DNA from: an uncultured Bacillota bacterium
GTDB taxonomy: Bacteria > Bacillota_I > Bacilli_A > RFN20 > CAG-288
Direction: 5' to 3'
Length of the DNA: 64,000 nt
Assembly: GCA_949284445.1 (NCBI GenBank)
Contig: CASDVP010000006.1
Span: 48,651-112,650, forward strand
Positions 1 to 64,000 of this stretch are shown piece after piece (within the stretch, counting starts at the first letter, position 1; every line of letters begins with the position of its first letter). The translations under genes were made by a program, and so were the position numbers. The notes under the pieces were generated by a model. The model worked only from the letters and a program-made list of their open reading frames with translations. It ran no database searches and was not told the DNA's origin.

Positions 1-1596
1 GTAATTGTACAATATGAGCCATAGTTACCAAGCATTAATTTATGACCGACGACATTTTCAGCAGTCACATTACCAATTGTTAAATCCGAAAGATTATCAC
101 GTCCACCAGTTGTGTTTAAAAATGCAACATGGTAATCTGTCAAGGCGATTTCATTTATATTCTCGGGTAAGCGACCAGCTTCCACTGAAAAGCCTAGTTC
201 ATTGAGTCTTTCTTCAGTAAGGTTGACATGTCCTAGAGCTTGTGGGATAAAGAACTGACCATTAGAATAATTAAATCCCCGATAGATAAACATTACAATT
301 TACATCATATGGGGCTTCTTGGTCATCAGTTAAAACAATATCTGGAGTGATACCATATTTGTTAGATATCTCAGTTATATCTGCGTCACTAAATTTGCTT
401 CTATTATAATATATTTCACCATTATAATCATATTTATCCTGCTTTTGTTTTGATAAGACAAAGTGATCACGTGAACGATTTTTTAATCCATCATAAACAG
501 TATTGCTCGCACTATAAGTGCTGATAGTGTTGACAACCACGAACATAGCAAAAGATAAAAATGATAATAAAATGGTTAAAAAGAGACGGAAAGGTTTGGT
601 CTTTAAAGCAGAAACACCAATCTTAATACTATTCTTTAAATGTAGTGATGATTTGATCGTGTTAAAGTTTTGTTCTTGACAATAAACAATTTTATTTGGA
701 TCAGTGTCTTTAAATGCTTCGCGGTTTAGTTGCTCATCGATTCTAGCTACTCTTTTTAAATCTTTATTAGTTTTATCATCTGATGAGATAAAGGTGTTGT
801 TCTGACTCAACACTTGGTTGATGGCTCTGATATCTTCATCAGTCAAGACATGACCTTTTTTGAAAAAGAACATATCTTCATCGATTTTGACTACCCCTTC
901 GCTAGATTGTTCTGGTTTTTCTTTAAATTTCGAAATATCTGAGATAATCTTACCATCTTTTAATTCGATGACACGATCACCATATTGTTCTGCAAATTCA
1001 CGGTCGTGAGAAACGACGATGACTAATTTGTGTTGAGATAGTGATTTTAGAGTATCAAATATCTGAATACCTGTTCTTGAATCGAGAGCGCCAGTAGGTT
1101 CATCAGCTAAGATGATCGGAGGATTTTTAATGAGAGCTCTAGCGATAGCGATCCTTTGTTTTTGACCGCCAGATAATTCATTCGGTTTGCGATCGGCAAA
1201 TCCAGTTAAATCTACTTCGCTTAAAATTTCTGTGATTTCTTCTTTGGAAGCCTTTTTACCCTGCAATTGTAAAGCTAAGGCGATATTCTCACCGACTGAA
1301 AATTCATTGAGGATGTTATATTCTTGGAAGACGAAGCCAAGGTAAGTATTACGATAACTATCAAAATCGGATTGGCTGAAATCTTTGGAACTCTTTCCTT
1401 TGATGATGATCTCGCCTTTGTCTACTTGATCTAATCCGCCTAAAACATTCAATAAAGTAGATTTACCAGAACCGGATTTACCTAAGATAAAGACTTAACC
1501 TCGTTCTGGAAATTTGATTGACACACCATCTAATGCTTTGACAGGTTCACCTTTTTTAGGCCTATAAGTCTTATAGATGTCAACAACTTCTAACAT
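1..1596 (-). pseudogene. MacB/LolD-like ABC transporter ATPase-permease fusion, disrupted twice; runs off the window start
   Basis: ATG at 1596 reads MLEVVDIYKTY...KFPERG, then in-frame TAA (1497-1495), then VFILGKSGSGKST (Walker A) continuing into ORF 271..1452 (LSGGQKQR, ILADEPTG, first TM helix). That frame stops at 271. A shifted frame continues open to base 1 (…EAGRLPENINEIALTD…, a typical permease extracellular segment). The shift maps to about the CCCC run at 277-280. Confidence 0.85.
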
Positions 1597-1721
1597 GGCT
1601 TTTGTTCTTCTTTAACTGTTTAATTTTACTATAAAAATCAAGCAAAATTATATAAAGTATGAGTAAATTAATTAGAAAAGCGCTTACTATTTATGCTACA
1701 ATTATTTTAGAGGTGTATATT

Positions 1722-2168
1722 ATGAAAATTGTTTTTTGTTCAAAAACAGAAAAAATCTCTGCAATCACTATCACTATTTTAACAATTTTAACAATCGCCT
1801 TTTATTTCATATATCAGATCACTTGTTTTTATGATTTTGGTGGTGGTTTCGGATTCTCACAGACCACAATCGCTTTGATCGCCTTTATATTCAGCAGTAT
1901 TGTTGAACTGGCGATGCTGTTACTTAATGATGCTCATATCTCATTGAATATTGTCACCACTGTTATCGTATTGCTGCAGTTAGCTTTTAATTCCTTTCTC
2001 TTTTTGCTAGTAGATGTTCATAATGCTGGTGTTCCTGGTTTTAGAGGAGTTTCGATTTTTGTATTTTATATTCTCATCGGAGTGACTAGTCTCTTAGAAT
2101 TGATATTCAATTTTAAATACCATCTGCTTCAATATAAAAGATACGAATGTATCAAAAAAGACCGATAA
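1722..2168 (+). CDS. hypothetical 4-TM membrane protein
   Basis: ORF 1659..2168. Start placed at ATG 1722, after SD GAGGTG and extended -10 TGCTACAAT (1694-1702). Four hydrophobic segments. Confidence 0.7.
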   Translation: MKIVFCSKTEKISAITITILTILTIAFYFIYQITCFYDFGGGFGFSQTTIALIAFIFSSIVELAMLLLNDAHISLNIVTTVIVLLQLAFNSFLFLLVDVHNAGVPGFRGVSIFVFYILIGVTSLLELIFNFKYHLLQYKRYECIKKDR

Positions 2169-2192
2169 AACATCATTTTTGTGATGCTTTTT
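2167..2192. terminator. probable bidirectional intrinsic terminator between convergent genes
   Basis: AAAACATCA-TTTTTG-TGATG(C)TTTTT hairpin with A and T tracts on both sides. Confidence 0.5.
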
Positions 2193-2225
2193 CGGCCTTT
2201 TTATTAGTTATCTTGGTTTTATCAA

Positions 2226-3353
2226 TCAGAGTTTATTAGCTTTGATGAGTTTTTCAAGTCGGTCTTGATCTCTAGTTTCGATCTCTTCGTATAAAGCTCT
2301 AGCGTGGTTAGATGAATGATAGATGAGAAGCTGTTTTTTCTGATCGCTAGTGAGTTTATTGAGAGTTCTTCCGTAGAGATTAGGATGCAGATTTCTCCAG
2401 TTGACGTCGCTTTCGATCATGCATTTTAAGTCTCTAGTAGGTCTCCATCCTAAGACCTGTTTTGCTTTTTCATTAGATGCGACGATGCTATCAGCATCAC
2501 CAGGGCGACGAGGACCGAATGTCCAGTTGACAGGATGACCGGTGACTGCGCTGACAGTCTCGACTATCTCTTTGTTGGTATAGCCGCTTTCAGATCCCAA
2601 ATTGATGATCTCTGATCCTTTACCAGATAAGAGCATCTTCATGCCTAAGACATGGGCATCTGCTAAATCCAGAACATGGATATAATCTCTTAAATTAGTT
2701 CCGTCTCTAGTCTGATAATCATTTCCAAAGATCTGCATCGGTCTACCAGTTAAAGCGGCGTTAACAGTGACTGGTATGAGATGAGTTTCTACAGGATGAG
2801 CTTCACCTATCGAACCGTCTTCACTAGCTCCTGCAACATTGAAATAACGGAAGATGCAGTGTTTGATCCCGTAGGCTTTTTCACAGTCACAGATAAGATG
2901 TTCAGCCGCTAACTTAGAAAAACCATAGGGAGATTCGGGATGAAGAGGAGCATCTTCTTTAATGGCAGGTGAATCAGAAGAGCCATAAACAGCAGCGGTA
3001 GAAGAGAAAACGATGTTTTTGCAGTTATATTTTCGCATCGCTCTTAATATGCTGATAACAGCGGTAAAATTATCATCAAAATAGCTGAGAGGATGTGAGA
3101 CGGATTCTGGAACGATGATCTTTCCCGCAAATTGCATGACGCCAGCGATATTGTTGCGACTAAAAATCGTATCTAATAGACCTAAGTCTCTGACATCACC
3201 GATCACTAATTTAGCTTTTTTATCGACCGCATCGACATGACCGGTAGAAAGATTATCGATGACGATGACATCATATCCAGCTTTGACCAACTGTCTGACT
3301 GCGTGAGAACCGATATATCCAGCACCACCAGTCACTAAGATTGTTTCACTCAT
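2226..3353 (-). CDS. galE: UDP-glucose 4-epimerase with about 45-aa C-terminal extension
   Basis: ILVTGGAGYIGSH, FSSTAAVYG, YGFSK (YxxxK), RYFNVAGA, RDYIHVLDLADAH. Confidence 0.95.
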   Translation of the reverse strand: MSETILVTGGAGYIGSHAVRQLVKAGYDVIVIDNLSTGHVDAVDKKAKLVIGDVRDLGLLDTIFSRNNIAGVMQFAGKIIVPESVSHPLSYFDDNFTAVISILRAMRKYNCKNIVFSSTAAVYGSSDSPAIKEDAPLHPESPYGFSKLAAEHLICDCEKAYGIKHCIFRYFNVAGASEDGSIGEAHPVETHLIPVTVNAALTGRPMQIFGNDYQTRDGTNLRDYIHVLDLADAHVLGMKMLLSGKGSEIINLGSESGYTNKEIVETVSAVTGHPVNWTFGPRRPGDADSIVASNEKAKQVLGWRPTRDLKCMIESDVNWRNLHPNLYGRTLNKLTSDQKKQLLIYHSSNHARALYEEIETRDQDRLEKLIKANKL

Positions 3354-3383
3354 GGGTGATTCCTCCTTTTATTTATCTGATGA

Positions 3384-3596
3384 TTATTTTAATACTAATT
3401 CAACATTGTTAGAAGTAGGGCTATTAGGACGTTTATCAGCAGCGAGGCTGATGAAAGCATAGATGGTCATAGCGATAAAAAAACACGTCAACAAAACCAT
3501 CAAAATTTTGATGAATTTTGAGGCTTTTTTCGGCTCTTTATTTTCGATGACAGGTTGAGAGGGTTCTATTTGTTCTTCTTGTTTTTCTTCTCTCAT
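3384..3596 (-). CDS. small single-TM hypothetical protein
   Basis: 70-aa ORF filling the asnS-galE gap and starting 1 nt after the asnS stop. Charged N-terminus plus one hydrophobic helix. Confidence 0.65.
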   Translation of the reverse strand: MREEKQEEQIEPSQPVIENKEPKKASKFIKILMVLLTCFFIAMTIYAFISLAADKRPNSPTSNNVELVLK

Positions 3597-3597
3597 A

Positions 3598-4980
3598 TCA
3601 GAACATCATATCTTTATAACAGCGAGGATATGGAAGAGTATCTCTGATATTAGACATGCCAGTGACTAACATGACTAATCTTTCAAATCCTAAGCCGAAA
3701 CCGGAATGAGGGATGGAACCATTTTTGCGCAGATCTAAATACCATTGATAGGCAGGAATGTTCATCTTCAATTCGATCATACGGCTCAACAGTTTGTCAT
3801 AATCGACTTCTCTTTCACTTCCTCCGCAGAGTTCGCCGATGAAAGGAACTAACAAGTCGACAGCACCGACTGTTTTACCATCAGAATTTTGCTTCATATA
3901 GAAAGCTTTGATCTCTTTCGGATAATCGGTGAGGAAAATCGGACCTTTATAGTAAACTTCAGTCAGATATTTCTCGTGTTCGCTACCGAGATCTAAACCG
4001 AATTTGATGTCAGAAACTTCAAACTTATGACCGTTTTGTTGGGCTTCTTGAAGAAGTTTGATAGCTTCTTCATATTTGACTCTTTGGAACGGTTTATTGA
4101 TGAATTCATCTAATCTATTAGCTAGTTCGCTATCGATTCTCTTTTCGAAGAAGGCGATATCGCTAGAGCAATCTTCGACTGTGTGTTTCACAACATATTT
4201 GAGGAAATCTTCCATGATATCTTCGATATCGTTTAAATGTGCCCAGCTGACTTCCGGTTCGATCATCCAAAACTCAGCTGCATGACGGATAGTATTAGAT
4301 TTTTCGGCTCGGAAAGTCGGACCGAATGTATAAGTCTTTCCATAAGTTAATGCGAAAGGTTCAACGTGTAATTGACCAGAAACAGTGAGATGAACATTAT
4401 CTTTTTTGAAGAATTCTTCAGGATGTTTATAATCCGCATAGACATTGAAAGTCTGACCTTCACCTTCACAATCATTAGCTGTCAAAATCGGAGTGTGAAT
4501 CCAGTAATACCCGTGTTCGTGGAAATACTGGTGGATATAATAAGCTAATGTGCTCCTGACTCTGAAGACAGCATTGAAGGTGTTAGTCTTCATTCTCCAT
4601 TGTGGGATCGTTCTTAAATATTCAAAAGATGTTTTCTTTTTTTGAAGTGGGAAATCTTCGCTAACACCACCTACTAAAACGATCTCTTCAGCTTGTAATT
4701 CGATTGGTTGTGGTGCGGAGATCGTCACATGTAATTTACCTTTTACTTTGATAGAACAGCCGAGGCGGATAGCAGATATCTTTTCATCTTGTCCGTCATA
4801 GACGATCTGTATATTGTCAAAGCAAGAACCATCGTTTAAGGATAAAAATCCGACTGCTTTTGAAGAGCGGTTGTTTCTGACAAAACCGCCTAATTCGACC
4901 TCTAAACCTTCTAAACTTTCGGGATTTTCCTTAACTTTTTGATAAATTTCTTTGATAGTTAGACTTTCGTTTAATTCCAT
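3598..4980 (-). CDS. asnS: asparagine--tRNA ligase
   Basis: OB anticodon domain, SGQLH, GPTFRAEKSNT..HAAEFWMIEPE, GGSERE, GFGLGFERL. Confidence 0.97.
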   Translation of the reverse strand: MELNESLTIKEIYQKVKENPESLEGLEVELGGFVRNNRSSKAVGFLSLNDGSCFDNIQIVYDGQDEKISAIRLGCSIKVKGKLHVTISAPQPIELQAEEIVLVGGVSEDFPLQKKKTSFEYLRTIPQWRMKTNTFNAVFRVRSTLAYYIHQYFHEHGYYWIHTPILTANDCEGEGQTFNVYADYKHPEEFFKKDNVHLTVSGQLHVEPFALTYGKTYTFGPTFRAEKSNTIRHAAEFWMIEPEVSWAHLNDIEDIMEDFLKYVVKHTVEDCSSDIAFFEKRIDSELANRLDEFINKPFQRVKYEEAIKLLQEAQQNGHKFEVSDIKFGLDLGSEHEKYLTEVYYKGPIFLTDYPKEIKAFYMKQNSDGKTVGAVDLLVPFIGELCGGSEREVDYDKLLSRMIELKMNIPAYQWYLDLRKNGSIPHSGFGLGFERLVMLVTGMSNIRDTLPYPRCYKDMMF

Positions 4981-4992
4981 AGTAGTCCTCCA

Positions 4993-6009
4993 TTAATTCT
5001 CTAAGTCTAAATTCGGATAACTCGAACAAGATAAACTGCTGAATTCACCTTTTTGAATCAGGTGATGAGCACATTTAGCTATCATAGCAGCATTATCAGT
5101 CGTGCACCATAACGGTGGTATCAAAACATTGATATCAGTATTTTCAAAGCGCTTTACAATTTCTGATCTGAGATAACTGTTTGCGGAAACACCACCGCCG
5201 ACCACGATCTGTTTGACGTTTAGATCGATAGCAGCTTGATGAGTTTTATCTAATAACTGATCGATGAATCCGACTTCAGTGGAACGAGCATATCTTTTGA
5301 TGGTTTCTTCATTTAATTTGCCATCGATTTTTTCTTCTTTGTCGATCAATCTGACAAGATGAGATTTTAGACCAGAATATGAGAAATTGTAACCGGGTGT
5401 TTTCGGTTTTGGAAGCGGAAATACAGATATGTTTTCATCCCTTGAAACCTTATCGATCCAAACTCCGCCTGGATATGGAAGACCTAAAGCGCGAGCGACT
5501 TTATCAAAAGCCTCACCGATAGCGTCATCTTCGGTTTCGCCGATGATCTGAAATTTCATCGGTTCTTTGACATAAACTAATTCCGTGTTACCTCCAGAAA
5601 CGATCAGAGATAAGAGCGGATAGTGAAATTCACCTGCGAATTCATTGGCATAGATATGACCTGCTAAATGATGAACTTGTATGAGGGGGACTTCTAAATA
5701 ACTAGCGATGGTTTTAGCAGCCATATTGCCGATCTGTAATGCGCCAGGTAAACCTGGACCAGCGGTCACAGCGACATGGGTGATATCGTGAAAATCAAAT
5801 CCTTTTAAGGAGAGAGAATAGCTTAAGATGGAAGTGATGTTTTTCAGATGTAATCTGGAAGCTAGCTCAGGATATACGCCGCCGAAACGGATGTGATCAG
5901 CGATTTGAGTGTTCACAGAATTGACTAGTAAATCATCACCATTTTTCAAGATGGCTATAGCTGTTTCATCACAGCTGCTTTCGATAGCAAGTATCACTTC
6001 ATCTTTCAT
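4993..6009 (-). CDS. tsaD: tRNA t6A synthase TsaD
   Basis: ILAIESSCDETA, GGVYPELASRLH, GPGL, HHLAGH, SGGNT, DDAIGEAFDKVAR, TDNAAMI. Confidence 0.97.
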   Translation of the reverse strand: MKDEVILAIESSCDETAIAILKNGDDLLVNSVNTQIADHIRFGGVYPELASRLHLKNITSILSYSLSLKGFDFHDITHVAVTAGPGLPGALQIGNMAAKTIASYLEVPLIQVHHLAGHIYANEFAGEFHYPLLSLIVSGGNTELVYVKEPMKFQIIGETEDDAIGEAFDKVARALGLPYPGGVWIDKVSRDENISVFPLPKPKTPGYNFSYSGLKSHLVRLIDKEEKIDGKLNEETIKRYARSTEVGFIDQLLDKTHQAAIDLNVKQIVVGGGVSANSYLRSEIVKRFENTDINVLIPPLWCTTDNAAMIAKCAHHLIQKGEFSSLSCSSYPNLDLEN

Positions 6010-6431
6010 AGTTCTAACTCCTTAAGATAACAGATAGCATCGTCATCTTGGTAATAATTTTTTCTGACCCGATAAGCTTTGAATCCGCATTTTTCATACA
6101 ATCTTATCGCCAAGGTATTTTTCTTTCTCACTTCCAGAAATACTTTTTTAATCCCCTTATTTTGTAATGACTGAAGTATCTCTTGAATGAATTTATAGCC
6201 ATAGCCTTGATGTCTTTCAGCTTGCGTGATGACTATCTCATCAATCTCAGCTTCATCAATCTCTTTTCGTATCGAGATATAACCGATGATTTTGTCTTCT
6301 ATTTTATAAACACAGATTTCGAGATTTTCATCCTGTAATTCGAGTTCTTTCTCGCTAGCTGCTTGTGAAGAGATATCTTTAGCGAGTTGAGAGATCACGC
6401 TCAAATCATCTTTAGTAGCTATAGTGATCAT
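6006..6431 (-). CDS. rimI: ribosomal protein S18 alanine N-acetyltransferase (GNAT)
   Basis: RHQGYG, LEVRKKN..AIRLYEKCGF...RKNYY; located between tsaB and tsaD. Confidence 0.9.
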   Translation of the reverse strand: MITIATKDDLSVISQLAKDISSQAASEKELELQDENLEICVYKIEDKIIGYISIRKEIDEAEIDEIVITQAERHQGYGYKFIQEILQSLQNKGIKKVFLEVRKKNTLAIRLYEKCGFKAYRVRKNYYQDDDAICYLKELEL

Positions 6432-7027
6432 ATCTGTTGACTATAGACTGGTAAGTAATTTTCTTCTTCGGATGAATAGTAATGGAATTCCTTAGCGAAT
6501 CGCATCATAGTGTTCATGACATCGATCTTGATGATCGATTGATCTTGTAATTCATCAATAGCGGCTGTATCAGCTTCTTCGACGATATAAGAAGAGCCGG
6601 TTCCTAGTGTTGAGACTTCATCTTTATCTATCCTTTTAGTCTCTTCACCTTCTTTGATGAAAAGATTGCCATTTCTATCAGAAAGGACAGGGATCATATT
6701 TTTATTCACTTTTTGATAGAGATCTAATGTCGGAAGACCAAACAGCTTGATCTGAGGATTAAAAGCATAAATAGTTCTAGGAATGGTCAAACCTAAACGG
6801 ATACCAGTGTTAGAACCAGGACCTAATAATAGATAAAAACTATCTACATCTTTCAATTTACAATCGAAGCGTTTTAAGAGCTGCTCGATAGCGATGATGG
6901 TCAGCTCTAAGGTCTTTTTCGGATCCGGTATTTCGATAGTGGAAGAGAGAGAACCGACTGTTACTCCTACTTGTAAACGCTTGGTCGCACTGTTGATAAA
7001 CAATCTTATCTCTTGATTATCTTTCAT
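6428..7027 (-). CDS. tsaB: tRNA t6A biosynthesis protein TsaB (divergent)
   Basis: GPGSNTGIRLG motif; tsaE-tsaB-rimI-tsaD synteny. Confidence 0.88.
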   Translation of the reverse strand: MKDNQEIRLFINSATKRLQVGVTVGSLSSTIEIPDPKKTLELTIIAIEQLLKRFDCKLKDVDSFYLLLGPGSNTGIRLGLTIPRTIYAFNPQIKLFGLPTLDLYQKVNKNMIPVLSDRNGNLFIKEGEETKRIDKDEVSTLGTGSSYIVEEADTAAIDELQDQSIIKIDVMNTMMRFAKEFHYYSSEEENYLPVYSQQI

Positions 7028-7460
7028 CTGTGATCACCAGCTTTCTTCTGTTTTCATCGATATATGAAAAACTCAATTGGATTATCGGATGATAATTTAA
7101 AACGTCTTTAGAAGCAAATTGAGGCCATTCGATATAGGTGATGATATTTTTATCCCCTAAAACCTCATCTAATCCTAAGTCCTTCTTTTCTTCATCAACC
7201 GATTCTAAACGATAACAATCGACGTGATAAAAAGTGAATTTATCGCCATCATAAACTTTGATCAGATTAAAGGTGGGGGAATTGATCATCTTTTTAACAC
7301 CGAGATACTTGCCGATGAATTTGAAGAACTGAGTTTTTCCAGTACCTAATTCACCCTCAGCAAATATGACTTCACCACCCTGAAAACTTTCAGCTAAGGT
7401 TTTAGCGACAGCTTCAGTATCAGCTAAAGAATTGAGATCGTATTCAGTTGTTTTATTCAT
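7017..7460 (-). CDS. tsaE: tRNA t6A biosynthesis ATPase TsaE
   Basis: GELGTGKT, INSPTFNL, YHVDCYRL, YIEW. Confidence 0.95.
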   Translation of the reverse strand: MNKTTEYDLNSLADTEAVAKTLAESFQGGEVIFAEGELGTGKTQFFKFIGKYLGVKKMINSPTFNLIKVYDGDKFTFYHVDCYRLESVDEEKKDLGLDEVLGDKNIITYIEWPQFASKDVLNYHPIIQLSFSYIDENRRKLVITDER

Positions 7461-8779
7461 TGCTTTTTAGAGTCCACGTGGTCAAAAAACTTAAACACTT
7501 TGACAGATTCATCTTTGAATATGTCATAGCTTCCAGAATGTTGAATTCTCTTTAATGGAAGTTCCATGATATCATCGGAGAGCATCATACCAGATTTCAT
7601 ACCATAAGAATTGATAGAGATGAATAAACTTTCAACCACTGTGTTGATGTTGATGTCGTTCAATAATTTGACGCCTTCTTCATCAAAGAACTTGCTAGAT
7701 GATTTAGGATCGGCTAAGAAGACGACGATATTGCGCTTTAGTCCAGGAACTTTCACAGGAGTGAATCCGTTTAAATAATCAGGTAAGTAAGTGAACTTGT
7801 TAGTACCCATGATCGAAATGATCATCGATTCTTGATGAGAAACTTTAACATCATAGCTGTAGTATTTACCGAAGAGGCCGACGCTAGTATTAGTTTCTTC
7901 TGGTTTCTTCTTGGTAGGTTTCTTTTTATCACCAGTGATCTCTTTAGCTAAATCTAAATCGACTAGAGTCATATCGGTAGCAGGTAATTCTTGAGTGCTA
8001 GTATCTAAGTTTGTATTAGCTTCTGGATAATATGGTGTGCCATCTAAATTGACAAAATGATCAGGAAGTTTATTCGCATCTTCGAAAGTTATTGTCGGAA
8101 CTGCGACAGATACTTCAGCTGATGTGAAATCATGTCCGTTTCTCTTTCCGAGAACGACAGCTCTTGAATAGATGGTGTTGATGGTTTTGAAACAATGGGA
8201 TTGAATGACTAATTGATCATCGATCTGACCTTCAGCAGCTAATAAACCCTCGTCGACATGAAGGTAAGAATTGACATAACCGTTTAAGGTATCTTCAAAA
8301 CTGGTCAAATAATCGATGGATAAAGTTCTTCTTTTCTTTCCGGTGAAGTGTGAGAGGATGAAACCTCCGATGATGATGACGATGGCGATAGCTAAAATCG
8401 TCCAAGTCAACCAAGAGAGCTTTTCATCGGTATTTAAAAATGTAACTAAGATAACACCGATGAAGGCGATGAGCATCAAGATCAGTGATGCTAAATCTAA
8501 AACGTTATACTTTTTGACTAGATCTGTGTATTTTTTGCGTGTCTTATCGATATCGTCATCGATGGAATGAGTGGTGTCAATAACATAAGTGATGGGCTTA
8601 AAATATGATTTGTATTCAGAGAGATTTTGACTGCCGTTATATTCACCATCGATCGAATCTTGAGCAGCTTCGCTTGATTCAGTTAAGTCAGCGATGATGG
8701 GCTCACTTTCCTCTGATTGATTATTATTGACTTCTTCTGTGTTTTCAGTTGCGTCATTTAATTCTTTATTCTCGTCCAT
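7457..8779 (-). CDS. uncharacterised 2-TM membrane protein with large soluble C-terminal domain (possibly DUF3137-like)
   Basis: Acidic N-terminus, two TM helices, SD GGAGG. The DUF3137 resemblance is by eye only. Confidence 0.6.
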   Translation of the reverse strand: MDENKELNDATENTEEVNNNQSEESEPIIADLTESSEAAQDSIDGEYNGSQNLSEYKSYFKPITYVIDTTHSIDDDIDKTRKKYTDLVKKYNVLDLASLILMLIAFIGVILVTFLNTDEKLSWLTWTILAIAIVIIIGGFILSHFTGKKRRTLSIDYLTSFEDTLNGYVNSYLHVDEGLLAAEGQIDDQLVIQSHCFKTINTIYSRAVVLGKRNGHDFTSAEVSVAVPTITFEDANKLPDHFVNLDGTPYYPEANTNLDTSTQELPATDMTLVDLDLAKEITGDKKKPTKKKPEETNTSVGLFGKYYSYDVKVSHQESMIISIMGTNKFTYLPDYLNGFTPVKVPGLKRNIVVFLADPKSSSKFFDEEGVKLLNDININTVVESLFISINSYGMKSGMMLSDDIMELPLKRIQHSGSYDIFKDESVKVFKFFDHVDSKKQ

Positions 8780-8816
8780 ATCGGACCTCCTTTAAGCAGG
8801 TAAAAAACTAATAAAA

Positions 8817-8825
8817 ATTATAGCA
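8817..8825 (-). promoter_or_regulatory. extended -10 promoter of the operon starting at 8779
   Basis: TGCTATAAT on the minus strand, about 37 nt upstream of ATG 8779. Confidence 0.6.
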
Positions 8826-8998
8826 AAAAAATATATATTTTATATACATATTTATTTATGTATCGATGTTTTTGTATTTCCAGATATCTTCTCAGTGCGA
8901 TAAATGAAGATATTCATATCGAATTTATAGCGTTCGCTGCACTAAAATAGCGATAATTTCATCAAAAATGGTGATTCGTAGATGAGTTTAGATGATTT

Positions 8999-9023
8999 AA
9001 AAAAATCTGAGTTTTCACTCAGA
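8999..9023 (-). terminator. intrinsic terminator
   Basis: TCTGAGT-GAAA-ACTCAGA followed by T7, directly after the stop at 9024. Confidence 0.85.
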
Positions 9024-9878
9024 TTAAGCAACTACAGCACTAGCGACATTCATTCCGTAATTGACTAATGCGATAAATTCCATCAGTATGGCTATGTCAG
9101 CTATGACGTGATAAGCGGTGTGTGTCAATCTTTTTGTTTTTGAAAAGAGTGAGACGACTAAGCCGATATCAAGAACAATCGGAGCGAAGATGACAAGATA
9201 TGAACCAGGATAAGTGATGGAATAGGTCGTCTGTAATACTGGCATGAAGAATAGTGGAATGTATAAAGATAAGGTCATAAAAGCAAAACTGATTTTTTTG
9301 ATAATGCTCTTATTCTTTAAAAGGATAGTCGGAATAGCTAAAGCGATAGAAACACCCCAAACTATACCGATCATCACATAAGCTAAATAGCCATCATAAG
9401 CACTGCTAGAATGTGATATGTGATATTGAGATAAGACTTGGCTTCTCAAAGGGACTAGGAAATAGCAAGTGATGATGAGCGGGATCAGGATGAAATAAGA
9501 TAAGAGATGCGGTAATTCTTTTTTAGCATCATCATCTTTTTGATAAGAGGTGTGATATCTTTCAGTCAAAAAACCAAAACCTGCCCAAACTAGCAGAGCT
9601 AAGATGATGAAAATCAATCCGAGATAGCCGTAGCCACCTAATAGATTAAAGTTTTTTGAAGAAGTGAAAGAAAACACTAATGCTAGAACGATAAATAATA
9701 GAGATAAAGCATAAACGACATAAGACAGAACTTTACTAAAAATCTTTTCACCTTTAAGGAATTCAAGAGGAGTCATTTCGTTAAGAATACGAGCCTCTTC
9801 TTGATTTAGATAGGTGAATTTTGCTGGGTCGAAAACATTTTCTTTTTTGAATCTTTCATACCAAGGCTTTTTGTCCAT
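9024..9878 (-). CDS. divergent hemolysin-III/PAQR (TrhA-like) 7-TM protein
   Basis: Seven hydrophobic segments. TERYH (SxxxH equivalent), LPHLLSYFILI (DH..IYLLIAG equivalent), HTAYH (HxxxH). Start ATG 9878 after AGGAGG. Confidence 0.6.
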   Translation of the reverse strand: MDKKPWYERFKKENVFDPAKFTYLNQEEARILNEMTPLEFLKGEKIFSKVLSYVVYALSLLFIVLALVFSFTSSKNFNLLGGYGYLGLIFIILALLVWAGFGFLTERYHTSYQKDDDAKKELPHLLSYFILIPLIITCYFLVPLRSQVLSQYHISHSSSAYDGYLAYVMIGIVWGVSIALAIPTILLKNKSIIKKISFAFMTLSLYIPLFFMPVLQTTYSITYPGSYLVIFAPIVLDIGLVVSLFSKTKRLTHTAYHVIADIAILMEFIALVNYGMNVASAVVA

Positions 9879-9920
9879 AGATGAACCTCCTATTGTCAGG
9901 CAAAAAAGCACATCTTAAAA

Positions 9921-9948
9921 ATTATAATGTAAATTTTCGAGTTGTGAA
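9921..9948 (-). promoter_or_regulatory. sigma-70 promoter of the HlyIII-like gene
   Basis: TTCACA-N16-TATAAT on the minus strand. Confidence 0.5.
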
Positions 9949-10211
9949 ACAAAAGTTAAATAAAAAGTTAAAAAAATTAACAAACTTCGGTATTATGCAA
10001 TAAACTTTTTTAGAAATTTATGTATAACTGAAGTTTAAATTTCCGTCATTATGTGAATAATTGAAATTTTGCTCTCTATAACGTTAATATGAATAAATGA
10101 TAGTTGAAAATATCGCTAAGTATGCGAACTTTTTACAAATATATAAATATCAGAACAATATTTTTAAATTCAGTAAATTTAACCTATTGCACAAGCTAAA
10201 ATCGGATCTAT

Positions 10212-10240
10212 TTTATAAGGCGTTAACACTCAGTTGTCAA
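10212..10240 (-). promoter_or_regulatory. near-consensus leftward sigma-70 promoter
   Basis: TTGACA (10240-10235)-N17-TATAAA (10217-10212), back-to-back with the lipoprotein promoter. Confidence 0.45.
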
Positions 10241-10284
10241 TTGATAATTGAAGTTAAAATCCTTTTATAATTTCTAAGTTGTTA

Positions 10285-10312
10285 TTGACAATTAGTTAGG
10301 GGGGGGTATATT
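10285..10312 (+). promoter_or_regulatory. sigma-70 promoter with a G8 homopolymer in the spacer
   Basis: TTGACA (10285-10290), 16-nt spacer ending in GGGGGGGG (10299-10306), TATATT (10307-10312); upstream of lipoprotein ATG 10409. Confidence 0.7.
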
Positions 10313-10408
10313 AGATTTGTTAATTAGTAAAGAACATATTTTAGGTATAAATTCAAATAATAAAACATGATATTTTTAAAAGAGTGAAAGGAAATAAAGG
10401 CGATTAAA

Positions 10409-12004
10409 ATGAAAAGAAAAAATGTTATTCTAGGCTGTTTATTAGCTTTATCTTTAGCCTCTTGTGGTGGTACAAGCACGACAAGTGAGAATACCGTAAA
10501 TGGTTCATCGATTGCACATGGTTCATCGACGAGCCTAAATGACAAACCTTCTAGCACTAGCGTTAATAGATTGACACCGAAAGAAGAGTTCTTGAAAGCT
10601 AAAAATGCGATTCAGAACCTAGATGGATATTCTTATAGCGATTCTTTACAAGTGAATCTGCAAACAGCTTTACCTGATGATTTAGAACCGAGCGGTGTTA
10701 AAAACGGAACTATTTGCTATTCTTCAACCTCAGAGATCAATAAGGTCTCTCATTATGAATTGAGCGGGGCTTTATTTTTTGATGGTAATAGGTATGAGAT
10801 TGAAAAAGATAATGTCAGAAGAACTATCGATTTAGATGAAAATGGATCTTTGAAGAAAATCACTGAAGATGAAATCGATGGTAATGAGACTTCAAGCTTT
10901 GCTAAAGCCATCTTTGAATATGATGATTCGAAGATTAAAGATGTCAAAAAAGCAGGTAGCAAATATGAGATTGAAACTACCATGTCTGCTTCGACTATTA
11001 TCGAAGATATGGTTAATATCTTAGATAGTTCATTTGTCAGGAGTTTAGTCGGTACCAACTATCCTGGCTTGACACCGGATTATTCATTGACTGCTACTAT
11101 CGTAGATGATTTGATCAAAACCTTTGATTATTCTTTAAGTTTAACAGTTTTAGGACAGACGATAGAGCTGAGTTATCATCTGCAGTTTACTGATTATAAT
11201 GACACTGAGCCTTCTTTGCCTTCAAATATTCCAGGCCTCAGTTTAAGTGATTCAGAATTACAATCTGAATTGACTAAAGTTAATGGCTATTTTCAGGCAT
11301 ATAAATCATTAGATCGAAGCGGATATGATTATAAGTCTGTCGTCGATGTTGATTTCGTTGATGGCACTCCGATTTTGACAGATGTCTCGACCACGGTCCA
11401 AGGTGAAACAAAAAGAGTCATCACAGATGGCTCAGTTTATTATGAAAATAGAGTTGAAATGGATACAAATTTACCTGATTATGATTCAGAAGATTATGAG
11501 AGATACAGAGTAAAGACTTTAGATAATAAAGTTTACGATGTCAAAAATAAATTGATAGGTCATGAGTCGACAGAAGTGACTGATCCATTAGCAAGTGATG
11601 AATATTATTTCTTCTTATCATCTTTAACTATCGATGATGTTTTCTATATCGTCAAAGATGATGAAAAAAGTAGATATGAAATAGTCTTATCTCAAAATGG
11701 GGTATCAAAGCTGATCAATCTGATCACAGATAGTACCAGATTAGATGTCACTTTAGCAAAACATGATAGTCCATTTGGAACCTATTCAAATTTAACTTAT
11801 GACACAGCGATTGTTGAAATCGGATTAGAAGCTGATGCACTAAGCGAGATCAATGTCTCATTAGATGGTGAGTTCTATACTGTTGTTCCAAATTATAAAA
11901 CTTCAGGTGAAGCTTCTTGGAAAGCGACATTAGATATTAAAGTTGATAATTCTTTAGCTGAAAAATATGAAGTGCCTGCAACTGAAGAAGACATCGATAT
12001 TTAA
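10409..12004 (+). CDS. lipoprotein with two apparently homologous domains (LppX/LolA-like fold suspected)
   Basis: Basic N-terminus, hydrophobic core, lipobox LASC, Ser/Thr linker. The halves share GYxY...VxV and SK/RYEI motifs. Confidence 0.8.
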   Translation: MKRKNVILGCLLALSLASCGGTSTTSENTVNGSSIAHGSSTSLNDKPSSTSVNRLTPKEEFLKAKNAIQNLDGYSYSDSLQVNLQTALPDDLEPSGVKNGTICYSSTSEINKVSHYELSGALFFDGNRYEIEKDNVRRTIDLDENGSLKKITEDEIDGNETSSFAKAIFEYDDSKIKDVKKAGSKYEIETTMSASTIIEDMVNILDSSFVRSLVGTNYPGLTPDYSLTATIVDDLIKTFDYSLSLTVLGQTIELSYHLQFTDYNDTEPSLPSNIPGLSLSDSELQSELTKVNGYFQAYKSLDRSGYDYKSVVDVDFVDGTPILTDVSTTVQGETKRVITDGSVYYENRVEMDTNLPDYDSEDYERYRVKTLDNKVYDVKNKLIGHESTEVTDPLASDEYYFFLSSLTIDDVFYIVKDDEKSRYEIVLSQNGVSKLINLITDSTRLDVTLAKHDSPFGTYSNLTYDTAIVEIGLEADALSEINVSLDGEFYTVVPNYKTSGEASWKATLDIKVDNSLAEKYEVPATEEDIDI

Positions 12005-12144
12005 ACAATTTTAGTTGAAGCCAACTTTATATTTATTAATACAAGTGTAAAATCACATCTCAAAAGATGTCCATTTAAGCACATTTTATCTTGTTTTGAT
12101 TTTAATATTGATATTATTAAAACTGTGTTTGTGTGTGGTTTAAA

Positions 12145-13098
12145 TCACTTAGCTTTCTTATTATTTAAAGAATGGGGTTTGAAGAATGAGACATTATCCA
12201 TCCATGGTATTTTGCTTGTGAATTCACCTTCATCAGTATTTTTCCAGAAGTTCTTTAAGGTTTCCATCTTTGCATCTAAATCATCTAAGATGTGTAAAAC
12301 ATAAGCCTCGGCTGTGAGCGGAACTTTAGCTGAGCCGAATTCAGGCTTGCCATGGTGAGAAAGGATCATGTGGATTAAAACAGTCAGTTTTTCTTCACTG
12401 ATTTTTTCTTTCTGCCCTTCTTCATAAACCATCATCGCACCGATTGATATATGACCGATAAGATTTCCTTCTTCAGTGTAATTAGAGGCGATCGCAGAAT
12501 TGAGTTCTTTAGTCTTACCGATATCATGTAATAAAGCGCCAGCTATCAGATAATCCTTGATCAAAAACGGATAATCTTTCTGTATTTCTAATGCTGATTT
12601 ACAAATGCATAAAGAATGATAAAGAAGTCCGCTGATATAAGCGTGATGAACGGTGATGGCTGCTGGATAAGTCGTATAAGTTGTGAAGTTATTTTTGATC
12701 AGAGTCGTTGTTAAAGCTTTTAATTCAGGATCTTCGATCTGATTTAAATATGAATTCAATTGTTCTTTTAATGAATCAAGAGGAATAGGAGCGACTGGGA
12801 CGTATTTAGATAGATCTACTTCATTATTTTGAACACCTTCCATGTAATTGATTTTCAGTTGTGGATGTCCTTTATAGACGAGGATTTGACCATCAACTCT
12901 GATCAGATTTCCAGGTTGAGCGATTTCTAGATCTTCATCGTCGACAGTCCATTTTTTAGCATCGATAGTTCCAGAGACGTCCTGTAACACTAATGAGAGA
13001 TACGGATTTCCGTTATTTGAAACAGCGCGGCTAAGACTTTTTATCATAAAAATTGCCGACATGACAGGTCCTTCATAATTCATGTAGTCTTTAATCAT
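12145..13098 (-). CDS. yhaM: 3'-5' exoribonuclease YhaM/CBF (OB + HD)
   Basis: NGNPYLSLVLQDVSGTIDAKKW (OB), PAA..HHAY.SGLL.H, LLHDIGK, ILSHHG, DDLDAK. Start ATG 13098 after AAAGGA. Confidence 0.92.
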   Translation of the reverse strand: MIKDYMNYEGPVMSAIFMIKSLSRAVSNNGNPYLSLVLQDVSGTIDAKKWTVDDEDLEIAQPGNLIRVDGQILVYKGHPQLKINYMEGVQNNEVDLSKYVPVAPIPLDSLKEQLNSYLNQIEDPELKALTTTLIKNNFTTYTTYPAAITVHHAYISGLLYHSLCICKSALEIQKDYPFLIKDYLIAGALLHDIGKTKELNSAIASNYTEEGNLIGHISIGAMMVYEEGQKEKISEEKLTVLIHMILSHHGKPEFGSAKVPLTAEAYVLHILDDLDAKMETLKNFWKNTDEGEFTSKIPWMDNVSFFKPHSLNNKKAK

Positions 13099-13927
13099 TT
13101 GTAAAGTATCCTTTCTTAGCAATAATATCATACACTTCTTTTAAACTATAACCATTGTTTAGAATTTTTTTGATGAATTTATTCTTTCTTTTGTAAAGAT
13201 CATTTTCGGATTTCGATAATGAAAGATAGGCTTTATCAGCTATCTGTTCTAACCTCTTACCATATGATTCATCGTTATTGAATCGACTTTCATCAGAAGA
13301 GAAATAATCGTTGATCATCTCATTCACTTCTTCTTTATTAAATCCACGTCGATAGAGAAAGTCGGTCAATATTTCTTTGCGCTTAAGAAGAGGCTTAGAA
13401 GGCTGATCTTTTTTTCTTAAAAGTTGTTTACAAATATTTATTGATAGATTGTTGAACTTATTGATGTCTTCAGAGGAGACAATATCTAAATCAATACCTT
13501 TCTTCTTTAATTGTTCAGTGATATAGTTCATCCCATATCCTGATGAAGATTTAGCTTCTAGATAATCTAAAGCATAATCTTTGTCTGAGATTATGTTTGC
13601 ATCTAGATAAGGTTTTAGCAGCGTAAAGATATCATTTTTTGACAATTTAAACTTAGTTTTAAGTTTATCAGTGATTTCCTTTTCAGTATATCGTTTAGAG
13701 GTGATAGTTTTATCTAAATATTGTTGAGCCTTTAAGAGATGATCAGCTTTTTTGATAGCCATCATTTCATTTTCTGACAGCACTTTATCAGGATAATAGT
13801 AGTCATCAGTAAAAACGCTTTTTGAGATTGTAAAACTATCACCATTTATGACTAACACGATAGCATTTTTGATCGGTTTGATCTCATCGATTTTAAAAGT
13901 TTTTTCTGATGGCTTTTTCATAGACAT
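13091..13927 (-). CDS. recX: RecX family regulator
   Basis: RYTEKEITDKLK, SDKDYA, GMNYITEQLKKKGI, FLYRRGF repeats. Start ATG 13927 after AAAGGA. Confidence 0.8.
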   Translation of the reverse strand: MSMKKPSEKTFKIDEIKPIKNAIVLVINGDSFTISKSVFTDDYYYPDKVLSENEMMAIKKADHLLKAQQYLDKTITSKRYTEKEITDKLKTKFKLSKNDIFTLLKPYLDANIISDKDYALDYLEAKSSSGYGMNYITEQLKKKGIDLDIVSSEDINKFNNLSINICKQLLRKKDQPSKPLLKRKEILTDFLYRRGFNKEEVNEMINDYFSSDESRFNNDESYGKRLEQIADKAYLSLSKSENDLYKRKNKFIKKILNNGYSLKEVYDIIAKKGYFTND

Positions 13928-15074
13928 CCATGATCCTTTCATAGTATCCTTTTTGTGAGAATAAAGAGGAATTAGTCAAGTAGGCTTCGTTAGTGATGCT
14001 AGCTTTATCTAACGGAGACATATTTAGTACCTTATCTAATTTTTGAACAAAATTATCAACATTATCATATAAGAAACCATTTATACCATCTTTGATATAA
14101 GTCATCAGATTGTAGTCAAATTTAGCTAAGACTATCGTCTTAGATGCCATAGCTTCTGAATAAGTCAAGCCCTGTGTTTCACTGGTTGACGCATTGATGA
14201 AGACATCTGATAAGTGATAATAGAAGGAAGTCTCTTCTTGTTTGACTTTACCAAGGAAGTAATAATCGTTAGGATGGTGAGTTTTGTTGACCTGTTGTTT
14301 TAAATTATCTAATTCAGGTCCATCACCGACTAGAAGAAACACGACATCTTTTCTTTTGTAGATATCTAGATAAGTGTCAAAATTTTTAATCAATTCGTTG
14401 ACGTGTTTCTCACTGCCCATCCTGCCTAAATATAAAACGATTTTCTTCTTTAGAAGCCCATTCTTTTCTTTGAACGCTAATTCTGTTTCTGAATCGTTTT
14501 CTTTTTCAAAGCCAGAGAGATCAATGGCGTTAGGAATGACATTGATATAATTAGTCACTCCATATGATTTTAAGATATTCTTAGCTTTTTGGCTTGGAGT
14601 GATGATTTCACAGCGCTGAGAGGCGATTCTTTTAACCACTGCTTCAACGGTTTTCTTGGAAAGGGAATCGATAATCGGTATTCCTTTGCTTATATATTGG
14701 GTATAGTCTCCATAGGCGGTATGAAAAGTATAGATAAGAGGAACATCAAATAATTTCGATAGCAGCCTTCCAAACGCTGATATTCCGAATTCTTGTTGGA
14801 CATGAATGATATCAAAAGGTATCTTTTTTAAGATTTTATATGCTTTAAAAGAAAAGAATGATGCCATTCTATAATTGTAGAGAGATGCTAATGCTCTACC
14901 TGGTATGCGCAGGATATGATCTTCAAAGCTGATCTCTTTTTGATTTTTCAAGCCAGTTGTGATGACATATACTTCATGACCATGGGCGTCTAAGGTGTCT
15001 TTTAACATCTTAGTAGCCGTAGCTACACCATTGATATCAGGCTCATAAGTATCAGTAAAAAGTCCAATGATCAT
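13893..15074 (-). CDS. GT4 glycosyltransferase (diacylglycerol glucosyltransferase-like)
   Basis: IGLFTDTYEPDINGVAT, YTFHT.Y.DY, LGR...EK, SETQGLTYSEAMA. Confidence 0.9.
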   Translation of the reverse strand: MIIGLFTDTYEPDINGVATATKMLKDTLDAHGHEVYVITTGLKNQKEISFEDHILRIPGRALASLYNYRMASFFSFKAYKILKKIPFDIIHVQQEFGISAFGRLLSKLFDVPLIYTFHTAYGDYTQYISKGIPIIDSLSKKTVEAVVKRIASQRCEIITPSQKAKNILKSYGVTNYINVIPNAIDLSGFEKENDSETELAFKEKNGLLKKKIVLYLGRMGSEKHVNELIKNFDTYLDIYKRKDVVFLLVGDGPELDNLKQQVNKTHHPNDYYFLGKVKQEETSFYYHLSDVFINASTSETQGLTYSEAMASKTIVLAKFDYNLMTYIKDGINGFLYDNVDNFVQKLDKVLNMSPLDKASITNEAYLTNSSLFSQKGYYERIMDVYEKAIRKNF

Positions 15075-16714
15075 TCTTTTTTCTCCGTATCATCTAATGA
15101 ATCTTGTTCTTCTTGTTCTTCTGAAGAGGTGAGGGTTTTAGTCTCATAAATCATAGGTCCTTGATAATTGAGACCTTTCTCGTTATCGATATCGATTTTA
15201 GTGCCATGCGGTAACATCTTTTCTAAAGCTTTCTTCTCTTTCATCATCTTTTTATATAGTTTAGCTTGCTGTCGTTTATTTTTTCTACTTTCTTTTCTTT
15301 CTTGATGCTCTTTATTAGCATTTAAATCTTTCATCGTCTCCTGTTGAATTTCTGGATCAATCTCATTTTTAGCCATCAATTCCTCGGCTTCTTTTATAGC
15401 CTTTGCTAAGGCTTGTTTTTGAATAGATAAAGTGATCGGTCCTTCTTGTTCAGGGATTTCTTCTTGTTCATCTCGTTCTTCCATATTCTTTTTGATGACC
15501 ATAAATGATCTTTTGACGTCTTCTTGTGTCAGCAATGGTGCTTCATCATCTGCGCTGTTATCAGTGAAGAAGTTTTGAGCACCTTTATCATCGCTAGCGT
15601 TCAGATTGAGAACTTCTAAGTCATAAATGGTGGCTGGATTACCTAATAACTCATATTTTTTCGGTGAACCTTTGTAGAAGAAGAAACATAAACCACCGAC
15701 TATCAGATTTAAATAGAAAGTTAACAAGCGCCATAAGATGTTGCTAGCGGTAGCAAAACTGGTCGATGATGAACCTAAGGATGGTGTTAGTAAATAAGAA
15801 AAAATAGTTTGAAAACCGATCTCAGGTGCACCGACGATGATGTATGACGAGATGAGATTTAGATAGGTAGATCCTGATAGACATGAGACATATGATATCT
15901 GAGATAAATCGATTCTCAGAGCATAAAAGCAGAGATAAGGAAGAGTGTTTAAAAGCAGAAGTTTTGAGATTTGGAAAAAGAGAACTGCGAAGAGCAACTT
16001 ATAATGATAAAACAAACGCTTTAACTCAATCCTATAAGTTGCTAATTGTAAAGTCCACTTTTTTCTTTTGTAATCAGGATCTTTGATGATATGTAATTTG
16101 CTTAAGATATTGATTCCAGTGTTCAAGACTAATCGATGTAATTGTCGCCAATAGGCCAATAATAAGATCAGAAGTAAAAAGAGGATATTGATGCCGAATC
16201 CGATCAGCGATAACGGGAAGATTTTGATATTTCCTAATAATTCTATCGGGATATCTTTCACATAGGGATAACCGACAAAAATCATGACGCCTGAATAGAT
16301 GGTGATCGCAAATTGATAGATGAGGAAATTCATGGTCAAAATAGAAGCGACATTCGTCCCTTTAATTCCTTGTTTTGTAAAAGTATATGCTTGGATAAAT
16401 GAGGCACCAGTCTTATAAAAACACCCGATGAAATTTCCGATTATTGAATTCATGATGCCTTGTGAAAACTTGTAGTCATTTTTATAATGTTTAGTCAATA
16501 AAGTGATGCCTAAACCATCTAGTAGAGCCATCGCGATCACTACTATAATGGCGATTAAAAACGGAAAGAAATCAACAGTTGCTAGAGTATCAAAAGCAGC
16601 TTTAGGATCGTCTTTTAAAATATAAAACAAAGCTAAAGCTGTGACGACTAAAAAGATGATGAGATTGAACGTTATTCGATAAAAGCTTCTGCGTTTCTTC
16701 TTTTGACTATTCAT
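15071..16714 (-). CDS. LPG-synthase TM-region (UPF0104, flippase-like) membrane protein with long charged C-terminal tail
   Basis: About 8 TM helices, GAPEIGF and LWRLLTFY motifs; adjacent to GT4. Confidence 0.8.
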   Translation of the reverse strand: MNSQKKKRRSFYRITFNLIIFLVVTALALFYILKDDPKAAFDTLATVDFFPFLIAIIVVIAMALLDGLGITLLTKHYKNDYKFSQGIMNSIIGNFIGCFYKTGASFIQAYTFTKQGIKGTNVASILTMNFLIYQFAITIYSGVMIFVGYPYVKDIPIELLGNIKIFPLSLIGFGINILFLLLILLLAYWRQLHRLVLNTGINILSKLHIIKDPDYKRKKWTLQLATYRIELKRLFYHYKLLFAVLFFQISKLLLLNTLPYLCFYALRIDLSQISYVSCLSGSTYLNLISSYIIVGAPEIGFQTIFSYLLTPSLGSSSTSFATASNILWRLLTFYLNLIVGGLCFFFYKGSPKKYELLGNPATIYDLEVLNLNASDDKGAQNFFTDNSADDEAPLLTQEDVKRSFMVIKKNMEERDEQEEIPEQEGPITLSIQKQALAKAIKEAEELMAKNEIDPEIQQETMKDLNANKEHQERKESRKNKRQQAKLYKKMMKEKKALEKMLPHGTKIDIDNEKGLNYQGPMIYETKTLTSSEEQEEQDSLDDTEKKE

Positions 16715-18381
16715 TGAATTTTGCTGATAGCAAGATTTACTCTACGAACGATCTCATCTTTACCTAAGATCTGTAAAACATCATAAAGTTTAGGAGCATT
16801 AGTTGAGGCACAGATAGTCACTCTGATGATAGCGATGCAATCAGCATACCATCCGTTATAAGACTGAGGATCTTTTTTATAGACCTTTCTATCGTCAGCA
16901 AAGCCATGCTTTTTACCGAGGACTTTCATATCATTGAACCAGGTCTGCTCATCACAGTCGAGGTTTAAATTATCACGATAATCGATCAAAAGCTCTTTGA
17001 TGATCTCTTTAGAGATGAATTCATTATATGGTAATGGTTGATTCAAAGCTTCATCATATGATTTCGGATCGAAGAAGCGGATCTTAGGAAGAACATCTGA
17101 GAATTTCTCATAATCCTTTCGCGGTTTTTCCTGTTCGCGTTCGATATTGATGATTTTCTTGAAACGTTCGATATCGTTATTGATGAACTCTTTGGTTTCT
17201 GGTGAGTATTTTTCAGCCCAAGATAAGCATTGTGCTGTGAATTCATCTTTGTTCAGGTGAGCTAAGACTTCTTTTGAAATGAAGGCCAGTTTTGGTAGAT
17301 CAAAGAGAGCGCCATCCAGTGAAAATTTATTAAAGTCTAGTTTGAATTCATCTAAGGAAGTGTTAGGGTGTTCCATCAACCAAGCTTCAAAGTTAGAATT
17401 AGCGATCGTGTAGAGATATTCAATGATACCTAATTTAGGATATCCTTCTTCCAAGAAGAAAGAAACAGCAGCTTCTTTATCTTTACGCTTAGATAATTTA
17501 CGTTTGTTTCCAGTCTCTTTATCAGTGACCATGATGACAGGTAAATGAGCGTATTTAGGTGCTTTAAAGCCCATGGATTCAAATAATTCGAGATGTATCG
17601 GTAAAGATGAAATCCATTCTTCGCCTCTGGTCACTAGAGTTGTGCCCATGAAATGATCGTCGACCATGTGAGCAAAATGATAGGTCGGTAATCCATCGCT
17701 CTTTAAAATGACGATATCTTGATCGTTTTGACTCAGATCCATATCGCCTCTGATCTCATCATGAACTCGGATGTGATTGAGATGGTTGCCCTTTGATTTA
17801 AAACGGATGACATAGGGTTTACCGGCTTTGATCATTTCGATAGCTTCATCGATGGAATAATGACGGCATTTCGCATATTCACCATAATATCCAGGGATGA
17901 CTTTATTAGCTTCTTGGACTAAACGCAATTGATCTAAATCTTCCTTGGTGCAAAAACAAGGATAGGCACGACCTTTCTTGATCAATTCTTTGATGACTAT
18001 TTTATAAATATCAGCTCTTTTTGATTGCGTATAAGGTCCATAGGCACCTTCTTCGTGATCACCGAAATAGCCTTCAGAAGAGATGATGTCAAAATTAGCG
18101 AGTTGATTGACTAAGTCTAATCCTGTTCCTTTGATCTCGCGCTTTTGATCAGTATCCTCTAATCTGAAATAATAAATGCCATCAGTTTGGCGAGCAAACT
18201 TATAAGCGATAAGTGCAGTAAAAAGAGATCCAGTATGTAAAAATCCAGTTGGAGAAGGTGCAAATCTAGTCACCTCAGCACCTGGTTTTAATTGTCTAGG
18301 TGGAAATCTTTTTTCTAAATCTTTGATAGTTTCCTTGACGTCTGGAAAAATGAGATCTGCTAATTCTTTATTTGTTGCCAT
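16711..18381 (-). CDS. gltX: glutamate--tRNA ligase
   Basis: RFAPSPTGFLHTGS (HIGH-like), RLEDTD, PTYHFA..VDDH, RGEEW, KLSKR (KMSKS-like). Confidence 0.97.
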   Translation of the reverse strand: MATNKELADLIFPDVKETIKDLEKRFPPRQLKPGAEVTRFAPSPTGFLHTGSLFTALIAYKFARQTDGIYYFRLEDTDQKREIKGTGLDLVNQLANFDIISSEGYFGDHEEGAYGPYTQSKRADIYKIVIKELIKKGRAYPCFCTKEDLDQLRLVQEANKVIPGYYGEYAKCRHYSIDEAIEMIKAGKPYVIRFKSKGNHLNHIRVHDEIRGDMDLSQNDQDIVILKSDGLPTYHFAHMVDDHFMGTTLVTRGEEWISSLPIHLELFESMGFKAPKYAHLPVIMVTDKETGNKRKLSKRKDKEAAVSFFLEEGYPKLGIIEYLYTIANSNFEAWLMEHPNTSLDEFKLDFNKFSLDGALFDLPKLAFISKEVLAHLNKDEFTAQCLSWAEKYSPETKEFINNDIERFKKIINIEREQEKPRKDYEKFSDVLPKIRFFDPKSYDEALNQPLPYNEFISKEIIKELLIDYRDNLNLDCDEQTWFNDMKVLGKKHGFADDRKVYKKDPQSYNGWYADCIAIIRVTICASTNAPKLYDVLQILGKDEIVRRVNLAISKIQ

Positions 18382-18395
18382 AAAATCACCTCACT

Positions 18396-19448
18396 TTATT
18401 CGATTGGCTTGATATAAAAACGACCATAAACTTGGTTGATATCTACGACTGTCATAAAAGCTAATGGATCGCGTTCTTTGACCATTTTAACAGCTTTTTT
18501 AACCTCTGATTTCGATATGACCATGATCAAGAAAAAGTTTTTCTTACCCGAGAAAGCACCTTTGGAATCGATGATGGAACAGGAGTGCGGGAAAGAACGG
18601 ATCAAGACAGTCGCTAATTGTGAATCAGAGGTGATGATCTGTAATTCTTGCTTGCGATTTTTGATGTTTAAGAGATCGACCACTTGGCTGGATACAAAGA
18701 AATATACGACTGTATATAGTGCCATCGTGACGATGTTATCCATCTTCATACTGGATTGATAGGTGTTTGTTTTTGAGCCGATCGCTGAGAAAAGCACATA
18801 GCATAAGACAGTGATGGTATTAGCGATTAAGGAATATTTTCCGACAGAAGTCGACTTCTTTTCGGAAATATATAGCGATATGACATCGACACCACCTGAA
18901 GATGTTCCGATCATCAAAGCGAGTCCAGAAGAAACACCAGTAGTTATACCAGCAAAGATTGCTCTAGCTAGATGATCGTCATAAATGTTCACGACATTAA
19001 ATATCCAATCATCCGGTATAACCTGGTTGAATAATGAAACAAAACCGACATTGATCAGAGTAAAAATGGTGAATTGCTTTGAAATTTTAAACCAAGAGAG
19101 GAGGAGAATTGGAATATTGATAACAAAATATAAAATTGAGACTAATGTTTTTTCATATTCGATCAGATTGACTGGGAAGATTTCGATGAATTTGATGATC
19201 GCTTGTGAAATACCGGAAGCACCGCCAGAAATCAAGGCGTTGACAGTTGTTGGAGCATCACCACTGGTTGCCCATTGTTTAACGCATTCAATAGTCGGAG
19301 AAATAAAGGCTCTAAAACCATAAGCAAAGATGAAAGCAGAGATCGCTTCAATAATAAATTTACTAATCCAAATCGTCCATTTTTTGGCTTGAGGATGATC
19401 TATGAGGAAAGAGCTGGTTTTATCTTCAGCTTCGGTTAACCATTTCAT
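18396..19448 (-). CDS. YitT family membrane protein (DUF161 + DUF2179)
   Basis: ISGGASGIS, YFVINIPILL, GTSSGGVD, C-terminal GAFSG...DPLAFM. Confidence 0.9.
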   Translation of the reverse strand: MKWLTEAEDKTSSFLIDHPQAKKWTIWISKFIIEAISAFIFAYGFRAFISPTIECVKQWATSGDAPTTVNALISGGASGISQAIIKFIEIFPVNLIEYEKTLVSILYFVINIPILLLSWFKISKQFTIFTLINVGFVSLFNQVIPDDWIFNVVNIYDDHLARAIFAGITTGVSSGLALMIGTSSGGVDVISLYISEKKSTSVGKYSLIANTITVLCYVLFSAIGSKTNTYQSSMKMDNIVTMALYTVVYFFVSSQVVDLLNIKNRKQELQIITSDSQLATVLIRSFPHSCSIIDSKGAFSGKKNFFLIMVISKSEVKKAVKMVKERDPLAFMTVVDINQVYGRFYIKPIE

Positions 19449-19613
19449 ATAATTTTCACCTATTAAATAACGTATATATAATACAAAAGATATTTAATTT
19501 TTCAATTACATTTTATAGAAGAAATTACATTTATTTAATGAAAATTTCAAAATGATTTTTTACTTTTGATAAATGAGTAAATCAAAAAAAAGTGTTAGAA
19601 TGTGAAAGGAAAT

Positions 19614-20492
19614 ATGGATAAACTAGACAAATATGTTTTAAGTAATTGCCAAAAAATACATGGTAAATACATTATAATCACCGGCGCTACTGGTTCTATC
19701 GGCTTTGAAACAGCGAGATTTTTGATGCTCTTAGGTGGAGATATCGGAATCACATATAGAAACAAAGAAAAAGCCTTGGCTGTTAAAGATAAATTAGAAA
19801 AAGAATTTGGTAAAGCAGTTGATATTTATCCGTTAGATCTAACAGATATCAATCAAGTGCGGTCTTTTCCACATATGATTGATAAAAACGTGGATTTCTT
19901 ATTCAATGTTGCTGGGACTTATCATCTGCCTAAAAAGATCATCGATGATAAATATGAAATAACATTTTTATCTGATTTTCTTTCGGTATCTATTTTAAAC
20001 AGGCTATTTTTAGAAAAATATCCGAATATCACAATCGTTAATACTGGAAGCGTTTCTATGTATTATTCAAAAGTTGATTTTGATGATATCATGGGAATAA
20101 ATGTAAAAAATAAAACAGTTCGATATGGTCGAGATAAAAGATTATTAGCATTAGATACATTGAATTTAAAGGAAAGATGTCCGAATAATCGCATCGTCTT
20201 ATGTCATCCAGGGGTATCGGCAACTTCTCTTTTTGCTAGCTCTAAGGGAGGGTTTAACAAAGCCTTTAACGCATTGATCTTTCCTCTGATGAAAGTTATT
20301 TTTATGTCACCTAAAAAAGCCTCATTAAGCATTGTGATGGGCGCATTTCTCAGCCTTAAAAATGATGAATTGGTCGCTCCTAGAGGATTTTTACATTCTT
20401 GGGGATACCCTAAAGCTATCAAGTTTAGAAAATCTTTATCACGCAGTTTAGAAAGAAAAAGATTGAAAGAGATATACGATAAACTATTATGA
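19614..20492 (+). CDS. SDR family oxidoreductase
   Basis: ITGATGSIG, YGRDK (YxxxK), HPGVSAT. Start ATG 19614 after AAAGGA and TGTTAGAAT. Confidence 0.85.
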   Translation: MDKLDKYVLSNCQKIHGKYIIITGATGSIGFETARFLMLLGGDIGITYRNKEKALAVKDKLEKEFGKAVDIYPLDLTDINQVRSFPHMIDKNVDFLFNVAGTYHLPKKIIDDKYEITFLSDFLSVSILNRLFLEKYPNITIVNTGSVSMYYSKVDFDDIMGINVKNKTVRYGRDKRLLALDTLNLKERCPNNRIVLCHPGVSATSLFASSKGGFNKAFNALIFPLMKVIFMSPKKASLSIVMGAFLSLKNDELVAPRGFLHSWGYPKAIKFRKSLSRSLERKRLKEIYDKLL

Positions 20493-21385
20493 AAAAAGCG
20501 ATATTGATCTATTACACTGGCACCTATAATACCAGGTATTTAGCAAAAAAGATCGGTGAGAAGATTTCTGGTGCATTTAATGTGGATTACTTAGAAGTAG
20601 ATTCTCATTCCCAACCGATCGATTTATCTTCATTTGATCTCATAGGATTAGGTTATCCGATCTATGCGTTTAATGCACCATCCTTTTTTCTTAAGTATTT
20701 AAAACGATTAAAGTTTCCTGCTGATAAACAATACTTTATATTTAAAAACTCAGGAGAAAGTTTTGCCTTAAATAATGCATCCAGTCGAAAAATAATCAGA
20801 TATTTGAAGAAAAACCATGTTAACCGTTTCTCAGAATATCATTTTTTGATGCCGTATAATATTCATTTTAAATATGATGATGCTTTTATATCTGAACTTT
20901 TTGAAGCGGATAAAAAGCTTCTAGAAGTGTTACATTTTGATATTTTAAATGTTCATACTCGTTCTATAAAAAGCAATTTCATCTATAATTTAGTGTCTAA
21001 AATATTGCGTATTCAAACATTTGGTGGGTATCTCAATTCATATTTTTATAAAGTTGATAACACTAAATGCATCGATTGCGGAATGTGTGTTAGAAATTGT
21101 CCAGTTGAAAATATTTATTATAAAAATGGTCATATCAAATTTAAGCATCATTGTCTGATGTGTATGCGGTGTTCCTTTTATTGTCCAAAGGATGCTATCT
21201 CAATAGGCATGCTTAAAAATTGGAAAGTGAATGGTGGTTATGACTTTAAAATGATCGAACAAAACAAAGGATTAAAAGAGAAGAAGTTTATAGAAAAACA
21301 AAAGGGATTCTTTTATAAATGTTATCCAAAAACCTTTAAAGAAATTGATAAGATGTATAATCAAATAATATCAAAGTCTGACTAA
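20489..21385 (+). CDS. EFR1 family flavodoxin-ferredoxin fusion
   Basis: YYTGTYNT, GLGYPIYAFNAP, two CxxCxxCxxxCP motifs (CIDCGMCVRNCP; CLMCMRCSFYCP). Confidence 0.9.
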   Translation: MKKAILIYYTGTYNTRYLAKKIGEKISGAFNVDYLEVDSHSQPIDLSSFDLIGLGYPIYAFNAPSFFLKYLKRLKFPADKQYFIFKNSGESFALNNASSRKIIRYLKKNHVNRFSEYHFLMPYNIHFKYDDAFISELFEADKKLLEVLHFDILNVHTRSIKSNFIYNLVSKILRIQTFGGYLNSYFYKVDNTKCIDCGMCVRNCPVENIYYKNGHIKFKHHCLMCMRCSFYCPKDAISIGMLKNWKVNGGYDFKMIEQNKGLKEKKFIEKQKGFFYKCYPKTFKEIDKMYNQIISKSD

Positions 21386-21405
21386 TATTTTCAGTGTATC
21401 TTCTG

Positions 21406-21693
21406 TTATTTAGCTAATTCAGAAGGATCAGAATAACGATTATGTTTGACTCTATCACGAACTTCAGCTTTCTTAGCGTTGTTGAAACGATCTAAAGTTC
21501 CAACTAAGTAACCAGTGATTCTTCTGATTCTTTCAAAATTCTTTTCCTGATAATGATATGAGCAATCTAAATAATCACCATCTTGGTTGATCGTTAAGCT
21601 TGTGATGACTTTATCGGGATTCTTTTCTTGAATCTGTTTTAAACAATATTCCTTTTCCTCTTCACTGACCTGTCCTGTTACTTTTATTTCCAT
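21406..21693 (-). CDS. stand-alone 95-aa protein carrying the NrdD (class III RNR) C-terminal glycyl-radical motif
   Basis: RIRRITGYLVGTLDRFNNAKKAEVRDRVKH matches the NrdD C-terminus. Own SD (GGAGG) and extended -10 (TGCTATATT). Confidence 0.85.
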   Translation of the reverse strand: MEIKVTGQVSEEEKEYCLKQIQEKNPDKVITSLTINQDGDYLDCSYHYQEKNFERIRRITGYLVGTLDRFNNAKKAEVRDRVKHNRYSDPSELAK

Positions 21694-21846
21694 AAACGTT
21701 TACCTCCATTTGTAATAATATAGCAGTTTGAAAAAAATAATGGTTAAAATATGATCACTGAGCTGTCGAGACAAATATAAAAAGACGGCACTAAACATAT
21801 ATTTATATGATATACTTTTATTGCTGTTTTATTCGGGAACTGATCA

Positions 21847-24800
21847 ATGGAAAAAGTTAATAAAAAAAAGCAAAAACTGAGTTTGAAACAATTCTGTTTA
21901 CGATGCATCGGCTTGATGTTGATTTGCCTTGCGATAATAGGTGCTACTAATCATACTTTCATCGGAACTTTTTTTACTTATAGTTTTTCTTTTCTTTTCG
22001 GATATTATTATTTCGTCATTTTATTCTTGTTTTTGATTTTCGGATTTCGATTGACTTTTTCTCTTTCATCCTTCCCTTTTAAAAAACATATTTCAATTTG
22101 GATTTCTGTAATTTTGTTATTCATTTCTATAATCTCTCTCTCATCAATTCCTCTTTATGATGCTGATAATGTGACTTTATCTTCATTTTCACAGGTATAT
22201 ATGGAAGAGATGTCGGCTTTTTCGCCAAAAGCCTTTGCTCCTGAAAACTTTTCTTCTTTAATCAATCTTTCAGGTGGATATTTAGGCCTGTTCTTCATGA
22301 TTCTTTTTGGCAGTATGTGGGGACTTATCGGAGATTGTTTTTTCTTCGGTATCCTTTTATTGGTATCGCTGATCATTCTTTTTGTCAGACCATTCAAGCG
22401 TGCAGTCGATAAGAAAAAAGAGAAACAGATAAGCGATCAATATAAATCTCCTTATCAGAACGGAACCAGCACTAAAGCTTCAAAAAATAAACCGATTCCT
22501 GTAAAAAAGACGGTGAATCCCTCTCTTGTTGCCCCTCTCACTTCTGATTTTGGTCGATCTAATCAAGGAGGCTTTGTCTCTTCAAATAAAACTGCTGCTG
22601 AGAACAAGCAGGCGAATCCACAACCGACTATCATCATAGCTCCTACTCCAATCTACCCTTCTGAAAGCCATCTGTCAGGAGCTAATAATCCTGTTGACAA
22701 TAGTTTATTGAATCAACCTTTTCAGAGAGCAAATGCTAAACCTATCAATTCTAACTTTGATACCGCTCAAGCATCGGTTACAACCGCTGAGAGAAATGCT
22801 CCTCAAAACAATCAATCCGCGATCGATTATGCGGCTTTATATCATGAACAATTGCGCAAGAATAATGAATTGACTAAGAGATTGACAGAACAGCAAGCAC
22901 AACTTCAAGCTAAAAATGAACAGGCTAGTTTTATTGATACTAGCAGATCACAATCCACTGCATCTCGCTATTATAGTCAGACTGATAATAAGAGCATCGA
23001 CCACAAAACTTCTAACAGTTCTTATAGTTCATATAATAACGGCTATTTTTCTACTCTAAAAAGAGCTGAGCCTTCTAAACCTGTATCCGATATTAAAAAA
23101 GAGACTGATATCAAGCCTAGTTCTTCGAATCTATCACAATCTAAATCCTATGGATTATCTCCTGAAGAAAAAGATGCCTTGCTAAAACGTGCTCAAGCAT
23201 TTAAGGCTAATTCCTTAAGGACTGATAATTCCACTTTTGATGTGGCACCGGATGATGATGTCGGATTTGTGAATCAAAATGAGAACAGTTCGTTTATACC
23301 TAGTCGTGCAAATAGCACTAACCGTGCATATCACACCAATTACAATCCATTAGAAGCTCAAGCTCAAAAAGTGAGAAATCTTCCTGAGAAAGATACTGGC
23401 CCTAAAGAATTCCAAGTCGATTTACCTGCTGAGCAAAAAGAAGAAGTCAATGCAGAGCAAAACAGTGAAGAGATGCTCGAGCAGAGGTATTTTGAGATTA
23501 AACGTAGAAAACGTGAAGCTGAAGAACAAAAGCTAAAAGCGGAAGAGGAAGCTAAAAAAGCTGCTGTTTATAAATATGTTTCTAAAGCTCCTCGCATCTA
23601 TGATTATCCTTTACCGGATGATAATTTATTGGAAGATAAAGATGATTCTGAAAAATTGATCATCAATTCTCAAGCTGCCCAAGAAAAAGCTAAGATCATC
23701 AATAACTTTTTTGAGAATTTCCGCATCCAAGCTAAAGCTATTTCATATACGATAGGTGCTTCTGTCACAAGGTTTAATATTCAAACTGAGCCTGGTGTTC
23801 GCAGCGAAAAAATCGCTTCGTTAGCTAATGACTTACAAATCGCTTTAAACGGTGATAAATCTGTTCGTATCGAAACCGTCGTCGAAGGTCGGTCTACTTC
23901 TGGTATAGAAATCGGAAATGCTGCTCCTATGGCTGTTCCTTTCAAAGAAGTTTTCATGGAGATCGAAAAGAATACTAAAGATAATCTTTTATTGCCGATA
24001 GGCAAAGATATCTCAGGTAAGATAGTCACTTATCCTTTGAATGATATGCCGCATTTATTAGTGGCTGGAACAACTGGTTCTGGTAAATCAGTTTTAGTTC
24101 ATTCGATGATCATGACATTGATCATGCGCAATTACCCTTCACAATTAAAACTGATGTTGATCGATCCTAAACAAGTTGAATTCGCAAAATACAATTTAGA
24201 ACCGCATTTGTATTGCCCAGTCGTCTCTAATCCTGCTAGTGCGATCACCGCTTTGCAAAAGTTATGCGAAGAGATGGATAGACGTTATTCGGTCCTTTCC
24301 AAATGGCATTGTGTCAAAATCAGCGAATACTTAGAAAAGAGACGCAATCGCGAAGATCAGATGGAAGAGATGCCGAATGTCGTATGTGTGATCGATGAAT
24401 TCGCTGATCTGATGCAGACCGGTGGTGATGAAGTAGCAAGCTGTGTGCAAAGACTCACTCAAAAGGCGCGTGCTGCAGGTATTTATCTGATCATAGCGAC
24501 ACAAAGACCTAGTAAAGACGTCATACCGATGACTGTGAAAGGTAACATCTCATGTCGTATCGGTTTATGCTGTTCGACCGGTGTTGATTCACGTGTCATC
24601 CTCGATGAGAATGGAGCGGAGACCCTCTTAGGTAAAGGAGACTTGTTGTTTAAAGCTCCTGGTAAGAAATCTTTGATCCGTGCTCAGTCACCATTCATTT
24701 CTAATGAGGACATGGAACGGGTTTTGGAATATGTGCACGATAAAGCTGGGGATCCCAATTATGATCCTGATTTCTTAGACTTAGAAGTCAAAGACGAAGA

Positions 24801-25023
24801 TCCGAGCGTTGGAAAAGCCCAATCATTCGATGATATGTATGATGAGATCAAAGATTATGTCATGAAAACTGGTATCGTTTCCAAGTCGAATATCATGCGT
24901 AATTTTTCCATTTCCTACTCTAAATCAGATCAAGTGATCGCCAGACTGCGTTCTGATGGCATCGTTCAAAGCATACAAGGTGGTAAAAATATCGTTGTAC
25001 AAAGAAAACCCATGGAGGAATAA
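21847..25023 (+). CDS. ftsK: DNA translocase FtsK/SpoIIIE
   Basis: N-terminal TMs, long low-complexity linker, PHLLVAGTTGSGKS, IDPKQVEF, VIDEFADLM, ARAAGIYLIIATQRPS, GAETLLGKGD, gamma domain. Confidence 0.96.
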   Translation: MEKVNKKKQKLSLKQFCLRCIGLMLICLAIIGATNHTFIGTFFTYSFSFLFGYYYFVILFLFLIFGFRLTFSLSSFPFKKHISIWISVILLFISIISLSSIPLYDADNVTLSSFSQVYMEEMSAFSPKAFAPENFSSLINLSGGYLGLFFMILFGSMWGLIGDCFFFGILLLVSLIILFVRPFKRAVDKKKEKQISDQYKSPYQNGTSTKASKNKPIPVKKTVNPSLVAPLTSDFGRSNQGGFVSSNKTAAENKQANPQPTIIIAPTPIYPSESHLSGANNPVDNSLLNQPFQRANAKPINSNFDTAQASVTTAERNAPQNNQSAIDYAALYHEQLRKNNELTKRLTEQQAQLQAKNEQASFIDTSRSQSTASRYYSQTDNKSIDHKTSNSSYSSYNNGYFSTLKRAEPSKPVSDIKKETDIKPSSSNLSQSKSYGLSPEEKDALLKRAQAFKANSLRTDNSTFDVAPDDDVGFVNQNENSSFIPSRANSTNRAYHTNYNPLEAQAQKVRNLPEKDTGPKEFQVDLPAEQKEEVNAEQNSEEMLEQRYFEIKRRKREAEEQKLKAEEEAKKAAVYKYVSKAPRIYDYPLPDDNLLEDKDDSEKLIINSQAAQEKAKIINNFFENFRIQAKAISYTIGASVTRFNIQTEPGVRSEKIASLANDLQIALNGDKSVRIETVVEGRSTSGIEIGNAAPMAVPFKEVFMEIEKNTKDNLLLPIGKDISGKIVTYPLNDMPHLLVAGTTGSGKSVLVHSMIMTLIMRNYPSQLKLMLIDPKQVEFAKYNLEPHLYCPVVSNPASAITALQKLCEEMDRRYSVLSKWHCVKISEYLEKRRNREDQMEEMPNVVCVIDEFADLMQTGGDEVASCVQRLTQKARAAGIYLIIATQRPSKDVIPMTVKGNISCRIGLCCSTGVDSRVILDENGAETLLGKGDLLFKAPGKKSLIRAQSPFISNEDMERVLEYVHDKAGDPNYDPDFLDLEVKDEDPSVGKAQSFDDMYDEIKDYVMKTGIVSKSNIMRNFSISYSKSDQVIARLRSDGIVQSIQGGKNIVVQRKPMEE

Positions 25024-25024
25024 A

Positions 25025-26161
25025 ATGGCAATTCAAAAGAATTATCTTTACACAAAAGCGTTTGCTAAACGATATGTGATTCATTGCGATTATTTGAAGA
25101 AAGAAAATCTGGAAGCATATTTTCTTTTAGCAAGATTGTTATCAACTTATCCAAAATTCACAAAAAAGCCCAATCTTCTAAATCTTGCTGGCTTCGAATT
25201 TGATTTCCATGTTTTATTATGTCAAACCAGTATCGTCTTTATCGGCAAGATTTCACAGACTGTTCATCCAGCTCTTTCCCACATCTTTAAAAATCCCTAT
25301 AAAGAAGGATTAGAACTGTTCCGAAGCATTTATGAAAATGGTTTTGAAGTCGATAATCTCTTATTCGAAAACGTCAAAGATCAGTTGCTTTATGAAACTT
25401 TGAATTTTACTGATCATCCTGAACAGATGATTTTAGCTAGTATCCCTTCATTTTTAGCAGCGCCTTATATCGATGCCGAAAAATTAAAGAATATAACTAT
25501 TTCGGATGTTCAGAAAGCATTTAAAACTTTAAAAGATAATAAAGTTGGCGGGGTGTTATACTTAGGCCCTGAACTGAAAAAAGAGCTAGAAGCGACAGAA
25601 AAATACACTATTGAATTACCAGTTTTAGATAAGACTGTCGATCTTTTCGGAAGAAGCTCTCTGGTCTATGAAAATCTGAAAAAAGAAGCAGTCGGTTATC
25701 TTTTGAAAGTTCCGACAGTTCATTCTTATCATGAATTAGATGTTTTAGGAACTTTCATCAAAGCTTTGTGCTTAAAACTAGAAAATGATGCTAAATCGCG
25801 CTTAGGCGTTGATATCAATCCTTCTTGGCAATTTGTTGATCGAAGTCATGCCGCCATCACTTTTTCATGCGATTCTAAGAAAGCTCATTATTTAGTTGAA
25901 CAAAGTTTTTTAAAGGATGATGAAGCTATCACTGATGATGTCGTTTCATTTTATGATGAAGCTTTGCTATATAATGAAGAAAAGCGTTTATCGATGCTTT
26001 TAGATTCTGAGCGCGTCTTAACCCGTTTCTATATCGGTAGTGCTTTCGACCTAGAAGGTGAAGAATTTTTTGGTATTTCCTGCACAGCTGATGATTTGAA
26101 AGATTATCAAAAACAAACTTTTGTGCAAGCTATTATCTTAGCTAGTGGAGGTGAAAGATGA
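25025..26161 (+). CDS. M16 peptidase-like protein, inactive subunit (YmfF-like)
   Basis: Follows ftsK and precedes a second M16-like gene, as with ymfF-ymfH. No HxxEH. The sequence is very divergent, so the assignment rests partly on synteny. Confidence 0.55.
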   Translation: MAIQKNYLYTKAFAKRYVIHCDYLKKENLEAYFLLARLLSTYPKFTKKPNLLNLAGFEFDFHVLLCQTSIVFIGKISQTVHPALSHIFKNPYKEGLELFRSIYENGFEVDNLLFENVKDQLLYETLNFTDHPEQMILASIPSFLAAPYIDAEKLKNITISDVQKAFKTLKDNKVGGVLYLGPELKKELEATEKYTIELPVLDKTVDLFGRSSLVYENLKKEAVGYLLKVPTVHSYHELDVLGTFIKALCLKLENDAKSRLGVDINPSWQFVDRSHAAITFSCDSKKAHYLVEQSFLKDDEAITDDVVSFYDEALLYNEEKRLSMLLDSERVLTRFYIGSAFDLEGEEFFGISCTADDLKDYQKQTFVQAIILASGGER

Positions 26162-27393
26162 TCAAATCTGATTACGGACATCTTTATTGTCCATTTTATG
26201 AACAAAAATTTGACAATGGTTTAAAATTGATTTTTATCCCGTCTAAGAGCCATGTCAGAGCCGCTGGTGTTTATATCGCACAGGGAGGCTTTAAGCATGA
26301 TGAGATGATCGATAAATCGAAGATTCCCTTCGGGACTCCATATGTTTTAGAGCGTGTTATCTCTAGAAAAGATATCCGTGAGCGCTTTTTAAAAGAAGGT
26401 GCGATTTTAAAAAGTCACACCGACTTTTCTTACACTTCTTTTTCGGTTTTCACTCTGAGAGATGTCTTTAAACCTTTTCAAGATTTATTAAAATTGTTAG
26501 TGCCCTCTTCATTCGATGAAACCGATGTTGAAAAGGCTAAGCAGTCGATTAAAGCTATTCCAGAGACTGATCTTTCTTATTCTTGTCGTAAAGTGATCGA
26601 TAATCTTTATTATTCTTCACCGATCAAATACGGAATCATTCCTGAACAGAGCGATTTAGTCTCGATTCATTACACGGCTTTAAAGAAATATTTACAAAAA
26701 TACTATACTCCGAGCAAGATAACTTTATTTGTGATCGGCGATTATACACCTGATGAAGTTTTACACGGCGTTGATCAATTAAGAATGCTCAGCAACACCT
26801 ATCCTTCAAGCGTGGAAAAGAACTATGAAGAAAACTATGCTACAGTCAAAGAAAGCTATCAGGAAGAAGAGAGGGATCTCACTTATCCGATATTATCATT
26901 AGGTATCAAGTTTCAACCTCGCAAAGAATTATATGAAAAATACGGACAGCTATTGTTTTATATTTATGAGATTCTAGTCGATATTTATTTTGCTAAGAAC
27001 AAAGAATTCTTAAAAGGATTAGAAGAATTTTCTAGTCATCTCGTCAACGTTGAATTTAAACAAGGTAGCGAAGATACTTATCTAGTGCTCCAATTCATGA
27101 CTGAAAAAGGTCTTGCCTTAAAGAATTTTTTAGTCAATTGCATCACGCATTTGAATAAGAAGATCACTCGCCAAAATCTATCTGATTGCATCGATGATTA
27201 CTATTCAAAAAGCTTATCAAATCTCGTTGTCAATGATGAGTTATTCGATCATTTTGTCTCTGGATATGCTAATAATCTGCCATATACCGGCATAATAACT
27301 CAGACGACGAAAATACCATATAAATCATTCCAAACTTTCACCACTGATTTTATGGCCTTCCCTAGAAGTATATTTTATCTGAAAAAGAAATGA
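26158..27393 (+). CDS. M16 peptidase-like protein (YmfH-like) with degenerate metal site
   Basis: FDNGLKLIFIP, NA.T-like KSHTDFSYTSFS, LHYTALKKY.QKYYTPSKITLFVIGD. The HxxEH position reads YVLER. Confidence 0.75.
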   Translation: MIKSDYGHLYCPFYEQKFDNGLKLIFIPSKSHVRAAGVYIAQGGFKHDEMIDKSKIPFGTPYVLERVISRKDIRERFLKEGAILKSHTDFSYTSFSVFTLRDVFKPFQDLLKLLVPSSFDETDVEKAKQSIKAIPETDLSYSCRKVIDNLYYSSPIKYGIIPEQSDLVSIHYTALKKYLQKYYTPSKITLFVIGDYTPDEVLHGVDQLRMLSNTYPSSVEKNYEENYATVKESYQEEERDLTYPILSLGIKFQPRKELYEKYGQLLFYIYEILVDIYFAKNKEFLKGLEEFSSHLVNVEFKQGSEDTYLVLQFMTEKGLALKNFLVNCITHLNKKITRQNLSDCIDDYYSKSLSNLVVNDELFDHFVSGYANNLPYTGIITQTTKIPYKSFQTFTTDFMAFPRSIFYLKKK

Positions 27394-27719
27394 AAATTAT
27401 TGGTGTTGGCATTGATATCGCGGATATCAAAAGGTATGAAGATAAAGATGATTTAGCTAAACGAATCCTTCATCCTGATGAATATCGCGAATACGCTATG
27501 GCAGTTTCTAAAGCTAGTTATTTAGCTTCGCGCTTCTCTGTCAAAGAGAGCTATGTGAAAGCTAGCCAAGATAAGACTGTCGATTATCGCAAGTTATGTG
27601 TGAAGAAGTCTGTGCAAGGAAATCCTGTATTATATTTAAATGGTGAGCGATTAAAGGCGTTTGTTTCTATATCCCATGATGATAAGGCTATCGCCATCGT
27701 GATTCTGTATCAAGATTAA
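27390..27719 (+). CDS. acpS: holo-ACP synthase
   Basis: IGVGIDI, ASRFSVKESYVKA, GNP, VSISHD. Confidence 0.93.
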   Translation: MKIIGVGIDIADIKRYEDKDDLAKRILHPDEYREYAMAVSKASYLASRFSVKESYVKASQDKTVDYRKLCVKKSVQGNPVLYLNGERLKAFVSISHDDKAIAIVILYQD

Positions 27720-27734
27720 AGGTATTATTGAAAT

Positions 27735-29873
27735 ATGAGAAAACCAGTATTACTAGCTACGGCTAAAAGCGAGAACATTATTGAAGTCACAATCGGTAAA
27801 GATTTCTATACTTCACCTAAGAAAGTGTTCACTCTTTATGAAGATGATAAGATCGTCTGTGATATTGAACCGGTCAGCAAGAGCGAATCACAATCGACAT
27901 TCATATACACTCTTCTATTAAATGATTTCACCTATGTTCCAGGTAAAAAGTATGAGATTAAAACCAGTGAAAATTACTTTATTCCACTGGATATCTCATT
28001 TTTGGCTGAGCAAGAAGAATTTGAAAAGAAATATCGTTTTGATGGTGAATTAGGTGCGATTTATCGACCGGATAAAACTATTTTCCGTGTCTTCTCACCT
28101 TTTGCGACGACGATGCTATTAAAAATACAGAGAAAAAACAGCGATAATCTCGAAATATATAAAATGATACCAAATCGTGAAAACGGTGTCTTTTCATTAG
28201 AGATCGAAGGTGATTTAGATGAAGCTAGTTATCTTTATACTCCGACTATTTTCGGTGAGATCAGAGATGTCGTTGATCCTTATAGCTATTCAGTCGGCAT
28301 CAATTCACGGATCGGATATGTCATCAATCCTGAAAAGATCAAAGCGATATCGACGCATGATGATAATCTACCACCCTTTTCAGATCCTTTGAAAGCCTTT
28401 ATATATGAATGTTCTGTTCGTGATATGACTTCTAAGACATCGATTCCTCATCGAGGTACTTTTTCAGCTCTTTCTCTTGATAATCAAAAGGATAAAGAAG
28501 GTAATCCTATCGGATTAGACTATATCTCTTCTTTAGGAATGACGCATGTCCAATTATTGCCTGTTTTAGATTTTCATACCATTGATGATGAAAGACCTGA
28601 TGAAAGCTACAATTGGGGATATGATCCTTACTTTTTCTTTGCTCCTGAAGGCTCTTATTCTTTAAATCCTAAAGATCCCTATTCGCGTGTCATGGAATTA
28701 AGAAATCTTATTGGTCAATTGCATGCTCATGGATTAAGAGTCGTTTTAGATGTTGTTTATAACCACGTCTTTTGTGTCGAATTCAATCCTTTAGCTGTTC
28801 TGGTTCCAAAGTATTATTTCCGCATCAATCATGACCATTCTTCTTCTAATGGTTCAGGCTGTGGAAACGATTTTGAATCAAGACATTATATGGCTAGAAA
28901 ACTCATCATCGATTCTTTGATGCACCTTTTAGATTTCTATGATGTCGATGGTTTTAGATTTGATCTGTTAGGCATCTTAGATGTCGATACGGTCAACAAA
29001 GCTTATCAAGCTGTCATCGATAAAAAGCCAGAAGCTATTATGTATGGTGAAGGTTGGGACTTACCGACTGCTTTACCCGGCGATAAAAAAGCTTCGATCT
29101 CTAACTCTAATCATCTTAAAGGCATCTCTTTCTTCAATGATCGTTTCCGTGATGTCGTCAAAGGTAGCACATCATCTTTATCAGTGAAGGGCTATTTATC
29201 TGGAGACACTAATTATATCGATGGCTTTAAGCACGTGTTTTTAGGTTCTTCTATCGCCTTAGCTTTTGCACCTTTATTCACTTCACCTACTCAATCCATC
29301 AATTATATCGAATGTCATGATAATCACACTTTATATGATAAACTCAAAAGCTGTTGCCATGATGAAACCGAAGAAGAGATTTTTAAACGTTTGAAGTTAT
29401 GTAATGCTGCTACTTGTTTAGCTAGCGGTATTCCTTTCTTCCACGCTGGTCAAGAAGTCGGTTTATCAAAAGATGGTTTAGGCAATACCTATAATGCTGG
29501 CGATGAAGTTAACGGATTTGATTATAAAACGGCTTATCATAGAAAAGATTTACTTTTATTTTTCAAAGATGTTATTTCGTTTAAAAAGAAGTTTTTTGAT
29601 TTGATTGATAATCTTAAGGATGTCAATAAGCATATCACATTTGAAAATTTAGACCATAATGCGATCAAGATCAATTATATTTATGATGATTATGAATTAT
29701 ATTTGATATTCAACCCGACAAAGCAGTCTTTCACTTATAATTTCGATGAGTATGTCAACTTAGTATTCACTGATGCTGGAAATGTTGAACACAACGACTT
29801 CTATATCCGTCTAGCTATTATCAACGGGTTATCACTGAATATCTTTTTGAAGAATAAGAGGACTCAAAGATGA
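27735..29873 (+). CDS. pulA: type I pullulanase (GH13)
   Basis: YNWGYDP, DVVYNH, DGFRFDL, YGEGW, YIECHDNHT catalytic motifs. Confidence 0.93.
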   Translation: MRKPVLLATAKSENIIEVTIGKDFYTSPKKVFTLYEDDKIVCDIEPVSKSESQSTFIYTLLLNDFTYVPGKKYEIKTSENYFIPLDISFLAEQEEFEKKYRFDGELGAIYRPDKTIFRVFSPFATTMLLKIQRKNSDNLEIYKMIPNRENGVFSLEIEGDLDEASYLYTPTIFGEIRDVVDPYSYSVGINSRIGYVINPEKIKAISTHDDNLPPFSDPLKAFIYECSVRDMTSKTSIPHRGTFSALSLDNQKDKEGNPIGLDYISSLGMTHVQLLPVLDFHTIDDERPDESYNWGYDPYFFFAPEGSYSLNPKDPYSRVMELRNLIGQLHAHGLRVVLDVVYNHVFCVEFNPLAVLVPKYYFRINHDHSSSNGSGCGNDFESRHYMARKLIIDSLMHLLDFYDVDGFRFDLLGILDVDTVNKAYQAVIDKKPEAIMYGEGWDLPTALPGDKKASISNSNHLKGISFFNDRFRDVVKGSTSSLSVKGYLSGDTNYIDGFKHVFLGSSIALAFAPLFTSPTQSINYIECHDNHTLYDKLKSCCHDETEEEIFKRLKLCNAATCLASGIPFFHAGQEVGLSKDGLGNTYNAGDEVNGFDYKTAYHRKDLLLFFKDVISFKKKFFDLIDNLKDVNKHITFENLDHNAIKINYIYDDYELYLIFNPTKQSFTYNFDEYVNLVFTDAGNVEHNDFYIRLAIINGLSLNIFLKNKRTQR

Positions 29874-30679
29874 TCAAATATATCAAATATGTATTAAAAG
29901 CTATTCCGACTTTAATCCATCGCTATCCGAAGATTCTGAAAATCGCTAAGCATCCTGAAAAATATGATATAAGAACTCGTTACGAAGCTTCTAGCAAATT
30001 GCTAAAAAGGATCAATGAAGTCTCTTTTCATGCTGAGTTCTTCATCAATAATCAAGAGAATATCCCTAGTGAACAATGCGTCTTTTATTCGAATCACACT
30101 TCTAATGGTGATCCGATCACTTTCATGAACATCATGGATAGACCGATCGCTTTTTTAGCTAAGAATGATGTCGCTGAGATGATCGTCGTCAAAACACTAG
30201 CTAAGATGATCGGTAGCAAATTCATCGACCGGATGGATCTGAGAAGTGAGATCAAAGTCTTTCAAGAGATCAATAAAGAATTAGCAGCTCATCCTGAACT
30301 CTCATTTGTTGTCTTTCCTGAAGGTACTAGAAGCAAGCGACCTGATTTTGTTCTAGGTTCTTTCCATCCCGGTTCTTTTAAGATAGCGACTAGAAGAGAT
30401 TTGCCAATCGTCCCTGTCGCTCTTTTCATGACCGATCGAATCTTATATCAAAAATATCATTACAAAAAATACCCGGTTCAGATCAGTTTCTTAAAACCGC
30501 TTTACCCTTCTGATTATGAAAATATGACTTCACAGGAGATCGCTGAGTATTGTCATCAAGCGATCAAAGCTGAACTCGAAGAGTTGAAGAAAAAAGATGC
30601 TGAATTAGTTCAGAGATTAAACGGATATTCTGATACAAAATTAAATCGTGTTTTATATCTTCCTAAACCCAAGGATTAG
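29870..30679 (+). CDS. plsC: 1-acyl-sn-glycerol-3-phosphate acyltransferase
   Basis: NHTSNGD (HxxxxD), FIDR, FPEGTRS. Confidence 0.9.
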   Translation: MIKYIKYVLKAIPTLIHRYPKILKIAKHPEKYDIRTRYEASSKLLKRINEVSFHAEFFINNQENIPSEQCVFYSNHTSNGDPITFMNIMDRPIAFLAKNDVAEMIVVKTLAKMIGSKFIDRMDLRSEIKVFQEINKELAAHPELSFVVFPEGTRSKRPDFVLGSFHPGSFKIATRRDLPIVPVALFMTDRILYQKYHYKKYPVQISFLKPLYPSDYENMTSQEIAEYCHQAIKAELEELKKKDAELVQRLNGYSDTKLNRVLYLPKPKD

Positions 30680-32262
30680 TTGAGTTTTTTGCGATCGATC
30701 TTACCGATATCAGTTCTTGGCAAAGATTTCGAGACAACTATTTTTTCTGGGATCGAATATTTGATCAGACGTTCTTTTAAATATCTCTGTATTTTTGAAA
30801 TGAGCATTTCTTTATCAGTCATATCGCTTTCAACATAGAGAGTGAAATAAGGGTGCTTGTCATCTTTGTGATAGATTGCCGCACATGACTTGACGCCTTC
30901 TACTTCACCAGCTAATTTTTCAATATCAGCTGGGAAGATATTATATCCAGCTATTTTATAGACGTCTTTAGCTCGGTTGATGAAGAAGAGAAAACCTTCT
31001 TCATCCAAGTATCCGATATCTCCGGTTTTCAACCATTTATTATTTTCAGAGTCGTAATAAAAAGGCTGTTTATCTTCTTCAACATTTAAATAACCGAGGC
31101 ATAGAGATGGTGAGGAGATCAAAATTTCACCTGTCTGATTCGGCTTTAAACCTTCTTCGTAAGAGACTTCTGGATCGACGATTTTCACTTTCACACCTTT
31201 TAGCGGTTTACCGACAGAACCGATTTTATTCTCTTTTAAGGTGTTGACGAAATTGACTGTCGCTGTTTCAGTGAGTCCATATCCTTCTAATAGGCGATTG
31301 ATAGAAGAAGCTTCTTCCATGCGTTTGTTAAATTCGGAAAACAGACGGGTTTCAGGCTTATCTGCTCCGATATAAGTAGCGATCAGATTTCTTAGCTTTT
31401 TGCCTGAAAAAGCCTTTCTAGCTAGAAGTTTATCAGTCAGATAAGGAATGGTTAATAAGACGTTGATCTTATTCTGTCTTATCTTTCTAACGATTTCGTT
31501 TCCATCATAAGAGATCATGAGTGCGCTAGCAGCATTATTTGATAATGGTGCATGGATTCCCATCGCTAGGCCGAAGCCATGGAAGATCGGCATAAGACCG
31601 ATCATCGAAAAACCTTCTGTCTCATGACATAAGATATCTTTGGATTGGCGGGTGACAAAATTGATCGCTTCATCATTGATGATGACGATCTTGCTTTTAC
31701 CGGTGGTACCGCCTGAGCGCAAGTAGAGACTCGGTTTTAATCCATCCTCATTTACGACGACCTTATCATCGGATTTCATTTTATATAAATATTTATTTTT
31801 ATCGATTGAAGAGAGCTCTTTTTTATACATCAAGTGAAAACCGATGCGAACGATTGGATTTAAATCCGGAACGGCGCTTATATAATAAGTTTTAATCTTT
31901 GTTCTCTTGATGATATCGAGATATTTTATAGCTAAGACATCTAAAACAATAAAGTGTGTGGCCTTGGTTTCTATGATCGATTCATATAAAACTTCACTCG
32001 GTAATAGTGGATGTAAGATAGAAGCGATAGCACCGATTTTAGAGAGAGCATAAAGAGTGATGATGGTTTCTGGTACATTAGGAGCCAGCAAAGTGACCAC
32101 GGTGTCTTTTTTAATCCCTAAAGAATGTAAAATGCTCGCCATTTTATCGATTCGATTGATGAATTCTGGGAAACGAATGGTTTTATCACGGAAATAGAGG
32201 GCGACGGATTTGCTGTTTTTATAGCGTGCAACAGCTTGATATAAAGTGCTTGATTCTCTCAT
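30676..32262 (-). CDS. AMP-binding long-chain acyl-CoA synthetase family protein
   Basis: SGGTTGKSK, EGYGLTET, TGDIGYLD, R.KD, GKIDRK. Start ATG 32262 overlaps the upstream stop (ATGA). Confidence 0.9.
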   Translation of the reverse strand: MRESSTLYQAVARYKNSKSVALYFRDKTIRFPEFINRIDKMASILHSLGIKKDTVVTLLAPNVPETIITLYALSKIGAIASILHPLLPSEVLYESIIETKATHFIVLDVLAIKYLDIIKRTKIKTYYISAVPDLNPIVRIGFHLMYKKELSSIDKNKYLYKMKSDDKVVVNEDGLKPSLYLRSGGTTGKSKIVIINDEAINFVTRQSKDILCHETEGFSMIGLMPIFHGFGLAMGIHAPLSNNAASALMISYDGNEIVRKIRQNKINVLLTIPYLTDKLLARKAFSGKKLRNLIATYIGADKPETRLFSEFNKRMEEASSINRLLEGYGLTETATVNFVNTLKENKIGSVGKPLKGVKVKIVDPEVSYEEGLKPNQTGEILISSPSLCLGYLNVEEDKQPFYYDSENNKWLKTGDIGYLDEEGFLFFINRAKDVYKIAGYNIFPADIEKLAGEVEGVKSCAAIYHKDDKHPYFTLYVESDMTDKEMLISKIQRYLKERLIKYSIPEKIVVSKSLPRTDIGKIDRKKLN

Positions 32263-33167
32263 AAATTGAATCCCATTGATAAAGACATAATACCTAAAAT
32301 AATGATTATTATAGGCTGATGTAAAACATAAATCCAAATAGTATGGGAGCCTATGAAGCCGATCGGTTTTAAAACCAGTTGATATTTTCCTGGCTTTAAA
32401 TATGAATATCGATGTTCTCTAAACAAAGCTTGACCGATAGCGATGCCGATAAAAATGACACCTGCAAAGGGGAAGATCGGCCACCAATCGATATAATTCA
32501 GCGATTTTCCTAATGCGGAATAGATGAAATCAAGAAATGTGAATTCATGCTTCAGATCATTTCCTAAATAAGCTGAAGTTGTAGGCCAAGAGAGCAAATG
32601 ATTATTGATTTTTATGCCTTGTCTTAAAAGCAAACCGGTGAAGAGGATTAAGACGCCGAGAGCTAATGGGATCAAAGGATGAATTTCTTTTTTGAAAACT
32701 TTTTTAGCTATCAATTCTAATAACGCGTAGACAAGGATTGAAAAAGCCATGATGTGGATGATACCCCAAGGGATGAACAAGTCCATTTTAAGAAAGTGAG
32801 ATAGTCCATAGCTTCCTAGTGAGATCAAAGAAGCTACAAGACAGAGCAAGAGGCTTCGACGGATATTGCTCCTTGTCAAACTGGTAGAGATTCCGCAAGC
32901 GAAAAGAAACATGCCAGCGAATAAAGGCACTAGGTAATCATGGATGACATCATTAGACATGATGGAACTACAAAATTCGATCAGTGATGCTAATTGCGGA
33001 TGATTGACGATATTAGTTTGAAAATTAGAGAAGATATTCGGCAATTCTGTGAAATCATAACAGAGATGAAAGAGGACTACTAAAAAAATCGGAAATCCTC
33101 TCAGCAAGTCGACTTCTAAGATACGCGATTTTTTAATCTTCTTTTTAGTGACTGTTAAGCTTTTCAT
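32259..33167 (-). CDS. DUF1624 / heparan-alpha-glucosaminide N-acetyltransferase-like membrane protein
   Basis: RILEVDLLRGF..LVVLFH, PLF..MFLFACGIS, WWPIFP, GSHTIWIYVLHQP. Confidence 0.85.
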   Translation of the reverse strand: MKSLTVTKKKIKKSRILEVDLLRGFPIFLVVLFHLCYDFTELPNIFSNFQTNIVNHPQLASLIEFCSSIMSNDVIHDYLVPLFAGMFLFACGISTSLTRSNIRRSLLLCLVASLISLGSYGLSHFLKMDLFIPWGIIHIMAFSILVYALLELIAKKVFKKEIHPLIPLALGVLILFTGLLLRQGIKINNHLLSWPTTSAYLGNDLKHEFTFLDFIYSALGKSLNYIDWWPIFPFAGVIFIGIAIGQALFREHRYSYLKPGKYQLVLKPIGFIGSHTIWIYVLHQPIIIIILGIMSLSMGFNL

Positions 33168-33174
33168 CTAGGGG

Positions 33175-33183
33175 ATTATATCA
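33175..33183 (-). promoter_or_regulatory. extended -10 promoter giving a probable leaderless mRNA
   Basis: TGATATAAT, then 7 nt, then ATG 33167; no SD. Confidence 0.65.
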
Positions 33184-33416
33184 CTTCAAATCAAAATTTA
33201 GGTAAAAAAGAAGTGAAAATGCTACCGCTGTACCGCTTTTTTCTACTTAAAATGAACATAGAAGGCGCTATCATCATGCCTACTTGAATAAAAAAATAAA
33301 GTTGTTTCTTAAAAAAGAATAGTCATTACTTGTTAAATATTTTTATTAATTATTGTATTAAAATAAGTAGCAAGTTATAATTTAATGCGGTAGTAATGTG
33401 AAAGGTTAATAATATC

Positions 33417-34889
33417 TTGGCTAGATTATTTGATAGAATTCCGGGAGATCTCTTCTCTCCACTCGCAAGAAAATATAAAGCGATTTATGCTTTCGCTTTA
33501 GTGTGCTTATATCATTGCATAAAATTGTATAAAACAGATATCAAAAGGAGCGATTTCGCTTCACTTTTAAGAAGTCAAGGCGAAGAGCTGATGGCTCTAT
33601 TCAATATAGATACAGATAAACTTGACGATAAAGATGAAAGCGAAGAAGTGACTGTTGATGATGCGGATAACGAATTGAACCAAAAGGTTTCCTATATCAT
33701 CCGTAAATTAGCTAACTGCGGTTGGTTCATCATCTCGAAAGATCCGAAAAAAAACAATGTCGAATATATTTATATACCGGCTTATTCGATTCAGATTTTG
33801 AAGATTTTAGATGAGATCACTTCTGATATCGGTTCTTATTTACCTTTAGTCCATCAGACCTATGCGGAATTGAAGATGGAAGATGAGAAAGAAGACGATT
33901 ACATGTATCGTTCTTTAATGAACGCGAGAACCAATGCAGATACGATTGAAATGTCAGTCACCCTATTAAGACAACAGATCTGTGTCTTCGGAAATCGTTT
34001 GACTTCAGTTTTAGATCCGAATGTCGCTTTAAAACAACACTTTGATGAATATCGTATCTCAATCTCTGATAAATACTATCACCCGATGAAAACCTTTGAT
34101 TCTTTAGGTCTTTATTCATTGCCGACGATCACGATACTTAACCGCTGGTTAAAGAGCGAAAGAATCATCTCTTTATTAGTCAAAGAGGCTAAAGCAGAGC
34201 CTCTCAATCAAAAGAAGGAAGAAGCGACTTTAGCTAGTGAGATCATCAAGACCATTCAAGAGATCATCGATATTTTCTCACGTCTCACCACCGCCTTTAA
34301 TGATATCGATGTCGCTAATGCAAACTATACTGAAGCTGTTCAAAGAAAGATCAATTATCTCTCAGCTTCTGATAAGACTACTAAAGGTAAGATCGATGCC
34401 ATCATCTTAGCGATGGCTAATGAGATTAAAAATAATCCAGCTCTGAGATACGAGGAGATGCCTATTTTAAATCGCGCCCATGAAACTTTGATCTTGAATA
34501 GACAAGGCTTCTTCGATTCGCAATCTTTGACGATGCCGTTTAAACGAAATCAAGCTGAAGAAGGCGAATTTTTGCCTTTGGATGATGAGTTCTACCCGGA
34601 AGAGCAGAGCGCGATTATGGATGAATTCATGAACAGACAGTTAACACGTTTTTCAGATTCAGCCATTTTAGAGTTTTTATCTTCCAATATGAATGGTAAA
34701 GATGAACTAGTCAATACTGATGTCGATCTGACAATACTAGATAATCTGGTTCTGTGGATCTTAGCTGTCATCAAAGCTAATTTAGGTGTTATACCTTATG
34801 AAGCTACTAAGCTCTCTGATCGCATCGAATATGCGAATTATTATATGCCGTTATATAAATTTACAAGAAAAAAGAATAATAAGAGGTAA
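33417..34889 (+). CDS. jetA: Wadjet JetA / MksF-like kleisin (DUF5716-like)
   Basis: N-terminal LFDRIPGDLFSPLA..Y..IYA..L pattern, GWF winged-helix segment; first gene before JetB/JetC. TTG start after AAAGG. Confidence 0.8.
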   Translation: MARLFDRIPGDLFSPLARKYKAIYAFALVCLYHCIKLYKTDIKRSDFASLLRSQGEELMALFNIDTDKLDDKDESEEVTVDDADNELNQKVSYIIRKLANCGWFIISKDPKKNNVEYIYIPAYSIQILKILDEITSDIGSYLPLVHQTYAELKMEDEKEDDYMYRSLMNARTNADTIEMSVTLLRQQICVFGNRLTSVLDPNVALKQHFDEYRISISDKYYHPMKTFDSLGLYSLPTITILNRWLKSERIISLLVKEAKAEPLNQKKEEATLASEIIKTIQEIIDIFSRLTTAFNDIDVANANYTEAVQRKINYLSASDKTTKGKIDAIILAMANEIKNNPALRYEEMPILNRAHETLILNRQGFFDSQSLTMPFKRNQAEEGEFLPLDDEFYPEEQSAIMDEFMNRQLTRFSDSAILEFLSSNMNGKDELVNTDVDLTILDNLVLWILAVIKANLGVIPYEATKLSDRIEYANYYMPLYKFTRKKNNKR

Positions 34890-34894
34890 CGAAG

Positions 34895-35641
34895 ATGTTT
34901 CAAGAAGAATATGATAAATTGACACGTGGAGAAAAGAGTCAGTTTTCTGAAGCGATCAACGAACTTCTCTACAAAGAGTTTATTTTAAGAAAAGCTTATG
35001 ATCGCAAAAGCCAGATGTTTAAAGCTGATCCGACCTATTTGTTCATCGAAAGACATTTTTCTTTGGTTGAAGAATACCTGTCATTCATCGATGTGACTCT
35101 GACTAAAGATGAAGATGACGGCGTCATTTTTATCGTCTCTGATATCGAGATGAATCATCTCCGTTTAGATATCGTCACCACTTTATTAGTCTATGCGCTT
35201 CGCTCTTTCTATGAATCAGCGATCAGCAAAGATCCGCAGGAAAGAAATGTTTTGATGAGTTCGAGCAATCTGATGTCTTTATTACAAGAGAGCGGCTTGT
35301 CTAATATCTCTAAGCGTTTGTCATTAGCGACGATCGCTTCTTCTTTGAGAACTCTTGATTCATTTAATATCATCACTAGATATAGCAATACATATGGTGA
35401 TCCGTCATATAAGTTTTACATTCTTCCGACGATCCGTTATGTCATCTCCACTGAAAAGATGAACGATCTCTATTCCTTCCTCACTCAGAAACCAGAAGAG
35501 AGCAATTCATCGATGCTTTATAACACTTTTAATGCTCCTAAGGAAGAAGAGGTTCAAAGCGATAGTGATGATGTCGCAACACCTGTGGAAACAAAGATGG
35601 GAGTGGACATCCCTGTCGATTTCAATGAGGGAGAAAAATAA
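34895..35641 (+). CDS. jetB: Wadjet JetB / MksE-like KITE (DUF4194-like)
   Basis: Size, position and motifs (Y.FIERHFSLVEEYLSFI, TLLVYALR.FYE, LRTLDSFNII). Confidence 0.82.
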   Translation: MFQEEYDKLTRGEKSQFSEAINELLYKEFILRKAYDRKSQMFKADPTYLFIERHFSLVEEYLSFIDVTLTKDEDDGVIFIVSDIEMNHLRLDIVTTLLVYALRSFYESAISKDPQERNVLMSSSNLMSLLQESGLSNISKRLSLATIASSLRTLDSFNIITRYSNTYGDPSYKFYILPTIRYVISTEKMNDLYSFLTQKPEESNSSMLYNTFNAPKEEEVQSDSDDVATPVETKMGVDIPVDFNEGEK

Positions 35642-35643
35642 TT

Positions 35644-38600
35644 ATGAAAAATCTTGTTAAACTCCGCTTGATCAATTGGCATTACTTCACCAACACCACT
35701 TGTGATATCAAAAATATCACCTATTTAACCGGTCCTAACGGCACTGGTAAATCAACCATCATTGATGCTTTACAGATTTTGATTTTAGGTTCGACAAGAC
35801 CTGAAAATTTCAATAAAGCCGCGAATGAAAAAGCCCGTTCAGGACGTACTTTGATCTCTTATTTAAGAGGTCAAACCGGTGTCACCGGTGATGGTCAAGT
35901 CATCAATTTGAGAAAAGGTAATTTCACATCCTATATCGCGATTGAAATCTATGATGATGTCGAAGATAAGACTTTTACTTTAGGCGTTGTTTTTGATGTC
36001 GATAGCTCTGATCAGATCGATAAACATTATTTTTACATAGCTTCGCCATTCTTAGAAAACAATTTTACTAATTCTGAGATGGAAAAAGATTCTAATCGCA
36101 TCAAACCCCTTCAATACAAGGAATTGTCTAGCTATGTGAGATCTAACTTTAAGCCTTCTCAGTATCGTTTCTTTGATACTGATACCGATTATAAAGGCTT
36201 CATCAAAGAAGCATATGGCAACTTGCCTGATAAGTATTTTGAACTTTTCAAAAAAGCGGTCTCTTTCGCTCCTATCTCTGATATCTCTTCCTTTATCACC
36301 GAATACATCTGCGATGTCGATAAACAGATCAACATCGAGCCGATGCAAAAGAACATCGAACAATATAAGATTTTGGAATTAGAAGCTAAACGCTTGAGAA
36401 ATAAAGTCGATAGCTTGAATAAGATCTCAGAAGTCTTCAATTCTTATCAAACCCATCAGCGCTATCTGAACACGCTCAATTATGTCAACACCAGAGTCAG
36501 CTATGAGGAAGCCAAAAAGAGATTAGATGACTTCATGGAGAAGTTAAAGAAAGATAATGATCGTTTATCATATATCTCTAATCAATTATTGGTCTGTGAT
36601 TCTCAGATCGCTGAGCTGAACGCTGACTTAGAATCTTATAACGCTAAAAAAGTTCAATCCAAAAATTATTCCTTGACCGAACGTTTATCGATGAAGAAAG
36701 ATACCATCACTTCTAAGATCACTTCGATTCAGATGTCAGCCTCACAAGTCATGACTAAACTGAATAATTATGTTCATGATTATCAGAGCGCCTGCCAAAA
36801 CTTTTATACATATTATTCCCAATTCGATAGTTCACGTCTAGGAAAAAATATCAAAGGTGCTTTCGATGAGCTGTTAGAACTCTGTCAAGATATCACCAGT
36901 GAAGCGACTTCTCTCATTCAAAGCATCGATGATGATAGCGTCGATTTTGAAGCCATCAAAGTCTTTAGAAATGATATGGATCTGTTGAGAAATCAAGCCA
37001 TCTCTTTAAGACAACAATTGAATAATGAACTCTATGTCATATCTGAAGAATTACAGCAATTACAATCGGATCTATCTGCAGTCAATTCTGGAAGAAAACC
37101 ATTTGATAAATTAGGTCCTAATTACATGGCGATCAAATCATCTTTAGAAAGAGCCTTACAAGATCGTCATAGCGATGCATATGTCAATATCTATTGCGAT
37201 CTAGTCGATGTCAACGATCCGGAATGGACTTTAGCCTTAGAAGCCGTGCTTTTTAATCAAAAGTTCAATTTCTTTGTCAATCCTAAGTATTATGAGGAAG
37301 CTAATCGCATCTTGAAAGAATTAGCGGATGAATATAACTATTATCGTGTGTCTTTAGTCGATACCGATCGCCTTTTAGCTAATCATATAACTGCTAATGA
37401 AGATTCTATCGCTGAACTCATCACCACCTCTGATTCCGGTGCGAGAGCCTATACTGATTATCTTTTAGGTCGCATCAAAAAGTGCCGATCTTTTGAAGAA
37501 GCCCGCGCTTCAGGGTCTGGTCTTTTATCTGATTGCACCGGTTATCGCGGATATGCGACTTGGTATCTGAATAAGGCTCATGCGAGAGTGTTCTATCTCG
37601 GAACTCAAGTCTCTTCTTCTACCAAAGCTATTTCTGCTAAAGATTATCAAGATATGCAGGCTAAATATAATCTGTTCACCGAAGCTTTGAACAAGCTTCA
37701 AAACCTCTTAGCTCTGCCGGTTATGTCTGAGGCTGAATGTCAAAGCTATCAAGCTGATATCGATAAGACTTCTGAGATCAGAAATCTTCAGAACGATCTT
37801 TCCAATGTCGATTCTCAGATGCATGATGCGGCTTTAGGAGACATGAATGAACTCGATAAAAAGATCTCTGCTATCAAAGAAGATATCGCTTCGATCGAAA
37901 AAGAACGCGCAGACTTATTGACAGAGAGAGGTTCTTTGCTCAACGAAGTCAATCGTTTAAACAGTGAAGAGATCCCCTTAGCGACTTCCTCAGTCGAAAA
38001 CTTTAGAGCTTCATTGAACAACTTTGATCCTCAGCTTTCAAATCACGATTACGAGCCGTATTTCAATATGTTGATCGATGAGCAGCACATGACCTTAGCT
38101 CAGATCAGAAATGCAGCTACTAAAGAATATATTCAAACTTCTAATAAGCAGAAATATGAAAGGGAGAATCTCATCCGTTTGCGTTCTGATTATTGCGCAG
38201 CTCATAAACTTGGCTATGCGACAACCAATTTAGACACTAACGATGAATTCGATGCTGAATTAAAGAATATTTCGACGGTCATGCTTCCTGATTACGAGGA
38301 AAAGATCAAAAAAGCACATGATGATTCCATCAAAGAATTCAAAGATGATTTCGTCTATAAACTCCGCACTTCAATCGAGACAGTCTATCAACAGATCGAG
38401 GAGCTCAATCAGGCTTTAGTCGATTCTCACTTCGGACGTGATACCTATCAATTTAAAGTCTCTCCTTCCAAAGATTATCTTGAATACTACAATATGATCA
38501 TGGATCCTCTGCTTTTGAAAGCTGGTGATGCTGAAAGCTTATTCATGGAAAAATATCGCTCCACTATGGATGATCTCTTCAATCTGATCTCTTCTTCCAC

Positions 38601-39111
38601 TAGCGCTTCTGGCGAACAATTAGAACAGATCACTAAGAACATCGACACTTTCACCAGATACACGACTTATATCGTCTTCGATCTCTTCGTCTATCGTGGA
38701 ACTGATAGCGTCGCTCAACCGATCTCTTTAGGACGTTCATTCAGATCGCAATCCGGTGGTGAGACTCAGACTCCTTTCTATATCGCTATCTTAGCTTCCT
38801 TCTCAGCTTTATGCCGTGCTAAAAATAGCAAGGATAACAACACCTTAAGACTAGTCATCTTTGATGAAGCTTTCTCAAAAATGGATGCTGCTAGAATCAA
38901 AGAATCCGCTAACCTTTTAAGAAGCTTTGGCTTACAGGCTATCATCTCTTCACCTAGTGAAAAACTAGCTGAATTAGTCAGTTATGTAGATCTGATCTTA
39001 GTCGCTAACCACAATGATAAACGTAAGCATTCAAGCGTCGATGTATATGAAGAAAAGAAGAAAAAGGTGAGCGTTGAAGAATTCGTCGAAAATAAAGCTC
39101 TTAAAGAATGA
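35644..39111 (+). CDS. jetC: Wadjet JetC / MksB SMC-family ATPase
   Basis: LINWHYF, Walker A TGPNGTGKSTIIDALQ, long coiled coils, signature SGGETQTPFY, Walker B/D-loop LVIFDEAFSKMD. Confidence 0.92.
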   Translation: MKNLVKLRLINWHYFTNTTCDIKNITYLTGPNGTGKSTIIDALQILILGSTRPENFNKAANEKARSGRTLISYLRGQTGVTGDGQVINLRKGNFTSYIAIEIYDDVEDKTFTLGVVFDVDSSDQIDKHYFYIASPFLENNFTNSEMEKDSNRIKPLQYKELSSYVRSNFKPSQYRFFDTDTDYKGFIKEAYGNLPDKYFELFKKAVSFAPISDISSFITEYICDVDKQINIEPMQKNIEQYKILELEAKRLRNKVDSLNKISEVFNSYQTHQRYLNTLNYVNTRVSYEEAKKRLDDFMEKLKKDNDRLSYISNQLLVCDSQIAELNADLESYNAKKVQSKNYSLTERLSMKKDTITSKITSIQMSASQVMTKLNNYVHDYQSACQNFYTYYSQFDSSRLGKNIKGAFDELLELCQDITSEATSLIQSIDDDSVDFEAIKVFRNDMDLLRNQAISLRQQLNNELYVISEELQQLQSDLSAVNSGRKPFDKLGPNYMAIKSSLERALQDRHSDAYVNIYCDLVDVNDPEWTLALEAVLFNQKFNFFVNPKYYEEANRILKELADEYNYYRVSLVDTDRLLANHITANEDSIAELITTSDSGARAYTDYLLGRIKKCRSFEEARASGSGLLSDCTGYRGYATWYLNKAHARVFYLGTQVSSSTKAISAKDYQDMQAKYNLFTEALNKLQNLLALPVMSEAECQSYQADIDKTSEIRNLQNDLSNVDSQMHDAALGDMNELDKKISAIKEDIASIEKERADLLTERGSLLNEVNRLNSEEIPLATSSVENFRASLNNFDPQLSNHDYEPYFNMLIDEQHMTLAQIRNAATKEYIQTSNKQKYERENLIRLRSDYCAAHKLGYATTNLDTNDEFDAELKNISTVMLPDYEEKIKKAHDDSIKEFKDDFVYKLRTSIETVYQQIEELNQALVDSHFGRDTYQFKVSPSKDYLEYYNMIMDPLLLKAGDAESLFMEKYRSTMDDLFNLISSSTSASGEQLEQITKNIDTFTRYTTYIVFDLFVYRGTDSVAQPISLGRSFRSQSGGETQTPFYIAILASFSALCRAKNSKDNNTLRLVIFDEAFSKMDAARIKESANLLRSFGLQAIISSPSEKLAELVSYVDLILVANHNDKRKHSSVDVYEEKKKKVSVEEFVENKALKE

Positions 39112-39121
39112 AATATGAGAT

Positions 39122-39150
39122 AAGGACTGCATCAATTAGCAGTCTTTTTT
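39122..39150 (+). terminator. intrinsic terminator closing jetABC
   Basis: AAGGACTGC-N8-GCAGTCTTTTTT starting 11 nt after the jetC stop. Confidence 0.85.
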
Positions 39151-39305
39151 GATGCGTAATAATAAAAGATTAGTATTTCTATCTAAGCTTGACTCTTTCT
39201 TATGAAGTCATCAAGGATGACAAATAGCAAAAATAAACAGATTTGATTTATAGTATTGTAAAATGTCGTGACTTATAGAAAAATGTGCAAAAAATCTAGA
39301 CATAT

Positions 39306-39342
39306 ATCATTAAATGTAATAAAATGCACTGCATTTAATGAT
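39306..39342. promoter_or_regulatory. 11-bp inverted repeat, candidate operator
   Basis: ATCATTAAATG-N15-CATTTAATGAT upstream of -10 TATAAT (39374-39379). Confidence 0.45.
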
Positions 39343-39460
39343 TTAATGATTAATTCTTTTGTTAAAGACATATTATAATATTTTTTAGTCACAAAGATTT
39401 AAAACTTTATTCGTCAGAAAAAATTTTACGTCTTTGTCATCTTAATCATAGGAGGGGAAA

Positions 39461-39892
39461 ATGAAGTCTATTTTAGAGCGCTTTAAAAAATGTAATGTTG
39501 GCGCTTACTTCGTCTTTTTTACGATGCTTTGCTCACTGCTCTCTTTCATCTTTTGTCTCGTCGGTATCGCTTCCGGTTATCAATCTTGGCTCACCTTTGT
39601 CTGCTTTATTTTGATTTTAGTCGCTGATGTTGTTTTGTTCGTTTTTAACAAGCTAGAATTCGCACCAGCTGTCAACGCTATTCTTTCAGCTTTAGGAATC
39701 GGATTCTTCATCTATGCTGGCTATAACTATGTGGCTACCGTTATCACTGGTATCGATATTGAAAATTTTTCAGCTGATTTTATCCTTTCTTGTGTCTTTT
39801 ATGTTTTGGCTTATGCTTCTAGTGTCGCTTCTATCTTTTTACCATTATATAAGAAGACTCAAACTGAAAGCACAGATAAGGTAACTGAATAG
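39461..39892 (+). CDS. uncharacterised 4-TM protein preceding GH3 (paralogue of 51207..51674)
   Basis: SD AGGAGG; four TM helices; shared motifs with the 155-aa paralogue. Confidence 0.8.
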   Translation: MKSILERFKKCNVGAYFVFFTMLCSLLSFIFCLVGIASGYQSWLTFVCFILILVADVVLFVFNKLEFAPAVNAILSALGIGFFIYAGYNYVATVITGIDIENFSADFILSCVFYVLAYASSVASIFLPLYKKTQTESTDKVTE

Positions 39893-39905
39893 GAGTTAAT
39901 CATTT

Positions 39906-42900
39906 ATGAGAAAAAGATATACTGCTAGTAAAATTTGTTTGACCGCTTTTTCATCTCTTTTAGGCATCTCTGTTTTAGCAACTGTCATCTGCAATGAAAA
40001 TGTCACGGCGATCAACACTGCTATAGGTACTTCCTCTTGGAAAAAGGTTCAAGTAGAAGAAAGCGATGAAAATACCGATACTGAGTATTACAAATCAGAT
40101 TATGAACATCTAGACGATGTGATCGCCGATACTGATAAACTTATCGAAGAGGAAATGGAAGAAGGCGCCGTTCTTATCAAGAACGAGAATAACGCACTCC
40201 CGTTAGCTCAGAATGCAAAAGTTACAACAGTTGGTTTGGCTTCAGCTGTTTCTAGTTTATCCTCATCTGGTTCTGTTGCCGGTTCCAGTGCTACTGGTCG
40301 TGAAGTCACTTTAAAGGCGGGCTTAGAGCATGCTGGTTTTACAGTCAATCCGACAGCTTGGGACTATTATAATGATGCGGATGTTCAATCTACTTATGGC
40401 ACTGTTAGAAATGGTATGAGCGCTCCTGGACCATTGATCCAAAAAGTTGGTGAAGTTCCGTGGGATGTCGCTAATGCTGCTTTCGGTTCATCTATCAGCC
40501 AATACGGCGATGCTGCTATCATGAACATCACTCGCGTCTCTGGAGAAGGCAATAAAGATGTCAACCGTTCTGGTACTACTAATACTCCTAATGGTGATGC
40601 TTTGACTTTATCTAATGAAGAGATGGGTGTTTTAAGAGGCTTAAAGGCTTTGAAAGATGCTGGCACAGTCAAAAAGATCATCGTCTTATTAAACTGCACT
40701 GCTTCTATCGATTTAGCTTTCTTAAATGACGCCCAGTATGGAATCGATGCTTGCTTACAGATTCAAACTGTTGGAACCACTGGTTTTAACGGCGTCGGTG
40801 ACTTGTTAGCTGGAAATGCTAATCCTTCCGGAAAGAGCAACGATACTTTGTGGTATCATAACGATCAAAATCCGACTCTTACCAATCAATTAGGCTATGA
40901 GTTTTTAAATCCTGAAAATTTAGCTTTACACACTTTGACAAATGGTCTCGGTGGCTATGAGGCTCACTATGTCGTCTATCAAGAAGGCATTTATTTAGGA
41001 TATCGTTATACTGAGACTCGTTATTCTGATTATGTGACTAATAGAGCCAACACTGGTGACTTCGATTATGCAACTACTGTTTCAGTTCCTTTCGGATATG
41101 GCTTATCTTACACTGATTTCTCTTATTCTAATTTTAAAGTGAGCAAAACTAGTGATGGCGATTATCAAGTCTCTGTCGATGTTAAAAACGATGGTAAGGT
41201 AGCTGGTAAGGACGTAGTTGAAGTCTTCTTACAAAAGCCTTATACCGAATACAACGTTGAAAATGGTATCGAAGCTAGTGCAGTCGAATTAGTCGGATAT
41301 AAGAAGACACCTTTAATCGATCCAGGCGATACTGAAAACATCACATTGATCGTCGATGATAGACAATTCGCTTCTTATGATGCTAATACTTCTAAAACTT
41401 ATGTTTTAACTCCAGGCGATTATTATTTGGGCATCGGTAATGGCGCTCATGATGCTGTCAATAACATCTTAGCTGCTCAAGGTCATACCCCTTCTAATAC
41501 TTCTGATCGTATGGATGCTGAAGGTGATGGTGATTTAGCTACTGTCGCTTTGACTCAAAAGAATCTTGATAACACCACTTATTCAAAATCTGAAGCTACT
41601 GGTAAAGAGATCACCAATCTCTTCGATAATTCTGACTTGAATAAATATGCTGAAACCAAAGAGAAATCACCTGTCACTTATATAACTAGAAACAACTGGC
41701 AAGGAACTGTTGTCTTAGATTCTCTTGATAATAATGATAGTTATACTAAGGTGACTATGACTTCCAAGATGCTTGAGGATTTCCGAAAAGGTTATACCGA
41801 AAGCGAACTCAAGAAGGATAACGTCAAATATCCTACCTATGGTGCCGATAACGGATTATCATTAATCAGCTTAAGACAAGATGCTGATGGTAATGATATC
41901 CCTTACGATGCTGATATTTGGGATACTTTCTTAGATCAGCTCACTTGGGATGATACAGTCCACCTTCTCTCTAATGGTATGAGATCTACTGCTGGTATCG
42001 AAGGCGTTATCGGTAAACCGGCAACCCTCGATCACAACGGTCCTTTAGGTGTCACTGAATTATTCGCTACCAATGAAAATGGTTTAGCTTATCAAAAAGG
42101 TGAAGATCCAACAGCTAGACCTTCTACTTTCCCTGCCGCTGGTGTTTTAGCTTCCACCATGAATTCTGAATTGATCGATAGAGTCGGTAAGATGTATGGT
42201 GAAAATTGCCTCTGGGCTGGTTATAAAGGAATTTATGGACCAGCTATGAATACACACCGTTCTCAATATTCTTCTCGTAATGCTGAATACTATTCTGAAG
42301 ACGGTTTCTTAGCCGGTAAGACTGCTGCTAGTCAAGTCGTTGGAATTCAATCAAAAGGTATCTATGCTTACATCAAACACTTCGCCTTAAACGATCAAGA
42401 GACTAATCGTTATGGTCTTTCTACTTGGCTCAATGAACAAAGCTTCCGTGAAATCTATTTAGAAGCTTTCCAAATCGCTATTGAAGAGGGCGATGCTCAT
42501 GCTATGATGAGTTCTTATAACCGTGTCGGCACTTCTGTCTCTGCTGCTACTTCTAATCTTGTCACCGATTGGTTGCGTGGTGAAGAAGGCTTTGATGGCT
42601 TCGTTGTCACTGATATGTATATCGAACAAGCATACGGAACTTTAACTTTCTATACCGGCTTGTTAAAAATGCCTTATGCTGTTTATTGCGGTAATGATTT
42701 AGTCGATGGTGCTAATGTCGATCATCAATTCGATGATTATAGACAAGGCTATGGTGAATTAGCTTGGAGAATGAGAGAATCTGCTAAACGTATTCTTTAT
42801 ACCGTCTGTCATTCAGCTGCCATGAACGGTTGGGACTCTAACACTAGATTAGTCCATGTTCTCACTCCTTACCAGATCGCATTGATCGCTGTTGATAGTA

Positions 42901-42986
42901 CCTTAGGTGTATTAACTGCTGCTTCTTTAGGTTTCTTCGGATTCGAATATTACGTCAAGAACATCAAGAAAAAGAAAGAAGATTAA
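39906..42986 (+). CDS. membrane-anchored GH3 glycosidase with permuted domain order (C-domain, Fn3, TIM barrel)
   Basis: EGAVLIKNENNALPL, YQEGIYLGYRY, PFGYGLSYTDF, RNAEYYSED, KHFALND, MSSYN, VVTD nucleophile. Hydrophobic helices at both termini. Confidence 0.93.
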   Translation: MRKRYTASKICLTAFSSLLGISVLATVICNENVTAINTAIGTSSWKKVQVEESDENTDTEYYKSDYEHLDDVIADTDKLIEEEMEEGAVLIKNENNALPLAQNAKVTTVGLASAVSSLSSSGSVAGSSATGREVTLKAGLEHAGFTVNPTAWDYYNDADVQSTYGTVRNGMSAPGPLIQKVGEVPWDVANAAFGSSISQYGDAAIMNITRVSGEGNKDVNRSGTTNTPNGDALTLSNEEMGVLRGLKALKDAGTVKKIIVLLNCTASIDLAFLNDAQYGIDACLQIQTVGTTGFNGVGDLLAGNANPSGKSNDTLWYHNDQNPTLTNQLGYEFLNPENLALHTLTNGLGGYEAHYVVYQEGIYLGYRYTETRYSDYVTNRANTGDFDYATTVSVPFGYGLSYTDFSYSNFKVSKTSDGDYQVSVDVKNDGKVAGKDVVEVFLQKPYTEYNVENGIEASAVELVGYKKTPLIDPGDTENITLIVDDRQFASYDANTSKTYVLTPGDYYLGIGNGAHDAVNNILAAQGHTPSNTSDRMDAEGDGDLATVALTQKNLDNTTYSKSEATGKEITNLFDNSDLNKYAETKEKSPVTYITRNNWQGTVVLDSLDNNDSYTKVTMTSKMLEDFRKGYTESELKKDNVKYPTYGADNGLSLISLRQDADGNDIPYDADIWDTFLDQLTWDDTVHLLSNGMRSTAGIEGVIGKPATLDHNGPLGVTELFATNENGLAYQKGEDPTARPSTFPAAGVLASTMNSELIDRVGKMYGENCLWAGYKGIYGPAMNTHRSQYSSRNAEYYSEDGFLAGKTAASQVVGIQSKGIYAYIKHFALNDQETNRYGLSTWLNEQSFREIYLEAFQIAIEEGDAHAMMSSYNRVGTSVSAATSNLVTDWLRGEEGFDGFVVTDMYIEQAYGTLTFYTGLLKMPYAVYCGNDLVDGANVDHQFDDYRQGYGELAWRMRESAKRILYTVCHSAAMNGWDSNTRLVHVLTPYQIALIAVDSTLGVLTAASLGFFGFEYYVKNIKKKKED

Positions 42987-43002
42987 TCATCAGAAGTAAA
43001 AT

Positions 43003-43037
43003 AAAAGGATGTGGTCGCTTATGATCACATCCTTTTT
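43003..43037. terminator. intrinsic terminator after GH3, possibly bidirectional
   Basis: AAAAGGATGTGGTC-GCTTAT-GATCACATCCTTTTT. Confidence 0.85.
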
Positions 43038-43444
43038 GTATTTTGTCAGATATTTTTTCTTATTCCTTGAGTTTTTTGTTGTATTTATTTGTTAATAATA
43101 TTGAAGAAAGAACCATTAAGACAATGTTTAAAAGAATACAACTGAGAATTCCTAAAAAAGTCAAATTAGCGATTGATAAATTGACAAAATGGTTTATGAC
43201 AGAACAAATGATTATTGCAAAGACTAAACTAGAAGACTGATTCTTTGACGCATACAAATAAAAAGCAAAAATAGGCACTGCATTTTTATATACAAGCGTA
43301 ATTATAACTACATTGTACAGACGACTCCTTTTCAGTGCCTAATTACAAAAACAAAGAATTATATTCAGCTCAATAATGTAAAAAACTATACAAGTTAAGA
43401 ATTATTCTTTTTTCGAAAAATAAAAGGGTGTATAATATTATCAT

Positions 43445-43458
43445 TGAAAGCGTTTACA
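43445..43458 (+). promoter_or_regulatory. cre (CcpA/LacI-family) site in the glgCDA leader
   Basis: TGAAAGCGTTTACA matches TGWAANCGNTNWCA; lies between -10 TATAAT and SD GGAGG. Confidence 0.75.
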
Positions 43459-43470
43459 CAGGAGGCTATC

Positions 43471-44577
43471 ATGAAAGAAGAGATGGTTGCCATGATTTTA
43501 GCCGGTGGTAGAGGTACCCGCCTTAAGTCGTTGACTAGCAAAATTGCTAAGCCAGCGGTTTTTTTTGGTGGCAAATATCGTATCATCGACTTCGTTTTGT
43601 CGAATGTCGCAAATTCCGGTATAAATTGTGTTGGTGTTGCTACACAATATGAATCGACTGTTTTAAACAATTATATCGGTACAGGTGCTAGTTGGGGTTT
43701 AAACGGCACAGGTGCTTTAACTTCAATCTTACCACCGAGAGAAACACCGGAAGGTGCTAGTTGGTATTTAGGAACTGCAGATGCCATCTATCAGAACATC
43801 GATTGGTTAGATAAGACGCATTGCGAATATGTGGTCATTCTTTCTGGTGATCATATTTATAAAATGGACTATTCGGAAATGCTCAAGTTCCATAAGAAGA
43901 ACGGTGCAGATGTCACTATTGCCTGCATCGATGTGCCGCTTGAAGAAGCATCTCGTTTCGGTATCATCGTCGCTGATAAAGAACATAAGATTTTAGAGTT
44001 CCAAGAGAAGCCAAAGAATCCGAAGTCTACTTTAGCTTCTATGGGTATTTATATCTTCACCTATAAATTGCTAAGAGATGCTCTTATCAAAGATCATAAT
44101 GCTGAAAAGACCGAGCACGATTTCGGTAAGAATATTCTTCCTTATTTATTAAGCAATGGAAAAAGTTTATATGCTTATCCTTTCTCTGGCTATTGGAAGG
44201 ATGTCGGAACCATTAAGTCATTGTGGGAATCCAATATGGACTTATTAGATTCTGACTGCTTATTACATCTTTTCTCAAAAGATTTTAAAATTTATTCAGC
44301 TGATACTTGCTCTCGTCCACAATATATTTCTCCTAGTGCTGAAGTCACAAATTCCATCATCAATCAAGGCGCTGTTGTAAAAGGTAAAGTGGACCACTCT
44401 ATAATTTCTAATGAAGCAGTTATCGAACCAGGTGCGGAGGTTGTCAATTCATTCATCATGCCTGGAGCTGTGATTAAAAAAGGCGTAAAAGTTAATTATG
44501 CTATCATCGGAAGTAAGACTATAGTTTCTAATGATAAGATAGGAAAAGACGGGGATATCATCCTCGTTAACGACTAG
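43471..44577 (+). CDS. glgC: glucose-1-phosphate adenylyltransferase
   Basis: ILAGGRGTRL...AKPAV.FGGKYRIIDF, GTADA, LSGDHIYKMDY, SMGIYIF, HDFGK, YWKDVGT. Start ATG 43471. Confidence 0.96.
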   Translation: MKEEMVAMILAGGRGTRLKSLTSKIAKPAVFFGGKYRIIDFVLSNVANSGINCVGVATQYESTVLNNYIGTGASWGLNGTGALTSILPPRETPEGASWYLGTADAIYQNIDWLDKTHCEYVVILSGDHIYKMDYSEMLKFHKKNGADVTIACIDVPLEEASRFGIIVADKEHKILEFQEKPKNPKSTLASMGIYIFTYKLLRDALIKDHNAEKTEHDFGKNILPYLLSNGKSLYAYPFSGYWKDVGTIKSLWESNMDLLDSDCLLHLFSKDFKIYSADTCSRPQYISPSAEVTNSIINQGAVVKGKVDHSIISNEAVIEPGAEVVNSFIMPGAVIKKGVKVNYAIIGSKTIVSNDKIGKDGDIILVND

Positions 44578-44591
44578 GGAGGTAAACTACA

Positions 44592-45707
44592 ATGGCTATT
44601 AAAGTATTAGGTCTAGTCGATTGTTTTAATAATCCTGATTTCGGCCCGATGACCAAACATCGCGCTATCGCTTCCACTTCATTTTTAGGACGTTATGCGT
44701 TTGTTGATTTTGTTTTATCTAATTTTTTGAATTCGAAGATTCCTTCCATCGGCATTTTATGTCAACATCATATCAGATCATTGACAAGACACGTCGGCAG
44801 TGGAAGAACTTGGATCACTAATACGAAAATCGGTGATTTCCATGTTTTATATGATGAACCAAATATCTCCAATTTTTCATATAATACCGACGTTGCTGAC
44901 TTGATTGAAAATCGTTGGTTTTTAAAACAAGTGAATCCAGATTATGTGGTCATCTCTTCACCACATATTGTGTTCCAAGAAGATTTTTCACAGCTTTTAG
45001 CTGATCATATCGCATCAAAAAGCCGTATTTCTCTTCTCTATGCTCACGTCACAGGTTTAAAGAATTCTTTTATCAATGCTAGAAAAGTTTATATTTCTGA
45101 TCGCGGTAAAGTCACTAAATTCGAGATCAATCGCGGTGAGAATGATGAAGGCGATGTCTCTTTAGGAACGATGATCTTAGACTATCCAATGTTAGAGAAC
45201 CTCATCGAATATGCTTCTGGAACATCCTCATTCTTTTCATTAGCTGATGCTTTGAATTATGTTTCACCATCTGTTTTGATCAGAGCTGTTAAACACAACG
45301 GATATGTCAGATCATTTGATTCTTTAAAGCATTACCTCAAGTATTCTTTAGAGCTTTTAGATGAGAATGTATATAGCACACTCTTTAAAGAGAATTGGCC
45401 TATCTATACAAAAACTTATGACACACCGCCGACATTATATAAACCCGGTGCTTTAGTAAAAAACTCCACTATCGCTAACGGTTCTATCATTGAAGGCACA
45501 GTCATCAATTCTATCGTCGGCCGTGATGTGAAAGTTCGCAAAGGTGTCGTGATCAAGAACTCGGTCATCGGCTCTGGTGCAGTCATCGATGTCAACACTC
45601 ATATCGAAAATGCTATCGTTGATAAAGAAGCTCAAGTTTTACACGTTTCTGAAGTCATCGGAACTTTAGATGATCCTCTTTATATTGCTAGAGGAGATAT
45701 AGTTTAA
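44592..45707 (+). CDS. glgD: glucose-1-phosphate adenylyltransferase subunit GlgD
   Basis: GlgC paralogue lacking the GGRG motif; FLGRYAFVDFVLSN, YTKTYDTPPT; located between glgC and glgA. Confidence 0.9.
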   Translation: MAIKVLGLVDCFNNPDFGPMTKHRAIASTSFLGRYAFVDFVLSNFLNSKIPSIGILCQHHIRSLTRHVGSGRTWITNTKIGDFHVLYDEPNISNFSYNTDVADLIENRWFLKQVNPDYVVISSPHIVFQEDFSQLLADHIASKSRISLLYAHVTGLKNSFINARKVYISDRGKVTKFEINRGENDEGDVSLGTMILDYPMLENLIEYASGTSSFFSLADALNYVSPSVLIRAVKHNGYVRSFDSLKHYLKYSLELLDENVYSTLFKENWPIYTKTYDTPPTLYKPGALVKNSTIANGSIIEGTVINSIVGRDVKVRKGVVIKNSVIGSGAVIDVNTHIENAIVDKEAQVLHVSEVIGTLDDPLYIARGDIV

Positions 45708-47116
45708 TGAAAATCCTTTTAGTCTCAGGTGAAGCTCTTCCGTTTTGTAAATCGGGTGGTTTAGCTGACTTTATCTTTTCTTTTAGCAAAGCTTTAGTCA
45801 AGGAAAATCAACAAGTCTCTGTCATCCTTCCATTCTATCAATCGATCAGAGAAAAGCATCCAGAGATCATGCATGGCTTTTATGATTCTTTTGATTTTTA
45901 TATGAACTGGAGACAGCAGGGATGTGGTGTCTTTAAGCAAACAGTCAGCGGTGTTGATTATTACTTTTTAGCGATGGATGAATGGTTTAATAGACCGAAT
46001 CTTTATGGCTATGACGATGATATCGCTCGTTTTGCTAGCTTCATGATGGCTGTGAACACTTTTATCACTAGACATAATGTCTTTGATGTCGTCCATTGTA
46101 ATGATTGGCAGACTGCTGTTTTACCTTTACTATTGAGATATAATCCTAACCCGATAAAAACCGTCTTGACCATTCATAATCCTGCTTATCAAGGATATGC
46201 TCGAAGAGAAGACTTATCTAAATACTTCAATCTTCACACTGACTACTTCGATTCTGGCTTAGTGAGAATGGGAGATAGCTTCAACTTTTTAAAGACCGGT
46301 ATCATGACCGCTGATAAGATCTCTACTGTCTCTAGAACTCATTGCCAAGAATTATTACGTGATCATGATAGTTTTGGTGGTATCGGCGCTATCATCGATT
46401 GGTGCAGACACAATGATTTCGTAGGCATTGTTAATGGGTTAGATACGGACTTATGGAATCCTGTTACCGATAAACATCTTTACCAGAACTATTCAGTTGA
46501 TAATTATATAGAAGGTAAGAAAGCTAATAAGTTGGCTCTCTTGAATTCTTTAGGAATATCAGCTGATTTTAAAGGACCGCTCTATTCAGCTATCACACGT
46601 CTCTCTGCGCAAAAAGGCGTTGAAAGAATCATTCAATGCATGCCACAGTTGAAAGCTGCAGATGCGCGTTTGATCGTCATCGGCACAGGTGAGATGGAAG
46701 ATAATTTCTTATATAATGCCTTACAATATCCAGAAGTTTACTTCATCAAGAGATATGATGAGAACCTCGCTCATGTTCTTTATGCTGCTAGCGATTATTT
46801 CTTGATGCCGTCTTATTTTGAGCCTTGTGGAACCAGTCAACTCATCTCGATGCGTTATGGCACTGTTCCGATAGTCTCTAATGTTGGTGGTTTAAACGAT
46901 ACTGTTAAAGATCTCTCTCGCGGAGATGAAGCGACCGGTTTTGTCTTCAATAATAAAGATTATTTCGGCTTTATCAATTGCTTCTATGCATCAGCTTCAT
47001 ATTTCTATAATCCTGGTCTTAAACGCGAGATTATAAATGGTATGAAAGGTGATTATGGTTGGCATCTTTCCGCTAAGGAATATCTGAATCTCTATAACTC
47101 TATAACTTGGAAATAA
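45707..47116 (+). CDS. glgA: glycogen synthase
   Basis: EALPFCKSGGLAD, HCNDWQT, TIHN, PSYFEPCG, VGGLNDTV. Confidence 0.96.
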   Translation: MKILLVSGEALPFCKSGGLADFIFSFSKALVKENQQVSVILPFYQSIREKHPEIMHGFYDSFDFYMNWRQQGCGVFKQTVSGVDYYFLAMDEWFNRPNLYGYDDDIARFASFMMAVNTFITRHNVFDVVHCNDWQTAVLPLLLRYNPNPIKTVLTIHNPAYQGYARREDLSKYFNLHTDYFDSGLVRMGDSFNFLKTGIMTADKISTVSRTHCQELLRDHDSFGGIGAIIDWCRHNDFVGIVNGLDTDLWNPVTDKHLYQNYSVDNYIEGKKANKLALLNSLGISADFKGPLYSAITRLSAQKGVERIIQCMPQLKAADARLIVIGTGEMEDNFLYNALQYPEVYFIKRYDENLAHVLYAASDYFLMPSYFEPCGTSQLISMRYGTVPIVSNVGGLNDTVKDLSRGDEATGFVFNNKDYFGFINCFYASASYFYNPGLKREIINGMKGDYGWHLSAKEYLNLYNSITWK

Positions 47117-47142
47117 ACATTCTTAGAACGATTTGATTTCAT

Positions 47143-47176
47143 AAACTATGGTCATCAACTTGATCATAGTTTTTTT
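47143..47176 (+). terminator. intrinsic terminator of glgCDA
   Basis: AAACTATGGTCA-TCAACT-TGATCATAGTTT followed by a T tract. Confidence 0.8.
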
Positions 47177-47194
47177 GTTGGATTATATAAGCAT

Positions 47195-47220
47195 AAAAAA
47201 AGCTGAGCTAAATGCTCAGC
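47195..47220 (-). terminator. intrinsic terminator of rpmB
   Basis: GCTGAGC-ATTTA-GCTCAGC-TTTTTTT on the minus strand. Confidence 0.8.
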
Positions 47221-47232
47221 AGATTTATATTA

Positions 47233-47457
47233 TTAGGCGGCAACAGCTTCAGCTGGTTTAGTTTCTTTAGCTTTAGCGTTCTTTCTTAAAGTACGGATAG
47301 CAGCAGTAGAAACTCTGATTCTTTGTTTCTTGCCATCAACAACAACAGTTGTCCATTGTAAGTTGACATTGAAACGACGACGATTATGTCTCATAGAGTG
47401 AGAGACATAGTTACCAGACATCGGTCCTTTACCGGTAAGTGGACATTTTCTTGACAT
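47233..47457 (-). CDS. rpmB: 50S ribosomal protein L28
   Basis: MSRKCPLTGKGPMSGNYVSHS...RRFNVNLQ. Start ATG 47457 after GGAGGAG. Confidence 0.97.
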   Translation of the reverse strand: MSRKCPLTGKGPMSGNYVSHSMRHNRRRFNVNLQWTTVVVDGKKQRIRVSTAAIRTLRKNAKAKETKPAEAVAA

Positions 47458-47575
47458 AGTAATCTCCTCCAAACTTATATAATCACAATAAAAACGTGCT
47501 TTAAAATAATATCATAATCGCGTTTATGTTTCAATCAAAAATTACGTCATTTTTTATAATATTAAAATTGCCTTT

Positions 47576-47611
47576 AAAAAAGCCTTTGACCGATCAGGCG
47601 ATCAAAGGCTT
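47576..47611 (-). terminator. intrinsic terminator of the MFS permease
   Basis: AAGCCTTTGATCG-CCTGAT-CGGTCAAAGGCTTTTT on the minus strand. Confidence 0.8.
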
Positions 47612-47632
47612 AATTTTGTAATTTGTGAGAGA

Positions 47633-49558
47633 TTAAGCTAAGTTAGAATTTCTTTCCTCAGCAGCTGCTTCTCTTAATTTTAAGAATTCACGTTCGGTTT
47701 CATCATCGAAAGCAGTATTCATCTTTGGCTCTTCTTTAGGCTTCTTCTGCTCAGCTTCAGTTTTCTTTCTTTCAGCTTCAGCTTTCTTATTAGCACGATC
47801 AGTTTCGTACTTCTGTAATTCATCTTCAAAGACTAATTCTACTAACTTAGTAGGTTTACCGGCATCTTTGAGTTGATGATACTTTGCATTGTTCTTCTCA
47901 ACATGTCTACGTAAGTTTTCGATTTCTTCTTGATGGACTTGTTCTTCAGCCTCAGCTTGTTCTTGTTCGAGTCTAATTTCAGGATCAACCCATTCAGCAC
48001 CTTTTCTAATAGCGAGCTCTTTTTGGTCGCTAGTGATTGCTTGCTTATCTAATTTCGAGAAGCGCTCAACACCCATAAATAAGAAGATTAGACCGATCAA
48101 TAAGTAGCAGATAGATTCACCGCCGAAATAGATGAAGGTATTGGCAATTCTCCAGGTTTCAACGTTAGAAGAAATAGCAGGATTATTATTAATAAGGTTG
48201 ATAATAGCATTAGCGATACCAGGCATAGCAATCATGATAGAACCATAAACAGCCATTGAGAAACCATCAGTTCTGACACCATAGATAGCTTCTTGATGCT
48301 CTAAGACATCTGATAATAAAGCCATAGAGATATACATAGCAGGAACAGTACCGATAGATTTTAAGCAGAAAGCGGTGATAGAAATACCCCAAACAGCTGA
48401 AGTATTGTCGGCTAAAGGTAAGACTAAGAATCCTAAGCACCCCATTATGAAGGCTAAGAAACCACCGACTTTAATGCAGTTTGCTTTACCGAATTTTCTA
48501 GCTAATGGCCAAATGACTAACATACCTAAAGCAGTAGGAATAGCACCTACAGTATTGATAGTTCCAGCTAATTTGGTTTGGTTAGCACCTAAGAAAGCTT
48601 GGGAGAACCAAGTAGCATCATTATTTTTCAACATACCACCTAATTGATAGAGGAAGTAGAAGATGATAATCATCCACCAGAATTTATCACGTGTACAGAT
48701 CTTAATCTGTTGACTCATAGGAACCTTTTTGGTTTCTAATGCAACATTGTCAGAAGAGTTAGCAATCTTTAATTTTAGTTTTTCCTCAGTGATTCTTTCT
48801 CTAGTGAAATAATATTCTAATAAACAACCGATTACTTGAACACCGATTAAGATAGCCATTAAGATGACCCATTTGCTGTTTGCAGCACTTCTCGCAGCTT
48901 CATCAGCGAGTTGACCAGTTTCTGCACCAGCAGGGAGCAATCCTAAAGCATCAATAAAGAATGGTGCAACCATACCTGCAGCTCCAGACGCAACAATTTG
49001 AGCAGCATTTGAAGCAGTAGCTAATAAGGATCTCTTAGATCTATCACGTGTGGAAAGGTTGACTAAAGCAGAGTGAGATGTGTAATAGAACGGATAAGCT
49101 ACAGCGAAGTATAGGTTATAACCTAAAGCGATAAATACCAATGTTAACCAATTTGGATCTTGAGCTGTGGCTCCTTTAGGAAATGGAACTAAGAAGAGGA
49201 TTAAGAGAGCAATAGCCATTAATGGCATACCGATTAGAATGAATGGACGAGCTTTACCAGCGATTGATGGCTTTCTTTCGAATAATCTACCGACTAGTAA
49301 ATTACCAATGACGATGATGATGGCAGAAACTAATGGTAATAACCATGTGAATGTATAAGCCCATTCACCTAAACCTAAAACATTACGCCAATACTGACTT
49401 AAATAAGTGTTGACAACACTATTTGCAATAAGGGCGAATGCTGGACCGACTAAGTAGCCAAATGCAGCTTCTGGAACGAGTTTTACATTGGCAGACTTAA
49501 TCTTTGTAGAGAGCATAGGAGTTTCAAAGAAACTTTTTTTTGCGTCTGTTGTTTCCAT
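47633..49558 (-). CDS. GPH-family (MelB/UidB-like) MFS sugar:cation symporter with charged C-terminal extension
   Basis: About 12 TM helices, GKARPFIL, LVNLSTRD...RS, LLSDVLEHQE..YG.R.DG. Confidence 0.88.
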   Translation of the reverse strand: METTDAKKSFFETPMLSTKIKSANVKLVPEAAFGYLVGPAFALIANSVVNTYLSQYWRNVLGLGEWAYTFTWLLPLVSAIIIVIGNLLVGRLFERKPSIAGKARPFILIGMPLMAIALLILFLVPFPKGATAQDPNWLTLVFIALGYNLYFAVAYPFYYTSHSALVNLSTRDRSKRSLLATASNAAQIVASGAAGMVAPFFIDALGLLPAGAETGQLADEAARSAANSKWVILMAILIGVQVIGCLLEYYFTRERITEEKLKLKIANSSDNVALETKKVPMSQQIKICTRDKFWWMIIIFYFLYQLGGMLKNNDATWFSQAFLGANQTKLAGTINTVGAIPTALGMLVIWPLARKFGKANCIKVGGFLAFIMGCLGFLVLPLADNTSAVWGISITAFCLKSIGTVPAMYISMALLSDVLEHQEAIYGVRTDGFSMAVYGSIMIAMPGIANAIINLINNNPAISSNVETWRIANTFIYFGGESICYLLIGLIFLFMGVERFSKLDKQAITSDQKELAIRKGAEWVDPEIRLEQEQAEAEEQVHQEEIENLRRHVEKNNAKYHQLKDAGKPTKLVELVFEDELQKYETDRANKKAEAERKKTEAEQKKPKEEPKMNTAFDDETEREFLKLREAAAEERNSNLA

Positions 49559-49586
49559 ATAGATGTTTTCCTTTCAATTTGAGCTT

Positions 49587-49607
49587 CATAGCAAACATTA
49601 TGCTATG
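49587..49607. promoter_or_regulatory. 7-7-7 inverted repeat in the MFS leader
   Basis: CATAGCA-N7-TGCTATG just downstream of the predicted -10. Confidence 0.45.
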
Positions 49608-49614
49608 CACTTCT

Positions 49615-49671
49615 ATAATAGAATAGCGCTTACAAGGCGTAAATAGCAAATTGTTTTTCATAAGATATCAA
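49615..49671 (-). promoter_or_regulatory. MFS promoter: tandem TTG(A/C)TAT boxes, weak -35, cre-like site in the spacer, -10 TATTAT
   Basis: Minus strand TTGATAT (49671-65) and TTGCTAT (49649-43), 22 bp apart. TGTAAGCGCTATTC at 49634-21; TATTAT at 49620-15. Confidence 0.55.
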
Positions 49672-49719
49672 AAAATAATCTTTTTTTGTCAACGCGGCTT
49701 TTTGGAAATATCTTTATTT

Positions 49720-49733
49720 TGGAAACGATACCA
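49720..49733 (+). promoter_or_regulatory. cre-like site between the divergent MFS and GH3 operons
   Basis: TGGAAACGATACCA fits TGNAANCGNWNNCW. Confidence 0.5.
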
Positions 49734-49834
49734 AAGGTTATGAAACTTATAATCTAACAAAATAAAACAAATGTAATTCTTAATTCACATATTTTTTCGT
49801 CAATTGGTGAAAAATATATTAAAAATAGGCAATT

Positions 49835-49891
49835 TTGCAATCTTTAAAACTTGTTTTGCAATTTCAAGTGTTGTAAGGCTTTACATAAAAT
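49835..49891 (+). promoter_or_regulatory. GH3-operon promoter: two TTGCAAT boxes, weak -35, -10 TAAAAT
   Basis: TTGCAAT at 49835-41 and 49856-62 (21 bp period). TTCAAG-N17-TAAAAT, with the palindrome-like TGTAAGGCTTTACA (49872-85) in the spacer. Confidence 0.65.
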
Positions 49892-49968
49892 TTTAAAATG
49901 TTTACAGGGATGATTTTTATACGTTTTTTATGTATATAAAATCATCAAACAATTAACTGGAGGGGTTT

Positions 49969-51210
49969 ATGGACGAACAAGCTACAATCAAGCCTGAACC
50001 TAAAAAATCGCGTTTTAAGGCTTTGAAAGTTGTTTTGGCTGTCTTTTTACCGCTATTTTTTGTCATTTCAGTTGCTGTCGCTGTTTTATATGGCGGGGAA
50101 CTGATTGAAGAACCAACGGTAGAGTACGGCACTAAGGGACTAATCCGTTTAGAATCACCAAATTATCAACAATCATATTTCGTTGGTGATAAATTTTCTT
50201 TTGATAAAGATAAGAATCAGGTCTGGTTGGTCGCTAGAGATCCATCATTAGAGAATATCGTTAATAATACCGATATGCCTGGTGATGAGTATGGTTTCGT
50301 CATTCGCAAATTCTATAGTGAAGACGGAGTTTTGACCGCTAAAGAAGACATTGAAGCTAATGCATCTATCAAATCTATTTATGAAAAAGAAGAGGATTTG
50401 GCTTCTAAAAAAGAAGAAGCTACTTCTGAAAGCACTGCTGAAGAAGGAGCCACTGATGATGAAACCGCTTCTGATGAAAGCACAACAGAAGAAGTTAAAA
50501 AGTATTATTATGTCGATTCAGAATTCTATTTGAATGCTGAAGACATAACAATGGCTCCTAAAACCACTATTTGCTTAGCTAGTAAAAGATATCAAGATTT
50601 GACTCTTGAATTAGATACTGATGTTATCGATGGTTATATCGATGAGACTAAGTTATCTAATTCTGTCACTATTGAAGCTGAAAACTCTGATGTCTATCAA
50701 GATGATGTCTTGTTAACCAGAGAGCAATTGCAAACATTGCCAGATGGCAATAAACCTTTTTTGTCTAATTATGGTACTTCTACTGATGGTAAATCTTGTA
50801 GCGGTGGTGCTTGTTTAAGAAGCTTCAATAAAAATAATATGGCTGTTGATTTTGAGATCGTATCTTCTCAATCAATAACTGTTGAGTTGACTACATTGAT
50901 TTGCTTAAGACCTGATGCAGATTCTTTCACTAATTATTTTAAAGTTTCATTAAATGGTCAAGATATCAATGCTTTTGAAGGCATTGAAGTTCCTGAAGGA
51001 AGTGGTTACTATACACCTTATACAATGCCATCTGTTCAAATTGAATTGCAAAAAGGCATCAATCATTTAGTCTTTTCAAGTGGTTCACACGTTGGGCTTT
51101 CAGCTTCTCCTTGTAATTTAGATGCTATTAAGATTTCTACTCTTGATGAAGAACTTAAGGTCATCGGCGATAGCAATGCTATTGTCCTTAACGAGGAGGC
51201 AGGATTATGA
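49969..51210 (+). CDS. N-terminally anchored membrane protein with C-terminal CBM6/CBM35-like beta-sandwich
   Basis: Single N-terminal TM, acidic linker, then TIEAEN...SGGACL...VSLNG...IELQKGINHLVF...CNLDAIKI pattern. Confidence 0.65.
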   Translation: MDEQATIKPEPKKSRFKALKVVLAVFLPLFFVISVAVAVLYGGELIEEPTVEYGTKGLIRLESPNYQQSYFVGDKFSFDKDKNQVWLVARDPSLENIVNNTDMPGDEYGFVIRKFYSEDGVLTAKEDIEANASIKSIYEKEEDLASKKEEATSESTAEEGATDDETASDESTTEEVKKYYYVDSEFYLNAEDITMAPKTTICLASKRYQDLTLELDTDVIDGYIDETKLSNSVTIEAENSDVYQDDVLLTREQLQTLPDGNKPFLSNYGTSTDGKSCSGGACLRSFNKNNMAVDFEIVSSQSITVELTTLICLRPDADSFTNYFKVSLNGQDINAFEGIEVPEGSGYYTPYTMPSVQIELQKGINHLVFSSGSHVGLSASPCNLDAIKISTLDEELKVIGDSNAIVLNEEAGL

Positions 51211-51674
51211 GAGAACGAAAAATCAATTGGGTCAATAGAGCTTTTGGCTATTTAGCAGTTGCTACTACTGTTGCACAAGCTTGGATTTATACCTATGTGC
51301 CTAATGAACTGTTTAATTTACAAGTCTGTCTTTTATCTATTTTAGGTGTCGGTCTTTTCTGTGTTTTGATGTTATTTAAGAAGACTGCAGTTTTAGCTCC
51401 GATTGCCTTGATGTGTTGTGATTTTTTATGCGTTTGCGCATTTGCTAAAGCTGATGGTGTGATCGACTACTTTTCTACTGCCTTTTTCAGTGGCTTTTCC
51501 TTCCAAGCTTTCTTTAATTTAGACACCTTTGTTTGGCTCACGCTTTTACTATTTATCATCTCCTTTATTTTCGCATCTGTCGCTATGTATATTCCTCTTT
51601 TCAGAAAAAGTAAAGAAGAGAAGAATCATATGGCTAAAAAGACTGAATTAACTACTGGAGGAAATGCCAAATGA
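51207..51674 (+). CDS. uncharacterised 4-TM protein preceding GH3 (paralogue of 39461..39892)
   Basis: ATGA-coupled to both neighbours; four TM helices. Confidence 0.8.
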   Translation: MRERKINWVNRAFGYLAVATTVAQAWIYTYVPNELFNLQVCLLSILGVGLFCVLMLFKKTAVLAPIALMCCDFLCVCAFAKADGVIDYFSTAFFSGFSFQAFFNLDTFVWLTLLLFIISFIFASVAMYIPLFRKSKEEKNHMAKKTELTTGGNAK

Positions 51675-54600
51675 AAAGAAAAACAGCTTTAAGAATATCT
51701 AAGATTAGTTTTCATGTCACATTTGTTCTTTTCGCATTAGCTGCTACTGCTAGCCCGATGCTATTAGATTATTCGGGTATGATCAACACCGTATTTAATA
51801 TTCAAACTTCTACTGGTAGCGGTTCTGACGGAAACACCTATTTCGATACTGAATTTGAAACGATGGATGAAGTTAAGGAAGCTAGTAAACAAATCATTGA
51901 TGAAACCTTAAAAGAAGGCGCTGTCTTATTAAAGAATGATAACGAGGCTTTACCTTTAGCTAGTGAAGATACTGTCAATCTTTATGGCGCTGCTTCCTAC
52001 TGGTCAGTTGTCACTGGTATGGGTTCTTCAAGTTTTAAAGTTAATGGTGATCAGGACCCATTCGCCGATATCGTCACGTTAGAATCCGGCTTGACCAGTG
52101 CTGGTTTAAAAGTCAATGAAGATTTGAACACTTGGTATAAAGATAACGGTCTTAATTATTTAGGCGGCAGTGATCACTTCATCGGTTATGAAGACCAAGA
52201 AGTGCAAACAGTTGTTAAAGATGCTCCATGGAGCGCTCTTCCTTCCGCTAAAGAGAATGATGCTAAAGCTGGTATCATGGTTTTAGCAAGAAACTCTGGT
52301 GAAGCTGTCGACTTATATGCAGATATAACGATGGATGATGGTGCGACAAGAACTATTGTTAGCAAAAAAAATAATGGCAACCCTAACGGTTCTGTCGGAG
52401 ACGCTTTATCCCTCACTGATAATGAAAAAGATGTTCTTGCAAACATGAAGAAAATGAAGGATGAAGGAAAATTAGACAAGATTATTGTCTTGATGAATTG
52501 CGCCAGTCCTTTCCAAAGCGCTTTTGTTGATCAAGAAGAATATGGTATCGATGCTGCAATTTGGGTCGGAACTCTTGGTACCAATGGTGCTAATGCAGTC
52601 GGCAAATTATTGACTGGTAAATATAACTTCTCTGGTAGAACTGCTGATACCTTCTTTGCTGATAACAAATACAATCCTGTTTACTACAATTTTGGTTCTT
52701 ATGAATATGGAAATTCAAGCGCTTTAAAGAGCAATTATTTCGCTACTTTAGGCGAACAGAACCATAAATTCTATGTCGCTTATCAGGAAGGTATTTATAA
52801 CGGTTACAAATATACTGAAACTCGTTATGAAGACGTCTTAACTAATCGCAATAATGCAGGAAGCTTTGATTATGAAGCTGCTGTTTCTTATCCTTTCGGC
52901 TATGGCTTGAGCTATTCTGAATTCTCCTATTCCAATTTCAAGGTCACTGAAAATACTGAAGAAGACACTTATACTTTGACTGTCGATGTCACTAATAATT
53001 CTAAAGTCGATGGCAAAGAAGTCGTTCAGGCTTATATCCAAAAGCCATATACTGCTAAAGATATCGAAAACGGTGTTGAAAAATCAGCTGTTGAATTAGC
53101 TGGCTTCACCAAAGTTGATGTCAAAGCAGGTGAAACTGTTCCTGCTACTATTGAAATTAAAGGAAAATACTTAGCTGCTTACGATGCTAATGGTGAAAAG
53201 ACTTATGTCATCGGTTCTAGTGATAAAGATGATGAATATCTGTTCACTGTTGCAAAAGACGCCCATGATGCTGAAAATAACTTCTTGCAATACAAGGCTG
53301 ATAAAGGCGTTGATGTCGATTTAGAAAATATCACCACCAATGATAAGCGCGGTGAAGGTGATAAAGAATTGGTTTGGGGTAAGCACATCGACTATAGTGC
53401 TACTAAATATTCCACAAACGAATATATCGAACAACAGAATGAGAATTTTGAAGCTAGATATGATGGAGAAGAAGCTAATTATGGCGTTTCTTCTATCACC
53501 AATCAATTCGATGATACTGATTATCAAAAGGTTGGTCTTTTCTCTGACAGCGAAGAATCTCAACCTTATATGTCTAGAAACAACTGGACTGGCACTTATG
53601 GCAAAGTCATTAAATTGACCGCTAGTGCTGATTTAGCTGCTGCTCAAGCTGTTCCTGCAGTTGAACAAGATAATATTTCTTATCCTACTTATGATGAAAT
53701 CGGCTTCTATGAAGGCGATGATATGTTCGATGAGATCAAACTCATCTACTTACGCGGTAAAGATTTCAACGATCCTGATTGGGATACTTTGCTCAATCGC
53801 ATCTCTTGGGAAGAAACCTGCTATATCTTACAAGATGCTCTCCGTTACACTCGCGGTATCGATTCGATCGCTGCTCCTATGACTTCTCAACAGAATGGTG
53901 CTATCTCACCTGTTCACTCTCGTAATGATGGCGCTATTCCGAGTCAAAACGCTTTCCGCGGTTTTGCAGAATTGAGAAACGATGGTGTCAATACCAAACC
54001 TACTATCTTTGCTAACAACGGCATCGTTGCTGCTACTTATAACGTCGATCTCATCAGAAGGATCGGTAAACAGACTGGTGAAGAAGCTATCTGGGCTGGT
54101 TATAACGGCATCTATGGCTTAGGTGTCAACATCCACAGAGGCTCTTACTGTGGTAGAACCTTCGAATATTATTCCGAAGATGGATTCTTGACTGGTGTTG
54201 CTGCTGGTTATGAAGCTGCTGGCTTACATGACATGGGCGTATTTGTTTTAGCTAAACACGCTGTTTTAAACGACCAAGAGACTCACAGAGCTGGTCTTAA
54301 TGTTTGGGCTAATGAACAATCCATCCGTGAGATCTACTGCCGTGCTCTTGAAGTCGCTATCGATTTAGACAGAGAATTAGCGTTTGATGAAAATGGTAAT
54401 AGAACTCATATGCCGATGTTAGGTGTTATGACTGGTATGAACCGTTTAGGCGCTGTTTGGACTGGTGGTCAAGGTTTCTTAAACACTGTTTTAAGGGCTG
54501 AATTCGGTATGACTAGTTATGCTATCTCCGACTATAACTCTTCTCGTCGTTATATGTCTCCTATCCAAGGTGTCTTATATGGTAATGATTTGCCTGACGG

Positions 54601-54925
54601 AAACACTGGTAGTTGGTCTGGTGGTAACGATTATGATGGTAACAGCGCTCAATTTGAGGATTATGCAACTGGTTATGGTAAGTTAGCTTGGGCGATGAGA
54701 GATTGTGTTAAGAATGTTCTTTATACAGTCGTCAACTCCAATGCTATGAACGGTATCACTGGAGATTCTTCTTTCACCACCATCACTCCTCTTTGGGAAA
54801 AATTAGTCCCAGTTGTCACTCGTGTTTTATTCACTTTAGTTGTTTGGTCTACGGTCATGTTCGGTGCTATCTACATCTATGATTGTGCAAAACAGATTCA
54901 GGAATCCTTGAGTTTGAGAAAATGA
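51671..54925 (+). CDS. membrane-anchored GH3 glycosidase with permuted domain order
   Basis: EGAVLLKNDNEALPL, YQEGIYNGYKY, PFGYGLSYSEF, GRTFEYYSED, KHAVLND, AISD nucleophile. TM helices at both termini. Confidence 0.93.
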   Translation: MKRKTALRISKISFHVTFVLFALAATASPMLLDYSGMINTVFNIQTSTGSGSDGNTYFDTEFETMDEVKEASKQIIDETLKEGAVLLKNDNEALPLASEDTVNLYGAASYWSVVTGMGSSSFKVNGDQDPFADIVTLESGLTSAGLKVNEDLNTWYKDNGLNYLGGSDHFIGYEDQEVQTVVKDAPWSALPSAKENDAKAGIMVLARNSGEAVDLYADITMDDGATRTIVSKKNNGNPNGSVGDALSLTDNEKDVLANMKKMKDEGKLDKIIVLMNCASPFQSAFVDQEEYGIDAAIWVGTLGTNGANAVGKLLTGKYNFSGRTADTFFADNKYNPVYYNFGSYEYGNSSALKSNYFATLGEQNHKFYVAYQEGIYNGYKYTETRYEDVLTNRNNAGSFDYEAAVSYPFGYGLSYSEFSYSNFKVTENTEEDTYTLTVDVTNNSKVDGKEVVQAYIQKPYTAKDIENGVEKSAVELAGFTKVDVKAGETVPATIEIKGKYLAAYDANGEKTYVIGSSDKDDEYLFTVAKDAHDAENNFLQYKADKGVDVDLENITTNDKRGEGDKELVWGKHIDYSATKYSTNEYIEQQNENFEARYDGEEANYGVSSITNQFDDTDYQKVGLFSDSEESQPYMSRNNWTGTYGKVIKLTASADLAAAQAVPAVEQDNISYPTYDEIGFYEGDDMFDEIKLIYLRGKDFNDPDWDTLLNRISWEETCYILQDALRYTRGIDSIAAPMTSQQNGAISPVHSRNDGAIPSQNAFRGFAELRNDGVNTKPTIFANNGIVAATYNVDLIRRIGKQTGEEAIWAGYNGIYGLGVNIHRGSYCGRTFEYYSEDGFLTGVAAGYEAAGLHDMGVFVLAKHAVLNDQETHRAGLNVWANEQSIREIYCRALEVAIDLDRELAFDENGNRTHMPMLGVMTGMNRLGAVWTGGQGFLNTVLRAEFGMTSYAISDYNSSRRYMSPIQGVLYGNDLPDGNTGSWSGGNDYDGNSAQFEDYATGYGKLAWAMRDCVKNVLYTVVNSNAMNGITGDSSFTTITPLWEKLVPVVTRVLFTLVVWSTVMFGAIYIYDCAKQIQESLSLRK

Positions 54926-54936
54926 GAGGTGATAAA

Positions 54937-57900
54937 ATGAAAAACAAGAAAAAAATTGTTGGCATCTCTCTTTTATCTTTGATGTTTATGTCACCTATTC
55001 TTTCTAGCTGTACTCAAGAATCATCATCCTCTGTCGCTGTGCATGAATGTGTCTTTTATCCAGTAGAGGCTGTCGCTTCTACTTGTAAGACACAAGGACA
55101 TAAAGCCTATGAGGAATGTCCGTATTGCCGCAAGAAGATGATCGATGGTCAAGTCGTGACTGATGAAGAAGTTTTATTGCCATTAGATCCTAAAAATCAC
55201 GATTCGAATTCCTTGACTACTCATCCAGGAACTCCAGCCACATGTTTGACCGATGGCACTAAAGAATATTCTTATTGTGCTGATTGCGGCTCTTATGTTA
55301 TCGATGGTGAAAACTATACTGAAGAAAATTATCAGGAAGCTTTAGTCATTCCTAAAGAAACTGCTGAACATGAGTTAGTTCATCATGATGAAGTAGCTTC
55401 GACTTGTATACCTGGTAAAAAAGCTTATGATCAATGTTCGGTCTGTCATAAATATTTTATTGATGGTGCTGAAGTTCAAGAAAGTGATTTGATCATCCCA
55501 GCATCTGGTGAACATAATTTTAATACTTATGGTGTCTGCGAGAATGGCTGTGGAACTTATAAATGGGATAGTCATGTGTTTGATACTTCTAACTCTGTTC
55601 CTCTAGTGCCTTCTTCTGGAGAAGGATGGGTTGATGCCGATAAAGATGAAAAAGCTGCAATGATCGCTTCCACCCATGCTAATAAAATGACATTCCATAC
55701 ACAGAGAAGTTCTACTGATGGCTGTACAGTTGTTTACAGAGACGAAGAAGCGATTGATATAACTCTTTCTAAAGGTGCGGCGAATCAATGCACTTTCACT
55801 AGATTTGCGGTCGGTGAAGGAAGTACTGCCTATACTGGTCAATTCTATTTGACATTTGAAATCACTATTGATCGTGATATGTTAGTCGATAGATTAGGCG
55901 CTATGATCACTGATTATGATGCTAATGTCAAAGCTGAAACTTTAGGTGAATATGATCAATCGAATCTTTTAGGCGCTGATAGTGGAAATAAAGGAAGTGT
56001 TGAGAAGAATCCAGAAAGAATTCTTAAAGCAAAAACCACTTATCGCTTCATCTATAAGATGGAAACTACTAACACCAGCCCTTCACCAGACATGGTCGAT
56101 AAACAAGAACAGATGGTACAAATCTTTATCGGCGGTGGGGATGCTACTTATACTTTAAGCAATCTTCATGTCATCACTCTTCCTGAAGCTGAAAAGACAG
56201 GTAAAGTCACTTCTTCATTGCTCTATTTTGGTGAAACTGATTTAGTTGAAAATGAGAAAGATATCAAAGTCACTGATTTGACATTAAATAAGACTTATTT
56301 GACAATGCAAGTCGGTGATGAAGAAACTTTAGTCGCTACTGTTTTACCTGATATTGCTACAGATAAAACTGTCACTTGGTCAAGTGATCATCCTGAAATT
56401 GTTGATGTTGATGACAATGGTAAATTGACAGCTAAAACTACTGGGACTGCGAAGATCACTGCTACTTGTGGTGGATTAACAGCCACTTGTGATGTTGAGG
56501 TCTTAGATATGGTTGTTCCGGTAACCGGAGTTGAATTAGATAAAGAGACTTTAGAATTAACCGCTGGCGATGATGCAAGTCAATTAGTTGCTACTATCAC
56601 TCCTGATAATGCTTCTAATAAAACTTTGACTTGGTCCAGCAGTGCGCCTGAAGTAGCTAGTGTTTCAGACACTGGTTTAGTGACTCCTTTAACTGAAGGT
56701 CAAACAACTATCACAGTTAAAACAAATGATGGCTTGTTTGAAGATACCTGTGTTGTCACTGTCAGTGCTCCGACTGAGAAACATTATTACACCTATTTAG
56801 AAGAAGATTTCTTTGATCCTGCTAATTGGGATGCTAATGGTGAAGGAGCTAGAGATGACTCTATCATCGATAGTGATTTCAAACTCTCATTCACTTCTAG
56901 CACTGCTAGTAGATTCGATTTATTCTATGGTCCTAATCATGCTAATTTTGCTGAAAATAGTGATAATATTGATGGTACTAAAAAAGATCAACAAGCTATT
57001 TTTGAACAGATTTACAATCAAACCTATTCATTTGATATGGATGTTGAAACTGATGGTGAAGTCAATTTGATGATCTTTGGTACTTCTGGTGCTAATGGTC
57101 CTACAAATACGAGTTCCGCCTCACTATATTTGCATATCAAATCTGATGGTAGTATGTCTTTAGATCAATCAGCACCTACCTCTAACAATGATTTCAAAGA
57201 TCATTTCACCTGTGCTGATACTGGTTTTAAATTAAACGAGACTAACAAGTTATCATTTAAAGTCAATCGTGTTGATATCGACACCTTGACTCTTCAAGTC
57301 TTTGTGAACGATAAACAGGTTAAATTCGAAGGTGACGATTGGACACAAGGAAGTCGTGGAACCTATTCTGTTGATGAAAATGGCACTTATACATCTACTT
57401 ACGTCAAAGATAGCGGATATGGTCCTCGCTTTGGTGTTTATCCTTCGGCTGACACCACTTTCAAGATTTCTTCTCTCGCCATTGATCCTGAACCTGAGCA
57501 AATCACTGAACCTGATCCAGAGCCTGTAGAAAAACATTATAATCTTTATAATGGAAAAGATTTCTTCGATCCAGCTAACTGGTATGGAACTACTCAAGAA
57601 CAAATCGCTCGTGATGATTCTATCATCGATGAAGATCATAATTTAAGTTTTACAGATGCGACTCCTAGCAGAACCGATTTCTTCTACTTTAAGGATGATG
57701 GATGCCATTTTGGTGACAAAAATGCTGATAATAAATGGAATGGTTACACTGATTATTATGGCATAACCTATACCTTCTCATTAGGCATCGAATCGACTGG
57801 TGCTTTCGAGATGACTGCTATCGCTAATAAGTCGTGGGTGACCCCTAGTACGACTGGTGGCTTCGGATTTGTTTATCACTTTGAAGATAATAAAATCACT

Positions 57901-58236
57901 TTAACTTGTCATCATAATAGTGATAACTATACTTTTACTGCTAATACTGATGCTTTTAAATATAATCAAGTCAACCAAATCTCTTTAAAAGTGACTAGAG
58001 TAGATTCGGACACATTAACCTTACAGTTGCTCGTCAATGATGCAGTTGTTGAATTCGATAAAAGTGGTGATTATCCTGGCAGTTCCTATTCTTTCACTAT
58101 GAGCGATGACTTTGTTTTGAGTTTTGATAAATATCTCGCTAACAACGGATATGGTCAACGCTTAGGAATCTTTCCTGATGCTGGTTCAGTAGTGACTATT
58201 TCTTCACTAGCTATCGATCCAGCACCGGCCAATTAA
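54937..58236 (+). CDS. large surface lipoprotein: Cys/His repeats, two Big_2 Ig domains, two tandem about 240-aa C-terminal domains
   Basis: Start ATG 54937 after GAGGTG; lipobox LSSC; Ig domains with TVTWSS..P motifs at 56260-56766. Confidence 0.88.
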   Translation: MKNKKKIVGISLLSLMFMSPILSSCTQESSSSVAVHECVFYPVEAVASTCKTQGHKAYEECPYCRKKMIDGQVVTDEEVLLPLDPKNHDSNSLTTHPGTPATCLTDGTKEYSYCADCGSYVIDGENYTEENYQEALVIPKETAEHELVHHDEVASTCIPGKKAYDQCSVCHKYFIDGAEVQESDLIIPASGEHNFNTYGVCENGCGTYKWDSHVFDTSNSVPLVPSSGEGWVDADKDEKAAMIASTHANKMTFHTQRSSTDGCTVVYRDEEAIDITLSKGAANQCTFTRFAVGEGSTAYTGQFYLTFEITIDRDMLVDRLGAMITDYDANVKAETLGEYDQSNLLGADSGNKGSVEKNPERILKAKTTYRFIYKMETTNTSPSPDMVDKQEQMVQIFIGGGDATYTLSNLHVITLPEAEKTGKVTSSLLYFGETDLVENEKDIKVTDLTLNKTYLTMQVGDEETLVATVLPDIATDKTVTWSSDHPEIVDVDDNGKLTAKTTGTAKITATCGGLTATCDVEVLDMVVPVTGVELDKETLELTAGDDASQLVATITPDNASNKTLTWSSSAPEVASVSDTGLVTPLTEGQTTITVKTNDGLFEDTCVVTVSAPTEKHYYTYLEEDFFDPANWDANGEGARDDSIIDSDFKLSFTSSTASRFDLFYGPNHANFAENSDNIDGTKKDQQAIFEQIYNQTYSFDMDVETDGEVNLMIFGTSGANGPTNTSSASLYLHIKSDGSMSLDQSAPTSNNDFKDHFTCADTGFKLNETNKLSFKVNRVDIDTLTLQVFVNDKQVKFEGDDWTQGSRGTYSVDENGTYTSTYVKDSGYGPRFGVYPSADTTFKISSLAIDPEPEQITEPDPEPVEKHYNLYNGKDFFDPANWYGTTQEQIARDDSIIDEDHNLSFTDATPSRTDFFYFKDDGCHFGDKNADNKWNGYTDYYGITYTFSLGIESTGAFEMTAIANKSWVTPSTTGGFGFVYHFEDNKITLTCHHNSDNYTFTANTDAFKYNQVNQISLKVTRVDSDTLTLQLLVNDAVVEFDKSGDYPGSSYSFTMSDDFVLSFDKYLANNGYGQRLGIFPDAGSVVTISSLAIDPAPAN
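55042..55554 (+). repeat. three Cys/His-rich protein repeats
   Basis: (A/S)TC-x2-3-G-x2-(A/E)Y-x2-CxxC-x4-IDG...H occurs three times: ASTCKTQGHKAYEECPYC, PATCLTDGTKEYSYCADC, ASTCIPGKKAYDQCSVC. Confidence 0.85.
56776..58233 (+). repeat. tandem duplicated domain in the lipoprotein
   Basis: Both copies begin EKHY...DFFDPANW...ARDDSIID...LSF and end YG.R.G.(Y/F)P......ISSLAIDP. Copy 1 is 56776-about 57495, copy 2 is 57529-58233. Confidence 0.9.
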
Positions 58237-58263
58237 CCAATTTATCTTTTGATCGTAATTATG

Positions 58264-58292
58264 AGCTATAACTGAACAGTTATAGCTTTTTT
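58264..58292 (+). terminator. intrinsic terminator of the GH3 operon
   Basis: AGCTATAACT-GAAC-AGTTATAGCT-TTTTT. Confidence 0.88.
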
Positions 58293-58298
58293 ATAAAG

Positions 58299-58334
58299 AA
58301 AAAACCGGATAACTGGAGAAAAGCCATCCGGTTT
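58299..58334 (-). terminator. intrinsic terminator of the uxu operon
   Basis: AAACCGGAT...ATCCGGTTT stem followed by a T tract on the minus strand. Confidence 0.75.
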
Positions 58335-58365
58335 AAAAAGGAGAGTATCGGAACTGAAGAATCTA

Positions 58366-59391
58366 TTATCTTTGGACTCTTCCAGAAGCATCACCATTCA
58401 TCAATGTTTCAACTTCTTCAGTGCTGACGTGATTGACATCGCCAGGGATAGTTTGTTTTAAAGCAGAAGCTGCAACCGCAAATTCCAAGGCTTTCTTTTC
58501 GTCGCCATTGTAAGCTAACAAACCATGGATGAGACCACCTGCGAAAGAATCGCCTCCACCGACGCGATCGACAAGACGGATTTGGTACTCACGAGAGTGA
58601 TAGAATTCTTTTCCATCATAGATGAGAGCTGACCAACCGTTATCAGAAGCAGAGTAAGATTCTCTTAGAGAAGTAGCCATATATTTGAAACCAAATTTAT
58701 CTTTGAGTTTCATAAACACATCTTGATAACCGCTAAGATTGAGTTGACCTTTAGTGACATCGCTCTTCTCAGCTTTAAAGCCTAAGCATTTTTCACAATC
58801 TTCTTCATTACCGATCAAGACATCGACATATGGCATTAAAGATGTCATGACTTGGATAGCTTTTTCACTAGTCCACAATTTTTTACGGAAGTTTAAATCG
58901 CAAGAAACTGTCAAGCCATGCTTTTTAGCAGCTTGGCAAGCTAAGATAGTTAATTTTTCAGCTTTCTCAGAGATAGCTGGAGTGATGCCAGTGAAATGAA
59001 ACCAATCTTTGCCTTCAAAGATTTTATCGAAATCGAATTCATCAGCTTCAGCTAAAGCGATAGCAGAATTAGAACGATCATAGATGACTTTTGAAGGACG
59101 CATAGCATCACCAGTCTCTAAATAATAGATACCGATTCTGTCACCACCTCTGACGATATAGTCGGTATTGACACCGAATTCTCTTAAAGAGTTGACAGCG
59201 CTTTGACCGATATCATTCTTAGGAAGCTTAGTGACAAAATAAGTTTTATGACCATAGTTGGATAAAGATAACGCGACGTTAGCTTCACCACCACCGTAGC
59301 AAGCGTCGAAACTATCAGATTGAACAAAACGTAAGAATCCATGAGTGGAAAGACGAAGCATGATTTCACCCATAGTGACAATTTTAGCCAT
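58366..59391 (-). CDS. kdgK: 2-keto-3-deoxygluconate kinase (PfkB)
   Basis: GEIMLRLS, GGGEANVA, DLNFRKKLW, DRVGGGDSFAGG. Confidence 0.95.
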   Translation of the reverse strand: MAKIVTMGEIMLRLSTHGFLRFVQSDSFDACYGGGEANVALSLSNYGHKTYFVTKLPKNDIGQSAVNSLREFGVNTDYIVRGGDRIGIYYLETGDAMRPSKVIYDRSNSAIALAEADEFDFDKIFEGKDWFHFTGITPAISEKAEKLTILACQAAKKHGLTVSCDLNFRKKLWTSEKAIQVMTSLMPYVDVLIGNEEDCEKCLGFKAEKSDVTKGQLNLSGYQDVFMKLKDKFGFKYMATSLRESYSASDNGWSALIYDGKEFYHSREYQIRLVDRVGGGDSFAGGLIHGLLAYNGDEKKALEFAVAASALKQTIPGDVNHVSTEEVETLMNGDASGRVQR

Positions 59392-59419
59392 AATATATAC
59401 CTCTTTTTCTTAAAAAATA

Positions 59420-60022
59420 TTATTTACCTTCATGAATCTGCAAGCATTTAGCGACGATTTCCTCATGGCTACCTTTAGTCATCCAGGAGCCACCGACAGC
59501 GATGATCTTATCGAATGCTAAGTATTCTTGATAAGTCTCTTCGTTGATACCACCAGTCGGCAAGAATTTGATATCGGGGAAGACGGCTGCTAGGCTCTTG
59601 ATAGCTTTTAAGCCACCATAGATGCTAGCAGGGAAGAATTTGACGATCTTATGTCCTAAGCTGATAGCATGTATGATCTCAGTCGGAGTCGCAATACCAG
59701 GAAGATAAGGAATGTTATGAGCTTTACAAACCAAATCGACATCATCAGCAAAGCCAGGTGAAACGATGAATTTAGCACCGGCTTTGATGGCATCTTCACA
59801 TTGTTTAGCGTTGATGACAGTGCCAGCACCGATGAGAGCATCCGGATATAATTCGATAGATTTTTTGATAGCTTCAGCAGCACAAGCAGTGCGGAAAGTG
59901 ATTTCAGCAATAGGTAATTTTCCTTCGACTAAACCACCGATTTTATCTTCGACTTCATCGACAGAGTTTAAGACGACGACAGGAACGACTTTTAATTCGT
60001 GAATTTTTTCAATGATATCCAT
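59420..60022 (-). CDS. eda: KDPG/KHG aldolase
   Basis: AEITFRT, GAGTV, FIVSPG, PGIATPTEI, KFFPA, PTGGI. Confidence 0.95.
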   Translation of the reverse strand: MDIIEKIHELKVVPVVVLNSVDEVEDKIGGLVEGKLPIAEITFRTACAAEAIKKSIELYPDALIGAGTVINAKQCEDAIKAGAKFIVSPGFADDVDLVCKAHNIPYLPGIATPTEIIHAISLGHKIVKFFPASIYGGLKAIKSLAAVFPDIKFLPTGGINEETYQEYLAFDKIIAVGGSWMTKGSHEEIVAKCLQIHEGK

Positions 60023-60040
60023 AAGTTATAACCTTCTATA

Positions 60041-61462
60041 TTAATCTTTAGTGAAGAATTCGACAGCGTTATCGAAGCTGATGTCCTTGACCATCTTTTC
60101 TAAGAACTTTTCATTCAAAGGATATTCACCGTCTTCGACAGTTTTGCCGATCAAGTTGCATAATAGACGTCTGAAGTAATCGTGTCTAGCATAGCTTAAG
60201 AAACTTCTTGAATCAGTTAACATACCGACGAAATGCGGTAATAAACTGTAGTCAGCTAAAGTTCTCATCTGTTTTTCCATGCCATCGCGATGATCGTTGA
60301 ACCACCAAGCAGCACCGAATTGAATCTTGCCTTTATATGGGGCTTTTTGGAATGAACCGCACATCGCTAACAAAGGTTCATAGTCTGCTAAATCCAGAGT
60401 GTAGATGATGGTCTTATATAAAGCATCTTCTTTTTCTAAATCATCTAAGCAATGTGTCAAATCATGGATGAGATTTGTATCGGAGATAGCATCATAACCA
60501 GAATCAGCACCTAAAGTCTCATAAGCTTTAGAATTGAGATTTCTTAAGGCTTTGAGATGATATTGCATGACAAAATGGTATTTAGAGCAGGCTTTTCCGA
60601 AGAAATGTAAGATCTCAGCATAATATTTTGCTAAATCGCTCTGAGTCAATTCTTCATGGTTCAAAGCTTTTTTGAAGATGACATCGACTTCATCGATGCT
60701 CGCTCTTTGATAGAGGAAGTCTTCGAATGAAACATCGAATGCACGGCAACCATTTTCAGCAAAATATGCTAATCTCTCATCTAAGGCTTCTTCTAAAGCT
60801 CTGATATCTTTGATCTCTTTATGAGTGACTTCTCCTAAAGCTTTGATGACGTCGGCATAGTTAGGAGCATAGATTTTAATGAAGTTATCAGCTCTGAAAG
60901 CAGGATTGACGACCACTTTGAAACTTTTATCTTGCTTTAATAACTGATGATAGTGTAGGTCAGAGAGAGGATCATCAGTCGTATACAAAGTGTGGACATT
61001 AGCTTTAGTCAGAAGCTTTCTGACTGAAAGTGATTTTAATTTCTCGTTTAAGAGGTCGTAAATCCTTTCAGCGTTTTCACTGGTCAATGGTTCATCGATA
61101 TCGAAGTATTGCTTCAATTCCAAATGAGACCAATGATAGAGAGGGTTTAAGAAAGCGTTTTGTAAGGTATCAGCCCATTTCAAGAACTTTTCTTTTTTAT
61201 CTTTATCTCCAGTGATATAAGCTTCATCGACACCGTGAGCGCGCATCAAACGCCATTTGTAATGGTCGCCGAAAGCTTTGCCGTTCTTTTTTTCGACTAA
61301 CCATAAATCAGTGATGGAATCATAAGTTCTATCAGCGTAGATCTCCTCGATTGGAAGGTGGCAGTGGAAGTCGAATATCGGGAGATGTTCAGCTACTCCG
61401 TGATAGAGTTTTTTAGCGACTTCATTTTGAAGCATGAAGTCTTGATCATTAAAGTTTTTCAT
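60041..61462 (-). CDS. uxaC: glucuronate isomerase
   Basis: DFHCHL, DHYKWRLMRAHG, NPLYHWSHLEL, GAAWWFND, GMLTDSRSFLSY.RHDYFRR. Confidence 0.97.
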   Translation of the reverse strand: MKNFNDQDFMLQNEVAKKLYHGVAEHLPIFDFHCHLPIEEIYADRTYDSITDLWLVEKKNGKAFGDHYKWRLMRAHGVDEAYITGDKDKKEKFLKWADTLQNAFLNPLYHWSHLELKQYFDIDEPLTSENAERIYDLLNEKLKSLSVRKLLTKANVHTLYTTDDPLSDLHYHQLLKQDKSFKVVVNPAFRADNFIKIYAPNYADVIKALGEVTHKEIKDIRALEEALDERLAYFAENGCRAFDVSFEDFLYQRASIDEVDVIFKKALNHEELTQSDLAKYYAEILHFFGKACSKYHFVMQYHLKALRNLNSKAYETLGADSGYDAISDTNLIHDLTHCLDDLEKEDALYKTIIYTLDLADYEPLLAMCGSFQKAPYKGKIQFGAAWWFNDHRDGMEKQMRTLADYSLLPHFVGMLTDSRSFLSYARHDYFRRLLCNLIGKTVEDGEYPLNEKFLEKMVKDISFDNAVEFFTKD

Positions 61463-61473
61463 TTTAGTTTTGA

Positions 61474-62334
61474 TTAGACTCCAGCATAGCTAGAGAAACC
61501 GCCATCGATAGGTAAGACGACACCGGTGATGAAGGAACTTGCCTTGTCAGAAATCAAGAAGAGAGTAGCACCGATGAGTTCATCCGGTTCACCGAATCTG
61601 CCCATCGGAGTAGCGTTGATGATCTTACCAGTACGAGCGGTAGGAGTTCCATCGGGATTGAATAATAAGCTCTTGTTTTGAGCGGTTGCTAAGAAACCAG
61701 GAGCGATAGCGTTGACACGGATGTTAACTTTAGAGAAGTGAACAGCTAACCATTTGGTGAAGTTGCTGACAGCAGCTTTAGCACCTGAATAAGCAGGAAT
61801 CTTGGTCAAAGGAGTGAAAGCATTCATAGAAGAGATGTTTAAGATAGAGCAACCTTTTCTACCTAACATATCTTTAGCGAAGACTTGGCTAGGCAAAAGA
61901 GTACCTAAGAAGTTAAGATTGAAAACGAAAGAGACACCGCTAGGATCGAGATTGAAGAAAGTCTTTAATTCCGGATCATCGATATCACCGACTTCATAAT
62001 ATTCTTTATCAGTGTTGGCACGAGCGTTATTACCACCAGCACCATTGATGAGAATATCGACTTTGCCTAAATCATGATTGATATCCTCGTGGGCTTTCTT
62101 TAAGCTTTCTAAGTCTAAAACATTAGCAGCATAGCCATAAGCGACTCCGCCATCAGCACGGATCTCTTCGACGACTTTCATCGCGGATTCAAGCTTCAAA
62201 TCAAGAACAGCGACTTTAGCACCAGCAGCAGCGATAGCTTTGCTTAAAGCACCGCAGATAACACCGCCAGCACCTGTGATAGCAACGACTTTATCAGTGA
62301 GTCTAACACCGATAGGTAAATCTTCATACTTCAT
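61474..62334 (-). CDS. uxuB: SDR-type D-mannonate oxidoreductase (fructuronate reductase)
   Basis: TGAGGVIC, NGAGGN, PLTKIPAYSGAKAAVSNFT.WLAVH; located between uxuA and uxaC, like the B. subtilis SDR-type UxuB. Confidence 0.82.
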   Translation of the reverse strand: MKYEDLPIGVRLTDKVVAITGAGGVICGALSKAIAAAGAKVAVLDLKLESAMKVVEEIRADGGVAYGYAANVLDLESLKKAHEDINHDLGKVDILINGAGGNNARANTDKEYYEVGDIDDPELKTFFNLDPSGVSFVFNLNFLGTLLPSQVFAKDMLGRKGCSILNISSMNAFTPLTKIPAYSGAKAAVSNFTKWLAVHFSKVNIRVNAIAPGFLATAQNKSLLFNPDGTPTARTGKIINATPMGRFGEPDELIGATLFLISDKASSFITGVVLPIDGGFSSYAGV

Positions 62335-63386
62335 TATTTATTTTCTCCTTTTTTATATTCAGCCATTTCGAATAATCCATTTATATAACATGCACCTAAG
62401 GCGCGATCATATAATCCATAACCTGGTTTAGCATCTTCACCGAAGATGTTTCTGCCGTGATCGGGTCTGACATAACCATCGAAGCCGTTTTCAACTAATG
62501 CTTCAACGATCTTAGCGATATTTAAGGACCCCATCTTGCTCAAGTGACCAGCTTCGACGAAGGAATCGTGGTCGCCTAAGTATTTGACGTTTCTCAAGTG
62601 TGCGAAGTGAATGCGACCTTCTTTAGCATATTTAGCAGCCATGTGGACTAGATCATTCTTTCTAGAGGCACCGAAGGAACCTGTGCAAAGAGTCAAACCA
62701 TTGCGTTTGCTAGGAACAGCTTTGAAGAGTCTATCCAAGTCTTCTTCGTTAGAGATGATACGCGGCAATGAGAAGACATCCCACGGCGGATCATCAGGAT
62801 GGATAGCCATATTGACATCGCATCTTTCACATACAGGAATAATTCTTTCTAAGAAATAGACGAGATTTTCAAATAATTGTTGATGTGATACGTTTTTATA
62901 TTCAGCTAATAAAGCCTGCAATTCATCTTCGGTATAACTTTCATCCCATCCAGGTAAATGCAAATGTTTAGGATCGACCTTTAAAAAGTCTTCATAGATA
63001 TAAGCTAATGAATTAGAACCATCGGGATTGACATAGTGCATAGTTGTTCTCAGCCAATCGAACACTGGCATGAAGTTATAACATACGCATTTGACGCCGT
63101 ATTTAGCCACCAATTCAATATTCTTAGCATAATTAGCTATCAATTCATCACGGTTAGATTTACCCAATTTGATGTCTTCGGAAACAGGAATGGATTCGAT
63201 GACTTCCATTTCTAATCCTTTAGCGGCGCATAATTCTTTTTGTCTCTTCAATGATTCTTCCTTCCATACTTGACCGGGTTTAGCATCATAAAGAGCGGTG
63301 ACAACACCTGTGATTCCTGGAATTTCACGGATGTAGTCTAATGGTATGCTGTCAGTTTCACCATACCAACGAAACGTTAGTTTCAT
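62334..63386 (-). CDS. uxuA: mannonate dehydratase
   Basis: MKLTFRWYG, CYNFMP, LPGW, HPDDPPW, HFAHLRN, RPDHG, GYGLYDRALG. Confidence 0.97.
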   Translation of the reverse strand: MKLTFRWYGETDSIPLDYIREIPGITGVVTALYDAKPGQVWKEESLKRQKELCAAKGLEMEVIESIPVSEDIKLGKSNRDELIANYAKNIELVAKYGVKCVCYNFMPVFDWLRTTMHYVNPDGSNSLAYIYEDFLKVDPKHLHLPGWDESYTEDELQALLAEYKNVSHQQLFENLVYFLERIIPVCERCDVNMAIHPDDPPWDVFSLPRIISNEEDLDRLFKAVPSKRNGLTLCTGSFGASRKNDLVHMAAKYAKEGRIHFAHLRNVKYLGDHDSFVEAGHLSKMGSLNIAKIVEALVENGFDGYVRPDHGRNIFGEDAKPGYGLYDRALGACYINGLFEMAEYKKGENK

Positions 63387-63422
63387 ACAGGTCTCCTTTC
63401 ATGAAATTTAAGAGATATTAGC

Positions 63423-63482
63423 TATCATTATAAATGATACGCTTTCTAATTAAATTGCAATTTTTTCTTGTTTTGGTTGCAA
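63423..63482 (-). promoter_or_regulatory. uxuA promoter: two TTGCAA boxes, weak -35, cre/LacI-like site, palindrome over the -10
   Basis: TTGCAA at 63477-82 and 63455-60 (22 bp period). AGAAAGCGTATCA in the spacer; -10 TATAAT (63432-27) lies inside TATCATT-ATA-AATGATA (63423-39). Confidence 0.65.
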
Positions 63483-63526
63483 TTTAACTAGACCATCTTT
63501 ATACTATCTTTGTTATTATACTATAT

Positions 63527-64000
63527 ATGTTTAATTTTAATTACAAAAGTATTGATTTTGCTCACAAACTAGATAACACCACCACACCTAGCGAAAACTT
63601 TAAACGTCACATGCATTATTTTAATGAAGTTATCTTTTTTGTTTCTGGTGATGTCGATTATCATGTTGAATCAGAGAGCCGCAAACTATCACCTGGTGAT
63701 GTCATCATCGTCCCTAGCGGAAAGTTTCATTTCGCTGTCTGTAATCTGAACCAGACTTATGAAAGATACGTTTTAAAATTTCCGGATAAAATCTTACCTG
63801 ACTTTTTGGTGGAATTCATCAAAAACAGCCCTTGTTTTTATTCCGATATGATGAAATATCATTTGGATTTTTCAACTTTAGATGATTTCTTTAATCAATT
63901 TAAAACCGAAGAAGAAATATATGCTTTATTCACCAGTGAACTGATCAAGTTTTTGATTTATCTATCTAAAGAATGTCAAGAATCTTTCACGACTACTAGA
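63527..64000 (+). CDS. AraC-family transcriptional regulator, N-terminal cupin domain (partial; not in the ORF track)
   Basis: Open frame of 158 codons to the window end: HMHYFNEVIFFVSGDVDYHVE...LSPGDVIIVPSGKFH...YERYVL. Divergent from uxuA. The HTH is outside the window. Confidence 0.85.
   Translation, partial: MFNFNYKSIDFAHKLDNTTTPSENFKRHMHYFNEVIFFVSGDVDYHVESESRKLSPGDVIIVPSGKFHFAVCNLNQTYERYVLKFPDKILPDFLVEFIKNSPCFYSDMMKYHLDFSTLDDFFNQFKTEEEIYALFTSELIKFLIYLSKECQESFTTTR

Follow-up and report, generated by a model that had tools for sequence, protein, structure and literature searches.

Towards the end of the window, which is the whole 64-kb stretch of DNA that was analysed, lie two operons, a permease gene and a regulator gene. 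The permease (641 aa) belongs to the GPH family (MFS_2 by Pfam) and is encoded on the minus strand at 47633..49558. On the plus strand, the GH3 operon (49969..58236) encodes proteins of 413 and 155 aa of unknown family, a 1084-aa GH3 protein and a 1117-aa Big_2 protein, and its gene order is the same in the relatives L001, L002, L003 and L008. The minus-strand operon at 58366..63386 consists, by Pfam assignment, of the glucuronate catabolic genes uxuA, uxuB (SDR), uxaC, kdgA and kdgK. Divergent from it, an AraC-family regulator with an N-terminal cupin sensor domain is encoded on the plus strand (63527..64000), the gene being cut by the window end. Pfam finds no TetR, GntR or LacI gene between 47.6 and 64 kb. 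Synteny with relatives places a GH2 beta-glucuronidase-like gene immediately beyond the last position of the window, a candidate regulon member that the sequence-only reading of this DNA had missed.

The regulator fragment matches PF02311 AraC_binding (33.3 bits, cut-off 21.1) and PF07883 Cupin_2 (34.6 bits, cut-off 27.2) and stops at residue 158, before the DNA-binding domain. The collinear araC gene of the closest relative, L001, scores 53 bits for PF00165 and 51.5 bits for PF12833, and all full-length orthologues (258-270 aa) carry HTH_18/HTH_AraC domains, with the HTH region conserved across them; an HTH domain is therefore almost certainly present in the window's AraC too. An AlphaFold model of orthologue P0001, which is 73% identical to the window fragment, reaches a pLDDT of 86, and its top Foldseek matches are ToxT, CsvR, Rns and CuxR over the full length and the sensor domains of BgaR and AraC (TMt 0.6-0.69). 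By its domains and modelled fold, the protein at 63527 is a genuine AraC-family regulator. The two canonical cupin metal motifs, HxHx3Ex6G and Gx5PxGx2H, show no variation within this AraC family, and the sensor may be a metal-binding cupin, which would hint at metal-mediated recognition of the uronate carboxylate. The L001 gene contains a +1 frameshift in a T-run, which is either an assembly error or a sign of a dispensable regulator.

The sequence-only reading had proposed that this AraC protein activates three promoters of one architecture, those of the GH3 operon, uxuA and the MFS permease, and all the strings that it named lie at the coordinates it gave. Upstream of the GH3 operon, two TTGCAAT boxes lie on the plus strand with a period of 21 bp. 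The distal one (49835..49841, PWM score 13.1 bits) is conserved in L001, L002, L003 and L008, and the proximal one (49856..49862, 12.7 bits) reads TTGCCAT in L001. Between uxuA and araC, plus-strand TTGCAAT occurs at 63455-61 and 63477-83 with a period of 22 bp. TTGCAA being a palindromic hexamer, the first copy also gives, in minus-strand reading, the proximal box of the uxuA promoter (TTGCAAT at 63454..63460, core 63455-60, 16.1 bits), and the second (63477..63483) is the distal box.

These pairs stand out clearly from the composition of the window. The whole 64 kb contains 12 copies of TTGCAA, five of them intergenic, and four of these five make up the GH3 and uxuA/araC pairs. The 64 kb hold two matches to TTGCAA-N15/16-TTGCAA, whereas whole-window dinucleotide shuffles give 0.05 on average and 0 of 100 shuffles reached two. 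When only the AT-rich intergenic DNA was considered (4.2 kb, 27.8% GC), 10 of 3000 shuffles contained a pair and none contained two, so that both pairs are commoner than random AT-rich intergenic DNA would produce. A PWM trained solely on hand-picked sites of other genomes, and validated on loci unseen in training, ranks the GH3 and uxuA/araC pairs first and second window-wide (25.9 and 25.2 bits), with 14.8 bits for the highest-scoring unrelated pair. That pair (minus strand, 51030/51051) was rejected as a site and treated as chance because it falls within coding sequence and L001 has no TTGCAA at the corresponding position. The second GH3 paralogue operon of the window (39461-42986) has no boxes by PWM scan. 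Promoter duplication was also rejected as the origin of the likeness between the GH3 and uxuA promoters, which share only the boxes and show no similarity outside them.

Counted from the end of the 6-nt core, the proximal box lies 24 nt before the predicted -10 of the GH3 operon (TAAAAT, 49886..49891, plus strand), 22 nt before that of the uxuA-uxuB-uxaC-kdgA-kdgK operon (TATAAT, 63427..63432, minus strand) and 23 nt before that of the MFS gene (TATTAT, minus strand, from 49620 to 49615). The hexamers at the corresponding -35 positions, TTCAAG, ATTTAA and TTTACG, are weak, and both the 22-24 nt to the -10 and the weak -35 agree with the earlier description. The uxuA TATAAT is invariant in L001, L005, L007, L008 and L011, and its distance of 22 nt from the core is kept in the window and in these five orthologous loci while the spacer sequences differ. 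The same arrangement of proximal core, 22-24 nt and a -10-like hexamer, with no consensus -35, recurs in 24 of 24 promoters. These -10 elements were predicted in sequence that is rich in A and T, and a consensus promoter scan, which gives TTGCAA-17-TATACT for araC (-10 at 63500..63505, plus strand) and TTTACG-17-TATTAT for MFS, ranks another GH3 promoter first, TTGTAA(49871)-17-TAAAAT(49894-99). Both GH3 -10 elements are possible from the sequence, and the one at 49886-91 was kept only because the box-to--10 distance recurs in the 24 promoters. An Rfam scan of 49400-50100 with permissive E-values returned only sub-threshold chance matches (a CRISPR repeat model at E 0.047 and a snoRNA) and no riboswitch or leader RNA.

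At the level of sequence and predicted -10 elements, the shared architecture is borne out for the GH3 and uxuA promoters; it does not extend in full to the MFS promoter. There, the claimed pair reads on the minus strand as TTGATAT (49671 to 49665) and TTGCTAT (49649 to 49643) with a period of 22 bp. The proximal half-site scores a weak 9.5 bits, its core lying at the 23-nt distance from TATTAT, and the distal box scores 1.4 bits and is probably no site. In total the pair reaches 10.9 bits, a score equalled by pairs in coding regions and in 303 of 5000 shuffles (6%) of the MFS-side 260 nt. L001, a close relative, has TTAACAT in place of the distal box and conserves the proximal half-site, and in L011 the promoter of the permease (62% identical) has no boxes (1.3 bits). 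A full regulon promoter was therefore rejected for the window's MFS gene on three grounds: a pair within chance, a degenerate distal box and no conservation in close relatives. Strong boxes precede MFS_2 genes in L013 and L021, which do not vouch for the window permease because, at 26% identity, they fall into another MFS_2 subfamily. The L027 orthologue of the window permease (52% identity, full length) lies behind a box pair of 25.1 bits, and an L027 orthologue of the first GH3-operon gene also follows a strong pair. These two orthologues support the earlier claim that the GH3 operon and the permease belong with glucuronate catabolism; in the present genome, the permease would be linked to the regulon at best weakly, through one half-site.

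A cre/LacI-like site had also been reported in the spacer of each promoter, and this holds plausibly for MFS only. The spacer elements were compared by eye with the cre reference pattern TGWAANCGNTNWCA, a 14-nt pseudo-palindrome with a central CG and 11 specified positions. The MFS element TGTAAGCGCTATTC (49621..49634, minus strand), which covers the -35 and spacer, matches at nine of the 11 positions, is conserved in L001 and appears in L011 as TGAAAGCGCTATTC. The pseudo-palindrome TGTAAGGCTTTACA in the GH3 spacer (49872..49885, plus strand) also matches at nine of 11 and is non-canonical, with a central GC instead of CG, and fails the strict pattern; similar elements occur at the GH3 promoters of L001, L002, L003 and L008. 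In the uxuA spacer, AGAAAGCGTATCAT (63447 to 63434) is a poor match at 6/11 positions and is not conserved in orthologues. A strict cre scan found none in any of the three spacers. The only strict cre of the region, at 49720-33, lies between the MFS and GH3 promoters and is not conserved in L001. The window's MFS promoter appears to be marked mainly by its conserved cre-like element.

Could the boxes be chance products of AT-rich DNA, or reused -35 or UP-like promoter elements rather than regulator sites? TTGCAA matches the -35 consensus at four of six positions, one copy does lie 17 nt from a -10, and the MFS pair is within chance expectation. Against this, exact pairs almost never arise in shuffles, the boxes are kept across genomes of 26-48% GC, and a proximal box 22-24 nt from the -10 is too far away for a -35, with a second copy always two helical turns upstream. 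On these sequence comparisons the explanation appears largely refuted, and we regard it as extremely improbable.

Across relatives, the repeat takes the form WTGCAA-N15/16-TTGCAAT, followed by 22-24 nt and a -10. It adjoins araC orthologues, in the intergenic region between uxuA (or MFS_2-uxuA) and araC, in all 11 lineages that were fetched by protein identity and had an upstream region to examine (L005, L007, L008, L011, L013, L015, L017, L021, L022, L023 and L024). The AraC proteins of these lineages are 43-73% identical to the window fragment, and intergenic conservation beyond the repeat is slight. In addition, the repeat accompanies the GH3 operon itself: L002 (48% GC) and L003 (28.5% GC) carry it at GH3 operon promoters in unrelated neighbourhoods unlinked to araC, and it is also kept at the GH3 operon promoter of L008, where the operon is placed after kdgK. 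In other genomes the repeat precedes GH2 beta-glucuronidase-like, Big_2 and MFS_2 genes. The exact window-derived pattern has seven non-redundant matches in about 190 kb of other loci, all of them intergenic and just upstream of uxu, GH3 or Big_2 genes or, at L021 15555, of an uncharacterised ORF. When 6-mers were counted without bias in 24 intergenic regions from outside the window, TGCAAT ranked first (67 observed against 7.7 expected) and was present in all 24, and TTGCAA is 20-fold denser in these regions than in the rest of the same loci.

A set of independent metagenome loci extends the association to the regulator family. With a pair defined as at least 18.8 bits within 450 nt upstream of araC, pairs were found at 36 of 39 loci whose AraC is at least 33% identical and at 4 of 15 with 29% identity or less. 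The period in 34 independent sites is 21 bp in seven, 22 bp in 24 and 23 bp in three, and 31 of these 34 best sites read away from araC, toward the catabolic operon. The latter count, together with the 3' T of TGCAAT, backs a direct-repeat orientation of the half-sites, which cannot be read at uxuA/araC in the window (25.2 versus 24.5 bits on the two strands) because the core is palindromic. Other high-scoring pairs in the independent loci lie nearly all upstream of GH2, MFS_2, Big_2, GH3 or GH3-operon-like genes.

These distributions also bear on which protein would bind the repeat. The boxes might be the operator of another transcription factor encoded elsewhere, with araC as a merely co-regulated target. 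Binding of a symmetric dimer to each box would also be compatible with the proximal box, whose sequence AATTGCAATT forms a 10-bp palindrome, and L002 and L003 have boxes and no araC on their contigs, L002 with a GntR/FCD gene beside the operon. However, this AraC subfamily is the sole consistently adjacent regulator, TetR and GntR neighbours being only sporadic in relatives; the presence of the motif tracks AraC identity in the independent loci; and a direct repeat of two helical turns is a hallmark of AraC-family dimers. Nor do the conserved elements look like a palindromic repressor operator placed over a promoter: they are direct repeats upstream of the -35 position. An unrelated factor is accordingly judged very unlikely, and from sequence comparison the neighbouring AraC-family regulator very probably binds the tandem TTGCAAT repeat at the two promoters.

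Comparative genomics thus lends strong support to the proposal that the AraC protein at 63527 controls the uxuA and GH3 operons through direct repeats of about 21 bp in front of a weak -35. We consider it likely that WTGCAA-N15/16-TTGCAAT is the operator of this AraC/XylS-family regulator and that activation is of the class II type. The operator period of 21-22 bp amounts to two helical turns, and the regulator combines a cupin sensor with a double helix-turn-helix, so that a dimer would occupy both half-sites on one face of the DNA. The proximal half-site ends 22-24 nt upstream of the predicted -10 and hence abuts the expected -35 position. Bound there, next to a -35 position with no good hexamer at the sequence level, the regulator would most likely recruit RNA polymerase in a class II-like manner, and the inducing signal may be glucuronate, a glucuronide or a pathway intermediate. 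The transcription starts would lie near 49898 (GH3), 63420 (uxuA, minus strand) and 63512 (araC). The regulon in this genome would comprise uxuA-uxuB-uxaC-kdgA-kdgK and the GH3 operon and, judging by synteny, araC and the GH2 beta-glucuronidase-like gene.

In the divergent uxuA/araC region, the same two boxes would serve both directions, acting as an upstream activator site for uxuA. The scan-predicted araC promoter, TTGCAA-17-TATACT, uses the uxuA-distal box as its -35 hexamer. The overlap, which was absent from the earlier reading, recurs in L001, L005, L007, L008 and L013. Since the box lies on the araC -35, the regulator probably controls its own synthesis, and the sequence suggests autoregulation of araC. 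The overlap also raises the question of sign. The adjacent AraC protein might bind this true operator mainly as a repressor, or as a looping dual regulator, and not as a class II activator: a box exactly on a -35, as at araC in the window and these five loci, usually represses; several loci have three or more boxes, L015 and L016 carrying two clusters about 125 bp apart that recall the araO2-araI loop; and in L015 one box abuts the -10. In all 24 of the catabolic promoters compared, however, the boxes lie entirely upstream of where the -35 would be and a good -35 is missing, which is the activator pattern, and cupin-type sugar regulators of the AraC family are typically activators. We hold predominant repression or looping to be unlikely, and positive control of the catabolic promoters remains the preferred reading.

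The proposed arrangement has well-known counterparts. AraC, RhaS and XylS recognise pairs of directly repeated half-sites with a period of about 21 bp, in which the promoter-proximal copy overlaps the -35. The system resembles E. coli AraC at araI1-araI2/pBAD (and RhaS at rhaBAD) in the cupin sensor/dimerisation and double-HTH domains, in a direct repeat of about 21 bp whose proximal half-site extends to the -35 position of a promoter with no good -35, and in a regulator gene that diverges from the catabolic operon and has an operator on its own promoter. It differs from E. coli AraC in sequence (13-18% identity in structural alignments), in the palindromic TTGCAA core of the half-site, and in its pathway and host, a sugar acid/glucuronide route in uncultured low-GC Bacilli, where binding is predicted from sequence. 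At the Pm promoter, XylS of the Pseudomonas putida TOL plasmid binds a direct repeat of TGCA-N6-GGNTA with a period of about 21 bp, and here too the proximal copy overlaps the -35. The present motif appears similar to this site in its TGCA core and geometry, but it has no visible GGNTA-like B-box, its flanks being merely A/T-rich, and XylS responds to benzoates in another host.

For the same target functions, namely beta-glucuronidase, the glucuronide transporter and uxuAB/uxaC/kdgKA, the familiar regulators are of other families. GusR/UidR (TetR), UxuR/ExuR (GntR) and B. subtilis ExuR and KdgR (LacI) are repressors acting on palindromic operators, in contrast to the positive control predicted here. 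GusR is discussed in PMC9881133. An AraC-family gene (AFTR) was described by Gloux et al. 2016 (PMC4732671) as co-localised with the C7D2 glucuronide transporter and GUS in human gut Firmicutes metagenomes, with an Eubacterium eligens plasmid among the examples, and a functional link was proposed from this co-localisation. The likeness to the present locus is one of gene context, an AraC-family regulator beside a GPH-type glucuronide transporter and a beta-glucuronidase; the passages on AraC in that paper describe no binding motif, operator or regulon. In Caldicellulosiruptor bescii (PMC8579813), AraC-family carbohydrate regulons have "tandem repeats with large spacers" that lie ahead of the mapped promoter elements and were read as activator sites. 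That study is alike in the kind of inference and in site geometry and position, and differs in regulators, motifs and pathways, uxuAB being assigned there to the LacI-type XynR, not to an AraC protein. In our literature searches, no operator came up that had been described for control of uxu or GUS genes by an AraC regulator.

The GH3/glucuronate AraC system is a well-supported new example of the ordinary sugar-regulon kind. AraC-type tandem half-sites at the -35 are textbook knowledge, and the value of the finding therefore lies in annotation and in an experimental handle, not in a new principle. The repeat supplies a concrete operator and a regulon candidate for an AraC-family regulator that recurs in many gut metagenome assemblies from uncultured Bacilli, and the GH3 operon, whose first two proteins have no family, gains a physiological context, being predicted to be regulated together with the glucuronate catabolic genes and a GH2 glucuronidase-like enzyme. 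In the gut, bacterial beta-glucuronidases act on glucuronidated drugs, hormones and bilirubin and thereby reactivate them. To our knowledge, and as far as we found, the regulation of gut GUS has been characterised for TetR-type GusR repressors. A broader proposal, which we hold tentatively and at somewhat less than an even chance, is that a hitherto uncharacterised AraC subfamily serves as the positive master regulator of GH2 beta-glucuronidase, glucuronate catabolism and a GH3/Big_2 operon putatively devoted to glycan harvesting in a widespread clade of uncultured gut Bacilli. If so, GUS would be activator-controlled in these bacteria, unlike the paradigm of TetR-type GusR/UidR repressors.

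The window, with a GC content of 36.5%, carries a GPH/MFS_2 permease gene (47633-49558, minus strand), a four-gene operon (49969-58236, plus strand) encoding 413-aa and 155-aa proteins without a family, a 1084-aa GH3 protein and a 1117-aa Big_2 protein, and the glucuronate pathway operon uxuA-uxuB-uxaC-kdgA-kdgK (63386 down to 58366, minus strand). From 63527, the first 158 codons of a regulator gene with a cupin sensor domain follow before the window ends. The regulator is 258-270 aa long in orthologous loci, with the usual double helix-turn-helix (HTH), and its domains, conserved HTH region and predicted fold assign it to the AraC/XylS family. Most orthologous loci have, 3' of araC, a gene for a GH2 enzyme whose best NCBIfam match is a beta-glucuronidase model. 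In the closest relative in the genome collection (L001, a MAG labelled "uncultured Bacilli bacterium", GH3 protein 92% identical), the GH2 gene starts directly after araC, and its counterpart very probably lies just past the window end.

The sequence-only reading had proposed one shared architecture for the promoters of the GH3 operon (TTGCAAT at 49835 and 49856), uxuA (TTGCAA at 63455 and 63477) and the MFS permease gene (49665-71 and 49643-49), and the strings it named are all present at these coordinates. TTGCAA occurs 12 times in the 64 kb, five times between genes, and four of these five copies form the GH3 and uxuA pairs. TTGCAA-N15/16-TTGCAA has two matches, where dinucleotide shuffles of the whole window give an expectation of 0.05. 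Such pairs are not equally frequent in random AT-rich intergenic DNA, an alternative which that reading had itself raised, since 3000 shuffles of the intergenic DNA alone yielded a pair 10 times and never two pairs. A weight matrix of the half-site pair, built only from hand-picked sites of other genomes and tested on loci unseen in training, ranks the GH3 pair first in the window (25.9 bits) and the uxuA/araC pair second (25.2 bits), the next unrelated pair scoring 14.8 bits. TTGCAA is a palindrome, and in the window itself the half-sites can be read in either orientation. The coding sequence of the 413-aa protein contains a pair of TTGCAAT and TGGCAT (51030-51056, minus strand, 14.8 bits) that is probably due to chance; L001 has no TTGCAA at the corresponding position.

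The MFS pair scores 10.9 bits, 9.5 from the proximal box TTGCTAT (nearer to the -10) and 1.4 from the distal TTGATAT. Pairs in coding regions of the window reach equal scores, and 6% of shuffles of the 260 nt on the MFS side equal it. The distal box is changed in L001, and there are no boxes at the permease gene of another related locus, L011, whose product is 62% identical to the window's. Therefore, the proposed architecture is shared by only two of the three promoters, those of GH3 and uxuA; the MFS promoter has a single plausible half-site, suitably spaced from its -10.

Loci with AraC orthologues 43-73% identical to the window fragment were fetched, the related sequences being metagenome assemblies throughout. 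The araC gene mostly diverges from uxuA, uxuB or an MFS_2-uxuA operon, and in L019 and L021 it is an internal or terminal gene of a uxu cluster on its own strand. WTGCAA-N15/16-TTGCAAT stands upstream of araC, amid diverged flanking sequence, in all 11 fetched loci with this region available (L005, L007, L008, L011, L013, L015, L017, L021, L022, L023 and L024). The repeat is also kept upstream of the first gene of the GH3 operon in three further settings, namely L002 (48% GC, with neighbours including a GntR-family regulator gene, oxidoreductases and a GGDEF protein), L003 (28.5% GC, trkH/trkA neighbours) and L008 (3' of kdgK). The exact window-derived pattern has seven non-redundant matches in about 190 kb of other loci, all intergenic and just 5' of a uxu, GH3 or Big_2 gene or an uncharacterised ORF (L021, 15555). 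In an unbiased count over 24 non-window intergenic regions, TGCAAT was the top 6-mer (67 observed against 7.7 expected, present in 24 of 24), with the Shine-Dalgarno sequence as its sole competitor. In L002 (5742-6570), the regulator gene is of the GntR/FCD family and lies directly 5' of the boxed GH3 operon; together with a GntR-operator-like palindrome, GTAATTAC, about 30 nt 5' of the TTGCAAT boxes, it may form a second, local layer of control.

An independent test set came from a metagenome scan with an alignment of AraC orthologues. Pairs scoring 18.8 bits or more, no further than 450 nt 5' of the araC relative, were present in 36 of the 39 relatives at least 33% identical for which upstream sequence was available, against 4 of the 15 relatives at most 29% identical. 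The better-scoring orientation points away from araC to the divergent catabolic operon at 31 of 34 distinct best sites, and the period is 22 bp at 24 of the 34. The few other high-scoring pairs in the test loci are nearly all 5' of genes from the same functional set: GH2 (L035, L037 and L046), a Big_2 protein (L047), GH3 (L025) and, in L027, both an MFS_2 permease with 52% full-length identity to that of the window (25.1 bits) and a protein sharing 36% identity with the first gene product of the window GH3 operon (23.6 bits). Besides AraC, no regulator family recurs consistently in the vicinity. The proposed link of the AraC protein to the GH3 and uxuA boxes is thus backed by a standard comparative-genomics case, here unusually complete, that predicts binding.

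Both of the canonical metal-binding motifs of cupins are present in the sensor domain (window 63527-63730, AraC residues 28-68), HxHx3Ex6G at H28, H30, E34 and G41, and Gx5PxGx2H at G57, P63, G65 and H68. Across 12 orthologues with identity down to 43%, no substitution occurs at H28, H30, E34, G41, G65 or H68, and G57 is almost fully conserved, a hint that the sensor depends on a metal and perhaps recognises the carboxylate of a uronate. In L001, a homopolymer run within araC (21950-21965) is one T longer than in the window, and this +1 frameshift splits the gene into ORFs of 72 and 238 aa, reflecting either an assembly error or a pseudogene.

With each promoter oriented towards its own operon, 24 promoters have a -10-like hexamer 22-24 nt beyond the proximal core, and none of them has a hexamer close to consensus at the -35 position. 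The -10-like hexamer is exactly TATAAT at 22 nt in the window uxuA promoter and five orthologous ones (L001, L005, L007, L008 and L011), whose spacers are unrelated. If the -10 is placed at -12 to -7, the proximal core falls at about -42 to -35 and the distal core at about -63 to -57. The araI1-I2, RhaS and XylS sites have the same geometry, which is also shared by predicted AraC-family activator sites in other Firmicutes (PMC8579813). A dimer would occupy the two half-sites on the same DNA face, and class II activation is the favoured mode because of this common geometry. We infer the transcription starts, the inducer and the direction of regulation at these promoters.

The distal uxuA box doubles as the -35 of araC (TTGCAA-17-TATACT), and since this overlap recurs in L001, L005, L007, L008 and L013, the regulator probably autoregulates, by activation or repression. 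No Shine-Dalgarno sequence precedes the window araC ATG (63506-63529, tatctttgttattatactatatATG) and a second TATACT lies 4 nt 5' of it, so the araC mRNA leader may be very short or absent; the more distant orthologues in L013, L015 and L017 have a Shine-Dalgarno sequence. L015 has two clusters of three in-phase boxes (2514-2565 and 2662-2715) about 125 bp apart, as does L016, with a cre-like element (a candidate CcpA catabolite-responsive element) between the first two boxes of each and one box directly abutting TATAAT. The arrangement may represent an operator variant that works by looping or repression.

That each of the three spacers holds a cre-like site is true only in a loose sense. At the MFS promoter, TGTAAGCGCTATTC covers the -35 and spacer, is kept in L011, where the box is not, and is a credible CcpA site. 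The GH3 element TGTAAGGCTTTACA has a central GC, not the nearly invariant CG; similar pseudo-palindromes occur at varying positions at the GH3 promoters of L001, L002, L003 and L008, and a non-canonical cre is suggested. The uxuA element matches cre poorly and is not conserved. The sole strict cre of the region (49720-33) lies in the middle part between the MFS and GH3 genes, where the sequence evolves fast, and L001 lacks it; a cre-matching 14-mer, TGGAAACGATACCA, is identical at 24870-24883 and 49720-49733. In L001 (22655-22700), L005 (6000-6045) and L011 (10800-10830), the stretch between araC and GH2 has one TTGCAA box and, overlapping it, a near-perfect cre, TTGCAATCGCTTACA, with TAAAAT 23 nt further on, which suggests that CcpA and the activator would compete at the GH2 (glucuronidase) promoter; the window counterpart of this intergenic region is just past the window end. 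Elsewhere, a glycogen operon, glgC-glgD-glgA, has a perfect palindromic cre, TGAAAGCGTTTACA (43445-43458), that overlaps the TTG start codon of its leading gene, glgC.

A second operon (39461-42986) encodes a 143-aa protein and a 1026-aa GH3 protein 34% identical to that of the regulon, and it lacks upstream TTGCAA boxes, which apparently places it outside the regulon. In both large GH3 proteins (51671-54925 and 39906-42986), Pfam places the GH3 C-terminal and Fn3-like domains before the N-terminal catalytic domain, a predicted order that is permuted relative to typical GH3 enzymes. The region 33417-39111 resembles a Wadjet anti-plasmid defence locus, with Pfam matches to Wadjet JetA, DUF4194 (JetB-like) and an SMC/JetC-like ATPase.

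The classical regulators of hexuronate and glucuronide genes are repressors, namely GntR-type UxuR/ExuR, TetR-type GusR/UidR and LacI-type ExuR/KdgR, and the locus encodes none of these types. In gut Firmicutes metagenomes, an AraC-family gene adjoins glucuronide transporter and GUS genes according to passages of Gloux et al. (PMC4732671), which describe no operator for it, and our literature search found no described operator or regulon for such an AraC regulator. The mechanism is of a very familiar kind and not new; the regulon prediction is solid and open to experiment, and bears somewhat on the biology of gut beta-glucuronidases.
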